Positions 1 to 64,000 of a stretch of DNA of 64,000 nucleotides are shown here, in pieces (within the stretch, counting starts at the first letter, position 1; each line of letters opens with the position of its first letter). The DNA is taken from IMG/VR virus record IMGVR_UViG_3300050821_024078; one strand, given 5' to 3'. Both the position numbers and the translations under genes were made by a program. The stretch is from an uncultured virus (IMG/VR IMGVR_UViG_3300050821_024078) (taxonomy: Duplodnaviria; Heunggongvirae; Uroviricota; Caudoviricetes). Under the pieces are notes generated by a model. It saw only the letters and a program-made list of their open reading frames with translations. It did no database searches and had not been told where the DNA came from.

Positions 1-1395
1 ACTTGTATAAGCCTTTTCGTCTATTTCAAATTTATTACCAAGCATGGCTGTAAGGCCACTAAATGCTGTATAAAGCTCTTTTAATTGCCCCGCACCTTTT
101 TGTGTACCTTGTGCTTCTAAATCTCTTCCGAGTTCATGTAGGTTCGTAGGAAGTTTGCTTAAAATACTTTTTATTATGTTGGATTTATCCATTTTAGGGA
201 TTTCAAGAATACCAGCATATATAATAGCAAAACCATCTTCTATTGTATAGAATATTGGATGAGGTGCTGTAGAATATTCTTCATAATTAAGAACAAATTC
301 TGGAAAATTACTTATTTCAAATGTGTTTTCGTGACAGAGTACATTTCCAGATAAACCACTATCTATGATTTTTGTTAGATTATCCAAACTCTCTTTACTT
401 GCTTGAATATATTTTACACCACATTTAACACTACCATAACTTTCTCTATTTGGAAATAATGTTGTCTTTAATTGTTTAAGTGTATATTTAGTACTAAATG
501 CTCCGGTACGGATATTTGTTTTAGCAGGCCAGCTCACCACAATACTTTTTACCATATGAAATAACCAAGGTAAAAAGAAAGCCATAGTAATAAGTCCTAA
601 TACACAACTAATAGCTATTGCATGATATTTATCAACCTCTTCTGAACGATATTCTTTTTGTTTCATTAATTTAGCTATTTCATCTTTTCTAATAGCATCA
701 GTTAATATTTTTTCAGAATTATAAGATGTTGTTTTATTCATTGTATCACGGTAATACGCTATTTTATTGTCTATTAAGCCACCAATTGAACAATTACATG
801 TATCTTCAGAATCCTTTACATACTCTTTAACACCAACGGAATTTAAAGTTGCTATATTTTGATTTGAACTAATGATAGAACTTATAGCCCAAATACTCAA
901 AACCCCGAAAACAAATGTGAACATTAAGTTTACAACAAAATTATCATGAAGTTCGAAATTTCTAAATCTTTTGAAGAAAGGTGTAGGATTTTTTTCACGA
1001 TCAATTACCTGAAAAGCTTTATCACAAGCTACTATACCTTCTTTGGTATGATTTACAAAGCTATACCACATTACATGCTTTTTGAAATCGTATAATGTGT
1101 TTTGTAAAACAACCAATTGAGGTTTTACATTTGTTTTTCTGTAAAAACTATTGTATACTCTTTCTCTGTTTTTTTCAACTACTGTTTTAACCTTTTCTTT
1201 CTCTGTTTCAGCCCACTTATCTTGAGCATCTAAAGCTTCATTTGTTTCTTTTTCGAAACCTTTAGATTCAGAACGTATTCTTTTTTTGTTTTTCTCAACT
1301 TTCTCATTAATATAGGCTAATTGAGCATCTTGGTTCTTTTGTTCGAAACTATTTAGAATTTCGTGAAAGTTATCTGATAATAATTTATTTTCCAT
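1..1395 (-). CDS. Hypothetical membrane protein, partial (runs off window start)
   Basis: Hand translation from ATG at 1395 (MENKLLSDNFHEILNSFEQ...) is open to position 1. It has a coiled-coil-like N-terminus and two hydrophobic segments (FVVNLMFTFVFGVLSIWAISSII; AIAISCVLGLITMAFFLPWLF). A TATTTTTG element lies upstream. Confidence 0.75.
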   Translation of the reverse strand, partial: MENKLLSDNFHEILNSFEQKNQDAQLAYINEKVEKNKKRIRSESKGFEKETNEALDAQDKWAETEKEKVKTVVEKNRERVYNSFYRKTNVKPQLVVLQNTLYDFKKHVMWYSFVNHTKEGIVACDKAFQVIDREKNPTPFFKRFRNFELHDNFVVNLMFTFVFGVLSIWAISSIISSNQNIATLNSVGVKEYVKDSEDTCNCSIGGLIDNKIAYYRDTMNKTTSYNSEKILTDAIRKDEIAKLMKQKEYRSEEVDKYHAIAISCVLGLITMAFFLPWLFHMVKSIVVSWPAKTNIRTGAFSTKYTLKQLKTTLFPNRESYGSVKCGVKYIQASKESLDNLTKIIDSGLSGNVLCHENTFEISNFPEFVLNYEEYSTAPHPIFYTIEDGFAIIYAGILEIPKMDKSNIIKSILSKLPTNLHELGRDLEAQGTQKGAGQLKELYTAFSGLTAMLGNKFEIDEKAYTS

Positions 1396-1513
1396 TATTT
1401 ACTTTATAAAGCTTTTCGACTTAATTATATGCAAAAATAGTAAAAATTTTTAGACAATGAATAGTTTATCCAAAAATATTTTTTAATTTTGTTAAAACTA
1501 ATAAAATATTTAG

Positions 1514-2176
1514 ATGAGTGAATTGAAACTGGCTGTTGATGCTGTTGTTTTCGGCTATAATGATGCTGGCTTACATGTTTTACTTATAAAAAGGGGTATT
1601 GAACCATTTAAAGATATTTGGGCTATTCCTGGAGGATTCGCTCAGGTTGATGAGACACTTGAAGAGACCGTAAAAAGAGAACTTAATGAGGAAGCTGGTA
1701 TAACAAATGTTTTTCTGGAACAATTATACACATTTTCGGATATTAGCCGGGATCCCAGAGGTAGAGTTATCTCAGCTGCTTATTACTGTTTAGTATCACC
1801 AAAAGAGCACAGGATTAAAGCTTCAACTGATGCTAAAGATGTGGCCTGGTTTCCTATTAAAGAGTTACCAGAACTTGCTTTTGATCATAAAGATATCATT
1901 AAAGTCGCTTTTGAAAGACTAAAAGGTAAAATAAAATATCAACCGGTTGGATTTGAATTAATGCCTAATAAGTTTACTATAAAAGAGCTGAGGTTGTTAT
2001 ATGAAACTATCTGGGAGAGACCTTTGGAAAGAAGTAATTTCCAAAAAAGAATAAAAACTCTTGATTTGGTAAAAGAAGTGGCGAGTGGTGATCATAAAAA
2101 TTCAACGAAGATTTTCTCTTTTAATAAAAAAGTATACAAAAAATTTAATAAGGATGGTTTCTATTTCGAGATTTAA
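1514..2176 (+). CDS. nrtR: NrtR-family Nudix-related transcriptional regulator (Nudix + C-terminal winged helix)
   Basis: LAVDAVVFGY...VLLIKR...WAIPGGF; intact Nudix box GFAQVDETLEETVKRELNEEAG; RDPRGRVIS; LAFDH; C-terminal FTIKELRLLYE...RSNFQKRI wHTH; adjacent to NAD salvage genes. Confidence 0.92.
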   Translation: MSELKLAVDAVVFGYNDAGLHVLLIKRGIEPFKDIWAIPGGFAQVDETLEETVKRELNEEAGITNVFLEQLYTFSDISRDPRGRVISAAYYCLVSPKEHRIKASTDAKDVAWFPIKELPELAFDHKDIIKVAFERLKGKIKYQPVGFELMPNKFTIKELRLLYETIWERPLERSNFQKRIKTLDLVKEVASGDHKNSTKIFSFNKKVYKKFNKDGFYFEI

Positions 2177-2204
2177 TTGTATTTATTAAAGAATTTAATA
2201 AAAA

Positions 2205-2269
2205 GTGTGAAAATTGGACACACGAAACAATTATTTTCAATATATAAAGTGTGTATAAAAGTTACACAC
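2205..2269 (+). promoter_or_regulatory. Two palindromic candidate NrtR operators (GTGT-N9-ACAC) flanking an ATATATA promoter-like motif
   Basis: GTGTGaaaattggaCACAC (2205-2223) and GTGTGTAtaaaagtTACACAC (2249-2269), with ATATATA at 2240-2246, directly upstream of nadM. Confidence 0.7.
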
Positions 2270-2290
2270 ATAAATTAAAAAAAACATAAT

Positions 2291-3223
2291 ATGCAAGAAA
2301 AATTATCAACAGACTTTTTAAATACAGGTGTGGTTGTGGCGAGATTTCAAGTGCCAGAATTACATCAAGGTCATCATGATCTCATTAGGAAAGTAAAACA
2401 GTATCATAAGAAAGTAATTATATTCCTTGGTGTAACCTCCACGCTTGATACAGATAACCCTTTGGATTATCCAACGAGAGAAAGAATGGTAAAGAAACAC
2501 TATCCTGATATTACTGTTGCCCCAATATCAAACTCTGAATATGATGATGTATGGGCTGAAACTCTTGATAATAAAATCAGGGAGATTGAACCAAGAAATA
2601 AAATTCTTCTATATGGAAGTCGTGATAGTTTTATTAAGTATTACAAACCTTATGGTAAATTTGAATGTATTGACTTCTTACCAGATGTAGATATGTCAGG
2701 TACTGAAATGCGTGCTGAAGTATGTAATGAAGTCAGAGATACCGAAGACTTTCGTCGAGGTCTGATTTATGAAAAACATAACAGCTGGCCTAAAGTATTT
2801 CCAACTGTTGATATTATAATCACAAGAAATAATAAAGGTCCTGAAATTCTTCTTGGTCAGAAACATAAAGAAATGAAATCTGGTAAATGGCGTATTCCAG
2901 GAGGTTTTATTGAGAAGAGACATAGTGGTGGTTTGAATGCTGCTGTAGCTGAGACTAAAGAAGAAACAGACCTGACTATATTACCTGAGAATCTAACATT
3001 CATTACACAGATGAATATTGATGATTGGCGTATTCGCAAATCGAAAGATGTTATAATGACTACTTTATTTCATACTCATATATCAGACATTGATACTAGC
3101 AATTTAGCTAAAGCTGGTGATGATCTTGGTGCTGTAAAATGGTTTAAACTATCCGAAGCTCTTGAAATAATTCATCCTATACACAAACCTTTATTAGAGG
3201 CATACTTACAAAAAATAATTTAA
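2291..3223 (+). CDS. nadM: Bifunctional NMN adenylyltransferase / Nudix (ADP-ribose pyrophosphatase-like) hydrolase
   Basis: ARFQVPELHQGH (HxGH nucleotidyltransferase motif), NPLDY, SGTEMR; C-terminal PTVDIII...WRIPGGF...ETKEETDL...AGDDL Nudix domain. Confidence 0.92.
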   Translation: MQEKLSTDFLNTGVVVARFQVPELHQGHHDLIRKVKQYHKKVIIFLGVTSTLDTDNPLDYPTRERMVKKHYPDITVAPISNSEYDDVWAETLDNKIREIEPRNKILLYGSRDSFIKYYKPYGKFECIDFLPDVDMSGTEMRAEVCNEVRDTEDFRRGLIYEKHNSWPKVFPTVDIIITRNNKGPEILLGQKHKEMKSGKWRIPGGFIEKRHSGGLNAAVAETKEETDLTILPENLTFITQMNIDDWRIRKSKDVIMTTLFHTHISDIDTSNLAKAGDDLGAVKWFKLSEALEIIHPIHKPLLEAYLQKII

Positions 3224-3227
3224 AAAT

Positions 3228-4619
3228 ATGGAAAATCTATTATTACTAACAGACTCTTACAAAGCGACACATGCTAAAGCATATGTTAAAGGTATACAGA
3301 ACATATACTCTTATATGGAATCAAGAGGTGGAAAATATGAAAAAATTATCTTCTTTGGATTACAGTATTACTTAAAGAAATATCTAACTGGTATCCAGGT
3401 TACCAAAGAAAAAATTGATGAGGCTGAAGCTTTCTGGGCTGAACATTTCGGTAGAACTGATTGTTTTAATAGAGAAGGCTGGGAACATATATTGAATGTT
3501 CATGGTGGTAAATTACCACTAAAGATTAAAGCTGTTACTGAGGGTAGTATTATTCCAATCAGCAATGTTTTGATGACTATTGAAAATACTGATCCTAATT
3601 GTTATTGGTTAACCAACTACGTCGAAAGTTTGCTCATGAAACTATGGTATCCAATTACGCAAACCAGTAGATCATATTATATTCGTAAAGATATTGAAGA
3701 AATACTTGAGAAATCTGGAACACCTGAATCTATTGCCTTCCGCTGTCATGATTTTTCCTATAGAGGCGTAACAAGTGAGGAACACGCTGCAATTGGTTGT
3801 GCGTCACATCTACTATCTTTTATGGGCACTGATACTGTTGCTGGTATAAGAATGTTACAAAAATATTATAGTGCTGGAATGTGTGGATTTTCTATTCCTG
3901 CAACAGAGCATTCTATTATGTGTTCTTTTGGTAGAGAACATGAGTTAGAAGCTTGTGAAAATTTCCTTGATACTTATCCAACAGGACTCATTGCATGTGT
4001 GAGTGACACATATAATATTTATGAATGTTGCTCTGATATATGGGGAGGTAAATTAAAAGATAAAGTTATCAACAGAGATGGAACGCTGGTGGTCAGGCCT
4101 GATTCGGGATCGTTTATGGAGATTGTTCCAGAAATATTAGAAATACTTGGAGATAAGTTTGGTTTTACTGTTAATGATAAAGGTTACAAAGTACTTGATC
4201 CACATGTAAGAGTAATACAAGGTGATGGTATGAATCCTGTTACAATAAAACAACTGTATGATCATATTATGAAACTTGGGTGGTCCGCAGACAATTTAAC
4301 CGTAGGTTCCGGTGGTGGTCTTATGATGAAAGATATTGATCGTGATACTTGTAAATTCGCTATAAAAGCTTCAGCAGCTAACATTAATGGTGAATGGATA
4401 GGTATACAAAAAGATCCTATCACAGATAAAGGTAAAAAGTCCAAAAAAGGAAGATTGAAATTGATTGAAGTAGTTGAAGAACCTTATTTTGAAACTATCG
4501 AAGAGAGTGATCCATACTATGACCAGGCTGTGGATATTTTACAAACTGTTTTTGAAAACGGTGAATTATTGATTGAATACAGTTTAGATGAAATAAAAGA
4601 AAAATTGAACAAGGCTTAA
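3228..4619 (+). CDS. nadV: Nicotinamide phosphoribosyltransferase (NAMPT)
   Basis: LLTDSYKATH, HDFSYRG, SIPATEHS, VSDTYN, VVRPDSG, IQGDG, GSGGGL, KDPITDKGKKSKKGRL. Confidence 0.96.
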   Translation: MENLLLLTDSYKATHAKAYVKGIQNIYSYMESRGGKYEKIIFFGLQYYLKKYLTGIQVTKEKIDEAEAFWAEHFGRTDCFNREGWEHILNVHGGKLPLKIKAVTEGSIIPISNVLMTIENTDPNCYWLTNYVESLLMKLWYPITQTSRSYYIRKDIEEILEKSGTPESIAFRCHDFSYRGVTSEEHAAIGCASHLLSFMGTDTVAGIRMLQKYYSAGMCGFSIPATEHSIMCSFGREHELEACENFLDTYPTGLIACVSDTYNIYECCSDIWGGKLKDKVINRDGTLVVRPDSGSFMEIVPEILEILGDKFGFTVNDKGYKVLDPHVRVIQGDGMNPVTIKQLYDHIMKLGWSADNLTVGSGGGLMMKDIDRDTCKFAIKASAANINGEWIGIQKDPITDKGKKSKKGRLKLIEVVEEPYFETIEESDPYYDQAVDILQTVFENGELLIEYSLDEIKEKLNKA

Positions 4620-4636
4620 CAACCTTGTTGTTTTTT
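4608..4636 (+). terminator. Rho-independent terminator after nadV
   Basis: AACAAGG-N8-CCTTGTT followed by a T-run. Confidence 0.6.
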
Positions 4637-4671
4637 ATTCTAAAAATTTCTAATAAATTATCATATAAAGA

Positions 4672-4703
4672 CTTGTTATAGTATTATAACTTTAGTATTT
4701 TTG
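4672..4703 (+). promoter_or_regulatory. Bacteroidota-type primary-sigma promoter
   Basis: CTTG-N20-TATTTTTG, matching TTTG...TAnnTTTG, upstream of the 4726-9466 gene run. Confidence 0.65.
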
Positions 4704-4725
4704 TATATCTTAAAATAACATATAA

Positions 4726-4941
4726 ATGTCGAAGAAATACATCATTCAAATATTACTTTTATTACTGGGAGGTATTCCTGGATTTATTCTTATAATTTGT
4801 GAATTCATATACTGGTTTAAAAATCCTAATTTTACACAAATGGAGATTTTCCAAAAATTCTTTGGTTGGACTATTGGTGTAGTTTTAGTCTCCATTACTT
4901 GTTATTTTCTGTCTGTTCATATTAATAAAACATCCAAATAA
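4726..4941 (+). CDS. Small two-TM membrane protein
   Basis: Two hydrophobic helices; first gene after a promoter. Confidence 0.7.
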   Translation: MSKKYIIQILLLLLGGIPGFILIICEFIYWFKNPNFTQMEIFQKFFGWTIGVVLVSITCYFLSVHINKTSK

Positions 4942-4944
4942 ATT

Positions 4945-5775
4945 ATGTGTATTACAACAGCCCCAGCCCGTCTTTCTAAAACAAAGATACTTGCTTCAAA
5001 AATGGATAATGGTAACCATTTATTATCATACAGCAATACTGCTAAAAATATATCAGGAAGACCAAATGCTATGATCCTTCCTGTTCCTGGTAAATTAAAT
5101 AAGGAATTGTTTTTCGATACAACATTATATAACAATTTTCTTAAAGATATAGAATATCAGATTAAACCTAAATCAAGAGGGGCATCATTAAAATCTTTTA
5201 AAAGTGTTCTTAGTGATGATGTAGAAGATTTTCAAGTTGGTATGTATAGAATTCTTCTTTCCGAGAATTTACCAGCTATACAGAAAGTGTTGAATGAATT
5301 ACCAGAAGCACAAAGACCACAAATATCTCAGGAACTTTATGATTTTTTTGCTTCACATTATGCTGGCTGGAGTTTTGTTGTGTGTTGTTTTGATAGTAGT
5401 AAAGAAACAGATTCACAACCAATAATGTTTGAATATAAACCAATGTATCCGGATTATTTGTATTATCCTGGTATGGATTCACATAATGGTCTTGCTCCAG
5501 AACCTGGAAGTGCTGTTAGAGTTGATCACTGTCTTATGGTACAAGAACTTGGTGAAGATATCAATGGTCGAAAAGCAAATAACTTCTTCAAACAAAAAGA
5601 ATATGTGCCAGAGTTTTTAGTTAAACATTATAATGGTAAAATAGTAGATGGTATAAATTCAAATGGTGACTGGTATGTTAGTATTGATGATCTAAAGGGA
5701 AGAGTTGATAATAAAGATACTTGGTATAAACCTATTAATTTTATTAGAACCACTAAACATCCATCATTAGTATAA
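4945..5775 (+). CDS. Conserved-looking hypothetical protein
   Basis: 276-aa ORF in operon; MCI...YSNTA..NAMILPVP and DSHNG motifs; function unknown. Confidence 0.75.
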   Translation: MCITTAPARLSKTKILASKMDNGNHLLSYSNTAKNISGRPNAMILPVPGKLNKELFFDTTLYNNFLKDIEYQIKPKSRGASLKSFKSVLSDDVEDFQVGMYRILLSENLPAIQKVLNELPEAQRPQISQELYDFFASHYAGWSFVVCCFDSSKETDSQPIMFEYKPMYPDYLYYPGMDSHNGLAPEPGSAVRVDHCLMVQELGEDINGRKANNFFKQKEYVPEFLVKHYNGKIVDGINSNGDWYVSIDDLKGRVDNKDTWYKPINFIRTTKHPSLV

Positions 5776-5777
5776 GC

Positions 5778-6020
5778 ATGAGAAAAAAAGAGATAGCAAT
5801 AGTCGCTGTAGTTTCATATAATTTCAAAACAAAAGAGACAATAACTAAAGAGTTTGTTGAATCTGGTAAGGATAGTAATCCAATAAATGAAGCCGAAGAA
5901 TATCAATATCAGAAATTAAATTTACAATATGCTGAAGAAGACGGTTGGCAACATAAAGTTTTCGCAAATAAAAAAGCTGAACAACTAAGAAGAAAAGTTT
6001 GGAGTAATTTAGACCGATAA
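5778..6020 (+). CDS. Hypothetical protein
   Basis: Operon-packed ORF; stop overlaps the next start. Confidence 0.65.
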   Translation: MRKKEIAIVAVVSYNFKTKETITKEFVESGKDSNPINEAEEYQYQKLNLQYAEEDGWQHKVFANKKAEQLRRKVWSNLDR

Positions 6021-6757
6021 TGGGAAAAAGATTTATAATATCTGATATTCATGGTTCGTTTCTTGCATTTAAACAATGTCTTGAAAGATGTTCATTTAAC
6101 TATGAAGAAGATGAGTTGATCGTTAACGGGGATGTTGTTGATTCTTTTCCTGAAAGCAAAGAATGTGTAGATTTAATTCTGTCATTAAAGAATTATGTGT
6201 ATATAATTGGAAACCATTGTATATGGGCAAGGGATTATTTCAACTCTGATTGTAATATGGCTGTAGCTTCTGGAACCTGGCTTGAACATGGTGGTTTAGC
6301 AACAATAGCTTCATATAAGGATGGTGTTCCGGAATCACATAAACAATTCTTTAATGATGCAAAACCATATTATGTAACAAAGGATAATAAGTTGATTATT
6401 CATGCTGGATATAAACCTGGAGTACCATTATCATCAGAACATTTAGCTTATTATGTTTTCAATCGTGATTTAGTTGAAGCTGCTATTAAAGCTTTGAGAA
6501 ACGATCAAGCATTTAATTTACCTGATTTTGATGAAGTTTTTGTTGGTCATACACCTACTATAAGATATTTTCCTGAGCCAAGACCTGTAAGAGTAGGGAA
6601 TCTTTATATGATTGATACTGGTGCCGGATTCGATGGTGTTCTTACTATTATGGATATTGACAGCAAAAAATACTGGCAGTCAGATCAAGTGATGCGATTA
6701 TATCCTGATCATAAAGGAAGAAACAAACATTCATATAATGAATTGAATAAATTATGA
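6020..6757 (+). CDS. Calcineurin-like metallophosphoesterase (PphA/lambda phosphatase-like)
   Basis: SDIHG, GDVVD, GNH, HAG, GHTP, IDTG motifs. Confidence 0.9.
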   Translation: MGKRFIISDIHGSFLAFKQCLERCSFNYEEDELIVNGDVVDSFPESKECVDLILSLKNYVYIIGNHCIWARDYFNSDCNMAVASGTWLEHGGLATIASYKDGVPESHKQFFNDAKPYYVTKDNKLIIHAGYKPGVPLSSEHLAYYVFNRDLVEAAIKALRNDQAFNLPDFDEVFVGHTPTIRYFPEPRPVRVGNLYMIDTGAGFDGVLTIMDIDSKKYWQSDQVMRLYPDHKGRNKHSYNELNKL

Positions 6758-6951
6758 AACAAATAACAATTGAAATACCCAAAGGTTTTATGAATACTGG
6801 TGTTACAATAAATAATAATTTTATTGCTGATACAAATGATAGTTCTAATTGGGATACATTAAAATTTCCTTTACCTAAACCTGATGGTAAATGGGTGATT
6901 TTTAATATAAAAGAAAAGGTTGTTACACTTGTTGATGTTAGTAAAATATAA
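6754..6951 (+). CDS. Hypothetical protein
   Basis: Operon-packed short ORF. Confidence 0.6.
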   Translation: MKQITIEIPKGFMNTGVTINNNFIADTNDSSNWDTLKFPLPKPDGKWVIFNIKEKVVTLVDVSKI

Positions 6952-7734
6952 ATGGATTTAAACATCATAAATAACGCAAATTTTTTCTATCAACTGAAAG
7001 GGTTCAAATATATTGATTCACCATGGCTTGTTTGTGGGTCTGCTATAGATACTACTACGCCGTCTAAATCAGAAAGATTTACTATAAAAAACAAATTTCT
7101 TGTTGGTTCAGGTGAACAATCATTTATTGATATGATTATCAATGGTAAATTAGAACCTGGTCGATATTGCACTACAACACCATGTTTTCGTGATGAAATA
7201 GAGGATGAATTACATCAGATATATTTTATGAAAACAGAATTGATTGACACATTTGATGTGAGTCAAAATTCTCTTCAAAGAATAATTTCTATATGTAAAG
7301 AATTCTTTGAAACATATACAACAGTAGATATCATAAAAACTGATAGAGATCAATTTGATATCATTGATAAAAAAACCGAAATTGAATTAGGATCTTATGG
7401 AATTAGAAATACAAGAGAATTCTCTTGGATATATGCAACAGGTGTGGCTGAACCAAGACTTTCAAAAGTATTATCAAAAAATAATAAACCTGGTTACCAT
7501 AATAGTTTTATACCAAAAGGCCAGCTTGGTGAATTCAGTAAAATACAAGAAGAGTTTGAGGAATTTAAAGAGACAGTGCTAAATGATAACAAAGTAACCT
7601 CTTTATGTGAACTCTCAGATATGATAGGGGCTATAGAATTATATCTGAATAATAAATTCCCTGGAGTTAAAATAGATGATCTTATTAAAATGAAAGATTT
7701 AAATCGTAGAGCTTTTGAAAATGGAAAAAGATAA
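6952..7734 (+). CDS. Class II aminoacyl-tRNA-synthetase-like catalytic core fused to a MazG/HisE-like all-alpha NTP pyrophosphatase domain
   Basis: LVGSGEQ, TPCFRDE (motif 2-like), FMKTEL, IELGSYG, ATGVAEPR (motif 3-like); C-terminal SKIQEEFEE...ELSDMIGA acidic motif. Confidence 0.7.
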   Translation: MDLNIINNANFFYQLKGFKYIDSPWLVCGSAIDTTTPSKSERFTIKNKFLVGSGEQSFIDMIINGKLEPGRYCTTTPCFRDEIEDELHQIYFMKTELIDTFDVSQNSLQRIISICKEFFETYTTVDIIKTDRDQFDIIDKKTEIELGSYGIRNTREFSWIYATGVAEPRLSKVLSKNNKPGYHNSFIPKGQLGEFSKIQEEFEEFKETVLNDNKVTSLCELSDMIGAIELYLNNKFPGVKIDDLIKMKDLNRRAFENGKR

Positions 7735-7979
7735 TGGAAAATAAAATACAAGTAAGTTTCGAGTGTAACATATCTGGTATCAATAGAAGAGTTGATTTGC
7801 TAATTGATAATCCAGATGGTAAAGATTTAATGGTTTCCGAGATTCAAGATGTTATAAAGCAAATTAAACAATCTATGAAATTGACACTTCCTGATATTGA
7901 GTCTGTGAAAGTTCGTTATAACGAAGATCCGGATGATTATGATAAAGATTATATTAGTCTGATAGGAAAATGGAACTAG
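7734..7979 (+). CDS. Hypothetical protein
   Basis: Operon-packed ORF. Confidence 0.6.
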   Translation: MENKIQVSFECNISGINRRVDLLIDNPDGKDLMVSEIQDVIKQIKQSMKLTLPDIESVKVRYNEDPDDYDKDYISLIGKWN

Positions 7980-8377
7980 TAAAAATAACTCATCGAGATT
8001 CATGCAAGACTTATGCTTTGAAACGAGTAGGATTATCACATATTATTGATATGAATAATGATACGCCAACATTAAAGGATGTATGGGAGTCTGCACTGTT
8101 TGAAGAAATAAGAACACCAGAAGTAGGTTGTTTATTAATTTGGAAATACTCTAAGGGAGATGATGGTTATTATTCACCACATGAAATAGATGAATCTGGA
8201 AGAATTATCTATGTAAAAAGATTCGATTACGGACATATTGGAGTATTTGAATCTGGTAATATGGTTTCTGATGTGAGCTGGGAAGAAGGCTGGGGAGCCA
8301 TGATTCGTTTAAGAAAATATACTGACTTAACAATGCCAAATATAATACTAAAACTAAAAACTACTAATGTATCATAA
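7970..8377 (+). CDS. Hypothetical protein, possible papain-like (NlpC/CHAP-like) Cys-His fold
   Basis: DSCKTYA...PEVGCLLIW...GHIGVF spacing. Confidence 0.45.
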   Translation: MELVKITHRDSCKTYALKRVGLSHIIDMNNDTPTLKDVWESALFEEIRTPEVGCLLIWKYSKGDDGYYSPHEIDESGRIIYVKRFDYGHIGVFESGNMVSDVSWEEGWGAMIRLRKYTDLTMPNIILKLKTTNVS

Positions 8378-9161
8378 ATTTACCTTTTTCTATCAGTCGT
8401 TTTCGCCTTTTTCTCAGTGGTATAAAAAGGATTTCAATATAAACAGCATTACTTTCAATTGCTGTGAACAATATATGATGTATTGTAAAGCAATGCTTTT
8501 TGATGATACCGAAACGGCTAAAGAAATTTTAGAAACGGAGGAACCAAGAGACCAAAAAGCTTTAGGTAGAAAAGTTAAAAACTTCGAACAGATTACTTGG
8601 GACCTATTCAAACAAGATATTGTTTACAAAGGTAACTATGCTAAGTTCGCACAAAATCCAGATATCAAGAAATATCTGTTCGCAACTTGTAATACAACAA
8701 TTGTAGAATCGTCGAAGTTCGATAAAATATGGGGAATTGGGATAGGTATAGATGATCCAGCGAGGTTTGATATAAGGAACTGGGATGGTGAAAATCTTCT
8801 TGGCTACGCTCTTACTTTAGTAAGAGAGGATATTCTTAAGGAAGAAAAGGCTGTTCAAGTTATAAATGATATGTGGAAAACCATTACTGGTGATGTTTAT
8901 CTAAAAGATTTTACTTGCGGTCTATCTGATACTAATACAGAAGTTTTAAATGAACTCAGCTTGCATTATCAACAAATAACAATAGAGAACAAAGATGAAA
9001 ATGATGAAGGAGTTTCAATACTTTCACTTATGTCAACCTGGACAGATCTATTAGTGAATAAAAGACTTGTTGCTCTTACTGACGGTGGTAAAAGTAGAAA
9101 GATTGTTGGTTGGAAGATTATGGAAGACTACTTCTCTTATCCGTTTATATTTAAAATATGA
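8367..9161 (+). CDS. NADAR (YbiA/RibX) family protein with C-terminal extension
   Basis: SPFSQWY, CEQYMMYCKA.LFDD, QKALGRKV, AKFAQN, DKIWGIG, GENLLGYAL. Confidence 0.92.
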   Translation: MYHKFTFFYQSFSPFSQWYKKDFNINSITFNCCEQYMMYCKAMLFDDTETAKEILETEEPRDQKALGRKVKNFEQITWDLFKQDIVYKGNYAKFAQNPDIKKYLFATCNTTIVESSKFDKIWGIGIGIDDPARFDIRNWDGENLLGYALTLVREDILKEEKAVQVINDMWKTITGDVYLKDFTCGLSDTNTEVLNELSLHYQQITIENKDENDEGVSILSLMSTWTDLLVNKRLVALTDGGKSRKIVGWKIMEDYFSYPFIFKI

Positions 9162-9466
9162 AAATTCTATTAACTATATTATCTGCTTGGTTATTTATTA
9201 AGATGTGTGAAACTTCTTTTAATGATATTGAACCTATTAATATGAACGGTTCTCCTGACTCAGGATTTCAAAAGCTTGGCGATATTTATACTTGTCCTAA
9301 TAGAGAAGGACATGAAAAGGTGATATTTGCACCAGTTGAGTTTTTAGATTCTAATAGTATTGTTGCAACAGGAAAAATTGTTGATATCGAAGGTGATGAT
9401 TACATAATAGAATATGAAAGTGGTGAAATGGTGTTTAAACAGTTGAATAGAAATCATATCAAATGA
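9158..9466 (+). pseudogene. 5' part of a secreted/membrane-anchored protein, probably truncated by the TnpB element
   Basis: Signal-like N-terminus; frame can be joined at a GTT microhomology (9442-9444 / 10819-10821) to an open fragment at 10822-10924. Confidence 0.55.
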
Positions 9467-10821
9467 TATATTTTATATACAAAAGTAGTCAAAATATTTA
9501 ATAAGTAAAACACTTATTTTTGATATATACAGTATCAAAAACGATATAATATTTAGTGCAAATAGTAACGATAAAGAAACAACAAAGTATATTTAATGAT
9601 ATTAGATTTATAGAGCAGTATAGTTCAGTTGTAAGGTTTACGTATAATAGAATTATAAAGGATAATATAATTAAAGCTTCGGAATTAGAACATATAGTGA
9701 AATCAACTATGAATAATATTGAACTTTTAGATGCTTCTTTCATTAAGTGTGCAGTCAAAAAGGCTTCTGAGTTAAATAGAGATGAGAAAATTTACTTCGG
9801 TTCAAAAAAAGAGTTCTTCAATAAAAAATATCATAGAAAAAATACTTACAACAAAAATACTCCTATATCAGTTAGAGGTGAAACATCAAAAGAGAGAAAA
9901 GGAAACAGAAAAGCTACACTTGATATCTTAAATAATATGGTGATATTCAAGCCTAAGAAAGGCATCCAGTATGAGATACCATTACAGTTATCAAAAGGTG
10001 AAAAAAATAATCTTTATAAACTACAATTATTATGTGAAGAAGGTAAAGGTTATTTCAATTTTATGATTTCAGAAGACTCTATCTGGATCAGTTACGATCC
10101 TTCTTTAATATCTGAAACAGTATATGAATCTAAGAAGGATAGATATTTAGGCCTGGATTTAAATCCTAATTATATAGGACTCAGTATTATGGATATCAAT
10201 CATAACAATAAAGTAGAAGTTTATAAAGAGATCATTGATTTAAGAAAGTTGAATGAATCAAATACTAATAAAAAGAACTATGAAACAGTAACTATATCAA
10301 AGCATATAATAAGTCTTTGTAAACATTATCATATTGAGTGTGTGGGTTTAGAAAACTTAAATATGAAATCTAAAAATCATAAGAAAGGTAAGAAACTTAA
10401 TCGTTTATTGAATAGTTGGAATAGAAATTCCTTCGTGAATAATTTGAAGAAAAGACTTACATTAAATTCAATAAAATTTAAAGAAGTGAGGCCCGAATAT
10501 AGCTCTTTTATAGGACAGTTAGAGAATCCATTAGATTATGACTCAGTAGCTGCTTCAAAGGAAATTGCTTACAGAAGTTTTCTTCTAAGCAAAGGTTTGA
10601 ATGAATATAATAGTATAAACAGAGAATGTATGAATCTTGTACCTACCCGTTGGAAGGAAATGGTACCTGAGGTTTTCACTACATTTAAAGACTTATACTA
10701 CACATTCAAAAAAAAGAAACTCTTATACAGTTACAGAGTTCTCTATGATTCATCCCATAGTTCTTCTAGCTTAAATTCTTATCGGTCTATGGTAGATCTG
10801 ATAAGATTATAAGTAACTGTT
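9445..10821 (+). mobile_element. Non-autonomous tnpB-only insertion element (IS200/IS605- or IS607-like)
   Basis: Contains only tnpB; hairpins at 9501-9517 and 9517-9541; boundaries inferred from restoring the flanking ORF. Confidence 0.55.
9556..10812 (+). CDS. tnpB: TnpB RNA-guided endonuclease (RuvC), lacking the CxxC zinc finger
   Basis: YSSVVRFTYNR N-terminus; RuvC-I LGLDLNP; RuvC-II GLENL; VRPEYSS; RuvC-III DSVAASKEIA. Confidence 0.88.
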   Translation: MQIVTIKKQQSIFNDIRFIEQYSSVVRFTYNRIIKDNIIKASELEHIVKSTMNNIELLDASFIKCAVKKASELNRDEKIYFGSKKEFFNKKYHRKNTYNKNTPISVRGETSKERKGNRKATLDILNNMVIFKPKKGIQYEIPLQLSKGEKNNLYKLQLLCEEGKGYFNFMISEDSIWISYDPSLISETVYESKKDRYLGLDLNPNYIGLSIMDINHNNKVEVYKEIIDLRKLNESNTNKKNYETVTISKHIISLCKHYHIECVGLENLNMKSKNHKKGKKLNRLLNSWNRNSFVNNLKKRLTLNSIKFKEVRPEYSSFIGQLENPLDYDSVAASKEIAYRSFLLSKGLNEYNSINRECMNLVPTRWKEMVPEVFTTFKDLYYTFKKKKLLYSYRVLYDSSHSSSSLNSYRSMVDLIRL

Positions 10822-10924
10822 AGGTGAAGATGATTTTAGTACTTTACCTTGTGAGAGTGCTGTATTTAATGGTGTATTTTATACTGATCAAAACGGTAAT
10901 TTACATGAAGGCCGGCCTTGTTAA
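10822..10924 (+). pseudogene. Orphan 3' fragment (GEDDFSTLPCESAVFNGVFYTDQNGNLHEGRPC*) of the gene at 9158
   Basis: Open frame with no start codon and coding-like composition, in frame with ORF 9158 once 9445-10821 is removed. Confidence 0.5.
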
Positions 10925-10939
10925 ACAAAAAAAAGCAGC

Positions 10940-11638
10940 TTAGTGCTGCATTTCGTTAGTTTTGCTCATATGTTTTTCCCAAAAAGCATCAAATGGTAGT
11001 CTGTTATAATCATTCATTCCGGATTCATTCATGAAATCACAGGACTCTTGTATGGTATCAAGATAGTATTTTTCTTCCTCTAATGTTAAATTATTTCTTT
11101 GTGCAAAATCATCAATAATATTATGTATAGGTGTATGAATACCATTATCATTCTGAAAACAGCATAAATAGTGTGATTTAATACCTTTTAATATAATAGG
11201 TTTCATAATATTTTGTTTGGTTAATTCTATTAACGGATTTTCCATAGTAATTGTTTCATTTAATAATATAATTTTTGGGCTTCCTTCATCTTTAGTATAC
11301 ATTTTCTTATCTAAAATTGTTGCTATATCTATTTTTAAAGGGTTTTTAGCTTTTACATAAAGTATAATTTTGAATTCTGATTTAAGAAAATATGCATACA
11401 CAGAATCTTCCAAAGATAAGGATTTATCTTTTTTTAACTTATCTAAAAGTTTAATAAATAACATATTAAACGATTTTAGACTCAACTTTGTTCTGTCTTT
11501 TACTCTTATTAACATATTATGATCACTATTATGTGTCCATAATATATCAATATCATTATATTTTATTATAAAACCATTTGAGTCATAAATGATAGTTTCA
11601 AATGATTCAAAGGTCTTTAGAAAATTAAGCTTTTTCAT
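10940..11638 (-). CDS. Hypothetical protein with capsid-targeting-like N-terminus
   Basis: Starts MKKLNFLKTFESFE; ATATATA motif just upstream. Confidence 0.75.
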   Translation of the reverse strand: MKKLNFLKTFESFETIIYDSNGFIIKYNDIDILWTHNSDHNMLIRVKDRTKLSLKSFNMLFIKLLDKLKKDKSLSLEDSVYAYFLKSEFKIILYVKAKNPLKIDIATILDKKMYTKDEGSPKIILLNETITMENPLIELTKQNIMKPIILKGIKSHYLCCFQNDNGIHTPIHNIIDDFAQRNNLTLEEEKYYLDTIQESCDFMNESGMNDYNRLPFDAFWEKHMSKTNEMQH

Positions 11639-11648
11639 CTTTTATATA

Positions 11649-11678
11649 TTGTTTTTTAGATATGTTTTGCTAGATTTG
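11649..11678 (+). promoter_or_regulatory. Bacteroidota-type promoter
   Basis: TTG-N19-TAGATTTG upstream of the HD gene. Confidence 0.55.
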
Positions 11679-11683
11679 TTCTT

Positions 11684-12280
11684 ATGATACTTTTCAAAGA
11701 TATACAAGTTACAAATTTTGACGACCTTTATAATGTCGCTCCACAGGCTGTTCAACAAAAATTGAATGATAATAAGGAATTGCGTGAAAATCCAATTCAT
11801 CATCCCGAATTAAGTGCCTTTGAACATATAAAAATCGTAACAGACCGGTTATTTGATACTAATGATGTGAATCTAATACTTGCTGGGTTATTTCATGATA
11901 TTTGTAAAAAAGAAAGTGCTGTGGCCAGAGAAGATAGTGAATATTTCCTTTGTAAGGACCATGAAAAGAAAGCTGTTGATTTTACATTAAGACACACCAA
12001 TTTTATTCATAGTTTCCCTGGTGCCGATTTAGGTAAGATCCTTTGGATAGTTAATGAACATATGCGAATCAAAGTTATCCAGGATATGCGAGGTCAGAAA
12101 AAGAAAGAGCTCATCAATAATATATGGATTAAAGATCTTGTAATATTCTCTAAAGCTGATAGGATGACAATAGAATGGAATTATCCTTTATTATTGACAA
12201 AGTTAGAGGCTTACAAAAATGATCCACATAATTTAGTGGTTAGTCCAAGTATAATAAAGAACATGAAAAAGGCTGATTAA
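11684..12280 (+). CDS. HD-domain phosphohydrolase
   Basis: HHPE..AFEH, AGLFHDICK, DHE, EHM, ADR. Confidence 0.85.
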   Translation: MILFKDIQVTNFDDLYNVAPQAVQQKLNDNKELRENPIHHPELSAFEHIKIVTDRLFDTNDVNLILAGLFHDICKKESAVAREDSEYFLCKDHEKKAVDFTLRHTNFIHSFPGADLGKILWIVNEHMRIKVIQDMRGQKKKELINNIWIKDLVIFSKADRMTIEWNYPLLLTKLEAYKNDPHNLVVSPSIIKNMKKAD

Positions 12281-12299
12281 TCTAATCAGCCTTTTTCAT
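12263..12299. terminator. Bidirectional terminator
   Basis: ATGAAAAAGGCTGATTA-atc-TAATCAGCCTTTTTCAT between convergent genes. Confidence 0.85.
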
Positions 12300-12304
12300 A
12301 ATTG

Positions 12305-12997
12305 TTAAAACAAATCCATAAATTCATCAATTATAGAATTCATATCCTTAGAAGATTCTGCTTCTCTTTCTTTATATTCTTTACTAACTTTTTTAGATTT
12401 TTTCTTCTTTTCTTTCTTGATAACATCTTGTTTCTGAGTTTCTATAAAATCATTAGAAGTCATCCATTTTCTGTGTTCTAAAGAAAGAACTTCTTCATCC
12501 ATCTGTATAATGAAATAACTATGAGTAGATAGTACTATTTGAGCACCATTACTAACGGCCTTTTTAATAGCTTCTACGACCTTTAATTGACTTCTGATAG
12601 ATAATCCAGCTTCAGGTTCATCAATGAATATTATTGTGTCCTTAGCTTCTTTTAAACCCAATATAAAAGGTAATAAAGCTTCGCCATGGCTTTGGAATTT
12701 ACTTTGTAGTATTGTCAAAGGATCTTTCGAATGCTCAATTGATTGTACAACTCTTGGATTATCTTTTTCAGTATCAAAGAAGAAAAAACTTACTGGACCT
12801 GTTGTCTTTATATCAACTTTAGGGTTGATTTGTTTTGTGAGTATTTGTAACAAAGTACTTTTTCCAGCAGATTGATCTCCAACTAATAAATTTAATCCAG
12901 GTTTAAAAGTAAATGTTTCACCTTTATCAAAACAAATATAATCTTCGAGAAATTCTACACTTGTTAAGTATAATCCTTTATTTAGTTCTTTTTCCAT
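12305..12997 (-). CDS. Stand-alone ABC-type (AAA_21-like) ATPase
   Basis: Walker A GDQSAGKST, signature SHGE, Walker B IIFIDEPEAGLS, STHS. Confidence 0.9.
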   Translation of the reverse strand: MEKELNKGLYLTSVEFLEDYICFDKGETFTFKPGLNLLVGDQSAGKSTLLQILTKQINPKVDIKTTGPVSFFFFDTEKDNPRVVQSIEHSKDPLTILQSKFQSHGEALLPFILGLKEAKDTIIFIDEPEAGLSIRSQLKVVEAIKKAVSNGAQIVLSTHSYFIIQMDEEVLSLEHRKWMTSNDFIETQKQDVIKKEKKKKSKKVSKEYKEREAESSKDMNSIIDEFMDLF

Positions 12998-13476
12998 TAT
13001 TTATTTTGTATTGATAATAACATCTTAATATATTCTATAGCGAATAGTATAGCTATATCCAAAGCTTTATGCTTAGATTTTATGCCATCCCTATAATATG
13101 TTTCCCATAAGCAAGATGAGGATGGAAGACCAGAATAATCCATAGGATAAATAGAACTTGTCCATAGTTGAGCATCTCTTGAAAATTCAGAACGGATTTC
13201 TAGTTTCCATTTTTCTTCAAACCAGGTAATAATTTCTTGTCTTGTCGGTGCTGATATAGTTAATTTATTACAGTTAGAATTTCTTCTAGCAATAAAATTA
13301 CCTAAAGTATCGTGAAAACACTTTGATTCACTACTTGAAAACATAACATCTTTTAATTCTTTACAATTTTTACGAAAATATGTTATACATGGTTCATTAA
13401 ACCCTATCTCCATGATAGCAAAAGCAATATCATATGAGACATAAACTTTTTCTATGTCTTCTGATTTATTTTCCAT
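12997..13476 (-). CDS. Hypothetical phage protein
   Basis: YVSYDIA..IMEIGFNEPC...SAPT motif; operon-packed. Confidence 0.7.
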   Translation of the reverse strand: MENKSEDIEKVYVSYDIAFAIMEIGFNEPCITYFRKNCKELKDVMFSSSESKCFHDTLGNFIARRNSNCNKLTISAPTRQEIITWFEEKWKLEIRSEFSRDAQLWTSSIYPMDYSGLPSSSCLWETYYRDGIKSKHKALDIAILFAIEYIKMLLSIQNK

Positions 13477-14018
13477 TCCTGATACAATTTATTAAATTCT
13501 TCAATTCTACTAAGATGATTAAATGCTATATCATCACTAATTATTTTTGGTATTGCGTCAATAGGAAACCAACCTAATGCTGATACTTCTCCATCAACAG
13601 CATTCTTGGAAGAAATTTCTGGATAGGTATCTGTTTCATTCAAATCTAAAACTATACCATAATGTAGAGAAATATTTTGAACATCACCTATTGGAACTGT
13701 TTTAACCTTCCAGGGATTGTCCATATGATCAAATTTAATATGATTTGAAAAATCGTCCAGATAAACACCGGTTTCTTCCCAAACTTCTCTTTTCGCTGCT
13801 TCAGTACCATTTTCATCCCAATCTAAGTAACCACAAGGAAGATTCCATTTTCCTATACAGTTTGGACTAGCTGGCCCCCTCTGTCCTAATAGAACCCAGA
13901 TCTTATTTTCGAATAATATCAGAACTGTTGTAACAACAGCAACAGATCTTGATATCCATATTTCCCGGCCATCAACATTGAGACATTCGTTTTCTCTATT
14001 TGTAAATCTTTTAATCAT
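13452..14018 (-). CDS. Nudix hydrolase
   Basis: WNLPCGYLDWDENGTEAAKREVWEETG Nudix box, IAFNH; likely start MIKRF at 14018. Confidence 0.9.
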   Translation of the reverse strand: MIKRFTNRENECLNVDGREIWISRSVAVVTTVLILFENKIWVLLGQRGPASPNCIGKWNLPCGYLDWDENGTEAAKREVWEETGVYLDDFSNHIKFDHMDNPWKVKTVPIGDVQNISLHYGIVLDLNETDTYPEISSKNAVDGEVSALGWFPIDAIPKIISDDIAFNHLSRIEEFNKLYQEWKINQKT

Positions 14019-14517
14019 TAAAAAATGTAATATATTTTGAGAAATAATTTGAGTTTGGATAACATCTTTCAACTAAATGTTCTATATCAGAACCACATGT
14101 ACCAAGAATGACTCCATCGAATCTAATAGACTCATCGTTTAATTTTTCTAACTCTTCTTCAGAAAAATTATCCTTTTTACTGTATAACACTTCTAAGTAG
14201 TTAAGATATCCTTTAACTATAAAATAACAAAGCACTGGTTCTAACCAGTATTCAGGTTTCATGTGATCATTTGAACCTTCGGATTCAGGATTTCGATATA
14301 AATATTCCCAAAATATTTGTTTAGATAAAGGATCTTTATCTATAATAGGAATTATATCAAATGTTAATAGATCTGTATATTTGTTTACTTCATCTTTTAA
14401 TCCACAATAATATGATCCAAGTGCTTCACTTAGTTCATCTACTCTGGAAATATCTATTTGAAATTTCTCAGCGTAATCTTTTAATTTATTTACAATCACA
14501 AAGTTCATAAGCAGCAA
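14011..14517 (-). CDS. Hypothetical protein
   Basis: Operon-packed ORF; start uncertain. Confidence 0.6.
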   Translation of the reverse strand: MLLMNFVIVNKLKDYAEKFQIDISRVDELSEALGSYYCGLKDEVNKYTDLLTFDIIPIIDKDPLSKQIFWEYLYRNPESEGSNDHMKPEYWLEPVLCYFIVKGYLNYLEVLYSKKDNFSEEELEKLNDESIRFDGVILGTCGSDIEHLVERCYPNSNYFSKYITFFND

Positions 14518-14728
14518 ATATATCTTCTACGTTTTTACCATTAATATCAAAATAAGAAACCCGGTAGGTTGCTCCAGATTTCTTTACAAATATTACAACA
14601 CCTCTTTTAGAAGGTTCCGCTGTAAAACAAACTTCTTCACCTTCACTATAGAAGTCATGTTTCTTTTTAGTTTCAGTACAAGCCGAGATTATAATTCCAA
14701 GCAACAATGATATAATTAGTTTTTTCAT
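14486..14728 (-). CDS. Small lipoprotein
   Basis: MKKLIISLLLGIIISAC lipobox from ATG at 14728. Confidence 0.7.
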   Translation of the reverse strand: MKKLIISLLLGIIISACTETKKKHDFYSEGEEVCFTAEPSKRGVVIFVKKSGATYRVSYFDINGKNVEDIFAAYELCDCK

Positions 14729-14732
14729 ATTT

Positions 14733-15026
14733 TTAGCATTCAGGAAAAAATTCATATTTATTACATATTTTAGATAATCCAGGCCTACTTCTAAAAGTAT
14801 TTATGATACCATCAAATTTGTTTCTTTGTTTTTCGTAGGGTTGACCTTTTAATATTTTCCAACCATCTCTTTTAGCTTCAACAATAAGTCTTTTTTCAGC
14901 GAATGTGAGTTTTCCTTTTGGAAAATCCGATAGCATTTCTTTAATGTAAAAGGATGAATCACAAGGATAATCTTTTCTTGCTGTTTTTACATTTATGTCT
15001 TGAAGAACTTCTATACAACTGCACAT
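14733..15026 (-). CDS. Hypothetical protein (possible zinc ribbon)
   Basis: TARKDYPCD...ILKGQPY motif. Confidence 0.6.
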   Translation of the reverse strand: MCSCIEVLQDINVKTARKDYPCDSSFYIKEMLSDFPKGKLTFAEKRLIVEAKRDGWKILKGQPYEKQRNKFDGIINTFRSRPGLSKICNKYEFFPEC

Positions 15027-15029
15027 AAT

Positions 15030-15257
15030 TTATACTTTACCATGAATTCTATCAATAGCCCAAAAATGATTTAGTTCTTTTGTCTTTTTTTGTATTTCGG
15101 TCAGAACTTTAGTTGATAGTTCACCTCTAAAACCGAATCTTTTACTAAAAAACCATACAACATTATTTAGTTGATACAAATTTTTACATGATCTAATCCA
15201 GTCTACAATAGTATCCCTGTCAGATTCTTTCATACCTTCATAAGGTTTTATTTCCAT
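15030..15257 (-). CDS. Hypothetical protein
   Basis: Operon-packed ORF. Confidence 0.6.
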   Translation of the reverse strand: MEIKPYEGMKESDRDTIVDWIRSCKNLYQLNNVVWFFSKRFGFRGELSTKVLTEIQKKTKELNHFWAIDRIHGKV

Positions 15258-15262
15258 AGTTT

Positions 15263-15502
15263 TTATTCAGCTAGTTCGATTTCTGAAAGACTATGATATG
15301 TTTTATGATAACCATTAGTGAATTTTACTTCTATGGTTGTCCAATTCTCACTTGGAGGCCAGAAGTCATTAGATATAGTTGCTGGCTCTAAATCTCTCGA
15401 ATGTCTTTCTTCTTCAACGGATTTAATTTCCAATTGAACAACTACACGAGCATCTGTCATAACATTGACAATTTTTCCTTTCAATAAATCTGTTAGTTTC
15501 AT
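15263..15502 (-). CDS. Hypothetical protein
   Basis: Operon-packed ORF. Confidence 0.65.
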   Translation of the reverse strand: MKLTDLLKGKIVNVMTDARVVVQLEIKSVEEERHSRDLEPATISNDFWPPSENWTTIEVKFTNGYHKTYHSLSEIELAE

Positions 15503-15504
15503 AA

Positions 15505-17520
15505 TTAGCTTTTAATGTACATTTTTCTATCACCAAAACATTCATAATACCAGGCTTGCCATATCATTACCATAGCTAAAGTATCCAATTCACAATAACG
15601 TAATAGACCATCTCGTAAAGCATCACGTTCGGTCTGTCCCATTTCTGTAAACTGCATCATACTATAGGAAACCATTGCTGCCCCTCCGTCGCTTAATTCA
15701 TCATTACCTGTAATAGTTTCTTCAAGAATATCCATATCAATTCTTTCACCAAATATTTTAGGTAATTTCTTGTATGGACTTTCTATTTTACCGTTAGCAT
15801 CTTTAGTAAGCCATGTTTGGTTTTTATAGTTCAGACTTTTTATTGTCTTTCCATATATTGGTTTTGAATATTCTTTTTTGAGAAATTTACTTGATTCTAA
15901 TATGGAAGGTAGAACATATTTGATAGAATTAGATCCGTGGGTACTTGGATGATAGTAGAATCTTTTTACCATTTCGCATAAGTCTACCATATTCCGATCA
16001 CCAAGCCAAAGTTCTGTTTTATTACTAGATGATGATTTTGTAATTGTTTTTATAAACGCACACAATTCATTCTTATCTTTCTCTTCAGAGTCTTGAATTT
16101 GTATGTAGATAGCATTTAATATGCTATTTTCATGATGAGAGTATCTAAAAATTGTACCTTCGTCATTTTCCAATTCAGCTTTCAAGGCTCTTACGAAATC
16201 AAAATTAGGAAATTTTCCTGGTTCTGTATTGATCCATTGTCCGGCGTGTTCAACAATTCTTCCTTCTTTTGTTTCTCTTACAATATGATGTGAAAATTGA
16301 AAGGCTATTTGTTCATATGGCTTCATTCCTTTATTGAAGGGTATAGCTACAGCAGTTGTTTCAAAATCAATAAAATGAAGAGGGTATTTCCATTGTTTCA
16401 TTTCATCCTTTAGACTTTCGGTATCAAAATATGGTTTACTATCACCGGTTCTTGATTTTTCTATTTGTAGAAATTGTCTTTCGGGCCTGGATAGTCCAGA
16501 CTCATCTTTAGGTTCTACTTTTTTATTTTTTGGTATTAAATCATCCCAGTTAAGATCTTCTTGGAAGAATTTACCTTCTCTGATATATTCATCTTTTTTT
16601 CTAAAATCCCATACTTCAAGTATAGATGGTTTTTTAAAATCTGCTTCGTTAAAATTAGCGTGTTCTTTCCAGCATTCTTTAAACCCGTTTTTTAAACCCA
16701 CAAGTTCTTGTTCTGGTTTAGTTTTGAATTCACATCCGTGACATTTAGCACCGATTATACCAGGCATTTTTATGTCAGCTTTATAGTTCTCAGCAACATA
16801 ACTGATAAAATCTTCGAATTTTTGACCGAATATTAATTCCCGGCCCTTGTAAATATCATCAAGTAAATCATCTACTGGAACTTTAGTTAGTATCTGTTCT
16901 CCAAGATCAACATCTATAGGTGGGTTTACTTTAAATTTTCCGTTTTCAGCCTTTATAAGGAACTTTTGATTTAAACCATCAATAGTGGCCATGCTGAATT
17001 TATCAGCAAGCATAAGATATGCTTTTATAGTTAAATGTGGGTATGCATTACCAATTACGTGTTTCTGGTAGGCTACATCATAAATATAAGGTTTCCATGG
17101 TGTAGATATACCGCTTCGGCTTCTTAATTCGGTGTGTTCACCAATTGTTTTTGCTTTAACTTCTAAAAGTTGTACGTTTCTACCACGTTTTACCAGAATA
17201 TCAACTCTCACATAGTGTCCATCAAATAAAAAGGCTCCTTCTGTAATAGTAATGTCTTTCTGTTCCATAAGTTCAAGAGTAATATCTATAGCCTTAATGG
17301 GATCGGTTTCATCAACATTTATTGATTCTGGGTAATAACATTTAGCTAAGGCTCCTACTTGATAACCACCCCTGGCCAGAGCTTGAAGGAAGTCATCTTC
17401 CAGTTTCTTATCATTGTAATCTTTTCTACGATCCGCATAATAAAGCTTTGTAGGGCATTCTGTTGAGAGTTTAAAAAGTGATTTTGTTAAATAACGGGGA
17501 TTCTCGTATTTTGACTTCAT
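15505..17520 (-). CDS. DUF2779-domain protein (N-terminal Cas4/PD-(D/E)XK-like, C-terminal RNase H-like)
   Basis: LTKSLF...CPTKLYY, RVDIL..LLEVKAK, DVAYQ, CHGCEF, FIDFET, PYEQIAFQFS.H, SNSIKYVLP, YCELDTLAM; start MKSKY at 17520 follows a TATATTTG promoter. Confidence 0.85.
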   Translation of the reverse strand: MKSKYENPRYLTKSLFKLSTECPTKLYYADRRKDYNDKKLEDDFLQALARGGYQVGALAKCYYPESINVDETDPIKAIDITLELMEQKDITITEGAFLFDGHYVRVDILVKRGRNVQLLEVKAKTIGEHTELRSRSGISTPWKPYIYDVAYQKHVIGNAYPHLTIKAYLMLADKFSMATIDGLNQKFLIKAENGKFKVNPPIDVDLGEQILTKVPVDDLLDDIYKGRELIFGQKFEDFISYVAENYKADIKMPGIIGAKCHGCEFKTKPEQELVGLKNGFKECWKEHANFNEADFKKPSILEVWDFRKKDEYIREGKFFQEDLNWDDLIPKNKKVEPKDESGLSRPERQFLQIEKSRTGDSKPYFDTESLKDEMKQWKYPLHFIDFETTAVAIPFNKGMKPYEQIAFQFSHHIVRETKEGRIVEHAGQWINTEPGKFPNFDFVRALKAELENDEGTIFRYSHHENSILNAIYIQIQDSEEKDKNELCAFIKTITKSSSSNKTELWLGDRNMVDLCEMVKRFYYHPSTHGSNSIKYVLPSILESSKFLKKEYSKPIYGKTIKSLNYKNQTWLTKDANGKIESPYKKLPKIFGERIDMDILEETITGNDELSDGGAAMVSYSMMQFTEMGQTERDALRDGLLRYCELDTLAMVMIWQAWYYECFGDRKMYIKS

Positions 17521-17543
17521 ATTTGATTGTTTTAATGCTAATG

Positions 17544-17551
17544 CAAATATA
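17544..17551 (-). promoter_or_regulatory. Bacteroidota -7 promoter element
   Basis: TATATTTG(CA) on the minus strand upstream of the 17520-12305 operon. Confidence 0.6.
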
Positions 17552-17598
17552 GTAGAATTCTCAATTAAATATATAAGAAAAGAGTAAAAAGTTTTAGT

Positions 17599-19734
17599 AT
17601 GCCACAATCATTCACCTTTGAGAAATTTTTATTGTTAGAAAGTGATCAAAGGGTTCAATATCTAAAAAATGCATTTAAAGATAAAATATCACTAGATATT
17701 TTAGATAACATAGTTGAAACTGATCCAACTAGAAATAATATTTATACACAATGGTTAATAAATCAGTATCTTAAAAAAGCTATTGATGTTCAAGATTTGC
17801 CTGAAATATATAAATTTCTTGTACAATATGATTCGGTTAAATTGAATCTACCCGTTGAAGATCGTGATATTTTGAAAATATTCAAACTACAACCAGGAGT
17901 AAGATTTGATAATCAACCCAGTGTTAAATTGTTTCGTGATAAAATAACAGAAATACTTGCTGGGAAAGGTCTTGATATTAATGGTAATTTTATAGGTGGT
18001 CAAATTATTAAGAAATATGCACCAAATAGATTTTTAGTAGTTGTTAAGAATAAAAACTACTGTATAACAAAAGCCGTTGAATCTGGATGGTGTCTAAGAA
18101 CAGATGATTACGCTGAAAAATTTACTCAAATTAATACAGGTATATTTTTGATGGAAGATGGTGTAGCTCAAGTAGCCTGTGATTATAACCAACAGACTAA
18201 AGCCGTAGTTGATATACAAGGTAGGTTTAATAAACCATGGGAAGCAAAATATGATAGAGCTGTGATAGACATCTTAAAATATTTTGGTGTTATCACTGAT
18301 ATTAATTATAATAGACAAACTTTCTGGACTATTTACAAAGAAAGAGAATCCTTCAGGCATATGGTTGACTCTTTGTCTAATCTACAATTTTCAAAAGAAA
18401 AAATCATGTTCCTTCGTAAAAAAGGAATCCCTTATAATTTTACGCCTGAAGAATTACAAAACTTAACACCTTCAGAGAAGTTAGAACTTAATCTTCCTTT
18501 AACCGAAGAAGAAACTAAATCTCTTTCTGTAGCAATTAAGTATCTTAATGGTATAGAATTAACTGAAGAAGATAAACATAGGCTTAAAGGTACTGTATTA
18601 GGTAAAGTTTTAGAAATTATAAAAGATGATTTAAATACAGACGCTATAAAGGAATTGTTTCCTGAATCTGATATGCCTTCTCGTAAAGTTATTGTTGATG
18701 AAGATGGTATTGGTGTAGAATATAAATCAGCAGCATCTTTTTATGAAGATGTATATGGTATTTCTGATAGTTCAAGTTTCTGGTTATATATTGATGAGTT
18801 TAATTCTTATGAGAATCATGATAGTACCGAAACTGAAGAATATGCTGAAAGCTATATTGGACAAAAAAATATTGATTTATTAAAAGAAATATTTACTATT
18901 ATAAATCGTGAAGGTCTAACAAATGCAAAAGTTAATACAGATACAGGATATGAAAATGAATTTGAGAATAAAGCTATAGTTAAGTTTTTTGAAGATTTTC
19001 ATTCTGAATTGAAATCTTATACATTAGATGATTTATTTCGAGATATGTATTATGAAGCGGATGAATTAATGAAAGCAGAACAACAAAGATTAAAAAATAT
19101 GTTACCTTTAGGTGTATTTAATCAAGGTAGTAGTTGGAGAAGTTATGTTTATGATTATGATTCGGTAAATGGACTAGCTGTTAAATGGGATGAGTTTGCT
19201 AAATTTTTAGGTAAATATAAAAGCGATATTAAAACTCTTAAAAGCATTTTTAATAATAAACCAGTTATTGATGCTGATGATGTGATCTTTGGTGGTATAG
19301 ATTTAGATGAAAATTTCTCATCTTATCATTATACACAACAAGTTAATCTGGCTCCTTTACAAGAAAAAATGTTTGAAAATCTTTCTGAATTTTTAGATAC
19401 TTTAAATGATCCTTCATCTTTGGATAATGCTGAATTAAAAGAATATATCAGTTCTATAAGTAAATTAAATAGTACATTAAAAGATTTAGGTTTTGATGAA
19501 CATAAAGAGGCAACAAAAAATGGTATTAAGATCAAAGTCACTGAACTGAATATAGAAGATCCAGATAACATTAAAGTGAAGATAAAACGTACTGAACCAA
19601 ACGGTAAAATTGAAGTAGGATATGTTAAAATAGAAAACCTTTATAAGTATTTTCAGAAGACATTATTTGAAAAGAAGTTCTTTAAATCTTTAGATGATTT
19701 TATAAAGGAATCAAAAATACAAAAAGGAAAATAG
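17599..19734 (+). CDS. Large hypothetical protein, probable internal head protein
   Basis: N-terminal FTFEKFLLLES and C-terminal FKSLDDFIKES motifs; DPTRNNIYTQWL and GWCL segments; ATATATA upstream. Confidence 0.75.
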   Translation: MPQSFTFEKFLLLESDQRVQYLKNAFKDKISLDILDNIVETDPTRNNIYTQWLINQYLKKAIDVQDLPEIYKFLVQYDSVKLNLPVEDRDILKIFKLQPGVRFDNQPSVKLFRDKITEILAGKGLDINGNFIGGQIIKKYAPNRFLVVVKNKNYCITKAVESGWCLRTDDYAEKFTQINTGIFLMEDGVAQVACDYNQQTKAVVDIQGRFNKPWEAKYDRAVIDILKYFGVITDINYNRQTFWTIYKERESFRHMVDSLSNLQFSKEKIMFLRKKGIPYNFTPEELQNLTPSEKLELNLPLTEEETKSLSVAIKYLNGIELTEEDKHRLKGTVLGKVLEIIKDDLNTDAIKELFPESDMPSRKVIVDEDGIGVEYKSAASFYEDVYGISDSSSFWLYIDEFNSYENHDSTETEEYAESYIGQKNIDLLKEIFTIINREGLTNAKVNTDTGYENEFENKAIVKFFEDFHSELKSYTLDDLFRDMYYEADELMKAEQQRLKNMLPLGVFNQGSSWRSYVYDYDSVNGLAVKWDEFAKFLGKYKSDIKTLKSIFNNKPVIDADDVIFGGIDLDENFSSYHYTQQVNLAPLQEKMFENLSEFLDTLNDPSSLDNAELKEYISSISKLNSTLKDLGFDEHKEATKNGIKIKVTELNIEDPDNIKVKIKRTEPNGKIEVGYVKIENLYKYFQKTLFEKKFFKSLDDFIKESKIQKGK

Positions 19735-19735
19735 T

Positions 19736-20065
19736 TTATTCTATTTCCTTTCTATACTCTTCAATATCGAATTCAAATGTTTTGAAGTTACCTGAACCAT
19801 ATTTTTCTTCCATCCATTTATAAGCATCCTTTATGGTATCTTCACCAAATTTTGTAGAGGGCACAAATTGTATATCCGTTGACCAGTCTTCACCTTTATC
19901 CTTAGTTTTAATCATTACAATAAAATCTACATCTGCTGGTCTTTCCTTTTTAGTTGTAAAACTTCCTAATACTACGACCTTTTCGATATCAATAACAGTT
20001 GATATTTTAGAAACTAGGTCTTTTGATTTTAACCAAATAAAATCTCTATATTCTTTGTCTTCCAT
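19736..20065 (-). CDS. Minimal nucleotidyltransferase (pol-beta superfamily)
   Basis: VVVLGSF...ADVDFIV...TDIQF. Confidence 0.8.
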   Translation of the reverse strand: MEDKEYRDFIWLKSKDLVSKISTVIDIEKVVVLGSFTTKKERPADVDFIVMIKTKDKGEDWSTDIQFVPSTKFGEDTIKDAYKWMEEKYGSGNFKTFEFDIEEYRKEIE

Positions 20066-20135
20066 AAAATTTTTTGTTGTGTTTTTAGCATCAGCTTATA
20101 TTTTGAATATATAAGTAAAATATGTTATAACAAAA

Positions 20136-21893
20136 ATGGCCACACCACCAATTTTTAAATTTGTAGAGGTTCAGTTTACAAAATTATCTAATCAAGTTGA
20201 TACTTTTATACAAACAACATACAATAAAAGTAGTTCAGTACTTTCCCCGGCGGATCCATTTGGTCATATTTTAAAAGCTGTAGAGGCAATTTATCAACAA
20301 TCTAATGTTTATCTTAAGAATATTGTAGCACAATTTGATATTAAAAAATCAAATAAACCTCAATTTTTATGGTTTGCTTCAAGGATAGCAGGACATGATC
20401 CAACAAGAGGAATATCTGCTACTGGTACATTAAGATTACAAATAAAACCAGATCAAACAGTTGAAGATGATATTCCTGGTGGACAAATTACAATTTTTAA
20501 TAAAACCAGATTAACAAATAAATCTAACGGTAGAATATATTTTGTAGATATGGGTGGCGTAGATTCGTCCAAATATACAATAGTTGCTGGTCAAAGTTTC
20601 TATCTTCCTCTTGTTCAAGGAACAATGGAAACACAAACGGTTACAGGTACCGGAGCAAAAAATCAAAGTTTTTCTATTAATGTTCCAAGTAATAAATTTA
20701 TTGAGAATTTTAGAGTTACTGTAAGTGTAAATGGTGTAGTTTGGGCAAAAAAAGATTTTGTTGATTTATTAGCTTCCGAAAATGCTTGTTGTGTAAGAAC
20801 AGGTATGACTGGAGGTCTTGATGTTTATTTTGGTAATGGTAATATGGGTGCTATACCACCTTTGGCAGCAACTATAGTTGTTGAATATCTTCTTACTGAT
20901 GGTTCATTAGGAAATATACCTTCTATAAAAGATAATGATTGGACTTTTACAGATGATGCTTATGATGCCTATGGTAATACAATAGATGCTACAAATATAT
21001 TTGACATATACATTAACGATGAAATAAGTCTTGGTGGTGATGGTGAATCTATAGAATTTACAAGAGCTATATTACCAATGACATCAAAGAATTATGTATT
21101 AGCTACACCAGAACAGTTTATGTATACTTTACAAAGACTTGGTATATTTTCTCAAGTATATGCTTATACTACACCAAGAGGTATAACAAATGAAAATGGT
21201 GTTATTACAGATGATTCCGTTGTTTATCTTTTTTTAGTTCCAGATATAAATATTTATTTACAAGGTACAGGTTTTAGTTATTTTGATATAGATATTACAG
21301 CATTTTCTTTAACTGATGCACAAGAATTACGTATAATGGAATATTTAAAGATAATGGGTACTATTTGTATTGGTACAAGTATAGTAATAAAACAACCAGT
21401 AATTTTAAATTATGTTATTCATATTTATCTTTATATTTATGATGATGCTATAGAGGACAATATAAGATCTCAGATATTGCAGGTATTGAGTAGTTATTTT
21501 TTAACAACTAACCGAAGAGATCGTATACCAAGATCTGATGTTATAGGTGCTGTTGAAGCTATAGATGGTATTGATTCCGTAGATGTACAGTTTATATCAG
21601 CTGCTAATGAAGCTTATCATTTAGCCTATACTAATTATGTTGAATCACTAATTTTAGCTCAACCTACTATAGATCCTACTACTATTATAATGCCTGGTTA
21701 TGATCCGACTACAGTATTAGGATTAGATCCACAATTTGGTGATATCGTAATTAATCAGGACGAATTACCAATTATACGTGGTGGTTTTACAGATAGAAAC
21801 CAAAATACTTATAATGAAATACCTACTACTAAAGGTTTAAGTTCTGTAAATATACACTATACTGGTGTAATAAAAAGAAGATTGACCATATAA
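20136..21893 (+). CDS. Baseplate wedge subunit (T4 gp6 / baseplate J-like)
   Basis: ASRIAGHDPTRGISATG, DVYFGNGNMGAIPP, VEYLLTDG..GN, GGDGESIE, IDGIDSVDV. Confidence 0.82.
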   Translation: MATPPIFKFVEVQFTKLSNQVDTFIQTTYNKSSSVLSPADPFGHILKAVEAIYQQSNVYLKNIVAQFDIKKSNKPQFLWFASRIAGHDPTRGISATGTLRLQIKPDQTVEDDIPGGQITIFNKTRLTNKSNGRIYFVDMGGVDSSKYTIVAGQSFYLPLVQGTMETQTVTGTGAKNQSFSINVPSNKFIENFRVTVSVNGVVWAKKDFVDLLASENACCVRTGMTGGLDVYFGNGNMGAIPPLAATIVVEYLLTDGSLGNIPSIKDNDWTFTDDAYDAYGNTIDATNIFDIYINDEISLGGDGESIEFTRAILPMTSKNYVLATPEQFMYTLQRLGIFSQVYAYTTPRGITNENGVITDDSVVYLFLVPDINIYLQGTGFSYFDIDITAFSLTDAQELRIMEYLKIMGTICIGTSIVIKQPVILNYVIHIYLYIYDDAIEDNIRSQILQVLSSYFLTTNRRDRIPRSDVIGAVEAIDGIDSVDVQFISAANEAYHLAYTNYVESLILAQPTIDPTTIIMPGYDPTTVLGLDPQFGDIVINQDELPIIRGGFTDRNQNTYNEIPTTKGLSSVNIHYTGVIKRRLTI

Positions 21894-22237
21894 TGAAATA
21901 CATCCAAACATTTGAAAGTTTTGAAGATTCTAAAGCTGTATTTTATAGCTGTGTAAAAGAACCTATACTGTTCAATAATTTTATTGAACAAGAAGTTTAT
22001 AAAAATAGTAAATTTACACCTGAAGATATATTAAGATGGATGGAAAAATATTTCTTAACTCTTGATGATAAAGTAGTTTGGGTTTCTCCTGACAAAGATA
22101 TGTGTTACCGATTTAATGATACAGAAACTCAGGAAATAAAACATTACACTTTAAGTGATGGGTTTATAATCCCTGAGTCTGATGATTCTAACAATGGATT
22201 TCTTATGATCCTACGAGACTGTTTGTCTCAAAATTAA
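21893..22237 (+). CDS. Small protein with capsid-targeting-like N-terminus
   Basis: Starts MKYIQTFESFE. Confidence 0.7.
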   Translation: MKYIQTFESFEDSKAVFYSCVKEPILFNNFIEQEVYKNSKFTPEDILRWMEKYFLTLDDKVVWVSPDKDMCYRFNDTETQEIKHYTLSDGFIIPESDDSNNGFLMILRDCLSQN

Positions 22238-23051
22238 GAGTCGTTGATTCTTTTGTTTTTGTGTCAAAATAAGATAGTATGATTTGATCTTTATTATCTA
22301 TATTGATATGTTTTATCTTAATATCTTGAGCATATTCTACATGTTTTTTAAGACTTAATTTTAAATACTTCATCAATTTAAAAATCTTGAATCCTTCAAT
22401 AATTTTAGAAATATTAAAGAATATAATTACAATCATGATCAATAGTGGCGAATATGCTTTGTTGTATATGAAATATGGTATCAATGCTGATGCTAAAAAT
22501 ATACTTATAAATCCGGCATAGAAAGAAGCTAGTTTCAGCGATTTTGTTATTTTCCAACAAATAGATGTTAATACATGACCACCATCCATAGGTGCTATAG
22601 GTAACATATTAAAAGTGAACATAACAAAATTAGCAAGTGTAAAAAAGACAGCAAAATTATTACCTATTTTATTAACGTCTGGTAAATTATTAAGATCAAT
22701 GAATAGTAATCCTATCAAGAAGAAACATAAATTTGTAGCTGGTCCGGCAATAGCTATTATAAATGTATGTTTTGGTTTTGTCCAAACCGATGATGATTGT
22801 GCCATACCACCAAAAAAATGTAAATATATGGTATCAGTGATATAACCATAATGTCTACTGGCAAATACATGACCGAATTCATGTATCAACACTAAAGTGA
22901 AAAGTGTTATAAACATTTCTAAACCGTATATTATCTCATAGTATTTACCAGTGATGATATGTGGTATTATAAATGTTGACATTATTAATAAAATAGACCA
23001 ATGTATTTTTATATCGGTTTTGAATATTCTAAAGTTGAGCGTTTTAAACAT
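22203..23051 (-). CDS. Site-2 protease (peptidase M50) intramembrane metalloprotease
   Basis: LIHEFGH, FFGGMA, IAIAGPATN, FNMLPIAPMDGG; multiple TM helices; likely start MFKTLNF. Confidence 0.92.
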   Translation of the reverse strand: MFKTLNFRIFKTDIKIHWSILLIMSTFIIPHIITGKYYEIIYGLEMFITLFTLVLIHEFGHVFASRHYGYITDTIYLHFFGGMAQSSSVWTKPKHTFIIAIAGPATNLCFFLIGLLFIDLNNLPDVNKIGNNFAVFFTLANFVMFTFNMLPIAPMDGGHVLTSICWKITKSLKLASFYAGFISIFLASALIPYFIYNKAYSPLLIMIVIIFFNISKIIEGFKIFKLMKYLKLSLKKHVEYAQDIKIKHINIDNKDQIILSYFDTKTKESTTLNFETNSLVGS

Positions 23052-23052
23052 G

Positions 23053-23451
23053 TTAGTCGTTCCAGTTAGTTGTTGGTAATAATTCATCAAAGGATTCTCC
23101 TTTAGATAGTTTTTCTCTTACAAAAGCCCAATCTTTATTTGATAGGCCTTTTTTCCAGTTATCCCAATGGCTATACCATCTTCTGTATTCAATGCTGGAG
23201 AATTGTTTGTCGCCTTTCTTTTCGTATAATTCTGTAACACCAAAACGTTTGACTGTAGTGATTAGATAGTTGTGGCGTTCACTTACTTCTTCCATATCTT
23301 TTTGTACTTTTATAACATCAGCTGGCTTAATTTCTCTATTGATAAATTTAAGACCCATATGATGGATATAAGCAGCGGATTCTTCAATCATAAAATAAAT
23401 TACCTGTTCAGGTGATTTATCAATAAATTCTTTATATTCTTTAGTAATCAT
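23053..23451 (-). CDS. Hypothetical protein
   Basis: 132-aa ORF in operon. Confidence 0.7.
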   Translation of the reverse strand: MITKEYKEFIDKSPEQVIYFMIEESAAYIHHMGLKFINREIKPADVIKVQKDMEEVSERHNYLITTVKRFGVTELYEKKGDKQFSSIEYRRWYSHWDNWKKGLSNKDWAFVREKLSKGESFDELLPTTNWND

Positions 23452-23480
23452 ATACCTTTTATACAGCTATTACGAAAAGT

Positions 23481-23831
23481 TTAGGATATACTATATTTGT
23501 TACTCAGGTAATAATCTTCTTCCTCCTTTTGTTTGGAAAGATTTATTTCTTTACCATTCAAATATCTGTGATAAGCCACAAGAATATGATGTGACATATT
23601 ATCTGGATGCGTAATCCCAGACTCATTCAAAATAGTTTTAAGAGGTGACTCATACCATAAATTATATAAGTTCCGGATCATTCGACCAAGGAAATTATGT
23701 TCCATGATTGCTGCACCATATTCATTAGTAATGTTTTTAAACACTTCTTTTGATTTTGGTAAATCCTGAAATACATTGTCAAGATCTGTGAAACACTCTT
23801 CAAGAGTGGTTGGTGTTTTAATTGCTTCCAT
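23481..23831 (-). CDS. DUF6794-like protein
   Basis: PTTLEECF..LD, H.FLGRMIRN.YNLW, GITHPDNMS..IL..YHR.LNGK. Confidence 0.7.
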   Translation of the reverse strand: MEAIKTPTTLEECFTDLDNVFQDLPKSKEVFKNITNEYGAAIMEHNFLGRMIRNLYNLWYESPLKTILNESGITHPDNMSHHILVAYHRYLNGKEINLSKQKEEEDYYLSNKYSIS

Positions 23832-24883
23832 TATTTTACATTATATTCTTTTTTGACTAATTCTGTGTTAATATCTTTTCCTTTTACGAATTTTTCAATC
23901 CATATTAGTTTTCTTTCAAGACGACCTTTACCAACAACTTGTTGTCTCCAGTGTGGCCTTACAAGCCAGTGTAAAGTCTTTACTTCATTTTTACGACCTG
24001 TTTTATTACTAAGACTGTTATCATAACTTCTATCAATGGTAATAGTGTCACCAACAGATTTGAAATTAATTTTAGAAAATGGTGCGTCTTGTGCTTTTTC
24101 TAAAGGTGTTCTAGCTTTTGTATTGTATTTAGCTTTTACCGGGTTTATATCAGCATTTGCTGAGTTTATATAAAGAATACTGTTACATACAAATTTAAAT
24201 ACTTCTTCAACGTAAGGTATAGCATCTTCCTGTCCGGAAATTATGAATTTATTAATATGGTATTTAATTGTTTGGAAAATATCTTTACCCTCTTCAATTA
24301 CAAAATTACAAAAGAATTGACTTTGCTTTTCAAAATTAATAGGATTTCCTGATAATATTAAAAGCTTTACCAATCTAGCATTATCTTTAGCTGTATATGT
24401 TTTTTCAGACATAGTTAAGTCTTCACTTATGTTTCGCATAAAAACATATACACCAGATACTGACATAACTCCACCTCTTATATTATTCATTTTAACCGTA
24501 GTATTATATGGAAAATGAAGATATATACTTTCTGCTGGTAATCTTAGAAAATAACCATCGACTTTTTTAATGTCTGTATCAATTAGTTTTTGTGTAATAT
24601 CTGACTGAAATCTAAATAATTGTTTCTCTTTACAGAAATAATAAGTATGTAATATGTAAGATTGAAAAGATTTCATATCATTTACTTGAATAATTAAATT
24701 TCTAATATGTAAATCGTGAACAAACTCAGCAAAGAATTCATCGTCAAGATCTTCAAGAGCATTACCATTTATTTTTGCGAAGTTTTCAACGGCTTCCACT
24801 AAATCTACTTTGAATACTTTTTTTATGTATTCTGTGTAATATTCATAATTCGATTTTATAACTCTTTCTATTTTTTGTTGCAT
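23831..24883 (-). CDS. Hypothetical phage protein with basic H-W-R C-terminal motif
   Basis: HWLVRPHWRQQVVGKGRLERKLIWIEKFVKG; likely start MQQKIE. Confidence 0.75.
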   Translation of the reverse strand: MQQKIERVIKSNYEYYTEYIKKVFKVDLVEAVENFAKINGNALEDLDDEFFAEFVHDLHIRNLIIQVNDMKSFQSYILHTYYFCKEKQLFRFQSDITQKLIDTDIKKVDGYFLRLPAESIYLHFPYNTTVKMNNIRGGVMSVSGVYVFMRNISEDLTMSEKTYTAKDNARLVKLLILSGNPINFEKQSQFFCNFVIEEGKDIFQTIKYHINKFIISGQEDAIPYVEEVFKFVCNSILYINSANADINPVKAKYNTKARTPLEKAQDAPFSKINFKSVGDTITIDRSYDNSLSNKTGRKNEVKTLHWLVRPHWRQQVVGKGRLERKLIWIEKFVKGKDINTELVKKEYNVK

Positions 24884-25025
24884 AAGTATTTTGTTATGAT
24901 TATACAATAGGTCTGTAAAGTAAGTAAAATTTTTGAATATTTGCAACTTTTATATTCAAAAAACTCTAAAATTTTTTGGAGCCGGAAATAGCACAATATA
25001 TAGATTATAACAACTTATAAATCAA

Positions 25026-25286
25026 ATGGCTTTAGAAAAAGACAGACAAATACCTGAATTATACAATCTTAAACATATGCAAGACAATCTTCCATATAGA
25101 CATTTTCCGTATGAAGATGTGATTCTTCAGAATTCAACAACACCATATTTACAGAAAAATCCTGTTATGTATGGTTTTATTTTAAGTCTAGAGAAGATAA
25201 TTACTCTTATGATAGAAAAAAATGTTGTAATGCGTAACTATTTTAATTTCACTGTTAATAAGTATTATGATGATCACTGGGGTTAA
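25026..25286 (+). CDS. Small hypothetical protein, probably structural
   Basis: ATATATA motif upstream; adjacent to structural genes. Confidence 0.65.
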   Translation: MALEKDRQIPELYNLKHMQDNLPYRHFPYEDVILQNSTTPYLQKNPVMYGFILSLEKIITLMIEKNVVMRNYFNFTVNKYYDDHWG

Positions 25287-25353
25287 TAAGTTATATTTTT
25301 AGATAAACTATTTTCGATTACAATATATAAATAATAAAGATTATAAATCAAGT

Positions 25354-25767
25354 ATGAGCGATAACGCAAAGGATAATGAAGTTAAATTATATGGTAAGGT
25401 AGCCAAACTTCCAAAAAATGCTAATGTTGTAAGTTTTATGGAATCTATAAAAATTCCTAAAAATAAACTTTGGTATATCCTTGTGGAGAATCAGGATAAT
25501 GAACTTCATGCGATAAAAGTTAATGATGCTGAAGAAGCATTTAAAATGAATGCGTTTGTTGTTGAATTGAAAAAACATTACATTCTTTATTTTCGTGAGA
25601 AGAAACAAGATAAATTAGTTGATTTAATTGAAAAAATTCAAATAGTTGGTAATGATAAGTTCAGCCTTATAAAAAATATACCTAAAGTTAAGATCAACGA
25701 GAAGATGTTGATTACTAGAATCACAGAAGACTTAATTCGTCTTCTACAGGACGAAAAAGGCTCATAA
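25354..25767 (+). CDS. Hypothetical protein
   Basis: ATATATA upstream; terminator downstream. Confidence 0.7.
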   Translation: MSDNAKDNEVKLYGKVAKLPKNANVVSFMESIKIPKNKLWYILVENQDNELHAIKVNDAEEAFKMNAFVVELKKHYILYFREKKQDKLVDLIEKIQIVGNDKFSLIKNIPKVKINEKMLITRITEDLIRLLQDEKGS

Positions 25768-25779
25768 AGAGCCTTTTTT
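25754..25779 (+). terminator. Rho-independent terminator
   Basis: AAAAAGGCTC-ataaa-GAGCCTTTTTT. Confidence 0.8.
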
Positions 25780-25832
25780 ATTTTTAAATAAATTTACCCA
25801 TTCTAATATATAATTCAAACCGTATAAAATAG

Positions 25833-27839
25833 ATGGGCTTCCTACAATTTCCAAAAGAGATAAAAATAGTTAAAGGACAAGATATAGAAATAAAATTGTC
25901 TGGTAATTATCCTAAATTATTTTATGCTAGAATAATAGTACAGAATAATATTTTTAATCTTCCAGAGGATATATTAACCATAGAAAATGGTTTAATTTAT
26001 AAAGGTATAGCTGATATACCTGGTGTTTGTATACTTGATATTGAACAGGTATGGGGAGCTGAATTAGATCCAAGTTATGATTATATTTGTAATATTACTA
26101 TTGAAAATATTATTGAACCAGATACTATTACTAAAGAAACCAAAGTTCCCGAAGTTTTACAAGTTGAATATACTTTAATTGATACTATACAAGAACCAAA
26201 TCAAAATAGTTATGATTTTGATGGATTTCTTACAAAGTCACTTAAGAAAAATATTAATCCAAATGATAATTCTGTATCAATAGTTATAAAGTCCGATATA
26301 TCACAGACTTTAAGTTTAAAAACATCTGATTGTAAATTAGATAAAACAACAGTTGAATTTAAAAATATTAATGAACCAACATCAATATTTTTTACCTTCC
26401 CAAAAATATTAAATAAAGGTTTAATTTATGGACTTAAACTAAGTTATCTTAGTAAAGTCGTAAATATTATGTTACCAGCAGGTATATTTTTAAATAGTAC
26501 TGATTGGAAGGAGGATCTTTTGAATCAACTTCTTCTCTTGTCTGAATTGGATCAGTTAGAATGGTCTTGGGTATGGGAAAATAACAAATTACATGCCACA
26601 GCATCACAATCTTATCATGGATATAAAGTTGAATGGTTAACATCACCTGATATAAATTTATCGAATAGTTTTTTTTCTGAACCATATTCAGACGATACAC
26701 AAATAGTACAATTATATTTAGGTAAAGATAATTATTGGATAGAAAAAACTATTACTTTAGAATTAGACAGTACTTATAAAGCGAAAAATTCTAAATTAGA
26801 ACTTAAGCTTTTTAATACTACCAACGAAATATTTATAGTACCACAAACAACAGTATTGATAGTTAAAGAAATTAATCGAATATATTTCACACTTAATTCA
26901 GTATTATCAACAGATTTTAATGGAACCTTTAATATAAAATCAAATACATTAAAAAAATGGTCTGATGTCAAATTATTAAAAGACACTATCAATATATCAG
27001 CTGGTAATACAACTGATTATATTGAGATACAAACATTAAAAAATAAAGTTGGTAAATTTGAACTAATCTTTGAAGCTGATCATAAAAATATGCTTCAACA
27101 AAAATGGTGTTTTGAAATACCATCTAAACCTATAGTAAAAAATAAAAGGGTTGTTGAATTTATATTTACTACTTTATATAAAAATGATACGATTTTTATA
27201 TACGCAACACCTAAACAAGTTATTGAATCAGCAGAAACTGTAGATGTTATTATAGGTACAGATAAAATTAGTTTGTCTTTAGAGCCAGGATTTAAAACAG
27301 CTATAATAAAATATAGAAAGATTGTAATTGGACTATTACAACTATCATTAAAAATAAAAGATAAAAGTTATTCTGTACTTGCTTATGATGATACAATGCC
27401 TGTTAAATTACTTAATATTGGTGGTTTATGGAAGTTATCTAAACCTTTACCTATAGAGGTTATGATGTTAGAGAATGATGATAAATTCACATTATTAAGT
27501 ACAGGTCAAAGTTGGTTACCAGGGCTTGATACCAATACGACAAAAGTGTCTTTTAAAACATCATCGGGACAATTAATTTTTTCTCAGGAAATAAATAAAA
27601 TAATAAATCCTCCTGTTATACAATTAAAAATTGTTAATAACACTGTTATTGTAGAGACTAATTATTTACCATCACAACCAATACATTTTACTTTAAATTG
27701 GAATTATGATATAATACAGGATAAGATTAATATGGGTGAAAAAAATTGGTACAGAGTTCTTAAGAGTGGACAACATTCTTTCAAACTAACATCAACTGAT
27801 GTAACTGTTATTAATAGTAAAATTGATGTTTGGATATAA
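25833..27839 (+). CDS. Beta-rich hypothetical protein, possibly a virion protein
   Basis: 668-aa ORF with ATATATA upstream. Confidence 0.7.
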   Translation: MGFLQFPKEIKIVKGQDIEIKLSGNYPKLFYARIIVQNNIFNLPEDILTIENGLIYKGIADIPGVCILDIEQVWGAELDPSYDYICNITIENIIEPDTITKETKVPEVLQVEYTLIDTIQEPNQNSYDFDGFLTKSLKKNINPNDNSVSIVIKSDISQTLSLKTSDCKLDKTTVEFKNINEPTSIFFTFPKILNKGLIYGLKLSYLSKVVNIMLPAGIFLNSTDWKEDLLNQLLLLSELDQLEWSWVWENNKLHATASQSYHGYKVEWLTSPDINLSNSFFSEPYSDDTQIVQLYLGKDNYWIEKTITLELDSTYKAKNSKLELKLFNTTNEIFIVPQTTVLIVKEINRIYFTLNSVLSTDFNGTFNIKSNTLKKWSDVKLLKDTINISAGNTTDYIEIQTLKNKVGKFELIFEADHKNMLQQKWCFEIPSKPIVKNKRVVEFIFTTLYKNDTIFIYATPKQVIESAETVDVIIGTDKISLSLEPGFKTAIIKYRKIVIGLLQLSLKIKDKSYSVLAYDDTMPVKLLNIGGLWKLSKPLPIEVMMLENDDKFTLLSTGQSWLPGLDTNTTKVSFKTSSGQLIFSQEINKIINPPVIQLKIVNNTVIVETNYLPSQPIHFTLNWNYDIIQDKINMGEKNWYRVLKSGQHSFKLTSTDVTVINSKIDVWI

Positions 27840-27888
27840 TAAAGGGACAATAGCATTTTGTATAGATAATTAAAATTCTAGCCACAGA

Positions 27889-28290
27889 GTGAATATTTTT
27901 GTAGTATATTGCCATAATAGAAAAAAGTTTGATAAGTACGCCAAAGTTAATAGGATTCGAAACAAATATGTTTTAGATATACCAAAGTTAATGAATGAGG
28001 ATAAAATAAATCCTGATGATCCAGAAGGTATGCTTTATCTCAAAGTCATCATTCTTAAAAAAATACAATTGGCTCAAGAGAAAAAAAGAGATATTTATTA
28101 TCTTCCAAATTTTTATTCTCATAAATTTCAAACAGAATCCTTACTTACGTTAAGACGAGTATTAACCCAAAAAGATTTATTTAATTTACTTATTTTTCAT
28201 CAAGAGTTTGAAAAACAACCAGAATTAATTCAGGAAGTTATTCAGTACATATCAGATTTCGATAACACACAGATTATTGAAGATTATTAG
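27889..28290 (+). CDS. Hypothetical protein
   Basis: 133-aa ORF with GTG start. Confidence 0.65.
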   Translation: MNIFVVYCHNRKKFDKYAKVNRIRNKYVLDIPKLMNEDKINPDDPEGMLYLKVIILKKIQLAQEKKRDIYYLPNFYSHKFQTESLLTLRRVLTQKDLFNLLIFHQEFEKQPELIQEVIQYISDFDNTQIIEDY

Positions 28291-28346
28291 AAAATTATTG
28301 ATAATCTGAAATTTTTTATATATACACCAAACCAAATAATCAAAGA

Positions 28347-29888
28347 ATGAACTACCTTCTTACACAGGAGCAATTTGCTTTTCTCAACAGAAATAAAGAT
28401 ATCATTTTAACATCCGAAAAATACGATTCCATTTTTTTATTAAATGGTAAAATTTACTCAAAGAAAATAGCCAGCGAAGTAATCACTGAATCCGTTGCTG
28501 GTGTTCTTGGAAATATTGGTGATTGGACAAGTATGGGTATAGAATCCATTGCTGATATGGTTGATGGTTGGGATGTAAAGGACTGGCTACACTTAGGTGT
28601 CGATGTTTTAGCTGTTGTTTTGGGTGTTATTTTTCCTGGTGTTGGTGACAAAGCTGTTGAAGTTGCTCATTTGATTTGGTGGGGTTTTGAATATTATGAT
28701 GCTGATCAAGCAAATAATGATTCTGACAAAACTGAAGCAGCATTAAATATGGCTGCAATATCTATGCTAGGACTTGTCTTTCCTGTAGCTGGTGCAGCAG
28801 CAATGACTGTTCTTAAAGCACCTTTTAAAATAATGGGGAAAGTAGTTGGTGCACTCAGTAAATTTGGTGGAAATGGTATAGCAAGTAAAGAAGTATCATA
28901 TGCTGTAAAACAAACCGTAGGTAAAGATTCTGTAACACATTTTATGACAAAAGCTCAACTAGATGCTTTTGCTAAAGCTGAACCAGAATTATACAAACAA
29001 GGAATGAAGGAAAGTGGTACAATAGTTAATTTTTTCAAAAAACTTGGTAAGAAAATAGACTCTAATACTGTTAATAGTGTAGAAATTAAAACACTAAGTA
29101 TGCTTGATAAATGGAGAAAAGCTTTAGGTAATAGTACATTTGCTAAACCTTTTAAATTTATAATAACTATTCTAGATTATTTGATAAGTTCTCTAAAAAA
29201 TATATTTAACTCGTTCAAACTTATGCTAATTGTTCTTGGTAGAACACCAGCTGTTGATGTTCTAGATCAAGAATATCTTGGTAATTCTATAGAAGATACA
29301 ACACATGCCGGTGTAGAAAGTCTTTTAGGAACAGAAAATAGTAGAAGTTCTTTAATACTTCCTATAAAATATACAGACAATGTAAATTTTATAGATGGTG
29401 TTTACTTAATTACAATAAGATTAAATTCATACAAAGATCTTGAAGAACTTACCAAAGGTAAATCAAATAAAGAAGCTCCTGGTGAAGATACTAGATATTA
29501 CTATGTTGTAGGTAGTATGTCAGATACAATACCGATATACACATTATATGCTTATGATGGAAAAACTAAAAATCTTTATGCTGGGTTCCTTGATAATTCT
29601 AATAATACACATTGGATGACAGCAAAAGAACTTGGTGAATTTACTGGCAAAGAATATTCTTTTGAGTTTGTTACAGTGGATTCAATGCCCGAAGATGATA
29701 AAATGCAATATGATCATGTTAGAAGTATGGTTGGTTCTATTGACCGTGATAACATTAAGAAATTCACAAATTTCAGAAAAGCTTTAAAAGATCTTGGTGT
29801 AGAACATCCTAAACTAACCGGAGATTATTATAAGATGCCCGAAATAGATGCATACAGAAAATCTATTCCAAGAAAAAATAATAAATAG
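28347..29888 (+). CDS. Probable virion/ejected protein with hydrophobic pre-toxin-like helices
   Basis: HLGVDVLAVVLGVIFPGVGD...AALNMAAISMLGLVFPVAG segment; ATATATA upstream. Confidence 0.6.
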   Translation: MNYLLTQEQFAFLNRNKDIILTSEKYDSIFLLNGKIYSKKIASEVITESVAGVLGNIGDWTSMGIESIADMVDGWDVKDWLHLGVDVLAVVLGVIFPGVGDKAVEVAHLIWWGFEYYDADQANNDSDKTEAALNMAAISMLGLVFPVAGAAAMTVLKAPFKIMGKVVGALSKFGGNGIASKEVSYAVKQTVGKDSVTHFMTKAQLDAFAKAEPELYKQGMKESGTIVNFFKKLGKKIDSNTVNSVEIKTLSMLDKWRKALGNSTFAKPFKFIITILDYLISSLKNIFNSFKLMLIVLGRTPAVDVLDQEYLGNSIEDTTHAGVESLLGTENSRSSLILPIKYTDNVNFIDGVYLITIRLNSYKDLEELTKGKSNKEAPGEDTRYYYVVGSMSDTIPIYTLYAYDGKTKNLYAGFLDNSNNTHWMTAKELGEFTGKEYSFEFVTVDSMPEDDKMQYDHVRSMVGSIDRDNIKKFTNFRKALKDLGVEHPKLTGDYYKMPEIDAYRKSIPRKNNK

Positions 29889-29893
29889 TACCC

Positions 29894-31549
29894 ATGGCAG
29901 ATAGATTAATGAGTCAAACATTTATTAATGATTTACAGAATGTTTCTGATACAAAATATCATACCTTTAAAGTTAATGCAACACAACAATCTAATGATAA
30001 TTCATTATTTTATGAAGCTCCAGCTGGATCAAATTATAGATATATAATAGATTATGCCAAATATGCTCAGGCTAGTGGTGGTTTAGCTCCAACAAATCCA
30101 TATGATGTATCAAACGAAAAGAATAACATTAAGCCTCTTAGTCTTAATCCTAAAAAGGCAACAAATCCATTTAATACTGGTAATAATAGAATAGATGTTG
30201 ACGAACTTGTAAAATGGAGTGAAAAATTAACTAACGGCAAATTAAGGTATCAGGATTTTGCATTCTGTAAACATCTTGGATATTATCCAAATAATAGAAC
30301 CATTATATTAAGAAGGTTTCCTACACCAATTAAAGATAATCTTTTTGATGGTAGGTATGAAATGAAACCTGTATCAACCATGATTAATTGGCTTCCACCA
30401 GAAAAAATGAATGAATTGCTTAAATTTAAATTCCATGAAAACTGGACTACTAGCAATAAAGATTTTATGGATATGTTAAAAGATATTTTTTCTAAAACTG
30501 GTAATTCTATAATTGGAAAATTAAGTGATCAATACGTTGGTGATGATTTTAAAAATTTAGGTGATAAAGGTCTTGGCGTATTAGAAGATTTAGTTAGTTA
30601 TGCATTTCTTGATAAGTTAGCTGAAACAGCAACAGGAAAACCACCATCATCATCTTTGTTACAAAGATTTCCTGAAGGTAACCCAAATCTTTTAAAAGAA
30701 GCTTCCATGAGATTAATTAGTGGTAAATCAAGTTCTTCAAATTTATCAGGCCTCTTTTCATTCAATCTTGAATTTGAATTTGAATGTAACCGCTATCTTG
30801 CTGACATAGATCCATCAATAGCTTTTTTAGATTTACTTGCAAATGCTATGAGAATGTCTACATCAGATTCTGAATTTAAAATGCCACAAGAAATTGGTGA
30901 TAGCTTTACTCAAGCTCTTATACAAGGTAATATAAGTAGTGTTGTTAAATCAGTACTTGGTGGGTTTCAATCCGTATTGGGTAATGGTAGTGCTGCGGAT
31001 CAAAGTAAACCATCTGTATTATCAAATTTTTATGATAGTTTAAAAGTTGAAAACATTGGTAAAACAGCTCAAGCAACAGGTAATACTGTTTTTAAGGCTC
31101 TTGTTTCTAAATATATCGAAGAAATAAAAGCTGCTTATGCTGTAATGACAGGAGCACCAAGTGGTTTATGGCATTTAACTGTAGGTAATCCAAAATCACC
31201 AATAATATCAATTGGTGATTTAATTGTTGAATCAAGCACAGTAACTTTTGGAACTGAATTAGGATTTAATGATTTACCTACCAGTTTTAAATATGAAATC
31301 CGTGTAAGATCAGCAAGAAATAGGGGCCGTCAAGAAATAGAACAAATTTTTAATAGTGGTATGGGTAGAATTTATAAAAGAGCTAGTTATGATGTTAATG
31401 GTAACTTCTCTGTTGACTCAGTAGATGATTCATACAGTATCAGAAATATTGTAAATAGTGTAGTTCCAGATAAAAGTCCTAGTAATACTACTCAGAGTAA
31501 TAAAAATAAAGCTATAGATGCTGCTGGTAAGACTAGTAGTCTGCAATAA
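29894..31549 (+). CDS. Baseplate/tail-tube junction-like protein (gp48/gp54-like)
   Basis: PNNRTIILRRF, WHLTVGNPKSPI.SIGDLI...FG.ELGFNDLP; position upstream of gp53-like gene. Confidence 0.55.
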   Translation: MADRLMSQTFINDLQNVSDTKYHTFKVNATQQSNDNSLFYEAPAGSNYRYIIDYAKYAQASGGLAPTNPYDVSNEKNNIKPLSLNPKKATNPFNTGNNRIDVDELVKWSEKLTNGKLRYQDFAFCKHLGYYPNNRTIILRRFPTPIKDNLFDGRYEMKPVSTMINWLPPEKMNELLKFKFHENWTTSNKDFMDMLKDIFSKTGNSIIGKLSDQYVGDDFKNLGDKGLGVLEDLVSYAFLDKLAETATGKPPSSSLLQRFPEGNPNLLKEASMRLISGKSSSSNLSGLFSFNLEFEFECNRYLADIDPSIAFLDLLANAMRMSTSDSEFKMPQEIGDSFTQALIQGNISSVVKSVLGGFQSVLGNGSAADQSKPSVLSNFYDSLKVENIGKTAQATGNTVFKALVSKYIEEIKAAYAVMTGAPSGLWHLTVGNPKSPIISIGDLIVESSTVTFGTELGFNDLPTSFKYEIRVRSARNRGRQEIEQIFNSGMGRIYKRASYDVNGNFSVDSVDDSYSIRNIVNSVVPDKSPSNTTQSNKNKAIDAAGKTSSLQ

Positions 31550-31566
31550 AATAATAAAATTATAAA

Positions 31567-32178
31567 ATGGCTGCACAGGATATCAGAGAATTTACATTTT
31601 TACAAATTGGTGATAACGGACTTTATGATTTGTTCCTTACCACTAATACTGGTATTGATATTCCTTTACAAGTTTTTGTTTGTGATAGGCAACATGCTAT
31701 GAAAATGTATAAAGTGAGTTATGATTTATATGGCACTACAGCATATACTGGATTTCTGTGTCTTATAAATGATATTTTAAATCCATTTAGTATAAATATT
31801 GGTGATGTTCTTGTTTGGGCAGAACAATCTTTTGCTGATCAATTAGTGGACGTTCCACCAGCTGATTTAGCTGCTGCCAGACAAGTTGCTATAAATAATT
31901 TATTTAATATCAATAAAACACCTCAACCAGATCCTAATAGATCAACATTCCTTGGTCGTACACCAGATCCGTTGCCACCTAATGTTCTTCCTAATGCTGC
32001 ACCACAGATAGTTGTAGATAATAATAAGCTTAAGTTGACACCTAATCTGTTTAATAATCCTAATAGTAATATATCACAGGCACCTCCTACACCACCAAGT
32101 ACTTTAGCAGATGTTGTTCCACAACCGGTGGATGATATTCAAAAAGTTCTTGTGGCTAGATATGTTAAGAATCTATAG
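31567..32178 (+). CDS. Baseplate wedge LysM-like protein (T4 gp53-like)
   Basis: KVSYDLYGTTAY..FLCLINDILNPFSINIGDVL. Confidence 0.72.
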   Translation: MAAQDIREFTFLQIGDNGLYDLFLTTNTGIDIPLQVFVCDRQHAMKMYKVSYDLYGTTAYTGFLCLINDILNPFSINIGDVLVWAEQSFADQLVDVPPADLAAARQVAINNLFNINKTPQPDPNRSTFLGRTPDPLPPNVLPNAAPQIVVDNNKLKLTPNLFNNPNSNISQAPPTPPSTLADVVPQPVDDIQKVLVARYVKNL

Positions 32179-32228
32179 GCGTTATACAATTGAAGATATA
32201 TAAACATAGAAATTTTATATAAATATCT

Positions 32229-33560
32229 ATGATTCAAACAAAAAGGGATAATACAGGAGCCATTGTCAAAAATATTGAATTTGATATAGCAACTAATTCT
32301 GATTATGCTAGAGAACAAGCGAACTCTATAGGTTTTAAACCCATCTTTTCATATAATGGTACACCAATACAACCACATCAAATAAGTTATTGTTCTGTAA
32401 CAAGTAAAGCATTTGCACCAGAAATCGAATTATATTTTTTCGATGAAACAAAAATGATGCATAACGAAACATTTCCTCTAGATAATATGATCTTATCAAT
32501 GTTAATCAGGTCCGGTGATGATAAATTAAGACCTCTAAGAATTGATTTCAAAATAATGCAATTTTCTTATAACGATAATACGGATCAGTTTTATATTAGG
32601 GGTCTTATAAATATAGATTCATTATTTATTCAACCATTTAAAAGTTATTCTGGTATGAGTTCTTATCAAGTCATGGATGCTTGGACACAAGCTGCTAATA
32701 TAGGTTTTGCAAGCAATATACCTAGTACAACTGATACAATGACCTGGATAAATCCTGGAATACCAAATATACTTTTTCTACAGGATACCATAACAAAAGC
32801 TTATAAAGATGACAGTTCCTTTCTATGGGGTTATATAGATTTTTATTATATGCTTAATTATATAGATGTTGAAAATCAATTAAGAAATGATGATGATAAT
32901 CCGGGAATTGTTACTTTGGATAGAACAGGAAGTACTACCGAAACAAATAAAACAGGTGTAACAAATTTACTTCTTACAAATGAAAAAGCTTTAGCAAAAA
33001 TAGGATATGATTTTACATTTTCCAATTATAGAGTATTTAATGACTCAACTCAAATATCAATCAACCAAGGCTATAAACAACAGATTATTTATTATGATAG
33101 ATCTGGTAATTGGAGTAACAAAGCTGGTATGTTTTTAGATCATGATTTGAATAGTCTAATAAAACCAAATTCTGCAAAGAATAGTATTATACTAAAAGAT
33201 ATTCCTGGATCCGTTAGTGGTTTTTTTAAGAATAATGTGAAACCCATATTTGCTGGAGTATTAGATATTGATAATACACATTTAAACTACATTTATGCAA
33301 AACATCAAAACAGATATAATTTAGAAGAAATTCAAAAAGTGTATCTTGAAATAGATATGAATCAACCTAATTTTAATATTTATAAATTTGAAAATATTGA
33401 TATAGGTATTCTTGATCCTGATACTGGTGTAAAAGATGATGTTGTTAATCGTAGACTCACTGGAAGATGGCTTGTAACAAGTATAGACTTTTATTATCAT
33501 GGCAAACAGGATAGATTTATCCAAACAATTACTTTAATAAAAAGAGAACTTGGTGCATAA
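32229..33560 (+). CDS. Baseplate hub protein (gp27/GpD-like)
   Basis: Lies between gp53-like and gp5-like genes; C-terminal LTGRWLVTSIDF...TITLIKRE. Confidence 0.65.
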   Translation: MIQTKRDNTGAIVKNIEFDIATNSDYAREQANSIGFKPIFSYNGTPIQPHQISYCSVTSKAFAPEIELYFFDETKMMHNETFPLDNMILSMLIRSGDDKLRPLRIDFKIMQFSYNDNTDQFYIRGLINIDSLFIQPFKSYSGMSSYQVMDAWTQAANIGFASNIPSTTDTMTWINPGIPNILFLQDTITKAYKDDSSFLWGYIDFYYMLNYIDVENQLRNDDDNPGIVTLDRTGSTTETNKTGVTNLLLTNEKALAKIGYDFTFSNYRVFNDSTQISINQGYKQQIIYYDRSGNWSNKAGMFLDHDLNSLIKPNSAKNSIILKDIPGSVSGFFKNNVKPIFAGVLDIDNTHLNYIYAKHQNRYNLEEIQKVYLEIDMNQPNFNIYKFENIDIGILDPDTGVKDDVVNRRLTGRWLVTSIDFYYHGKQDRFIQTITLIKRELGA

Positions 33561-33597
33561 GATATGATAAATACAATATAAAAATAATTTTAATATA

Positions 33598-36500
33598 ATG
33601 CCTTTACAAAATGTCATTAGTACAGTAACTGGTGCGGTAAATACTTTATTTAGTAAAACTAATTCAGGTGGTGGTGGTGATGCTAATAACACATCAGTAA
33701 ATTTAAATCAATTCTTAGATGGTAAAAGTTATCCGTCAAACAGGCAAGGTAAAAGTGGTTTAAAACAATTACTAAAGGGTGATCCATTTAGTTTTGTTGT
33801 AAATCTTTATAATAGTAAACAAATTCTACCATTTTATTATTATCAAGAACCAAAACTTAGTTATGATGAACAAAGATTTACTAATACACCAGAAGTTCAT
33901 AAGTTAGTTGGTAGTATTGATAAAATACTTAAAGTTTTTACTACTCAAGATAATAGACAACAATTAATAAATAATATACAGGATCCTTTGATTCTAGGAT
34001 TTGATATGTCTTTCGGTCAAAATATGCCTTTATTAGGATATGATCCTGTACAAGCTAAAAGTAAGGTAATTCCTGCGGATCTAGTAAAAGCAACATCTGC
34101 TGCTAATTCAGCTTTGTACACATCTCTAAATCCAGTAGGTCCAGCAATACCCCCTCCGCCACCACCAGTTGTAGTTCCGTTTAAAACTACTAGCTCTACT
34201 GACCCTAATGATCCTTTGATGAATTTTATTAAAAAATATGGTTTCATTTATCCAGAGATAGCTTTAACAGAACAATATTTAAATGATTTTAGAAGTAATA
34301 TAGAACAGTTATTTAAACCATCAACACCAACAGCTAATCCAGATACTGATTTAACAGGTTCTAAATTTCATTATATTAATGATATATCAAATTTAAAAGT
34401 TCTCGATGATATGTTTTTGAGTCCTACATTATTTGAAAATAATATACTTCAAGGTAAATCTTATATTGAATTAAAACTTAATGAAGATGCTACAATGTTT
34501 ACAAACAATTTAGCTTTTCTTTATAGAAATTTATGTTATAATTATTCATTGGGTAAAAGACTTATACCAGAGAATCTTTTGAGATTTGATATGCAAATAA
34601 AATTTGCTGAGATGCGTAATTATACTTCTTCTGTAGCATCTTTTATAAAGAATAATAACAATGATAATGGACAACCACCAGCAGATTTATTTGTTGATAA
34701 TTTACGTAGTAAAACTACATGTATGATTTATGAACTAAAAGATTGTTTCTTTATTTTTGATGATACAATTCTTCCTAGTAATATTCAACAAGCTGGTTTT
34801 GGTTCTATAAGTAGAAATATGGCTGGTCTTAGTCTAAAAATTGGTTTCAGACAGGTTGAAAGAAGTATATTTCCATTCTTAAGATATTATGATAGTTTAT
34901 ATAATAACCCTTCTTTAGATTCTAGTAATGTGTCTGAAGGTAGCAGTGATAGTGTAGAAATGAGAGGTGCTATATGGGATGCTAATATAGGTTACAATGC
35001 TTCTGGTGTTCAGGTAACACAAACACATTTTAGTCAAAAGAAATTTGCTGATCTAAAAGGTGTAATTATGGAGAAAAAAATAGTTCCTTATATCAGTGAG
35101 AGTAATTTCGAAGTTTTAAAGGATAATGTGATAAGATCAAAACAAAAAGTTACAGCACCTAACCCAATTAATGATTTTATCAATAATAAACTTAGTGGTG
35201 TAACTGTTGCTGGTATAAATTTAGGGAATGAAGCTAAAGTTCTTTCTTCACAAGTTAAAAATGCTGGTAAAGATATCGCAAGAGAAGGTATAAAGAAAAT
35301 AAAGGGTGCTGTAGACGGTGTTAGAAATAGTCTGGTAACCTCACTTGATAATAAAATAAGTGCTATAACAGGCTTCGGTTTACCAAGACCAGCAAACGTT
35401 TATGGTTACCGTTATAGCAGAGATGCTGAGGGTGATATTCTATTAGATAGTAACGGTAATCAAGTAGCTGTTAAATTAACAGATAATTCTCTGCGTGGTG
35501 TAGTTGATAAAGTCGTAGATTCAATAGTAAATGGCATAAATCCAGGAGATAATCCAGGATTGCATCATCCAGGTATAGAAAATTATAATATTAATGAAGA
35601 CAGACCAACAACATTGAATTATAACTATAATAGTAACACAAACTCCACAATAACAACTAATCATAGTGTATTTCAGACAACTACTATTCAAGGACAAATA
35701 GTTCCAAGATTAAATCCAGATGATTATGCTAAATCTATAGGGGAAAATTCAGATAGAGAAATAACTCCTAATTATGTTAACGGTGTAATTGTTAGTGCAG
35801 CTAAACATAACTTATTTACTGATAGTTCATTTAATCCAAGAGTTGTACCTAATGAAGATTTGCAGATTACACCTAACTATAATAATGGAGTAATTGTAAG
35901 TGCAGCTAAACATAGCTTATTTACAGACAATAATTTCATAAAAAGAGTTGAGCCAAACGAAGATCTACAAAACACACCTAATTACAATAATGGAGTAATA
36001 GTAAGTGCAGCCAAACACAACTTATTCACAGATAATAATTTTGTTGAAAGAATTGAACCAAACGAAGATTTAGAGATAACACCTAATTATGTGAATGGTG
36101 TAATTGTAAGTGCTAATAAGCATAACTTGTTTACTGATAGTTCATTTAATCCAAGAGTTGAACCTAATGAAGACTTACAAATAACTCCTAATTATGTGAA
36201 TGGTGTAATTGTAAGTGCTAATAAGCATAACTTATTCACAGACAATAACTTTGTTGGAAGGGTAGAGCCGAATGAAGACTTACAAGTTACACCTAACTAT
36301 AATAATGGGGTAATAGTAAATGCTGCAAAGCATGACTTATTCACTGATAATAATTTCGTAAAAAGAGTTGAACCAAATGAAGATCTACAAAACACACCTA
36401 ATTACAATAATGGAGTAATTAAACCTATACAAAATTTATATACAGATTCTACTTTCAAACCAAGAGAAATACCAAATGAAAATGTAAATGTTAATGGTAA

Positions 36501-36750
36501 TTATAACAGTGTTTCAAAACCAGAAGATATAAATCTATATACAAAACAAACACCTATTACAAAACAAACATTAACAAATATTAACGATACAAAAACTCCT
36601 ATAATAAAAGGACAACCATTAGGAAGTATTAATACTACACCGGCTCCTCCAGTAAATACTAGTACTAACATAGAAGCAGACTTAGGTAGTATAAATATAG
36701 ATAAGTTTAAACAACAAAATATAGACATCAACAATAATATTTATGATTGA
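33598..36750 (+). CDS. Large structural protein with 35-aa tandem repeats
   Basis: 1050 aa in the baseplate module; LIPENLLRFDM; repeats near the C-terminus. Confidence 0.7.
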   Translation: MPLQNVISTVTGAVNTLFSKTNSGGGGDANNTSVNLNQFLDGKSYPSNRQGKSGLKQLLKGDPFSFVVNLYNSKQILPFYYYQEPKLSYDEQRFTNTPEVHKLVGSIDKILKVFTTQDNRQQLINNIQDPLILGFDMSFGQNMPLLGYDPVQAKSKVIPADLVKATSAANSALYTSLNPVGPAIPPPPPPVVVPFKTTSSTDPNDPLMNFIKKYGFIYPEIALTEQYLNDFRSNIEQLFKPSTPTANPDTDLTGSKFHYINDISNLKVLDDMFLSPTLFENNILQGKSYIELKLNEDATMFTNNLAFLYRNLCYNYSLGKRLIPENLLRFDMQIKFAEMRNYTSSVASFIKNNNNDNGQPPADLFVDNLRSKTTCMIYELKDCFFIFDDTILPSNIQQAGFGSISRNMAGLSLKIGFRQVERSIFPFLRYYDSLYNNPSLDSSNVSEGSSDSVEMRGAIWDANIGYNASGVQVTQTHFSQKKFADLKGVIMEKKIVPYISESNFEVLKDNVIRSKQKVTAPNPINDFINNKLSGVTVAGINLGNEAKVLSSQVKNAGKDIAREGIKKIKGAVDGVRNSLVTSLDNKISAITGFGLPRPANVYGYRYSRDAEGDILLDSNGNQVAVKLTDNSLRGVVDKVVDSIVNGINPGDNPGLHHPGIENYNINEDRPTTLNYNYNSNTNSTITTNHSVFQTTTIQGQIVPRLNPDDYAKSIGENSDREITPNYVNGVIVSAAKHNLFTDSSFNPRVVPNEDLQITPNYNNGVIVSAAKHSLFTDNNFIKRVEPNEDLQNTPNYNNGVIVSAAKHNLFTDNNFVERIEPNEDLEITPNYVNGVIVSANKHNLFTDSSFNPRVEPNEDLQITPNYVNGVIVSANKHNLFTDNNFVGRVEPNEDLQVTPNYNNGVIVNAAKHDLFTDNNFVKRVEPNEDLQNTPNYNNGVIKPIQNLYTDSTFKPREIPNENVNVNGNYNSVSKPEDINLYTKQTPITKQTLTNINDTKTPIIKGQPLGSINTTPAPPVNTSTNIEADLGSINIDKFKQQNIDINNNIYD
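35761..36483 (+). repeat. Coding tandem repeat, 105-nt unit, 6 full copies plus 1 degenerate copy
   Basis: Unit (I/N/V)TPNY(V/N)NGVIVSA(A/N)KHNLFTD(SS/NN)F..RVEPNEDLQ. Confidence 0.92.
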
Positions 36751-38158
36751 TAATAGTAGTATAACAGATCTTCGTAATAAAATTTTTACTGGTGTCGTTG
36801 AACAAGTTTCAGATCAATACAAAAGAGGTAAAATAAAAGTAAGGGTTAACCGTGTTTATGATACATTACCCATTGCTGATATACCATGGGCTGTATTTCA
36901 TGACCAACAAGCTTTAGGTAAATCACATCTTGTTCCAGAAATAGGGAAAGTTGTAAAAGTAGTATTTCCGGAAGGTGACTGGTATAGACCAGAATATTTT
37001 TGCTCTTTCCATTATAATATTAATCTACAGAAGAAGTTAGAATCTTTAACAGATTCTGACTATACTAAATTCAGTTCTCCTTATTTTGATGATCAACACC
37101 AATATTATTTACATCCTACAGACGGTATGATGTTCGATTATGTAAAAAGTCATTTGAATATAAAACCAAATGGTGATATTAGAATAGCACTAAGAGACAG
37201 TAGTTCATATTTGTATATCGGTAGTGATGATGGGGATCAACCAATATTAATGAGTGACCACTGGATGAAATGGTTTGATAAGTTAGTTAATAATCTTATG
37301 GGGTCCAATGGAGGGCCATATTTTGGTAATATGGGAGCTCCAGTATTAGCTAACCCGGCTCTATTAGATGTTCTTAATGAATACTATGCTATTAGACAAA
37401 CTTTCTTATCTACTAATCTATGGGCTGTTGATAATAATAATATAAAAGCTCAATCAAGAGCATTTGATAACACACAAAGAAACGATAATACATCTACAAA
37501 TGTTGTTTCTCAACCAATACCAACAACCTCTGGTTATCAACCAGTAGCAGCACCACCAGCTAAAGCAGCAAAACAACCTGGAGCACCAAATAATATAGCA
37601 AACTCAACACTCCCTGAACCATCAGAGATTTTACCATCACCAATTGCAGGACCTTATCAAAATGGTCAGCTACCATTAGCAAATCTTACACAATCAGTAT
37701 ACTTAAAGAATGCTAACAGTAATCTTACTAATAAAAATGGTGGTTTAGATACAGAATCTTATCTGATTGATGCAGCAGCTACGGCTTTTGATAACTGGAT
37801 GGCCTTATACAACCAAGAAAAAGATATAACCTGGCCAGATATTATATTTACCGATGGTTATAGAACTCTGGAACGCCAACAAGGTATGTATACAAATAAC
37901 CCTACAATAGCACCAAAACCAGGAACAAGCGATCATGGATGGGCTATAAGTGTAGATATGTATTGGGGAGCTGATCCAAGTATACCAGCGTCAATAGATG
38001 TTAATACTGCTTCAGCAACATCAACAAGTATTAATGATCAAGTTTATTACTGGTTAAAAACAAATGGTGCTACTTATGGTTTTGCTAACGATGTTGATGG
38101 TACACAAAATATAACATACTGGTGGAATTGGACATATACCACACCAGCTACTAGTTAA
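36743..38158 (+). CDS. Baseplate spike (gp5/VgrG OB-fold) fused to an M15 (VanY-like) peptidoglycan peptidase domain
   Basis: FTGVVE..D..KRGKIKVRV...DIPWA...VPEIG..VKVVF..GD; C-terminal DGYRTLERQ...PGTSDHGWAISVD...WLKTNGATYGF. Confidence 0.82.
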   Translation: MIDNSSITDLRNKIFTGVVEQVSDQYKRGKIKVRVNRVYDTLPIADIPWAVFHDQQALGKSHLVPEIGKVVKVVFPEGDWYRPEYFCSFHYNINLQKKLESLTDSDYTKFSSPYFDDQHQYYLHPTDGMMFDYVKSHLNIKPNGDIRIALRDSSSYLYIGSDDGDQPILMSDHWMKWFDKLVNNLMGSNGGPYFGNMGAPVLANPALLDVLNEYYAIRQTFLSTNLWAVDNNNIKAQSRAFDNTQRNDNTSTNVVSQPIPTTSGYQPVAAPPAKAAKQPGAPNNIANSTLPEPSEILPSPIAGPYQNGQLPLANLTQSVYLKNANSNLTNKNGGLDTESYLIDAAATAFDNWMALYNQEKDITWPDIIFTDGYRTLERQQGMYTNNPTIAPKPGTSDHGWAISVDMYWGADPSIPASIDVNTASATSTSINDQVYYWLKTNGATYGFANDVDGTQNITYWWNWTYTTPATS

Positions 38159-38268
38159 ATATATTGGATATATCCTATAAGTAAATGAAATTTTTTCTGA
38201 ATTATATACTTAATACAAGATGGATACTTGATATTTTTCTATATAATATAAAATAACATAATTAATTT

Positions 38269-38454
38269 ATGGAAAATAAAATTCACAAAGAGTTTATTAA
38301 TCCTCTTAAGGACAGAGAACCTACCAAAGAAGAAGTTAAAGAATTTAGAAAATGGATTAAGAATGAATACCAGTTTCGTTTAAATAATATAACATCATGG
38401 CCTACTGTAATAAGAAAAAGAATAATATCTCTGTTGGCAAAAATATATTATTAA
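38269..38454 (+). CDS. Small hypothetical protein
   Basis: 61-aa ORF filling the intergenic gap. Confidence 0.5.
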   Translation: MENKIHKEFINPLKDREPTKEEVKEFRKWIKNEYQFRLNNITSWPTVIRKRIISLLAKIYY

Positions 38455-38804
38455 TATTCTACTTCTTCTACTTTATCAACTAATATACCACTTCCCAAAA
38501 GCCATTGCAATTCTTTGTGAACAATTTCCGTAAGAGTCTTTCCTTCATACCCTTCAATTTCATTAAGTGTGTCAGGATCCACTTCGATTACGGCTTCAAC
38601 ACTATTACCTTTCAATGTTTTCTTGATAAGACCTATACCACTATTTTCAACATATTTCATTTCATTATCGAATGCATCGGATAAATTACTTATTCCGGAT
38701 TCAGAAATAAGTTCATCCCTCTCTATTTTAAAAGTAACCAAGAAGTTTTTACCATTAGGGAAGAAATGTCCTTCGAATGTTTGAAAGTTTTTTAAATGTT
38801 TCAT
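38451..38804 (-). CDS. Small protein with capsid-targeting-like N-terminus and internal duplication
   Basis: MKHLKNFQTFE; two similar halves (NEMKYVENSGI / KELQWLLGSGI). Confidence 0.7.
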   Translation of the reverse strand: MKHLKNFQTFEGHFFPNGKNFLVTFKIERDELISESGISNLSDAFDNEMKYVENSGIGLIKKTLKGNSVEAVIEVDPDTLNEIEGYEGKTLTEIVHKELQWLLGSGILVDKVEEVEY

Positions 38805-39223
38805 TATTCTTGCAATTTTGTTTTAATATCTTTAAGGAAACTTATAACCGATTTTTTTACACCAGCAATTAGATAATCATACAAACTAAATATTGATCTC
38901 TCTGATGGAACCTCATCAAAATATTTTAAATCATTTAACTTCTCATCAATTTCAACTCTGTATTCAAGATACATTTCATAAAAATCTGTATCTTCGGTAA
39001 GGCCAGTTAAATTAAGATCATCAACACCTTCATCCTCCAACTGTGTTAAGAATTTTATAAGATCACCTTTTTCACTTTTTACATCATTATCCTCGATAAT
39101 TATTTTTAATAAGTGTTTTTTAACACCATCAAAATTATCTGATATAGTTGATACTGTGGTATCATCAGTATTCTCCAACTGCTCTTTTATAAACTCACGA
39201 TATGTGAATAAATGTTTTTTCAT
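38804..39223 (-). CDS. Acidic protein with capsid-targeting-like N-terminus
   Basis: MKKHLFTYREFIKE. Confidence 0.75.
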   Translation of the reverse strand: MKKHLFTYREFIKEQLENTDDTTVSTISDNFDGVKKHLLKIIIEDNDVKSEKGDLIKFLTQLEDEGVDDLNLTGLTEDTDFYEMYLEYRVEIDEKLNDLKYFDEVPSERSIFSLYDYLIAGVKKSVISFLKDIKTKLQE

Positions 39224-40851
39224 TATCTTCTATGTTTCTTTTTATCAACTCTCCTAATTGTAGTTCTGTCAACAGTATCTTCTTCGGTAGCTTTATCGAA
39301 ATTCTCAACTGTAATTTTTGATACTTTTTCTTTGATCTCTTTTTTGTAATTATCTAATGATATTTTACCACTATCATACTTTTGCATATAATCAGGAAGT
39401 TCATTTATAGCTTGTTCAATATGTGGATTAACAACCTCATTTTCTCTGAATTCTAATGGTATATTCTTAATAATTTTTTCTCTATCCGTGCCATATGTCT
39501 TCATATAAATATTATATACTTTGATACGAAGTAAAGCATCGTTAGGTATTATCTGGTCCTCCGATTCAACTTTATATTCTTTTGATAATTTATCGTAAAC
39601 TTCTATAGATTTTTTAGGTTCATAATTTACAAATACTTCAACAGTTTTATTACCTTCGGGTCTAGGAGAATTTTTGAAATCTGTTTCAAAATCAGTATAG
39701 TCATCAGATAAATCTATTCCACAACCATAATGTGTAAATTTAATATCAGCAGATGTTATAAAATCTTGTAATTTCTCCTGAACAGCAAAACCTCTATTTA
39801 AACTTAATACGAACATAGCCTTTAACTCGTCTTCTGTATCATATTCTTTTCTATCAACTACTCTTTCAGCATGTCCAACAATCACAATATTTTTTACTTT
39901 ATCACCAGCCTTGTTTATTTTATCAGCGAATGGTTTTAAAATATCATAATAGGCTTCTGTTTTCATAAGGTAGCTATCAGCTAAAAAATCGACAGCGGTC
40001 GGATCGAAAAGGAAATTATACTTGTTGATGTTGTCTTTAGGTTTTTCATTTTCTTTAGGTAAAACTTTAGGATCCGGTGTGATCATATCCGCTGGATATT
40101 TAACACTAAAAATCACTCTTTGATTAAGTAAACGTTTTACACTAGTCTTTTTAAGATTATCTTTACCTAAAGCTGCTATAAGAGCATTTCCGTCTACATT
40201 ATCTCCAAAAATCGCATCTTTATTGTCATCATCCTTACTGTCATTTGTAACAACTAATCTAGTTTCACCATCTGATTTAGCAAAAATATTTTGTACATTA
40301 TACTTTGTAGGATCTATTTCTTTCATAAGAGCATATTTAACAATTCTAGCTCGACGACCACCTAGTTCAAGGTTATAAGAATCTGTTGAATCTGAGCTGC
40401 AACTTCCGATTGCATAAATTTTAATGTTCATATAGGTTCCTGTATTCAATATAGCAGCTAACTGTTTAACTGCTTCTACAGCCTTATCTGGATAATTATC
40501 ACTTACACCTTCTGGTGTTTCTATTTCATTTCTTAATTTAGAAATATAGTCCGTATTTTTATCAAATTTGTTAATTGTAGCATCTCCTTTTTGTGGGTGA
40601 TCATATTTAAATTTGAAAACTGTACCAAAAGTCTTAGACCATTCGGTTAATTTTGAACCAAGTTCACTTATAAGTGCTGGAACTGGTGCTGCTTGTCCTG
40701 ATGAACTAGAATTCGTCTGTTCCGGAACATTAGTTGTAGCTTGTCCAGAAGATCCGGATTGACCACTATTAGTATCAAATGTTGTTGTATTATCTTCGAA
40801 TACTTTAGATTCTAAATATTGATCAATATTTTTGAAAAACTTCAGAGACAT
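39223..40851 (-). CDS. Protein with two OmpA-C-like (peptidoglycan-binding) domains
   Basis: IYAIGSCSSDSTDSYNLELGGRRARIVKYAL...SDGET...NQRV and F.ADSY...IVIVGHAE...LSLNRGFAVQEKL...GCG...NKTVEV. Confidence 0.72.
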   Translation of the reverse strand: MSLKFFKNIDQYLESKVFEDNTTTFDTNSGQSGSSGQATTNVPEQTNSSSSGQAAPVPALISELGSKLTEWSKTFGTVFKFKYDHPQKGDATINKFDKNTDYISKLRNEIETPEGVSDNYPDKAVEAVKQLAAILNTGTYMNIKIYAIGSCSSDSTDSYNLELGGRRARIVKYALMKEIDPTKYNVQNIFAKSDGETRLVVTNDSKDDDNKDAIFGDNVDGNALIAALGKDNLKKTSVKRLLNQRVIFSVKYPADMITPDPKVLPKENEKPKDNINKYNFLFDPTAVDFLADSYLMKTEAYYDILKPFADKINKAGDKVKNIVIVGHAERVVDRKEYDTEDELKAMFVLSLNRGFAVQEKLQDFITSADIKFTHYGCGIDLSDDYTDFETDFKNSPRPEGNKTVEVFVNYEPKKSIEVYDKLSKEYKVESEDQIIPNDALLRIKVYNIYMKTYGTDREKIIKNIPLEFRENEVVNPHIEQAINELPDYMQKYDSGKISLDNYKKEIKEKVSKITVENFDKATEEDTVDRTTIRRVDKKKHRR

Positions 40852-40943
40852 TGTATTTTATTTGGTTTGTATTATATATCAGATAAAGGAAATCTATATT
40901 GATATATAAAATAAGCCCCCTTATATTGAGAAATATATAAGAC

Positions 40944-40975
40944 AAAAGTCCTCATTACGAGGACTTTTTATTTTT
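40944..40975 (+). terminator. Terminator hairpin within a divergent intergenic region
   Basis: AAAAGTCCTC-attac-GAGGACTTTTT. Confidence 0.7.
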
Positions 40976-41049
40976 AAAACTTTTAGGTTATTTGAATATA
41001 AACTTCTATTTTTATGAAACAAAAAGTTTAATAATCCGTTAAATACAAT

Positions 41050-41802
41050 ATGAAGAATCTCAAAATATACATATTATTGATTTTAATTACATTATTGTTA
41101 GCTTTTCAAGCTTCGGCTAATTTTGTTATTGTAAAAGGTGTGAAAGTTTATTTTGAGGCTACATCAGATATGTTTCCTGTTGGATGGCGGAATGAAAATA
41201 TACGGGCAAAAGCTGAAACACCTTCTTTGATAAACAAAGAAGCTTATATTAAAATTATAGAAAATGAGTTAAATAAATATACTGAGACAATTATCAAGAA
41301 TAATATTGATAAAATATACATTGTTAATAATCTTGAATTTTATGGTTCAAAAGTTGCAGGTTCTTATTTTACTGGGAAAGGTGAGAATATTATTTATTTA
41401 AGTATCATACAAGGACAAGATATTATCGATGCTCTTCATCATGAGTTTTTTTCAATAGTATATTATAATAATAAAAATCTATTTCCGAAAGTTGAATGGG
41501 AATCATTAAATAAACTACCTTACTGGAATAATACCTGGGAAGCTGTTAAAGATGATAACATTAAAACTGGGTACCAAACTAAATATGCTGAAGCCGGATT
41601 TATATGTAGTTATGCAAGGACAAGTTTTTCTAATGATATGTCTTCAATGGCTGAAATGTGTTTTTCACCAGGGTCTTATTCTCACATTTATTATAAAAAA
41701 TATGATGTTATACATAAGAAATATGATTTAATTAAAAAATTCTATAAAGCTATTGATAACAGTATTAAATTCCCTGACATGATGGCTGTGGCTGAATTTT
41801 AA
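41050..41802 (+). CDS. Secreted putative zinc-metallopeptidase-like protein
   Basis: Signal peptide; LHHEFF; GFICSYARTSFSNDM. Confidence 0.6.
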   Translation: MKNLKIYILLILITLLLAFQASANFVIVKGVKVYFEATSDMFPVGWRNENIRAKAETPSLINKEAYIKIIENELNKYTETIIKNNIDKIYIVNNLEFYGSKVAGSYFTGKGENIIYLSIIQGQDIIDALHHEFFSIVYYNNKNLFPKVEWESLNKLPYWNNTWEAVKDDNIKTGYQTKYAEAGFICSYARTSFSNDMSSMAEMCFSPGSYSHIYYKKYDVIHKKYDLIKKFYKAIDNSIKFPDMMAVAEF

Positions 41803-41977
41803 TTCGATTATTTATCATATGAGAACATATTTCTACCATCCAATTATTTCTGCGAGCTGCATTATAAGCACCAGCAGAATTTTTAAATAATTCTTTTATA
41901 TTATATTTAAGAGCTTCTTCTTTACATTTATCAAATGTCCAGTAACCATTTGGTTTCCTCTCTTTTATTTCACTCAT
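41765..41977 (-). CDS. Stand-alone homing-endonuclease-associated DNA-binding repeat
   Basis: KPNGYWTFDKCKEEALKY...SAGAYNAARRNNWMVEICSHM resembles SSAYSSARQNGWLEEICSHM in ORF 52828. Confidence 0.6.
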   Translation of the reverse strand: MSEIKERKPNGYWTFDKCKEEALKYNIKELFKNSAGAYNAARRNNWMVEICSHMINNRIKIQPQPSCQGI

Positions 41978-42029
41978 ATTTTATATATGAGTGATTCGTC
42001 ATTTCATCATATAAAAAATTCACACAAAA

Positions 42030-42061
42030 TTTGTATATAACACAAATATTTTTTACATTTG
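42030..42061 (+). promoter_or_regulatory. Bacteroidota-type promoter
   Basis: TTTG-N20-TACATTTG. Confidence 0.7.
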
Positions 42062-42241
42062 AGTTCTATTACATCTTATAAATGTGAATTATGTTTAACC
42101 TAAAACTTACCACTATGAAAAAATATTAAAAAGTAGAGGCTTATTATTCACCAGGTGAATAGCCTCATTTCGGTTATTATGATTATATACTGAGTCAATA
42201 AAATTATAAAAAAGAGTCCCACATATTGTAGGGACTCTTTT
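42062..42241 (+). ncRNA. Candidate small RNA or attenuator leader
   Basis: Promoter, then a mini-ORF (42091-42129), a hairpin (42136-42166) and a terminator (42210-42241), all before the yqeY-like gene. Confidence 0.4.
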
Positions 42242-42257
42242 AGTAAACAACAAACAA

Positions 42258-42716
42258 ATGAAAATATCAGAAAAAATTGAAATAGATCTAAAATCAGCTA
42301 CTCTTAATAAAGATGAGCCTTTGAAAGCAACCCTTCGAAATATCAAGGCTAAATTTTTAGAAGCTATTAAAAATAACAAGAATCAATCTCTTGATGAGTC
42401 TAACGAAATGAAAATTTTGGATAAGATGATAAAGGATCGTGAAAAAAGTATTGATATGTGTGCGGGAAAAAATGAACGGGGAGATTTAATTGCAAATAAT
42501 GAAAGAAGAGAAATTGAAGTAATTAAAACATATCTTCCTGAGAAACCAGAACAATTGTCTAGTGAAGAACTTGACACTGTTGTGAGATCTATAATAGAAA
42601 CAGGAAATTATACAAGTGTAAAAGACATGGGTAAAATAATTACCGACTTTAGTAGTAAATATCCAGGACAAGATAAGAGACTTGTTAGTGAAAAAATAAA
42701 ATCATTACTTTCATAA
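42258..42716 (+). CDS. GatB/YqeY-domain protein
   Basis: DLKSA...LRNIKA...KMIKDREKSI...EIEVIKTYLPE..QLS.EEL...KDMGKI. Confidence 0.88.
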   Translation: MKISEKIEIDLKSATLNKDEPLKATLRNIKAKFLEAIKNNKNQSLDESNEMKILDKMIKDREKSIDMCAGKNERGDLIANNERREIEVIKTYLPEKPEQLSSEELDTVVRSIIETGNYTSVKDMGKIITDFSSKYPGQDKRLVSEKIKSLLS

Positions 42717-42756
42717 ATAAAAAAGGCTCTGAAATATTTCAGAGCCTTTTTTATTT
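42715..42756. terminator. Bidirectional terminator (perfect 42-bp palindrome)
   Basis: AAATAAAAAAGGCTCTGAAAT/ATTTCAGAGCCTTTTTTATTT between convergent genes. Confidence 0.85.
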
Positions 42757-45700
42757 TAAGTATCACCGAATTGGCCAGAATCCCATATAGTATTTATTGC
42801 TATCCCCCCAGTAAATACAGCGTTTAAAACCAGTGAGTCCTTCATTATACCGTTGAAAAATTGACCATTCCTAAATACGGATACTACATTAGGTCCATTG
42901 ATATAATCACTATCTGTTCCTGTAGTGTTTGGTAGTATTGATATAAGAGCAACAGGTAAAGTATAATCATAACAATCATTTCCTGAAGTACCTGATGTAC
43001 CACTAGTACTATTAGATAAATCATAAATATTAACATATCCTCTGAATGAATTTGAAATAACATCATATGTAGATACTAAACCTGAAGTTCCAGCTAATAG
43101 AGGATAATATGCTAATAAATAACTACCACCATTTGTTCCAGCAGTTCCCTCATTATAATATGTTGTAATTCCTGAAGTACTGTACAATTGGTAATTTGAC
43201 ATGCTGTCTTCGATCTCTCGACCATTGAGACCACCGTTCCATACTTTTAGTTCATATAGAGCACCTTCAACATTGTCTATATCAATATTACTAATAGTTC
43301 CACTTGTACCATTAGTATATACACCAGAACTCGTTGAAACTAATACATTATTTTTCCATAATTCCTGAACACCATTATATGTTTGAGCTGTTATATAATT
43401 ATATTCTCCTAGATTAATATTTAAACTTAACTCAGATCCAGATACTGTATAAGTTATTTCATTACCATCTAAACTGAGATTAAGTTCTGGGTGATTGATT
43501 AAGTTTTTAGTTTGAATATCTTCAACACTAAACCAAAATTGAACACTATGATCAGATAAATTAAAATTTGTTAAGTGTGTATCAAAATAGTTATGTAGGT
43601 TATAATTTGGATTCAATAATAAAGATGTCTCTGATAGAAGCCTGTCGCCATAATTGTTTTCATTCGCTATAATAATGTAGTCAGGATTTGAACTGTCCAG
43701 AATTATGTGGCTGGCTGGCTCAGAATTATATCCAAAGAATTTAGCACTATTTGTAATAAAACCAAAAGAAGTATTAGGTTCACCAATAATAGTTATAGTG
43801 TTTTGTATAGTAGGATCAAGAAAATCTTTAAATCCATGTGGTTGAGTGAAATCCAGACGAATATGATCATCATCTAAACGATATATTGCTTTTATATTTA
43901 GACTAGACTCAAAGAGACCAAAATGCCATGTTGCATTTGTCCATGTGGAGGCTCCGCTTAGAGTCCCACCATACCAATCACCACCTGTAAATAAAACGTT
44001 TTTAAATGTTGTATATTTATAGCGTGTAGATGGTAAATAATTCCCATTAGAATCTTGATTAATACCATCGAATACAAACCCTCCAGAAAATAATCCTGCC
44101 TCCCATGTGGCTTTAAGTATTGGGCTTGTTGCTGTCCCAAAACGACTAGGTACTGAACTTGTTTGTGACCATAAACCATTGAGCCAGGTACCGTTTCCAA
44201 AGTCACCACCAATCCAAATACCTGAAAACCAAGTACTTGGGAGATTAGAACTACTAAATACACCATTTTGAAATGTACTATTGATAAAACTACCACCCAT
44301 AAAGTTACCTGAAGTCCATATACTATTTTCGAAGCTTCCACCAAACCACTGACCTGAAGTCCATATACTATTTTCGAAGCTTCCACCAAACCACTGACCA
44401 TTATGCCATACTGAATGTACAGTATCAGATTGGAATGTACCACCAAGCCATGTTGAAAGAGTATTATCGTTTGTATCAGTTGCTACATAAATGTTTAAAA
44501 GATCTTGTACTTGGTAAGAATACCAATCTCCTTGAGTCCAAGTACCTGAGTACCAAGTACCTGAGTACCATTTCGAACCACTCCATATACCATCAAACCA
44601 GCTCCCTTGGTACCATATTAATCCAGTTGAATCCTCTCCAATTATAGCATTATCAACTTCAGCATTTAGTATCCATGGATATTTAGTTGTTAATGATTGT
44701 AGTGTTAAACCATCAGTTAATGTAAATGTATAGTTAGTAAAATCAAGACCTGTTAATTGAAACCAATCAGATTGTAAATGATAATTGTAAGGTCTAACAG
44801 TTATACCTTTTTTAGGTTGGAAGTCACGTCCCATCTCAAATGCATCCACTGGTCTATAAGCAAAATTAGGATCATCAAGCCAGTCTATAACATTCATTAC
44901 TACATCACCAGCTTCATCTATACGAACAATTGCTGATATATTTTTTTTAATATTATCATCGTTAAGAAGATAGTTTGCGTATACTCCGCTTGTTTTAGTA
45001 AAATTATAAACCGCCTTATTAAATGGTGATTCGATTACACCATTAGTTCCGAACAAGCCATCTGTAGCTGGAGTAGGAAAAGATATATCATCAGTAAACT
45101 CAAGATCTTTAGATATTTCTATCAATTTATTTCGTGACCTTATAGATACCTGTGTTGTAGTTTCATTTATTAAAATATTTAAGTTTCTATCTACATAAAG
45201 AAGTACTCTTGCATTACCTAAGAAATTTGTTTCATATGTTTTTTTAATAATATAACATCTCTTAATTGTTGTGTTTCCTTTTGTAATATCAACAAAGGTT
45301 CCAGGTAAAAAACTATCTAATAAGTAATAATTACTTGTTAGATCTGTTGGGTCAGAGAAATTTTTAGTAGCATAAAATATGTTGTCAGTTAAAGTAAATT
45401 CATTAGTTGGAAACCCATCTATATTGAATACTTGTGAAGGCATATCTATTTCATAATCATAAGTGAATATCGGATCCAAATTTTCTAAGATATTCATTAT
45501 CTCATAAGTAGGCCCATAGACATTTCCAGATTCGTATTTTATTGGTATACTATAATTACTCACACCGACAGTCCATGTGACAGTAGTCTCAAGATTATAA
45601 TATTTAGTAGTATTATTTACATTACCACTAATAGTAATTACACCTGGTTGATCAATTGTTAAATTATAAGCTTCAGATAATAAGTGATTATCAAAGGTAT

Positions 45701-48700
45701 CTTTAAGAGTAAATAAATTTTGACCTTCGGCTGAGAAGTAATTCGTATTTTTAATTCGTATTTTAGCACCTAGCTGTTGTCCGGAAATAACAGAAGTTGG
45801 ATATTTTATATCAGCGATCATATCTGGTGAGAATTGCTCCCACAAGATTAAATCATTAATATATTGATCTCTAAGTATAACAGTTTCATCAAATATTAAC
45901 CATTCTACAGAGAATACTTCAACACTTGTAGAATAATCAACAAGATTACTTTGAACACTTATAATTGCTAAAGTATCAGTAATTATTCTTTGTGCCAATT
46001 GCTCAGCGGTTAAACCAATGTAATTACCATAAGTACCAACTGATTCCTGACCAAGAAGTCCTACTCCTGGTAACGAGAAGAATCCGTCTGATGATATAGT
46101 AACTATTTCTTCTTGATTAACAATGTTATAAACATACTGACCATCTAAAATATTTTGTTTGATTACAGAATATCTTACGACTAATTGATCTAAGGCGTTT
46201 ATTACATTACCAAGAGATACTTTTAATGCTGGATCTATACCCCAATAGTTTGTAATAGCTGTGATTCTAAGTACATCACCTGAAGCAGCTGTAAAAGGAG
46301 TATTATATAATCTTATTTTATTAACCTTTGTATTTTCATAAAAAATATCTTCTACTAAACCAGCCGGCTCCGAAACAAATTCAGCAGCTGATGATGTTGA
46401 TGCATAAGATCCACTTGTTGGTGGTCCTGGAATTATGAATGTTTCAATAGAATAATTACTTGTGTCTGAAACAGCTGTTAATCTCTTATTATATTTTCTT
46501 GGTGTTTCAACAACCCCGTAAGTATTAAGACCACCGTCTTGTATTCTACGGTTCAATAAATAATAATCTTGTATAGCAAGATAGTTACGTTGATTCTTAA
46601 CTGTTCCGTATTCACTAAATTCGATGAAATCACCAGGAAGCATTTTATAACAATCCAATAATGTTTTATCGAATGTTCCTGTAGGAATAATAAATTCACC
46701 TTCACTAAGTTGGATATTTATTTTACGACCTAAATAATAATCAAGGAATAATAATCTTGGTTTAAAGTGTAATTCTGTTGTAGGATCTATTTCTTGGAAA
46801 TTTAAATCATTTCTTACCCAAGTATCACCGGATCCGGTGAAAAGTTCTGTAGAATATATTTCTTTATCAAATCTGTATAATCTATTATTGTTATAGAAAG
46901 AACCGTTTGATGCTAAATTCGGATAAGTAGTAATAGCTGTTCTAGTAGCCGTATTTACTATTGGATAAATGTTTGTGTTTATTGTAGGAGATATCCTTTC
47001 TAGACTTGCTGTAATAATGTTTCCAGTTGCTGTTAAAGCTATCAATGATGTTTCTTGTGTAACCGGATCCCTTATTATATCAATGTTGTCTAATGAATCA
47101 GGAAGTACATAATTTATATTACTGAAACTGATAAGATTATTTTGATACGTAATATTTAATTGTATAAGGAAATTGTTTGAAGCAAAATAGAAATTATCCT
47201 CGAATAATTTTACATCAATAATGTCTGTAGTGATAGTTGTGTTTTCAATAGTATCTTGATATAAAACATGTATTCTTGTATCGGTTTCACCTGTCACAGA
47301 AGCCAAACTTGCTGGTATTAGAATGTTGTCTATTGTCCAAATGTTATTAATTAATGTTAAATGAAGTATCAATCCACCTTGTCCAGTAATAATAACTCTG
47401 GTTTTTTGATACATTAAAACTTTAAAGAGTGTTTTATTATTTACTTGAGGTAGATTTAATACTTCCCATAGAGTACCACCATTGAATGTGTAAAGTATAA
47501 TACCATTTTTACCAACGATCATACCTTGATTTATATCAAAGAAAGATACATCATTTAGATCGTCTGGAGTAGTTGTAACTAAAACTTCCCAAGTAACACC
47601 GTAGTCTTCTGTTTTTATAATTAAACCACTTTTACCAATAATCCATCCTGTACCACTTAAATTTGGAACAATGTAATTGTTATCATTAAAAGTTTTAGAG
47701 ACATCAAATGTAGTATTGATAAAATCTTCTCTTACAACAGTATTTAGAAGCGTTAAATCACCTGAAGTACCATAATTGTCCGAAAAATGAGAATAGGCAA
47801 CACCGAAGTCGGCAACCCACCACCCTTTTGTTGTCTCATTATAGGTAAGCACATCTTGCCATAATGATATATCATTTAAATTAAGTATATTAAAATATTT
47901 AAGACCTGTAGTATCTGTGGATACAACATCACATTTAAAAGGATCCACAGATTTAATTTCTGTAATAGGATATTTCGTAATATTTGAGAAGGTCACTTTA
48001 TCACTAAATGTTCTTATACCAAATGATAACATAGTCACTCTACTTGCATCACCCAATATCAAATAATCCTTAGAATTATATGAGAAGTAATCTACAGCTA
48101 TTGTAGTAGCGTTTGTTGTTAATAAATGTTCAACACTACTATTTCCACATTTGAATAACTGATATAATCCAGTATTTAAGTCATAAGACCATAGTTCTGC
48201 TGTAGTACCATTATTAACTTTTGATATTACAATTATTCTAGTACCAACAATAGTAATATCTTGTATACTTGAATTGAAATTGAAATATTCTCCGGCACTA
48301 TCGAGTTCAATATTGTTGATATAAAGCTCTTTAATACTATTAACAAGTCTTAATGAAATTGTGTTTGATCCTACGGTCCATGTTTTAATATCACTATTTG
48401 AATGTTCAAACATTGGATAGAATCCTTTATAACTCAAACCTGTATAAGCAGCACTTGGTATTTGTATACCAGCAGCATTATAAGGACTACTAAGAATATG
48501 TAATTCATTTGAATTATCTTCAATATAAACATTAATGAAATCACTAATACTATCACCGTTTATATCTTGATTTGAAATGTACATAGCTGCTACACCATTC
48601 GTTCCCCATGATATACCATTTGTAAGTGTGGTTTGATTAAGAATACTTTCATTATCTCTTAAAATATCATTACCAATTACATAATATATGTGTGTTTCAT

Positions 48701-51644
48701 CAACAGCGAAATCAAAAATATTTATAGTCCCAGAAATACTTATTGTTGGTGTAAACGAATCTGTGGTTATGATATTATTTAAAAATACAGCATCGGTATG
48801 ATCGTATTTATAAATAGTATTATTTGTTAAGTAATATAGAATGTCTTGATCAACTTGTATAGATTGTATATTTCTACCATTTGTTCCTGCATCAGGAAGC
48901 ATTTGTTGGACATATTCTTCCATAAGATTGACACGATAAATATTATCATAATTATCTTGTGTTAAGATATAAAGATAAGTGGATGTTTCTACAATTTGTG
49001 TTGGTGTTTGAATTTCTGGAAGTATTGGGTCTGAACCAAGACCACCTACGAATATACCATCTCTGTTTGCTATCTGATCCAATATTTCATAATCTGTATC
49101 TTTAAGGGTCCAGTAAGATGTCAGGTTAGGTCTTAAATTATCCGTTGTAGCGATTGGTGCTCCAGCCCTTGCATTTATTTGAGCTTGGTTTAATACTTTA
49201 TTCCAAATACGAATCTCGGACAGATATCCATTATATAAAGGGTGTGCTAAGAATTCAGATCTACCTAGAACATTTACATTAAATGGTATAGTACTGATAT
49301 CTAAAACAGGTGTTATAACAACTTTATTTTGTATTAGTACCTGGTCAATAAGTGAACCTACTAATTGCCCGTTCAGATAAAATCTTGCTGATACACGACT
49401 TGAAGTATAATCCCAGGTAATTGATATATTATTATTTACTCCTACCGTTAAAACGCTACTAGATACCAAAGAAAGACTTTTTACTGTATTGGAAACTATG
49501 AAAGTAGGAAACCCTCCTTCATTAACAGAGAACATTATATAATTGATCGGTGTTTGTGTTAAGTTAAATAAACTAGATGATCCTATTAATGGTCTTTGTG
49601 AAGGTCTTGCCTCACCAAAATAAAATACATTAGCACTAGCTTTTAAAGTACTTGGGTTAATTGTGAAATCGATGGTAAAACTGGAAAGTCCTACAAAAGG
49701 TGATGTTACTGAATTAGTATTGATACTTGTATCAAAAGAGACATAATCAACTTTACCATCAAAGAATCTTTCAACTGTTGTATCAATTTTTGGTAGTGTT
49801 ATACCATTTGTACCAGAAACTTGAGAACCTTTTAAGTAAAGTGTATCATTTATAATCTGCCAGTTACCTTGTAATTGTTTACTTTGTGGATATATTAAAT
49901 AGTCAACATCTTTATAGAATGAAAGGCCAGCACCTACTCTGTAAGCTTCATTAGAATATCTTCTTGGTGAATTATCTGAATCTATCCAGGACAAATATAA
50001 ATTTCCTGAAGTTGAAGAAGAGCCATCAGCATCTAAAGCGAGATGTATAGGATCACCATCTAATATCAGTTCATAGTTAACTGTTGTAAATAATAAATCG
50101 GTAAAATATTGATAAACACCTATTGCTGTGGATAAGAATATAGAAAGATTATTTATACCTTCAAAAGCTTTTACTTCATTTGATAATATATCTGTTAAAA
50201 ATTCTTGTTTTAGAGTATATGTTGAATCATATATCTGAACAGTATTATTACTACTTGTAGAATATTGAGCAAATAATAAAATCAAATAATTTGTTGAAAA
50301 ACAAAAATCAATAACTTCACCAGCGAATATATTTTCTAAATTATAATAATTAAGTATTGGATCATAAGACCATAATTCTGTATTTGGATATACATAATTT
50401 AAAAAATATATTTTACCATTTTTTTCTACAAGTCTGCTTTTAGCATTGAATAAAGGAACTATTTGTTGAATTGAATCTCCGGAAGTTCCTGAGGTCCCAG
50501 AAGTGCTACTTGTAGAAGCTGTTCCTGAAGTATTGCTTAATAAAGTTAAATTAAGTAAATATTTTCCGTTAGAACTTATTTGATAACTATCACCATCAAC
50601 AGTTATAATATCTGTAAAATTAGCATCTATTATAGGATCTTCTTCAGTATAATAGAATCCGGCTCTGTTTTCATTATCTTGAAGTAGTTTATAACTTATT
50701 TTATTTCTTATCAGAAGATTTTTACCGGTCTCAAAATATTTAGGGTCATTTAAACCTGGGAATGTACCATCAGGATTTCTTGAAAGAAAATATTCGAATG
50801 ATTTGTAAACAAGTCCTTCTTTAACAAAGATTGTGAGTAGATTTAAATCGGCTGCTGTTTCTACCCAGTCAACTTTAGTTAAAGTTTGATTTGCGTAGGT
50901 ATAAGGACCATTTTCTACTGGATTGTCTTGATTAATTAAGAAGACTATTTGATCCTCAAAAAGCTGTACACCATCTACAGTTAAAGATTGATATAATTGT
51001 GTAATATCTAAGTTTGTATCACTAACATAGTCAACAAGGTTAAAATTAGATAGAAGTTTGTTTATGGTAATATCAGCAGTAAAATAGTTTGGTACACTAT
51101 ATCCAAGTTGTTCAAAGTTTGGATTAAATACACCATAAACATCATCTTTAGTAAAATCAGCATTAAGAATGTATTGTGAATATAAAGGTAATCCAGATGT
51201 TCCGGAAGTACCTGAAAATAGAATTTGTTGGAATTCGTCGTAGGCACCATCAAGTCGAAACAAATTGGAATTGGCTGCTATAGCCATACCATTAGCAATA
51301 GCATATCTTATATTGTAATTGATATAATCAACCTTTTGTACAGGATCTTGAATATCAGATAATATTTGATCTCTGTTGTAAAGTATACTTAAGTTGTATA
51401 ATTTCCCTGCCTCCAGACTTATATCATTAATAAATATAGAATCTGCTCCTGTAATCCAAAAATAAAAACCATGTTGATAGTGTATCAGATCAAAAAGATC
51501 ATCTAGCTTATGTGTAGTTGTATAGGCAGCTGCACTTGTACATTTAGCATAAGTATAAACTTTATCAAGAGTTTTCAGAAATTCTTCTGTTGTCCATGTT
51601 TGCTCGTATTTACTCCAGAATTTATTTTCTTTATTCCACAACAT
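42756..51644 (-). CDS. Giant (2962 aa) tail-fibre/baseplate-associated protein
   Basis: DGVQL...INQDNPVENGPY fibre motif; two LamG/concanavalin-like domains (YNGYLSEIRIWNKVL; GALYELKVWN); YCF48/BNR-like propeller (GWIIGKSGLIIKTEDYGVTW); W-x-x-G-x pentapeptide repeats; SGTSG linkers. Confidence 0.75.
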   Translation of the reverse strand: MLWNKENKFWSKYEQTWTTEEFLKTLDKVYTYAKCTSAAAYTTTHKLDDLFDLIHYQHGFYFWITGADSIFINDISLEAGKLYNLSILYNRDQILSDIQDPVQKVDYINYNIRYAIANGMAIAANSNLFRLDGAYDEFQQILFSGTSGTSGLPLYSQYILNADFTKDDVYGVFNPNFEQLGYSVPNYFTADITINKLLSNFNLVDYVSDTNLDITQLYQSLTVDGVQLFEDQIVFLINQDNPVENGPYTYANQTLTKVDWVETAADLNLLTIFVKEGLVYKSFEYFLSRNPDGTFPGLNDPKYFETGKNLLIRNKISYKLLQDNENRAGFYYTEEDPIIDANFTDIITVDGDSYQISSNGKYLLNLTLLSNTSGTASTSSTSGTSGTSGDSIQQIVPLFNAKSRLVEKNGKIYFLNYVYPNTELWSYDPILNYYNLENIFAGEVIDFCFSTNYLILLFAQYSTSSNNTVQIYDSTYTLKQEFLTDILSNEVKAFEGINNLSIFLSTAIGVYQYFTDLLFTTVNYELILDGDPIHLALDADGSSSTSGNLYLSWIDSDNSPRRYSNEAYRVGAGLSFYKDVDYLIYPQSKQLQGNWQIINDTLYLKGSQVSGTNGITLPKIDTTVERFFDGKVDYVSFDTSINTNSVTSPFVGLSSFTIDFTINPSTLKASANVFYFGEARPSQRPLIGSSSLFNLTQTPINYIMFSVNEGGFPTFIVSNTVKSLSLVSSSVLTVGVNNNISITWDYTSSRVSARFYLNGQLVGSLIDQVLIQNKVVITPVLDISTIPFNVNVLGRSEFLAHPLYNGYLSEIRIWNKVLNQAQINARAGAPIATTDNLRPNLTSYWTLKDTDYEILDQIANRDGIFVGGLGSDPILPEIQTPTQIVETSTYLYILTQDNYDNIYRVNLMEEYVQQMLPDAGTNGRNIQSIQVDQDILYYLTNNTIYKYDHTDAVFLNNIITTDSFTPTISISGTINIFDFAVDETHIYYVIGNDILRDNESILNQTTLTNGISWGTNGVAAMYISNQDINGDSISDFINVYIEDNSNELHILSSPYNAAGIQIPSAAYTGLSYKGFYPMFEHSNSDIKTWTVGSNTISLRLVNSIKELYINNIELDSAGEYFNFNSSIQDITIVGTRIIVISKVNNGTTAELWSYDLNTGLYQLFKCGNSSVEHLLTTNATTIAVDYFSYNSKDYLILGDASRVTMLSFGIRTFSDKVTFSNITKYPITEIKSVDPFKCDVVSTDTTGLKYFNILNLNDISLWQDVLTYNETTKGWWVADFGVAYSHFSDNYGTSGDLTLLNTVVREDFINTTFDVSKTFNDNNYIVPNLSGTGWIIGKSGLIIKTEDYGVTWEVLVTTTPDDLNDVSFFDINQGMIVGKNGIILYTFNGGTLWEVLNLPQVNNKTLFKVLMYQKTRVIITGQGGLILHLTLINNIWTIDNILIPASLASVTGETDTRIHVLYQDTIENTTITTDIIDVKLFEDNFYFASNNFLIQLNITYQNNLISFSNINYVLPDSLDNIDIIRDPVTQETSLIALTATGNIITASLERISPTINTNIYPIVNTATRTAITTYPNLASNGSFYNNNRLYRFDKEIYSTELFTGSGDTWVRNDLNFQEIDPTTELHFKPRLLFLDYYLGRKINIQLSEGEFIIPTGTFDKTLLDCYKMLPGDFIEFSEYGTVKNQRNYLAIQDYYLLNRRIQDGGLNTYGVVETPRKYNKRLTAVSDTSNYSIETFIIPGPPTSGSYASTSSAAEFVSEPAGLVEDIFYENTKVNKIRLYNTPFTAASGDVLRITAITNYWGIDPALKVSLGNVINALDQLVVRYSVIKQNILDGQYVYNIVNQEEIVTISSDGFFSLPGVGLLGQESVGTYGNYIGLTAEQLAQRIITDTLAIISVQSNLVDYSTSVEVFSVEWLIFDETVILRDQYINDLILWEQFSPDMIADIKYPTSVISGQQLGAKIRIKNTNYFSAEGQNLFTLKDTFDNHLLSEAYNLTIDQPGVITISGNVNNTTKYYNLETTVTWTVGVSNYSIPIKYESGNVYGPTYEIMNILENLDPIFTYDYEIDMPSQVFNIDGFPTNEFTLTDNIFYATKNFSDPTDLTSNYYLLDSFLPGTFVDITKGNTTIKRCYIIKKTYETNFLGNARVLLYVDRNLNILINETTTQVSIRSRNKLIEISKDLEFTDDISFPTPATDGLFGTNGVIESPFNKAVYNFTKTSGVYANYLLNDDNIKKNISAIVRIDEAGDVVMNVIDWLDDPNFAYRPVDAFEMGRDFQPKKGITVRPYNYHLQSDWFQLTGLDFTNYTFTLTDGLTLQSLTTKYPWILNAEVDNAIIGEDSTGLIWYQGSWFDGIWSGSKWYSGTWYSGTWTQGDWYSYQVQDLLNIYVATDTNDNTLSTWLGGTFQSDTVHSVWHNGQWFGGSFENSIWTSGQWFGGSFENSIWTSGNFMGGSFINSTFQNGVFSSSNLPSTWFSGIWIGGDFGNGTWLNGLWSQTSSVPSRFGTATSPILKATWEAGLFSGGFVFDGINQDSNGNYLPSTRYKYTTFKNVLFTGGDWYGGTLSGASTWTNATWHFGLFESSLNIKAIYRLDDDHIRLDFTQPHGFKDFLDPTIQNTITIIGEPNTSFGFITNSAKFFGYNSEPASHIILDSSNPDYIIIANENNYGDRLLSETSLLLNPNYNLHNYFDTHLTNFNLSDHSVQFWFSVEDIQTKNLINHPELNLSLDGNEITYTVSGSELSLNINLGEYNYITAQTYNGVQELWKNNVLVSTSSGVYTNGTSGTISNIDIDNVEGALYELKVWNGGLNGREIEDSMSNYQLYSTSGITTYYNEGTAGTNGGSYLLAYYPLLAGTSGLVSTYDVISNSFRGYVNIYDLSNSTSGTSGTSGNDCYDYTLPVALISILPNTTGTDSDYINGPNVVSVFRNGQFFNGIMKDSLVLNAVFTGGIAINTIWDSGQFGDT
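44307..44396 (-). repeat. Exact 45-nt tandem duplication inside the pentapeptide-repeat region
   Basis: acctgaagtccatatactattttcgaagcttccaccaaaccactg x2 (QWFGGSFENSIWTSG x2). Confidence 0.95.
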
Positions 51645-51652
51645 TTAATTTA

Positions 51653-51886
51653 TTATCTTTTTATATTTATGATCCATAGCATTTTCTTCTTATGAAAGAA
51701 AAACTCTTCATCTATAACCGTTATTTTTGCTTCTTCAAGCCAGGTTAAAATAGTTATAGTAAAATCCTCGAATTTATATGGATTATTAAGATACTCATTC
51801 AAATTCACTTCAAATTTCGTCTCATTACTAAAGAGAATATTGTACATCAGAGTTTCTTCTTTAGTCAAATCGTTTTTATTATACAA
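51653..51886 (-). CDS. Small hypothetical protein
   Basis: ORF upstream of the giant gene, after an ATATATA motif; start uncertain. Confidence 0.45.
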   Translation of the reverse strand: MYNKNDLTKEETLMYNILFSNETKFEVNLNEYLNNPYKFEDFTITILTWLEEAKITVIDEEFFFHKKKMLWIINIKR

Positions 51887-51937
51887 AATTTTCTTTCTAT
51901 TTCCCTTTATATATCAATAACCTGACCCAAAGGGTAC

Positions 51938-52717
51938 TTATATTTTGTATCTTTTCATGATTTCTATAAGGAATTTATCTCTTACGATCTCATCTTCGGT
52001 AAATTCTATAAAAGCTATGCCTGGAATATCTTGAAATCTTTCGAACGCATCATCTAAACCATTTTTTTCACCCCTTGCAAGTTTAATATCTATTTGATCT
52101 GAACAGCCGAGGATGATAAGCTTAGAGAATTCACCTAACCTGGATATGAAAGTCATCATTTCACCTTGGGTTGTATTCTGTGCTTCATCAAGTATGGCTA
52201 TATTACCGATTGGATTACCTTCAGAATCATAATCACCGAAAGTTTCACCTCTCAAAAAATTTATTAGTTGATCCTCTATTACACAATTTACTTTCAGAAA
52301 ATTTACTGTTGGGGCACCGATTATTTTATTTAGATTGCTATAAAAGGAAGAGAAGTGTGGTAAAATCTTATCCTCAAGGGTACCTTTCAAGAAACCAGTG
52401 TTGGCCTGGTTACTGGCCGATTGTATATAGGGTTTAGATAGTATAATCTTTCCTATATTATGTTTTTTATCTCGTAAACATTCTAAAGCAGCAAACAATG
52501 ATACTATTGTTTTTCCAGTACCAGCTGCACCCCTTACAAACACTATTCTATTTTCTAATATGAAATCAATTAATTGTTTTTGTTTTTGATTTTTACATTT
52601 CATCTTCAAACTATAATTGATAACTAGAGGAGTTTTATTTTTAGAATTACCTTTTTCAAATGGTGTATTCTCATTTTCATCTCTATTAGATTTAGTGTTC
52701 GTTGCTTTTTTTCTCAT
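51938..52717 (-). CDS. phoH: PhoH-family ATPase
   Basis: GAAGTGKT, GFLKGTLEDK, FLRGETF, ILDEAQN, SRLG..SKLIILG..DQ, IVR. Confidence 0.95.
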   Translation of the reverse strand: MRKKATNTKSNRDENENTPFEKGNSKNKTPLVINYSLKMKCKNQKQKQLIDFILENRIVFVRGAAGTGKTIVSLFAALECLRDKKHNIGKIILSKPYIQSASNQANTGFLKGTLEDKILPHFSSFYSNLNKIIGAPTVNFLKVNCVIEDQLINFLRGETFGDYDSEGNPIGNIAILDEAQNTTQGEMMTFISRLGEFSKLIILGCSDQIDIKLARGEKNGLDDAFERFQDIPGIAFIEFTEDEIVRDKFLIEIMKRYKI

Positions 52718-52827
52718 ATGCAGAATCTGTATTTTTTATTTATATATCCCATAGATATTTCATACAAATTTGAGTATAAGATTATAGCATTGGGTTTCTA
52801 TATATACTTCAAAAGAGAAATTATAGG

Positions 52828-54192
52828 ATGAAATGGTGTATAGAAGAGATTAATATCTTAAAAAAATATTATCCAATACTTAATATAAAAAAACTAATAC
52901 TGTTACTTCCTAATAGAAGTATTGCAAGTATTATGATGAAAGCTTCAGGTTTAAAAATAAAAAAAGAAATTATAAGCTCATCTGAGTCACGTATACATAA
53001 TAGATGGGAAGTTACAGAAATTGAATTATTAAAAAGAATATATGATAACAACAATGATAAACTATCATCATATTTTCCTAAAAGAACAATTCGTAGCATA
53101 TTAGGCAAGTGTCATGGGTTAGGTTTAAAAAGAAGTATAGAAATAAAAGATAAAAAACACGAAAATTATAAATATACTTTAAATAGAAAACATGTTGTTT
53201 GGTCAGATAAAGATATTAAAAGACTCATTGATATTAACAATGAAAAAACAAATAATGAGTTAGCTGAAATATTTAATGTTGGTACATCAACTATACTTAG
53301 TTTACAATTAAAATTAAATCTTAAAAAGGATTCTACTACAAGAAGTAGAGCTTTAACTAAAAGAAATAAAAAAATGGGTAGGGATCTATCTTTTGATAAT
53401 TTAAAGACTATAGCATCAAAATTTAACAGTAGAGGTGAATTTCAATTTCACGATTCATCAGCTTATTCATCAGCTAGACAAAATGGTTGGTTAGAAGAAA
53501 TATGTTCTCATATGTATCCACATAAATATAGCATACCACAATTAATATGTAAGTTGCTATTTGATCAAATTTTTGAACTTGATGGTGATTATAATACTAG
53601 AAAGATTATTAAACCTTATGAATTAGATATTTATTATAAAGAATATAATTTGGCTATAGAATACAATGGTAAAGCTTGGCATAAAGATGATTCAAAGGAT
53701 ATACAAAAGAAAAATATTTGTGAGCAGAATGGTATAACTTTAATTACTATAGTTGAACATAATCGAAAATACGAAGAAGATATTAAGAACCAAGTTTTAG
53801 AAAATTTAGATTTGATCAAAAAAATTACGGGAAAGGACATAACAAAGGAATTTATTTTGAGTCTTAAGTGTGAATATTCACATTTGATCTTTAATGTTGA
53901 AGACATTAAGTCAATATGCTCTAAATACGATAATTATACTTTATGGAAAAAGGAAAATATGACATTATATGTAAGATTATGTAAAGCAAAAAGACTTGAT
54001 GAGTTTACTGGTCATCTAAAAAGAGATATAGTATACTGGACAAAAGAAAAAATAGAGATTGAGTTCAAAAAATATGAAACTTTGAAAGATTTTTATGAAA
54101 AATCGAAAGGTTGTTATATTTACTGTAGAAGAAACAAAATAAATATACCATTTTTACCTAAACGTAGAAATAGTTCCAATTTGATTCGATAA
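52828..54192 (+). CDS. Homing-endonuclease-like protein (HTH repeats + Vsr/DUF559-like nuclease)
   Basis: W..EE..LK..Y repeats; YELDIYYKEYNLAIEYNGKAWH; EICSHM-type repeats. Confidence 0.72.
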   Translation: MKWCIEEINILKKYYPILNIKKLILLLPNRSIASIMMKASGLKIKKEIISSSESRIHNRWEVTEIELLKRIYDNNNDKLSSYFPKRTIRSILGKCHGLGLKRSIEIKDKKHENYKYTLNRKHVVWSDKDIKRLIDINNEKTNNELAEIFNVGTSTILSLQLKLNLKKDSTTRSRALTKRNKKMGRDLSFDNLKTIASKFNSRGEFQFHDSSAYSSARQNGWLEEICSHMYPHKYSIPQLICKLLFDQIFELDGDYNTRKIIKPYELDIYYKEYNLAIEYNGKAWHKDDSKDIQKKNICEQNGITLITIVEHNRKYEEDIKNQVLENLDLIKKITGKDITKEFILSLKCEYSHLIFNVEDIKSICSKYDNYTLWKKENMTLYVRLCKAKRLDEFTGHLKRDIVYWTKEKIEIEFKKYETLKDFYEKSKGCYIYCRRNKINIPFLPKRRNSSNLIR

Positions 54193-54232
54193 AAGTATAT
54201 AAAAACTTTACCTGATAATTCATATATAACTT

Positions 54233-55792
54233 TTGATGAAGTTATCATTCTTAAAGGACAAAGAAATTTTCAAGATAGTTGATGCTGAAAGGCAAGAATT
54301 CAATTTACTGAAAGATCATTTCACTCGACATGTAGAAGGTTATTATCACAAAAGCAGCTATAAGTATGGTGGTTGGGATGGTAAACGTTCTTATTTTGAG
54401 AGAGGTGAAATACCTATGGGTCTATGGAAAGAGCTCTATGGTGTTTGTCAAAACAGAGGTTTCGAATTAGAAATTGAAAACAGAAAAGAATTTCCTTTTG
54501 ATAGAAAAATAAAAGAAGAAGACGTTAATAATTTTTGTGATGCTTTTTATAAAGGTTACACAACTAAAGATGGTGATGTGTTTAACCCTTATGATCATCA
54601 AAGAGTAGGTGTATTTAAAATACTTCAGAACAGGTATTGTTTAATTGAGGTTGCTACATCCGGTGGTAAATCTTTAATATTTGGTACAACAGCTTTCTAC
54701 ATTAGAAAGATGATTAATCCAGAAGCTAAGTTTTTATTGATAGTGCCTACTAAAACATTAGTGAAACAATTTTATAATGACTTAATCGGATACAATACTA
54801 ATTTTGATAAATCTGAGCCACAATTAGATATTTGTATTCAAGAAATGATGTCTGGTAAACCTAGAATATCACACGAAGGAAGAAGCCCTGATATAATTGT
54901 TTCTACGTATCATAGTTTAGCTAAAAAAACACCAGAATTCTTCAAACAGTTTTATTGTGTTGTTTCAGATGAGGCTCATACGGCAGATGCTGTTACAGTA
55001 AAAAATGAATTAGAAGCAACCAGAGGTAGTGCTCATATCCGTTATGGTATGACCGGGACATTACCAGCCGAAGATACTTATGAGTTTTTAAGTTTGCAGG
55101 CTTTAATGGGACCACTGGTTCATGTTGTACCAGCATCAGAACTTATAGAGAAAGGTATTATTACACCTATGCACATCAAAATATTGACTATGGTGCATAA
55201 TGATAAGGAATTTGGTGATAATCTTAAGATCATAAGAAAGTCTGGCCGAGGTAGAGAATGTTATGAACTAGAGAAGAAATATACTCAAGAGAGTAAACTA
55301 AGAACTGATTTTATATTTAAGTTCCTTAATGGTATGAAGAAAAATACCTTAGTATTATTTGTTAATATATCTTACGGTAAGAGTCTTTATAAAAAAGGTA
55401 AAGACAATATTGTTGGTAAGGATTTCTATTACATTGATGGTACAATATCTGGTGATCGCCGGCAGTATATTATTGAGCAGATGAATATTACAGATGGTAA
55501 TCCTAAGATATTGATTGCCTCTTATAAAACGTTATCAACCGGTGTTAGTATTAATGCTCTTTTTAATATATTACTTGTGGACTCTACAAAAAGTGAATTT
55601 ACAATTATACAGTCTATAGGTAGAATGCTTAGAAAGCATAAAGAGAAAAACAAAGCCTATATTTTTGAAATGACTGATATTTATGAGGATATACCTAAAC
55701 CACAAAATATTTTGTATAAACACTCCCTAGAGAGACGTGGTCATTATGATAAAAGACAGTATCCATGGGAGGAAATACGTATTAATCTTTAA
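54233..55792 (+). CDS. uvsW: SF2 DNA helicase, T4 UvsW-like
   Basis: GWDGK, ATSGGKS, IVPT, DEAH, GMTGT, STGVSI, QSIGRMLR. Confidence 0.88.
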   Translation: MMKLSFLKDKEIFKIVDAERQEFNLLKDHFTRHVEGYYHKSSYKYGGWDGKRSYFERGEIPMGLWKELYGVCQNRGFELEIENRKEFPFDRKIKEEDVNNFCDAFYKGYTTKDGDVFNPYDHQRVGVFKILQNRYCLIEVATSGGKSLIFGTTAFYIRKMINPEAKFLLIVPTKTLVKQFYNDLIGYNTNFDKSEPQLDICIQEMMSGKPRISHEGRSPDIIVSTYHSLAKKTPEFFKQFYCVVSDEAHTADAVTVKNELEATRGSAHIRYGMTGTLPAEDTYEFLSLQALMGPLVHVVPASELIEKGIITPMHIKILTMVHNDKEFGDNLKIIRKSGRGRECYELEKKYTQESKLRTDFIFKFLNGMKKNTLVLFVNISYGKSLYKKGKDNIVGKDFYYIDGTISGDRRQYIIEQMNITDGNPKILIASYKTLSTGVSINALFNILLVDSTKSEFTIIQSIGRMLRKHKEKNKAYIFEMTDIYEDIPKPQNILYKHSLERRGHYDKRQYPWEEIRINL

Positions 55793-55841
55793 AGTGGTCA
55801 AATCTCCACATGGTAGTTTTTATTAAAAACCAAACGTTATA

Positions 55842-56240
55842 TTATACAATAATTTTATTATTTAGGATAGCCTTTAATAATTCAATAAGTTCTTTTTCCT
55901 TTGAAATAGTCTTAATGAATATACCATCTTCTTCGGTAGTTTTATCAAAAAATTCAACATTATAGTCTTTATTGTTTGTACATTTAACGAGAACTATTTG
56001 GAAGTTGGCTGAATCTAAAATAAAATTACCTATTCTCCTATATACCGGCTTTTTAACAAAACCATATTTACTTAAATTGATAGCACTAATTAGAATATCA
56101 GTAGTACAAACTGATTTCTTAACAATTTTACTTTCAGTTCCAGCTCTTATTTTACTCTTTAGAATAGCTTCATTCAAAGCTTTCCTTGCAGACTTTTTAG
56201 CTTTTTTCTTTGGTTTTATTTTAGCTTTCTTCTTTTGCAT
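55842..56240 (-). CDS. Basic hypothetical protein
   Basis: Lys-rich N-terminus; operon-packed. Confidence 0.65.
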   Translation of the reverse strand: MQKKKAKIKPKKKAKKSARKALNEAILKSKIRAGTESKIVKKSVCTTDILISAINLSKYGFVKKPVYRRIGNFILDSANFQIVLVKCTNNKDYNVEFFDKTTEEDGIFIKTISKEKELIELLKAILNNKIIV

Positions 56241-56242
56241 AA

Positions 56243-56671
56243 TTATGCTGTGAGTAGAGGAATTTTTGATATTGTTTCATTTATGCTTAACCAATCTTCA
56301 TCACCACTAAAGCCAGCTTTGTCTTCGAGAAGTATATTAAAATAAGGTTTAGCTTGAAAATATCCATGTTTATTGTTGGCTGCTTCTGGATTCTCGTTAG
56401 CATAATGAAAATGTATATCATGTCCTTTAAAGAATTCGATATAAGCTTTTATTTCATCCGGATAACTGCAAGTATACAAAATTAAACAAACATCTGGTCT
56501 ATTTGATAACATTTGTAATGTTTCTTTAGCCATTGGGTAAAATTCTTTATCAGAATCTTTTTTGTAATCAGATTTAAGCATGGTACCATGAATATCAATG
56601 GCCCAGTAAGCTTTATCCCATCCACGTTCTCTTGCCAATCTATAGGCATTTTCAATATTAAAACAGTTCAT
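56243..56671 (-). CDS. HAD-superfamily-like hydrolase
   Basis: WAIDIHGT, LILYTC, NENPE, KPYFNILLEDKAGF. Confidence 0.75.
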   Translation of the reverse strand: MNCFNIENAYRLARERGWDKAYWAIDIHGTMLKSDYKKDSDKEFYPMAKETLQMLSNRPDVCLILYTCSYPDEIKAYIEFFKGHDIHFHYANENPEAANNKHGYFQAKPYFNILLEDKAGFSGDEDWLSINETISKIPLLTA

Positions 56672-56704
56672 TATTTCTTAAATTTTAAAAATATAACTTT
56701 CCCT

Positions 56705-56740
56705 TAAAAAAGAAGTGTTTCTTCAGTAAGAAACACTTCT
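56705..56740 (-). terminator. Rho-independent terminator
   Basis: Perfect 13-bp stem AGAAGTGTTTCTT-cagt-AAGAAACACTTCT with a T-run on the minus strand. Confidence 0.8.
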
Positions 56741-56748
56741 AAATTTTA

Positions 56749-57147
56749 TTAGTTAACTGATTCGCTTTCTAATTCTTCGATTTGTTTTCTGATATCATCT
56801 GCTGATGATCCTTCTAGTTGTTGAATTTCTTTTCTTTCAAGAAGATCTTTCAAGAATTTTAATCTATTTTGTTTTTCAGCTCTTACTTTAGCTTCAGCTT
56901 TTTCAGCTAATCTAACAGAAATCACATATTTTATGATTTCTAATTTCAACTCAAGAGTTGTATTAGTTGTACTTTTCTTAGCGATGAAACTTTCTTCTGT
57001 ACTTTCTTTCAGTTCTTTATTGACAGATTTTGCCAATGTATCCAAACTATCTAAGGCTAAGTCCCATAACTCTTCATCAGATATTTTACCTTTTTCGGTA
57101 TCAAATCTTAATTTACCTCTTGAGGATTTTTCAAATAAGTCTTGCAT
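56749..57147 (-). CDS. Conserved phage coiled-coil protein (partner of 57165)
   Basis: LFEKSSRGKLRF...G.IS.EELWDL...EESFI...LKLEIIKYVI. Confidence 0.75.
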   Translation of the reverse strand: MQDLFEKSSRGKLRFDTEKGKISDEELWDLALDSLDTLAKSVNKELKESTEESFIAKKSTTNTTLELKLEIIKYVISVRLAEKAEAKVRAEKQNRLKFLKDLLERKEIQQLEGSSADDIRKQIEELESESVN

Positions 57148-57164
57148 AATTGTATTGGTTTATA

Positions 57165-59153
57165 TTAGAAATTTATTTTTAGTATTCTTTTGGTTGAGCC
57201 CTCTATTTGAACAGTTAAATGATTCTTCTGTGTATCAGAAAAACCTATACCACTTAATTGTTCTATCGGAGGATTAAGTTTTAATTTTGAACCTAACACT
57301 TCAAAGAATTTACGATGAGGTGTTAATTCTTCTTTCAAATATTCATTGAAGAAAGGTCTTGTTGCTTCATCACTGGAACAATGTTCAAGAATAAACATAT
57401 AATGTTTATTTCCGATAGCCTCATTCCAATGATTTGGTGAAAGCATGATATTCTTTACCTTGTGAAAACGGTTTGTTTTAAGTCCCCACTTCTCTTTTGT
57501 CACAATTGATGAAGATGTATTATCCAACAATGGTTTTATTTCAAAACCTTTACTTTTTGAATAGGTTACTTCGGCTACAGAGACTTTACCCATCAATTTT
57601 TTATTGTAATGAAAATCAAATATCTGGTTATCAAATTCTATTTGAGCCGTAAATCCATTGTTCATACCACTATCATAATTGTTGCATATAAATGTGTATT
57701 TACCTTCTTTCATTTTAGAAAGATCTGTCCAGGTAATGTTTTCTACACCGGTGTCTCTAGGTCTGATCATATCCACATCTAACATTCCAGACATATCAGT
57801 TGGTCTACCTTTGTAGCTACCATAGTAGATTAAATTACCGTTAGGTTCTGTAGCATGAGCATCCAAATCACAAATTGATTCACCATTATCATTCCATTGA
57901 ATAGAAAATCTTAATACACCAGATACATTACCTCCAGCAGCCTTAACTTTTTCTTTCAATGAATCTGTTATACCTCCTGTGTAGGACCAACTAAATGGAT
58001 TACCCCATTTAAATAACAGTGGAGAATCTTTATCAACTGAAGTTAACAAAGTTGTCATATTATTAAGATGTTGATTTTCAAGAAGAACTTTCAAATTCTT
58101 AGTCTTAGGAAGAATCTTTTCAATAAAGTCATTAATGCCTATTTCTTCTATTTTACTGAAAGATCTTGGGTTCACCTCGGAATCCTTTTTAATATCTTCG
58201 AATACATCAATAAGGCTGGAAGATTTATCTACAAAAAGAATATCTTTAATATCCAAGTCAGTAGCAACAGCAAATCTTCTTTCGATAGATCCAAGAAGTC
58301 CAAGTTCGCTTAATTTAGTTTTAGCATCTTCTACCATTCTTGGTGTTACAAGTGCTGTAGGTCTTTTATAGTTTGATGGTGCTACCATAGTCTCAAACTT
58401 AGATACAGCTGTATCCAAATCCATATTTTCACTTAGATTAATCAGCAAGGTTCCGATAGCAGAGTTTCGAATACGTGTAAGTGCCTGACTTATTTCAGTT
58501 GATTTGAGCCAACAAAAATTGTCTTTTAACTGAGTAGGAACATTTTTATATTCTTTCTGAATTTTATTGAATTCTTTGAGTATTCCTTCAGACTCTTTAC
58601 CTTTATAGAGACTATTTTGAGCAATTAGTTCGAGTATAGTTTCTACAGAATCGATTGTTAATTCATCTAAACTTCTTTTTAAAACATTTTTATTTTCTCG
58701 TAGAATACCTTGTATTGATTCAATGGAATCATTGCCTTTATGAACAAACTCTTTAGGTAATACAAGAAAGAAGTGTTGCCAAATGAGATTCTTAAGACTA
58801 TCCGTATTTTTATCTGTACCAAGTTTTTCGAAAGTATTTTTATATACATCGGTAATTGGTAAAGATTTTATGTAATTTTTTATATTTTTGATAGATGGTG
58901 CATAAAGTTCATCAGTCTCTATATCCCAAATAGATTGTACCTTATTATCTACAATAGCAACAATTCCACCATATTGTCTTAAAAATGATTTACAACAATT
59001 ACAATTGTGCTCAAGTTTTTCAACAGGGTCAACAAAACCATTTAAATAATGCTCCCAGATTAGTTCACGATTGATTTCTACATAAAATAGTTTACCTGTA
59101 TCTGCAAGTTTTTTGAATTTGTCTTGTACCTGAATTTTTAATTTATCAAACAT
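57165..59153 (-). CDS. Conserved phage protein with N-terminal HNCNCC motif and YfaP/DUF2135-like C-terminal domain
   Basis: EHNCNCCKSF; VAPSNYKRP; LRFSIQW...DLDAH..EP...LDVD...VENITW. Confidence 0.75.
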   Translation of the reverse strand: MFDKLKIQVQDKFKKLADTGKLFYVEINRELIWEHYLNGFVDPVEKLEHNCNCCKSFLRQYGGIVAIVDNKVQSIWDIETDELYAPSIKNIKNYIKSLPITDVYKNTFEKLGTDKNTDSLKNLIWQHFFLVLPKEFVHKGNDSIESIQGILRENKNVLKRSLDELTIDSVETILELIAQNSLYKGKESEGILKEFNKIQKEYKNVPTQLKDNFCWLKSTEISQALTRIRNSAIGTLLINLSENMDLDTAVSKFETMVAPSNYKRPTALVTPRMVEDAKTKLSELGLLGSIERRFAVATDLDIKDILFVDKSSSLIDVFEDIKKDSEVNPRSFSKIEEIGINDFIEKILPKTKNLKVLLENQHLNNMTTLLTSVDKDSPLLFKWGNPFSWSYTGGITDSLKEKVKAAGGNVSGVLRFSIQWNDNGESICDLDAHATEPNGNLIYYGSYKGRPTDMSGMLDVDMIRPRDTGVENITWTDLSKMKEGKYTFICNNYDSGMNNGFTAQIEFDNQIFDFHYNKKLMGKVSVAEVTYSKSKGFEIKPLLDNTSSSIVTKEKWGLKTNRFHKVKNIMLSPNHWNEAIGNKHYMFILEHCSSDEATRPFFNEYLKEELTPHRKFFEVLGSKLKLNPPIEQLSGIGFSDTQKNHLTVQIEGSTKRILKINF

Positions 59154-59221
59154 ATTATTTGGTTTTAAAGCTATTGATTTCTTAACGGCACAAAAATAAT
59201 AAATTTTTTGTTATATAAAAA

Positions 59222-59253
59222 CTTGTTAAGCATTTTAATTTTATGTATTTTTG
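59222..59253 (+). promoter_or_regulatory. Bacteroidota-type promoter (divergent partner TATTTTTG on minus strand at 59191-59198)
   Basis: CTTG-N20-TATTTTTG. Confidence 0.65.
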
Positions 59254-59269
59254 AACAAAGTTTTAAGAT

Positions 59270-59914
59270 ATGATACGTTTTGTTTTTTATTGGATTAAAA
59301 GATTCTTTATCAATATATTTGCTAAGGATAATTGTTTTTATTGCCCTGAATGTTTAGGTAAACTCAAGGATGGTAATTATTTAATTAGGTATGAAACACT
59401 TGCTGACCATGTTAGTGATCCTAATGGTAATCCAATCCCAAGAACATATTATTACTGTCCAAATAGTAAATGTACTTTATGGGGTAGTGCAGAGCTAACG
59501 GATAAAAGGAATAGAGATCCTAATGAAATGTTCTGGGATATTTATGGAAATGGTGATTATTCTAGTTATTATGAGCCACACATAAGTAGAATACAAAATT
59601 GGAAGGAAAAAAATAAAAGAACTTCTTCTTACAGTACTTCTACAAAAGGATGGTTCTTTAAAAAAGGTGATAATGCTGTAAATTCTTATGAGGCCCGATA
59701 TGAATATGAGGTTTGTTGGGGAACAACAAAGATTGGTATCTTTTATAAAAAATGGAAACAACTAAAGAGACAGAAAGTTTATGATGAGGTTGTAAGAATT
59801 GTTGGTAATAATAATACCAAAGAGTTCTATGATAAATATTCCATTCTTGATAAGAAACTAAAATATAAAGTATTTGCGTTAATTGAATTATTCAAGAAAA
59901 AGCAAGTAGCTTAA
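59270..59914 (+). CDS. Hypothetical zinc-finger protein
   Basis: CPEC...YETLADHVSDPN...CPNSKC. Confidence 0.65.
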   Translation: MIRFVFYWIKRFFINIFAKDNCFYCPECLGKLKDGNYLIRYETLADHVSDPNGNPIPRTYYYCPNSKCTLWGSAELTDKRNRDPNEMFWDIYGNGDYSSYYEPHISRIQNWKEKNKRTSSYSTSTKGWFFKKGDNAVNSYEARYEYEVCWGTTKIGIFYKKWKQLKRQKVYDEVVRIVGNNNTKEFYDKYSILDKKLKYKVFALIELFKKKQVA

Positions 59915-59921
59915 ACACCTC

Positions 59922-61106
59922 ATGGAGACTAATAAAATTATACATGGTAATTGTATCGATAGGCTCAAAGACATAGAAGCTAACCAAATTGATTTGGTAT
60001 ATTTTGATCCACCATTTTTTACTCAGAAGAAACATTCTCTTTCTAACAGAGATAATTCAAAAACATATGAATTCGAAGATAAATATGAATCGTTAGAAGA
60101 ATATTTGACACTAATTGAAAACACGTTAATACAATGCAAAAGGGTTTTAAAAAATACAGGAAATGTTTTTTTGCATTGTGACAAAACGGCCTCTCATCAT
60201 ATTAGATTGGTACTAGATAGCATATTTGGGAAAGAGAACTTTCAGAGTGAAATTGTTTGGTCATATAAGCGGTGGTCTAATTCTAAAAAAGGACTTCTGA
60301 ATTCTCATCAGATTATTTTTTTCTATTCTAAATCAGAAAATTTCAAATTCAATACTCTGTATACAGACTATTCTGCGACTACGAATCTTGATCAAATATT
60401 ACAAGATAGAGAACGAAATGGAAACGGGAAATCAGTTTATAAAAGAGACGAAAATGGAAATATCATAATTGGAAAAGAAAAAAAGGGCGTTCCATTATCT
60501 GATGTTTGGGAAATTCCGTACTTGAATCCTAAAGCAAAGGAAAGAACTGGATATCCAACTCAAAAACCGGTTTTGTTAATAAATCAAATTATAAATATTG
60601 CGACTGATGAAGGTGATATCGTTCTAGATCCGTTTTGCGGAAGTGGAACAACTTGCGTTTCTGCTAAGTTCTTAAAGAGGAATTATATTGGAATTGATAT
60701 TTCAATTGAAGCTGTTAAGTTGGCAAAATCTCGACTTGAAGAAATGATCATAACCGAATCAAGTTTATTAAATAAAGGAACAAATGAATATTTGGTGAAA
60801 ACAGAAAAGGAATTAACAATTCTTCAAAATATAAATGCTTTTCCAGTTCAAAGGAATTCAGGTATTGATGGGTATTTAAAAGAACATTATGATGGAAAGC
60901 CTGTTCCAGTAAAAATTCAAGGTGAATATGATACAATTGAAGATGCAATCGAAAAATTAGAAAAAGCATCAAGAGGAAATAATTATTCTCTTAAAATCGT
61001 TATTCAAACGAGAGAATCACAAGCAAGTCGACTATTTGATTTTCAATCTGACGTAACAATTATTAAATCACTTGAATTGCAGATAAAGGAGCTTTCAAAA
61101 AAGTAA
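59922..61106 (+). CDS. Orphan beta-class N6-adenine/N4-cytosine DNA methyltransferase
   Basis: DPPF (motif IV) precedes YPTQKP and LDPFCGSGTT (motif I). Confidence 0.93.
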   Translation: METNKIIHGNCIDRLKDIEANQIDLVYFDPPFFTQKKHSLSNRDNSKTYEFEDKYESLEEYLTLIENTLIQCKRVLKNTGNVFLHCDKTASHHIRLVLDSIFGKENFQSEIVWSYKRWSNSKKGLLNSHQIIFFYSKSENFKFNTLYTDYSATTNLDQILQDRERNGNGKSVYKRDENGNIIIGKEKKGVPLSDVWEIPYLNPKAKERTGYPTQKPVLLINQIINIATDEGDIVLDPFCGSGTTCVSAKFLKRNYIGIDISIEAVKLAKSRLEEMIITESSLLNKGTNEYLVKTEKELTILQNINAFPVQRNSGIDGYLKEHYDGKPVPVKIQGEYDTIEDAIEKLEKASRGNNYSLKIVIQTRESQASRLFDFQSDVTIIKSLELQIKELSKK

Positions 61107-61264
61107 CGAACATATAATTAAATTTGCTTCATTGCAGTTCATGAAGAGTAGACATTAATTTTCTTTAAAAAATGTATAGTATTAAAAGTGACCTTAAAAG
61201 GAGAGAATGAAAATGAGTAAGCCTTAAAAATTTTAAGACTTGTTGTGCCTGGCGAGAAGAATGA

Positions 61265-61396
61265 CTAATCCTTTGCAGATACTAACAAATCTCTTGCATC
61301 GACTTTTAAAACTTTTGCAATGGTGAATAACGTTTCTATTGTTGGTTGAACATCGTTAGTACACCATTTTGAAACACTAACAGTTTTTTTATCCAT
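61265..61396 (-). pseudogene. Truncated XRE-family HTH regulator (43 aa)
   Basis: Hand translation MDKKTVSVSKWCTNDVQPTIETLFTIAKVLKVDARDLLVSAKD*; matches the C-terminal half of Bacteroidota XRE HTH proteins and lacks the first helices. Confidence 0.75.
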
Positions 61397-61417
61397 ATTT
61401 TCTGTTAGCACAAAAAT

Positions 61418-61446
61418 AGAAAGGCCCTTTCGTATAGGGCCTTTCT
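61418..61446. terminator. Terminator hairpin
   Basis: AGAAAGGCCCT-ttcgtat-AGGGCCTTTCT. Confidence 0.75.
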
Positions 61447-61517
61447 TATTTTATTAATTTTTTTTGCTTAGTAGCAGGTTCAATATAATATATAAGCCAA
61501 ACAATATTATACCATAA

Positions 61518-64000
61518 ATGACAGGAGAGCGTAGTACATTTGTCTCAGTTGCAGAACAGATTGTCACTTTTAATCAAAATTCTATAGAACTTTTAAATGG
61601 TCTTGTAAAAGTAATTTCAAGTAATGCTAATAATGTAAGTATTAATACTATAGATAGTCAAGGTAATATAACTAATTCAACCCTACCATCTGTGGGATTC
61701 TTGATGTCTGAAATTAATCGTCTTTCACAAAATTTAGAAACACTTTCTTCAGTAGATCAAAGAGGAGCAATTATAAGACCAGCCAATAATACTTATAAAA
61801 AAATTATAGTTGCAGATCTTAATAGAGAACCAAATCCTATTAATTCATTAGAAGTAATAACTGGATTTAATGCTCAAAAGAATTGGTTTTTCGATTCTTT
61901 ATTGAATCCAGGATTATTTGTAAGATTTGATTTAACAGGTAAAATACAAGATAATGTTCGTAAGATTCAATCCAGAAGATACATCATTAAAATTGATAAA
62001 GATGAATTTAATGTTCCTACAGCAGCTGGTGTTGATGCTGCAAACAGTTTTAATACAACTCTCAAAGGTAGAACTGATATAACTACGGTTGAATTAGAAC
62101 AGTGGATTAATGATACACTTGGTATAGTGGAACAAAAAAATGGTTCTCGTATAAATTATGATGAGCAAATATTTGATTTAGATCCAAACACAATACAATA
62201 TGATGGGTTATTCACTATCTTATCCACAGTAGAAGATATTACCAACAGAAAACTATGGTATGTTTTTGATACACTTAATTATTTTGAATTAGCTACAGGA
62301 ATAACAAAGGTTCTTAATGTGGGGGATCAAGTTATTATTAATACAGATCTTGCAACAACAAGACTTACTGTTACTGAAATAAGTAATCAGGCTTCCCAAA
62401 TATGGGTTAACTTAACAATAGTGGAAGGTTATGAACCTATACCTGTTGGTGTTCGTGGAGGTTTAAAATTTTATAGTCCTGTAATAGTCAGTCATACAGT
62501 TGATGTTTCCGTAGGTTTTGATGAATATAATGTTGTCTTTGTTAAAGCAATTAATACAGATAACTATCTTATATCAAGAGTATTTAGTACAGGTACTGCT
62601 TATTACACAAATGATTTAACTTTAACAGCTTCGGATGGTGCCGGTGTGACAGGTCAGCCTCTTCCTGATTATTATGTAAATAATGTTTATGATTATGGTC
62701 AATTTATACAAGATTTAGCAACAACAAAAATACCACTAACACTTGGTTTAAAACCCAATGCTCCAGTCTTAAATACCGTTAATTTTAAGGTATTACAAAC
62801 AAATCAAAACATCACTGATACCCCAGACCTTGATAATTTAAGAAAGTTACATGCAACATCAAATGATCTAAGATCCAGTTTGGATGCCTTAAATATAACT
62901 ATTACAAAAAAGAGAACTGAACTTAATACAAAACAGTATCCTTCCCCGGCTGATAGAACAAATGCTCAAAATCAATTAACTAAACTTGTTCAAACTAGTA
63001 CTACAACAGCAGAAAACTTAGCCTCTGTTGTAAATCAAATTACATCTTTACAACAATCCAATGTAAAAGTTGCTCCAACGTATCAAATGAGAGGATACTT
63101 TACTATTCCTGATCCAGTATCTGATAATAGAACAAGACCTCAAGAAGCTATTCAATTCTTAGTAAATTATAGATATCTTTCCTCTGATGGTAAAACAAAT
63201 AATACAGAGACATTTAACGTTATAGATCCTACTGGTAAGACAACAAATGCTACTTATTCAGAATGGATTTCTTTTAAAACAGATATCAGAAATAGATATC
63301 TTGATCCAGTTACACAGAATTGGTTGTGGGCTGTTGAAGATTTAACAAATGCTGATGTACCAAATATCAACGCTCTTGCTATTGATATTGGTCCTAATGC
63401 TACAATAGAAATACGTGTTAAAACATTAAGTGAAGTAGGTTGGCCTGATGCTGTATTAGAATCTGACTGGTCTAATACAATGACAATGCCTTTTGATGTT
63501 ACACTTCTTCAAAATAATGATAGAGATATCGAGATAGCCAAAGCTGCGGATCTTAATAATTTAAGACTTCAGGTACAACAAGACCTTACACAAAAAGGTC
63601 TTGATCAACATCTGGCTGATCAAGTTACTGTTAGTGGTGTATATTTTGCTCACATAGCTGATAATATTGGTGTTCGTGATCCTACCGGTAAGACAATAAG
63701 TTTGAATGATAGAATCACACAATTATCAACGGGTTCAAATATAGCAGCAAATATCAATATGGTTCTTGAATCACCATGGGTAAATTTTGGTAGTGCTAGA
63801 CCGATAGCAACCTATTATTTGGATTCACAAAGAGTTTATATCGGTGGTATGATAAGAGTTGAAGAAAGATTTTTTGATTCTGAAGATGATGAATTTGATT
63901 CAAGATATCCAGCATTAGAAGCAGCAAATCTTCCAAAATATACTAATATAGCATTTCTTCCAGATGGATATCGACCACAAGGTTCTATATTGGTTAGTGT
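61518..64000 (+). CDS. Large structural-type protein, partial (runs off window end)
   Basis: Hand translation MTGERSTFVSVAEQIVTFNQNSIELL...NWFFDSLLNP... appears open to the window end; ATATATA at 61488-61494. Confidence 0.75.
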   Translation, partial: MTGERSTFVSVAEQIVTFNQNSIELLNGLVKVISSNANNVSINTIDSQGNITNSTLPSVGFLMSEINRLSQNLETLSSVDQRGAIIRPANNTYKKIIVADLNREPNPINSLEVITGFNAQKNWFFDSLLNPGLFVRFDLTGKIQDNVRKIQSRRYIIKIDKDEFNVPTAAGVDAANSFNTTLKGRTDITTVELEQWINDTLGIVEQKNGSRINYDEQIFDLDPNTIQYDGLFTILSTVEDITNRKLWYVFDTLNYFELATGITKVLNVGDQVIINTDLATTRLTVTEISNQASQIWVNLTIVEGYEPIPVGVRGGLKFYSPVIVSHTVDVSVGFDEYNVVFVKAINTDNYLISRVFSTGTAYYTNDLTLTASDGAGVTGQPLPDYYVNNVYDYGQFIQDLATTKIPLTLGLKPNAPVLNTVNFKVLQTNQNITDTPDLDNLRKLHATSNDLRSSLDALNITITKKRTELNTKQYPSPADRTNAQNQLTKLVQTSTTTAENLASVVNQITSLQQSNVKVAPTYQMRGYFTIPDPVSDNRTRPQEAIQFLVNYRYLSSDGKTNNTETFNVIDPTGKTTNATYSEWISFKTDIRNRYLDPVTQNWLWAVEDLTNADVPNINALAIDIGPNATIEIRVKTLSEVGWPDAVLESDWSNTMTMPFDVTLLQNNDRDIEIAKAADLNNLRLQVQQDLTQKGLDQHLADQVTVSGVYFAHIADNIGVRDPTGKTISLNDRITQLSTGSNIAANINMVLESPWVNFGSARPIATYYLDSQRVYIGGMIRVEERFFDSEDDEFDSRYPALEAANLPKYTNIAFLPDGYRPQGSILVS

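Follow-up and report, generated by a model that had tools for sequence, protein, structure and literature searches.

A SerRS-type catalytic core without a tRNA arm joined to a HisE/MazG-type domain, very probably of the Atd1 family, in a large tailed phage

Introduction

What would a tailed phage do with a synthetase-type enzyme that has no domain for holding tRNA and is joined to a small pyrophosphatase-like domain? This question is raised by one gene in a 64,000-nucleotide stretch of DNA from an uncultured virus (IMG/VR IMGVR_UViG_3300050821_024078), referred to as the window below. An initial annotation, made from the sequence, described the gene as a minimal class II adenylation domain fused to a MazG/HisE-like pyrophosphatase and proposed a dedicated two-step enzyme that makes or removes a modified nucleotide, a signalling molecule or a protein modification. 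Here we follow up this proposal through profile and structural comparison, a survey of relatives and their neighbouring genes, and a link to the published anti-defence protein Atd1.

Results

The gene and its two halves

The gene (P0001, positions 6952..7734, + strand) starts with ATG and encodes 260 aa with zero internal stops. It begins directly against the upstream stop and runs into the following start codon; GC content is 0.291 for the gene and 0.298 for the window. The open reading frame, profiles and the AF2 model together describe an armless SerRS-type core followed by a HisE/MazG-type pyrophosphatase, very probably of the Atd1 family. The fused gene is real, and faulty assembly does not account for the fusion, since both halves occur in one chain in 127 of 256 retrieved relatives. 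The window, in which genes with baseplate, PhoH, helicase, and methylase matches were found, comes from a sizeable tailed phage, a large myophage, and no tRNA gene was detected in it.

PHROGs profiles divide the protein into residues 1-178 (phrog_4806, labelled 'histidyl tRNA synthetase', E 1.3e-38) and residues 179-260 (phrog_6408, E 5.1e-29), which is the same two-half split that the initial annotation had drawn. The motifs quoted there were located at residues 76-82 (TPCFRDE), 162-169 (ATGVAEPR), 197-204 (KIQEEFEE), and 220-223 (ELSD). Searches of Pfam and NCBIfam with the fused protein gave sub-threshold matches only (tRNA-synt_2, tRNA-synt_2d, PRA-PH, and TIGR03188), and a single-sequence PDB search gave no match.

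The N-terminal half resembles the catalytic core of SerRS

Residues 1-177 (6952..7482, + strand; phrog_4806) were assigned by profiles and VIA to a SerRS-type class II catalytic core, and the residues of the active site can be followed one by one on the same strand. S53-x-E55 (7108..7116) corresponds to the TxE loop of SerRS (T237/E239 in E. coli) and is invariant. Motif 2 (7183..7239) is built from C78-F-R80-D-E82 and F92-x-K94-x-E96, joined by a short acidic loop that contains H88; in it, R80, E82, F92, K94, and E96 are equivalent to R268, E270, F287, K289, and E291 of E. coli SerRS. E145-L-G-S148 (7384..7395) corresponds to SerRS E355 and S358, which we take to be metal ligands. Motif 3 (7435..7458) carries T163 at the position of E. 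coli S391 and R169 at that of R397; two residues before T163, a Tyr or Phe at position 161 replaces the SerRS Asn (N389) in the core family. S53, E55, R80, F92, K94, E96, E145, T163, and R169 are invariant in 111/111 fused rows and in 120/120 core-domain rows, the latter comprising 119 retrieved proteins and the core of the window. Their SerRS counterparts presumably bind serine and metal, and from these invariant residues the core is likely to bind serine and ATP and to make seryl-AMP.

The AF2 model of the fused protein (pLDDT 96.9, pTM 0.91) bears out the class II fold expected from the motifs, together with a VIA match to SerRS at Z 19.6 and the invariance of R80, F92, and R169. In the VIA ranking, seven SerRS chains come first (Z 19.6-17.9; top match rmsd 2.5 over 184 aligned residues), followed by HisRS (17.7, which ties with the lower SerRS rows), HisZ (17.1), PylRS (17.0), and a ligase of amino acids to carrier proteins (aa:CP ligase, 16.0). 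The best 11 matches of the PDB profile search are all SerRS (best E 2.8e-7). Foldseek, which compares by shape, ranks PylRS catalytic domains first, against the SerRS reading; PylRS as the closest family was nevertheless rejected, as its sequence matches in the PDB profile search reach only E 0.13 or worse. A histidine-pathway reading of the two halves as HisZ and HisE was likewise rejected because the core is SerRS-type. Weaker archaeal matches to the core profile are ORFs of 420-460 aa and proved to be full-length SerRS in 9/9 tested. Judged by these profiles and residues, the core is a SerRS-type class II catalytic domain. The earlier description of a stand-alone class II core thus stands, while the kinship with EpmA or AsnA suggested alongside it gives way to a specific one with SerRS.

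What the core lacks is the tRNA arm. Residue 1 of the model aligns to residues 168-238 of the SerRS chains, so that the protein starts at the SerRS catalytic region and the N-terminal tRNA arm is absent, in agreement with the missing tRNA-binding domain noted at the outset. No tRNA-arm domain was found in any relative examined. Furthermore, the motif-2 loop has 11-12 residues in 238/244 matched rows from 257 proteins examined, with a mean charge of -2.6, compared with 18 residues and a charge of +1 in E. coli SerRS. Short acidic loops of this kind occur in some true synthetases too, and so the loop counts for little by itself; net charge gives no separation (core -6, SerRS -6). Selection of tRNA-Ser by the core is unlikely. 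Two Microcystis-phage-like contigs (L067 and L068, 5058-5696, + strand) carry fused copies whose ORF call leaves out the first ~50 core residues, which may mean that the gene is broken or that its start was miscalled.

The C-terminal half carries an intact HisE/MazG-type metal site

Residues 180-260 (7489..7731, + strand; phrog_6408) form a small helical HisE/MazG-type domain. Within it, on the same strand, lie a G-Y182-H183 motif (7492..7500) specific to the small-domain family, the MazG-type acidic metal site formed by K197, E200, E201, E204, E220, and D223 (7540..7620; invariant, with K197 in 110/111), and a C-terminal F255-x-x-G-x-R260 (7714..7731) in which F and R are invariant. The EExxE...ExxD signature is intact in 111/111 fused rows and 30/30 stand-alone rows, which upholds the acidic site on which the MazG/HisE assignment depended.

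Profile matches to 1yvw, 2a7w, and 1vmg are weak (E 0.02-0.05), and the domain stays under curated cut-offs (PF01503, 13.6 vs 21.3 bits; TIGR03188, 14.1 vs 42.7 bits). The whole-protein AF2 model shows three helices here, and Atlas gives TM 0.57-0.65 to MazG/HisE clusters, beneath its naming bar; these three sources are the basis for the putative fold of the small domain. In one other protein (P0257), a small domain follows a weak RNase_H_2-like domain (E 0.007) and not the core.

The small domain is very probably a member of the Atd1 family

Atd1 (anti-TIR defence 1) is described as a MazG-like gene of Pectobacterium phage 'PcCB7V', recovered in a screen of uncharacterised ORFs <200 aa lying at most four genes from a phage NTase (Ho et al., bioRxiv 10.1101/2022.06.09.495361). 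According to the accessible part of this preprint, Atd1 dephosphorylates ppGpp with a Km of about 50 uM and is inactive on rNTPs and cGG, lowers the signal of a (p)ppGpp reporter, and counters TIR-STING and retron-TIR; Atd1 alone, without a partner, protected E. coli and cleaved ppGpp. The words 'synthetase' and 'seryl' each occur 0 times in that part of the text (bioRxiv 10.1101/2022.06.09.495361).

We take 'PcCB7V' to be vB_PatM_CB7. The CB7 record holds a single RlaP-type NTase, CB7_175, which carries the motif given in the Atd1 paper. Two genes downstream of it lies CB7_173, the only MazG-clan match among the 27 of 38 genes scanned there; the other MazG of CB7 (CB7_232), already labelled a pyrophosphatase in the record, lies at a distance of 33 kb. 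The published range of Atd1 covers Phapecoctavirus, Justusliebigvirus, and Lazarusvirus (PMC11724313, accessible part), and all three genera are matched by the small domain of the window. Because CB7_173 is what the library rule selects, namely a small uncharacterised ORF near the sole RlaP-type NTase and the only MazG-clan match, and given the genus range, it is very likely to be Atd1. CB7_173 is 43% identical to the C-terminal domain of the window protein over 82 aa with the same acidic site, and the adjoining CB7_172 encodes the same mini-SerRS, 37% identical to the window core. By this likeness, the C-terminal domain very probably belongs to the Atd1 family. The MazG-like nature of this half is thereby retained; what the initial annotation missed is the probable family, whose studied member is reported active on ppGpp and not on rNTPs.

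The two halves are near-obligate partners

In the family search, 1613/1906 candidates matched, as did 2101 representatives at 50% identity. The 256 retrieved proteins comprise 127 with both halves (124 core-first and 3 small-first) and 129 with the core only; no stand-alone small protein is among the matches listed from this first search, which was restricted to at least 143 aa. In independent searches of 50,697 phage records with each half, the core matched 274 and the small half 277, a comparison of per-genus tallies rather than record lists that is free of paired-query bias. The core/small tallies are 112/112 for Escherichia, 13/13 for Caulobacter, 10/10 for Pectobacterium, 8/8 for Cronobacter, 8/8 for Microcystis, and 61/59 for Acinetobacter.

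Among 85 loci, 14 are fused, 35 have the core gene followed by the small gene, 32 have the reverse order, and 4 appear core-only by ORF calling, though the tblastn ranges of these 4 extend into the small half. The halves therefore do exist as adjacent separate genes, one of the checks proposed at the outset. The 80 viral loci favour pairs, since they were ranked by a full-length query; a scan of viral contigs for the core alone found nothing. The near-obligate pairing (274 vs 277 records) and fusions in both orders agree with the idea of a dedicated two-part enzyme. Collectively, the halves are near-obligate partners, and the two-gene unit is self-sufficient.

In 71/81 paired loci, 10 short or identical loci having been dropped, the identity between two cores goes along with that between their small halves (2443 pairs, rho 0.48, a value reached in 0/1000 shuffles); such co-divergence is also expected from plain co-inheritance. 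A quick tree gives 7 changes of arrangement, but well-supported branches force only 2 per group. Covariation between the domains peaks at z 5.2, and within domains it extends to 13.9; with no control, these values give no reading either way. A complex prediction for a naturally split pair (the L049 core and its small protein), made with 30-row alignments, scored 0.00 against a mark of 0.32, which counts neither for nor against contact between the halves.

Outside phages, the fused form was found in one DPANN phylum (3/401 genomes) and in bins of giant viruses (L005, L007, and L012), where its neighbours are RING, LRR, or Rpb3/11 genes. A plasmid search gave no match to the module, and a genome-contig scan returned only its own query. 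Searches for longer fusions gave 5 and 4 proteins with no recurrent extra domain among them, and only 5 proteins exceed 307 aa in the longer-form search. In Caulobacter phage CcrColossus (L001, 4242-5096, + strand), an RNA polymerase alpha-CTD-like domain precedes the core (E 3.1e-6).

No third gene accompanies the pair

The phosphoesterase and NADAR between which the gene was initially placed do lie upstream and downstream of it, respectively, but neither adjoins it: a 65-aa ORF lies directly upstream, and an 81-aa and a 135-aa ORF downstream. A role for this context is not supported, as both genes are only local neighbours. A link to the upstream ApaH/PPP-like phosphoesterase was rejected because it has no match in any of the other loci (other metallophosphoesterases are present in 3), and an NAD-pathway reading was rejected because, among 89 loci, the NADAR, NAMPT, and NadM of the window have matches in only 2, 3, and 4, respectively. 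The pair has no constant companion gene; the best cluster spans 5/61 locus groups. The 188 neighbours scanned, chosen from 223 after omission of 35 (already scanned, edge-cut, or likely shadow ORFs), form a mixture of genes for nucleotide metabolism, RNA repair and NAD, along with genes of unknown kind. No carrier-protein or EF-P-pathway gene is recurrent in the 61 locus groups or the 188 scanned neighbours, nor is any histidine-pathway gene recurrent near the module. Whole-genome base replacement after the PurZ/MazZ logic is unsupported, as there is no recurrent partner.

Several genes around the module deserve description in their own right. At 1514-4619 (+ strand), an NrtR-type Nudix/wHTH regulator, a NadM-Nudix, and NAMPT follow one another and make up a phage operon for NAD salvage that includes a regulator. 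The metallophosphoesterase at 6020-6757 (+ strand) scores about equally as a Ser/Thr phosphatase and as an ApaH/PrpE Ap4A hydrolase, all under cut-off. The NADAR protein (8367-9161, + strand) has its domain at residues 8-156 and a C-terminal extension of ~100 aa without a convincing family match. A 418-aa TnpB-related protein at 9556-10812 (+ strand; TIGR01766 above cut-off, guided_TnpB far under) probably represents an IS200/IS605-type insertion, and a 2962-aa ORF at 42756-51644 (- strand) has no PHROG match at E 0.001. At another locus (L082, 6644-7429, + strand), a second and different short class II core of 262 aa, HisRS-like, lies near the mini-SerRS pair and is closely followed by a tRNA-His gene at 7783.

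Discussion

A possible function of the module

Our best reading, which we hold tentatively and which falls a little short of probable, is a two-part counter-defence enzyme against alarmone signalling, in which seryl-AMP is discharged on a nucleotide and not on tRNA-Ser. The self-contained enzyme would target the stringent-response-type nucleotide signalling of the infected cell. The C-terminal domain, as an Atd1-family Mg-dependent pyrophosphatase, would take pyrophosphate off (p)ppGpp-like nucleotides, and the N-terminal domain would bind serine and ATP to form seryl-AMP. Because the core has no tRNA arm, we infer that it may hand the adenylate to a small nucleotide acceptor instead of tRNA-Ser. 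AMP could be passed to a nucleoside polyphosphate (Ap4N/ApppGpp-type chemistry), or serine to the ribose group exposed by the pyrophosphatase; in either case, the alarm signal would be consumed or capped through two linked steps. Both chemistries have precedents in the accessible parts of published work: aminoacyl-tRNA synthetases without bound tRNA transfer the adenylate to ATP (PMC10148737), and in albomycin synthesis a synthetase-type enzyme moves serine onto a nucleoside (PMC9032320). The two-step relay is not required for protection, since Atd1 by itself was enough both to protect E. coli and to cleave ppGpp. That the module also occurs in DPANN archaea and giant-virus bins makes ppGpp doubtful as the sole substrate. 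No RelA/SpoT was found in the two archaeal/giant-virus records searched, both of which are incomplete. Archaea are not generally known to have ppGpp.

Those copies would be accommodated by the rescue of tRNA ends, a rather unlikely explanation in our judgement, since tRNA is a target in all three domains. The core would serylate deacylated tRNA 3' ends with little selectivity and silence RelA, and the Atd1 half would clear (p)ppGpp and/or strip the 3'-pyrophosphate left by toxSAS from tRNA-CCA. As the accessible parts of the sources report, RelA senses deacylated tRNA (bioRxiv 10.1101/2022.06.09.495361), toxSAS place a pyrophosphate on the 3' end of tRNA as part of antiphage defence (PMC11245113), and Atd1 prefers ppGpp, which bears a 3'-pyrophosphate, over rNTPs. 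The armless core with its short acidic motif-2 loop speaks against such a target, and non-selective serylation should give mistranslation. The neighbouring genes point both ways. tRNA genes lie within 5 kb in 13/60 loci (tRNA-Ser in 5/60), a count without a background rate, but 47/60 loci and the window have none nearby; RNA ligase, RlaP, PTH2, and Thg1 genes are found among the neighbours, but each only sporadically (at most 4/61 groups).

It is less likely again that the module makes a seryl-nucleoside or seryl-nucleotide in the manner of AbmF, the pyrophosphatase yielding a monophosphate for the core to join to serine, with the activity on ppGpp a side effect. This idea draws on the archaeal loci, where the fused gene is followed by a small MoaA/viperin-like radical SAM gene in 2/3 (L085/L092 and L093, 51% identical between the two loci) and preceded by an AAA_28 P-loop gene in 1/3 (L085). 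Albomycin synthesis uses a kinase homologue, an aminoacyl-tRNA-synthetase-type seryl transferase, and a radical SAM enzyme, as described in the accessible part of PMC9032320. In the viral loci, however, tblastn gave no match to the archaeal radical SAM, and these loci have no constant third gene (at most 5/61 groups); the reported inactivity of Atd1 on rNTPs in its partly accessible source, which makes no mention there of dNTPs, also disagrees with such a route.

Serylation of a host protein or carrier by the core, following EpmA or the aa:CP ligases, with the pyrophosphatase as a co-selected separate anti-defence function, appears improbable. Acylation of proteins is indeed described for class II paralogues without an arm (PMC9437257, accessible part), and the aa:CP ligase 3mey is matched by the core at VIA Z 16.0; against this, no carrier-protein gene recurs among the neighbours, and it would be left unexplained why the core is so regularly paired, and repeatedly fused, with a nucleotide pyrophosphatase. 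An ordinary tRNA-Ser synthetase for phage translation is very improbable: relatives are annotated as 'seryl-' or 'histidyl-tRNA synthetase', the gene is read so in the accessible part of a genome paper (PMC8953757), and the SerRS pocket is intact, but no relative examined has an arm domain, only 5 proteins exceed 307 aa, tRNA-Ser is nearby in only 5/60 loci, and the pyrophosphatase partner would go unexplained.

A wider form of the counter-defence reading, which we consider unlikely, is that large phages, giant viruses, and DPANN archaea share a 177-residue 'minimal SerRS' with Atd1 that would disarm starvation-type immunity at both ends, the 3'-pyrophosphate being removed from ppGpp or from toxin-blocked tRNA and the freed ribose being capped with serine. 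If this were true, the module would represent a new chemistry, either of seryl-nucleotides or of tRNA charging blind to identity, and hydrolysis of ppGpp would account for just half of the real job of Atd1.

Relation to published work

The literature search, with most subscription journals outside its scope, found no paper on the pairing of the core with an Atd1-type pyrophosphatase. In their accessible parts, PMC7824862 mentions MazG-like genes of jumbo phages without the small-domain family, PMC9437257 lists SerRS paralogues without the armless phage core, three texts cite Atd1 as a lone gene (PMC10419184, PMC13573597, and 10.64898/2026.01.27.700999), and PMC11580382, a background source, does not cover the pairing. 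If the link holds, half of the fused protein is already known as the Atd1 family; new here is the constant company that a SerRS paralogue without the arm keeps with a pyrophosphatase of that family, and the function of the serine half seems unstudied. A published anti-defence protein would be tied to a near-obligate partner that goes unmentioned in its preprint and that databases label histidyl- or seryl-tRNA synthetase, and Atd1 would have been characterised as half an enzyme. Phages growing on E. coli K-12 carry the pair, which makes its role directly testable. So small a class II core, natural and with its serine site intact, is also relevant to how minimal synthetases work and to what serine transfer without tRNA can do.

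Comparison with known systems

Compared with Atd1, which was studied as a lone 86-aa gene, the window copy is fused to a SerRS-type core; an NTase lies two genes from CB7_173 in CB7, whereas no NTase is among the window neighbours scanned. The core has the same fold as standard SerRS (PDB 7u2a, 6ote, 2dq0, and 1ser; E. coli SerS) and shares with it [TS]xE, CFRxE, FxKxE, ExxS, and the T six residues before the motif-3 Arg; the 'GTSEQS' of DPANN SerRS closely resembles the 'GSAEQS' of the core family. It differs in having no N-terminal tRNA arm, a total of ~177 aa, a motif-2 loop that is acidic and 6-7 residues shorter, Tyr/Phe in place of Asn389, and a tie to a pyrophosphatase. The small domain, helical in the AF2 model, has K..EExxE...ExxD in common with the all-alpha NTP pyrophosphatases HisE/PRA-PH (PF01503, TIGR03188) and MazG (PF03819), but it falls under every curated cut-off and has GYH and FxxGxR motifs of its own. 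The aa:CP ligases, EpmA/PoxA, AsnA, and AbmF likewise have a catalytic core without tRNA-binding domains, and in the accessible parts of the sources none of aa:CP ligases, EpmA, AsnA, and AbmF is described as viral or pyrophosphatase-paired (PMC9437257, PMC9032320). Their VIA scores are lower than that of SerRS (aa:CP 16.0, AsnA 13.3-13.7, and EpmA 13.5). In conclusion, as far as sequence comparison can tell, the module is neither a true SerRS nor a HisE and is predicted to behave as a tRNA-independent class II ligase-like enzyme.

Follow-up and report, generated by a model that had tools for sequence, protein, structure and literature searches.

TnpB elements are known from the chromosomes of bacteria and archaea as selfish, RNA-guided nucleases, and surveys record TnpB genes in phages as well. 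Full-text literature searches returned no description of how such elements sit or act in phage genomes. According to excerpts of PMC6188088, crossover in the IS607 family takes place at a dinucleotide common to both element ends and the target, without duplication, the core being GG in the studied members. In the available portions of PMC10711439, the reRNA of IS607 TnpB extends past the right end and the TAM includes the core; the TAMs reported for IS607-type systems there and in extracts of PMC11061315 are GGG, AGGAG and GAGGG, and the latter describes the ISFba1 reRNA as apart from the coding sequence. A survey of TnpB and Cas12 proteins, as excerpted, records loss of the zinc finger in some large branches and a mainly viral distribution of some branches (PMC10691335). 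Homing endonucleases are described in part of PMC13565253 as able to reach related phages during mixed infection, where they cut the allele that lacks the element.

The window analysed here, i.e. the whole 64 kb stretch of viral DNA, contains one copy of an element that is best read, with a probability of roughly 0.6, as a non-autonomous, tnpB-only derivative of an IS607-type transposon inserted in a small gene of a soil phage. The features of the locus are as follows.

9158..9434, + strand: 5' portion of the phage gene that the element splits; 92 codons and one further base, closing with the conserved flank motif
9431..9434, + strand: left-flank motif GTGT, candidate TAM, at the junction in six of six independent copies
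9435..10820, + strand: inserted element, IS607-like and tnpB-only, 1386 bp; homology with L003 and four other copies stops there
9435..9555, + strand: left end of the element, 121 nt, source of the substitute ORF tail and holding a T-rich/ATATATA motif
9556..10812, + strand: tnpB-like gene, 418 aa, GTG start, with RuvC residues D201, E266 and D329 and without a zinc finger
10620..10820, + strand: predicted omega-RNA (reRNA) scaffold, almost wholly within the tnpB 3' end, from folds and a covariance model
10727..10733, + strand: internal ACAGTTA (SYR codons), pairing with the right-end terminus
10814..10820, + strand: right-end terminus TAACTGT; AACTGT ends ten copies and ATTTGT one
10821..10840, + strand: predicted guide-encoding flank, equal to the empty-allele target, by analogy with IS607 and IS605 TnpB (PMC10711439, in excerpt)
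10821..10924, + strand: severed 3' end of the interrupted gene, made up of TA, which finishes a Leu codon, then the 33 codons GEDDF...GRPC and a stop at 10922-10924
10935..10949, no strand assigned: terminator-like hairpin, bidirectional, separating the interrupted gene from its convergent neighbour 10940-11638

The ORF 9556-10812 encodes a divergent TnpB. The protein scores 34.3 bits with the NCBIfam profile TIGR01766 (cut-off 32, E 2.5e-8) and 21 bits with the guided_TnpB profile NF040570, below its cut-off of 100; Pfam and PHROGs returned nothing. The AF2 model (pLDDT 78.8) finds its best Foldseek matches in Cas12f, Cas12k, the TnpB proteins of ISDra2 and ISFba1, and Fanzor2, with E values from 1e-9 to 1e-4; the PDB matches span approximately the full length of the model, with low TM-scores of 0.22-0.31. 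By these matches the fold is of the WED-REC-RuvC kind seen in TnpB and Cas12f. An earlier reading of this DNA, made from the sequence only, had noted three RuvC acidic residues and no zinc finger, and both points are borne out by an alignment of 25 family members, in which D201, E266 and D329 are invariant and none of the members displays a CxxC pair between E266 and D329. A C4 zinc finger between RuvC-II and RuvC-III is typical of TnpB proteins without being universal. The RuvC-III aspartate is kept in the family within a DYDSxAA motif. The C-terminal extension of about 85 aa contains the conserved motifs TRWKEM and SYRF, which double as RNA elements. By analogy with studied TnpBs, the window TnpB would act as an RNA-guided, TAM-dependent nuclease.

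The family comprises at least 1605 proteins at E<=1e-3, mostly located on large viral contigs. Relatives retrieved in viral contigs numbered 139, from which 75 distinct loci were kept, several per contig in some cases, and a scan of genome contigs added 31 loci, all with an identity of 39% or less. The size of this family and a second copy, 81% identical and located at an unrelated site, uphold the sequence-only reading of a tnpB-only mobile element. A Resolvase-domain ORF lies directly upstream of tnpB in all six loci tested with Pfam; further upstream resolvase-type ORFs were seen by translation in other relatives, and MerR/HTH in L025. Judged from these gene arrangements, the family is a large branch of the IS607 transposons, carried mostly by phages. 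No transposase was found in the window among 53 of the 58 non-nested ORFs of at least 75 aa, as had been claimed, and no Y1 HUH transposase among the window ORFs scanned. The window copy lacks the serine-recombinase TnpA carried by its relatives and is therefore a non-autonomous derivative. Given the serine recombinase of its relatives, the element is to be compared with systems that cross over at a dinucleotide common to the partners, and not with the peel-and-paste transposition of IS200/IS605.

The left junction was defined on six independent copies (window, L003, L004, L008, L007 and L081), which share the junction GTGT|, corresponding to 9434|9435 in the window. At the other end, the tnpB-like ORF is followed by GTAACTGT|TAGGTGAAGAT, and the right end CTGT| is found in 11 copies (TTGT in L005) with a variable next base (T, G, C, G, T, G, T, T, G, C, T). 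GT (TGT) is present at both junctions of the six copies with no target duplication, and the TGT microhomology allows the element boundaries to slide by up to 3 nt. The candidate core for crossover is the last GT/TGT of GTGT, which the right end also has. Upon joining of the flanks at GTGT|, spanning ORFs with at least 32 codons on each side are obtained in five of the six loci; it is because of this frame argument that GTGT is assigned to the flank, as its conservation is equal either way. The six junctions thus assigned suggest that GTGT would serve as the TAM. Counting both strands, the window has 336 occurrences of this tetranucleotide, or about 0.0026 per position. The TAM had earlier been sought within TTTAAACAG, which proves to be left-end sequence of the element, as is TTAAACAGT; the conserved flank motif is the candidate instead. 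A left-end 20-mer was found in IMG/VR solely on the contig of L003. A left-junction motif CAGT, suggested by blastn end-points, was dropped as the left-end homology reaches further left.

No terminal inverted repeats were found at the junctions of the element. The heptamers AACAGTT (9438-9444) and AACTGTT (10815-10821), which had been described as inverted copies, are indeed reverse complements of each other, but both are AAC-N-GTT near-palindromes in which the middle base alone differs, and their inverted relation is little informative. Moreover, the AACTGT of the right end pairs with the internal ACAGTTA, so the heptamers are not terminal inverted repeats.

The ORF 9158-9466 ends in ...TTT AAA CAG TTG AAT...TGA, as previously read from the sequence, its tail (V)FKQLNRNHIK (stop 9464-9466) being a substitute supplied by the left end of the element. 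Joining the flanks in the window creates the fused frame ...GEMV|LGEDDF..., which runs to the stop at 10922. The sequence-only reading had deleted 9445-10821 (1377 nt) in frame to obtain ...KQL-GEDDF...GRPC with the stop at 10922-10924. The frame and tail of that product stand, since the two left boundaries differ by 9 nt; its boundary does not, and the product includes three additional left-end residues, FKQ, encoded by the element. Openness is a poor test of the tail, as two of the three frames are open over 10823-10921. In the fused frame, the codon usage of the 33-codon tail scores +18.7 bits. Windows of 33 codons that are truly in frame score 14.2 +/- 5.5, none of those taken off frame attains +18.7, and the other open frame scores -11.9. 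The score over 9158-9444 is +40.6 bits. The tail frame has no start codon and is closed upstream by the TAA at 10814-10816. The 3' end of a split gene thus persists past the right end, coding-like in the fused frame, in agreement with the proposed insertion into a gene, and the restored gene is a reconstruction from the two flanks. Gene callers report the truncated gene as a 102-aa protein.

Several searches were devoted to the orthologues of ORF 9158 and to its uninterrupted allele. A word-index protein search returned the ORF itself alone, and a scan of viral contigs returned neither orthologue nor empty allele. A metagenome scan yielded L078, which is the contig of the window itself, and L079, a spurious match to a quinolinate synthase, and exhaustive phmmer searching matched multi-lysozyme repeat proteins alone, over residues 8-66. 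The DNA contigs of run X1 display the occupied form alone and none joins across the element; the lack of such a joining contig is not evidence. Syntenic loci were also searched via the downstream neighbour gene, with one weak match (L002), and via the upstream gene of L007, with that locus's own contig as the sole result. Searched with Pfam, the two parts of each of four further split genes yielded a sub-threshold EamA match alone, for the right half of L007 (profile 93-133/135), and blastn against INPHARED matched the NADAR gene only.

A phage-type promoter had been proposed at the ATATATA of the left end. The T-rich/ATATATA motif (about 9521-9529) is conserved in five of the six aligned left ends; as a promoter it finds no backing, sigma-70-like matches over 9300-11100 being at chance level (12 vs 11.5 +/- 3.6). 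A terminator scan of the region gave four hits against 0.2 expected.

The conserved RNA structure occupies the last 200 nt or so before the right end, as seen from both covariation and synonymous-site constraint, and was derived from single-sequence folds and consensus structures. Helix 1 is 95.4% paired, with changes on both sides in three of its six pairs, and covaries in L005 and L016. For 18 matches of the covariance model, 90.6% of the cells are paired compared to 75.2% in shuffled controls (reached in 0 of 500). Changes on both sides occur in 14 of 19 pairs, against 32-49% in slid controls; the alignment behind these pair counts had been fitted to the model itself. Synonymous codon identity amounts to 0.76-0.90 over the last 80 codons vs 0.54-0.73 upstream (nine pairs). 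RNAalifold found almost no structure in a broad MAFFT alignment of 12 sequences, the structure emerging only with closer sequence sets and the covariance model. Rfam returned nothing within the element, RAGATH-18 included. In run X2, a soil metatranscriptome from another study, a 205-nt contig matches 10620-10823 with no substitutions, although its strand, true ends and level are not readable from contigs and DNA carry-over is possible. This contig extends 3 nt beyond the right end, compared to 16-20 nt for a full guide; run X2 gave no cover outside 10620-10823, and such absence is not evidence. Covariation, constraint and the RNA-library contig agree with the structured RNA earlier placed at the right end, adjoining the would-be guide. 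The guide itself had been predicted past this end, which is maintained, except that its first base would be 10821 (TAGGTGAAG...) and lie one position to the right of the one proposed. With up to three mismatches allowed, the predicted guide flank has no second match in the window.

On the preferred reading, the element inserted directly after GTGT in the small phage gene, severing its last 34 codons, which remain intact and promoterless at 10821-10924 while a short tail from the left end is substituted. The region 10620-10820 encodes a structured RNA ending exactly at the right end; should transcription continue past this end, the RNA would gain as its guide the stretch found directly after GTGT in the uninterrupted allele. 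This allele would be 1386 bp shorter and would read ...GAAATGGTGT|TAGGTGAAG... TnpB and its RNA would then cut the gene where it lacks the element (TAM GTGT, target TAGGTGAAG...), whether in sibling genomes or in co-infecting ones, sparing their own right junction, which reads CTGT, and recombinational repair from the occupied genome would copy the element in. To move to new sites, the element would depend on full-length relatives for a serine recombinase acting in trans, with crossover at the shared GT. By analogy with studied TnpBs, such a cycle of cutting, repair and copying-in is the most likely one, and homing would presumably take place between co-infecting phages. The identity of the gene, the ends of the element, its insertion into a gene, the conserved structure and the occurrence of that stretch in an RNA library are observed here, and the nuclease activity, TAM, guide and homing are inferred. 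The single base that separates GTGT from CTGT leaves a thin margin for self-avoidance. That the lineage as a whole is a programmable homing drive in phage populations, each guide specifying the split gene, GTGT being used, the own CTGT spared and element-free sibling or rival phages converted during co-infection, can be put forward tentatively, at clearly less than even odds.

Two alternatives concern the position of the crossover, and both appear highly improbable. The boundaries 9445-10821 might be exact and TTTAAACAGTT native gene sequence containing the TAM; the deletion is in frame and the window does display a GTT microhomology, but GTGTT-NN-AACAGTTGAATA is common to L003 in an unrelated flank, the homology goes on in L008, L004, L007 and L081 with the second GT absent in two, and L003's right junction lacks the GTT. 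Homology of the six copies begins 10-14 nt to the left of that boundary and all six fit GTGT|, which replaces the earlier limits by 9435-10820. A crossover at the first GT deserves equally little credence: ORF 9158 would natively end in ...EMVR-stop and the tail would be part of another ORF, 37 codons long, that overlaps it and starts with GTG. Although the first GT is present in all six copies and the joined window sequence yields a small GTG-started ORF, this alternative junction produces a spanning ORF with 32 or more codons on each side in none of the six loci, whereas GTGT| does so in five of six.

The other two alternatives concern what the element does. A stranded, inactive copy, left by one helper-driven transposition, whose TnpB and RNA are relics or serve in retention only, with no homing between phages, is unlikely. 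The window has no recombinase and a single copy in 64 kb, and the empty allele is unseen in the sample's DNA contigs, all as expected of such a copy; the ORF is nevertheless intact with family-invariant catalytic residues, synonymous sites and RNA pairs are constrained, and an RNA-library contig covers the scaffold. The severed gene tail is undecayed, which argues for a recent insertion and also counts against this reading. Less probable still is that nuclease and RNA constitute a phage weapon or regulator directed against rival phage or host DNA rather than a means of spreading the element. Its precedents are intron-encoded endonucleases in phage competition and TldR-type regulators; members of the family occur almost exclusively on viral contigs, large phage genomes often carry several copies each, and host-directed, phage-encoded TnpB derivatives are known from the excerpted text of 10.1101/2023.11.30.569447. 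Against it, the predicted guide is local flank, unique in the window, the copies lie at unrelated sites in unrelated flanks and split genes as a transposon does, and the catalytic triad is intact, unlike that of TldR.

The tnpB-only transposon derivative and its relatives provide a concrete case with exact ends, a 4-nt candidate TAM and a predicted guide position, in which phage genes are split repeatedly by a compact 418-aa nuclease devoid of zinc finger whose RNA scaffold lies inside its own coding sequence. An active nuclease would make the locus a natural system for testing RNA-guided homing when phages infect together, and would provide a small editor whose TAM is unusual. Were the nuclease inactive, the mobile element and the truncated gene would still have been cleanly annotated. 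Should the homing drive hold true, RNA-guided nucleases would constitute a class of phage homing endonucleases and a force in phage-phage competition.

Among known systems, the IS607 elements ISXfa1 and ISFba1 resemble the family in that tnpB lies downstream of a serine-recombinase tnpA in its full-length relatives, with no terminal inverted repeats or target duplication, the same short sequence at both junctions and a structured RNA ending at the right end beside the flank; the fold of ISFba1 TnpB (8IAZ) resembles that of the window protein by Foldseek. The window copy differs by the lack of tnpA and zinc finger, by its phage location and by a core that would be GT (flank motif GTGT) and not GG, and, unlike that of ISFba1, its RNA scaffold is inside the ORF, ending 8 nt after the stop. 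The TnpB of ISDra2 (IS200/IS605) shares the RuvC D/E/D residues, matches the model by Foldseek (8H1J, 8EXA), and has an omega RNA overlapping the tnpB 3' end, a guide from the right flank, a TAM in the left flank and a proposed role in re-cutting empty sites. In contrast, the partner of the window's relatives is a serine recombinase and not a Y1 HUH enzyme, and the family has no zinc finger and carries the C-terminal extension of about 85 aa. It also differs from RIIIr-4, the named zinc-finger-less major clade, in which, according to extracts of PMC10691335, a histidine replaces the RuvC-III aspartate that is kept here. IStrons, which combine IS607 or IS605 with a group I intron, likewise place tnpB elements inside genes, but no group I intron (Intron_gpI) was detected in 8000-12500 at E<=5 and the interrupted gene is here apparently truncated and not rescued by splicing. 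Finally, free-standing and intron-borne homing endonucleases of phages (Seg, Mob and intron HEGs) are, as here, selfish nuclease genes in phage genomes; the window element differs from them by its transposon ends and its copies at unrelated sites, and its target would be chosen by an RNA guide and a short motif instead of by the protein.

The stretch is AT-rich (29.8% G+C) and phage-like in content, with NAD-salvage genes, PhoH, a UvsW-like helicase and a DNA methylase. The NAD-related cluster (1514-9161) comprises NUDIX/NrtR-like, second NUDIX, NAMPT/NAPRTase, metallophosphoesterase and NADAR genes, and an additional NUDIX gene lies at 13452-14072. A minus-strand ORF of 2962 aa (42756-51644), whose sole Pfam match is BNR/YCF48-like, presumably encodes a giant structural or fibre protein. 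The region of interest is organized as follows:

9158-9466: ORF of 102 aa (ORF 9158), upstream of the tnpB-like ORF
9556-10812: tnpB-like ORF of 418 aa, followed by about 110 nt
10935-10949: bidirectional terminator hairpin, followed by a convergent gene

The 418-aa protein is accepted as a divergent TnpB. No match was obtained in Pfam or PHROGs and nothing significant in a sequence search of PDB chains; the NCBIfam model TIGR01766 (TnpB-related) scored 34.3 bits for a cut-off of 32, and guided_TnpB just 21 bits versus 100. Relatives at E<=1e-3 number 1605, mostly of 410-450 aa, for a few of which the source annotation is IS605 OrfB. Across 25 aligned relatives, D201 (DLNPN), E266 and D329 (DYDSxAA) are invariant and a CxxC zinc finger is present in no member, in agreement with the sequence-only reading, which had recognized the RuvC acidic residues and the missing finger. 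The solved structures closest to the AlphaFold2 model (mean pLDDT 78.8) are Cas12f, Cas12k, the ISDra2 and ISFba1 TnpBs and Fanzor2, matched over nearly the full length with E-values of 1e-9 to 1e-4 and low TM-scores (0.22-0.31).

Scanning viral contigs with a profile yielded 139 confirmed relatives, reduced to 75 distinct loci; many of these are on contigs of 100-550 kb that carry several copies each. At many of the loci, tnpB is immediately preceded by an ORF ending in ...LRRxxxK, and a Pfam Resolvase domain was found in all six such ORFs tested (with an additional HTH at locus L025), which argues that the window TnpB belongs to an IS607-like lineage. The window copy and those at L003, L004, L005 and L008 contain tnpB only, and the earlier claim that a transposase is absent was borne out in the 53 of 58 window ORFs of at least 75 aa that were scanned. 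Among bacteria and archaea, sampled at one genome per species, the family was found only 31 times, mostly on MAG contigs and always at <=39% identity. Two or three element copies or fragments occur within 6 kb at L032, L036 and L018, some head to tail. In some large viral contigs the tnpB frame is interrupted by table-11 stops, often TAG, through which tblastn matches continue (L045, L047, L049, L053, L054, L055, L062, L067, L069, L072, L076 and L077), suggesting stop-codon-recoded phages.

The element ends were located by comparison with these copies. The L003 copy is 81% identical to the window element and occupies an unrelated, intergenic site. On the right, similarity between the two ends after ...TAAGTAACTGT; the terminus is AACTGT in 10 copies and ATTTGT in one, and the following base across the 11 is T, G, C, G, T, G, T, T, G, C and T. 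On the left, similarity continues past the boundary first proposed (9444|9445), which has to be abandoned: the window reads GTGTT-TA-AACAGTTGAATA and L003 GTGTT-AC-AACAGTTGAATA, and homology from GTGT onward is shared by L008, L004, L007 and L081, every flank being different. All six copies follow the pattern flank-GTGT | (T/A)(A/T)N(A)AAC..., GTGT itself being rare (about 0.0026 per position). In a scripted junction test, the flank ending in GTGT was joined to the base after CTGT, and one junction-spanning ORF was obtained at five of the six loci.

Codons before and after the rejoined junction at each locus
Window: 93 before, 33 after
L004: 46 before, 46 after
L008: 59 before, 32 after
L007: 59 before, 46 after
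L081: 38 before, 36 after
L003 (intergenic): 22 before, 5 after

The chance of one fixed rule being in frame at all five gene-internal insertions is about (1/3)^5. On the strength of these spanning ORFs, we assign the window element to 9435-10820 (1386 bp). The in-frame fusion originally predicted from deleting 9445-10821 (...KQ-L-GEDDF...GRPC, stop at 10922-10924) stands as regards its frame, because that deletion is 9 nt shorter; its residues FKQ are left-end sequence and not native gene. TGT microhomology without duplication at both junctions fits the crossover at a short shared core expected of a serine recombinase. A crossover at the first GT instead left none of the six loci with at least 32 codons on both sides.

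GTGT has the same codon phase (GTG T..) in four of the five split genes (left junctions compared: window 9428-9434, L004, L008 and L007), which could reflect selection or simply the codon bias of G-starting codons; the left end supplies a TAA within two codons in L004, L008 and L007. ACAGTT or its complement AACTGT occurs five times in or at the edge of the 1.4-kb element (9439, 9984, 10515, 10727 and 10815) and 43 times over the whole 64 kb (0.67 per kb), and these copies may either bind the recombinase, like the repeats at IS607 ends, or be due to chance. At L005 (2440-2500 and 3749-3800) the element lies within an HNH-endonuclease-like gene, ...CEEDNSKKGA and CEECNSKKGA flanking it on either side; instead of left-end sequence, the left GTGT is followed by roughly 29 nt that imperfectly repeat the right flank (about 24/29), which may be a repair footprint.

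Because 10823-10921 is open in two of its three frames, an open frame is by itself weak evidence for a severed gene. Scored by a log-likelihood of codon usage, with 55 window ORFs as the training set, the fused-frame tail reaches +18.7 bits (true in-frame 33-codon windows, 14.2 +/- 5.5; no off-frame window reaching +18.7) and the other open frame -11.9. ATG, GTG and TTG are all absent from the fused frame of the tail, which a TAA at 10814-10816 closes on the upstream side; by these features the tail resembles the 3' end of a gene severed recently. The collections searched contained neither an orthologue nor an empty allele of ORF 9158, so the restored 126-aa protein is a reconstruction. Exhaustive phmmer matches to ORF 9158 residues 8-66 (window 9179-9355) were solely long proteins with 3-9 repeats, no single-domain lysozyme being among them; the repeats of the four checked are C-type lysozyme domains in tandem, with the CETSFN...SPDSGFQ motif inside the aligned part. 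Summation over near-identical repeats has probably inflated the E-values, and this similarity may therefore be spurious.

The 3' end of tnpB displays unusual nucleotide-level conservation: ACCCGTTGGAAGGAAATG (TRWKEM codons), for example, is conserved, AAG being retained despite the AT-rich genome. Codon identity at identical residues in nine pairs of relatives is 0.76-0.90 over the last 80 codons versus 0.54-0.73 elsewhere, a result independent of the model-fitted pair counts below. Three features recur when the window and L003 sequences are folded singly: a 5' hairpin with ACCCGTTGGAAGGAAATG in the loop, and another two hairpins that differ by compensatory changes (CUAUG/CAUAG versus CUACG/CGUAG; UCUA/UAGA versus UCCA/UGGA). 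In the consensus fold there is also a long-range helix pairing ACAGUUA (10727-10733, SYR codons) with the right terminus UAACUGU, and this helix covaries in L005 and L016. A covariance model of the 3' domain gave 18 matches in 71 sources, and one in the window (10726-10820). On an alignment itself fitted to the model, 90.6% of cells are paired versus 75.2% in shuffles (0/500 reaching 90.6%) and 14 of 19 pairs have changes at both positions; pairing in slid controls is 32-49%.

In a soil metatranscriptome of a different study (run X2), a 205-nt contig corresponds to 10620-10823 with 0 substitutions and one additional A in a homopolymer; it extends just 3 nt beyond the right end, and such contigs are uninformative on strand, ends and level. 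In the DNA run (X1) both junctions of the occupied allele are bridged, no contig joins across the element, and variant copies are present, including an L003-type right end. Over 9567-10660, inside tnpB, summed contig depth is 40-56, compared with about 12-13 in the flanks, and the short contigs there show 13-41 differences, so this soil sample contains several related copies. Sigma-70-like promoter matches are at chance level, and of the phage-type promoter initially proposed there remains the ATATATA motif (about 9521-9529), which is conserved in five of six aligned left ends and may act as a promoter of a different type.

The reRNA of IS607 TnpBs runs beyond the right end, and the crossover core forms part of their TAM (PMC10711439; PMC11061315). 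By analogy, the RNA scaffold would correspond to 10620-10820 and the guide would start at 10821; the predicted guide is unique within the window. In an empty allele, the target would read GTGT and then TAGGTGAAG..., and the element's own right junction, CTGT instead of GTGT, may protect it from self-cutting. For insertion at new sites, a recombinase would have to be supplied in trans. Homing in mixed infections is plausible: phages recombine efficiently, and such a cycle would follow the same logic as phage homing endonucleases, as outlined in one review (PMC13565253).

TnpB, IS607 TnpB, omega RNAs, zinc-finger loss and phage TnpB genes are already known, the last being noted in PMC12607003. 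Zinc-finger loss in some branches and virus-enriched branches are on record in PMC10691335; the zinc-finger-less clade named in that account has a His at RuvC-III, which the present family lacks. Full-text literature searches found no description of a phage-borne IS607-like lineage combining a GT core, a GTGT flank motif, an ORF-embedded RNA scaffold and repeated in-frame splitting of phage genes. IS607 itself, in the description of PMC6188088, carries GG at both ends and in the target, whereas the core in the window element would be GT.
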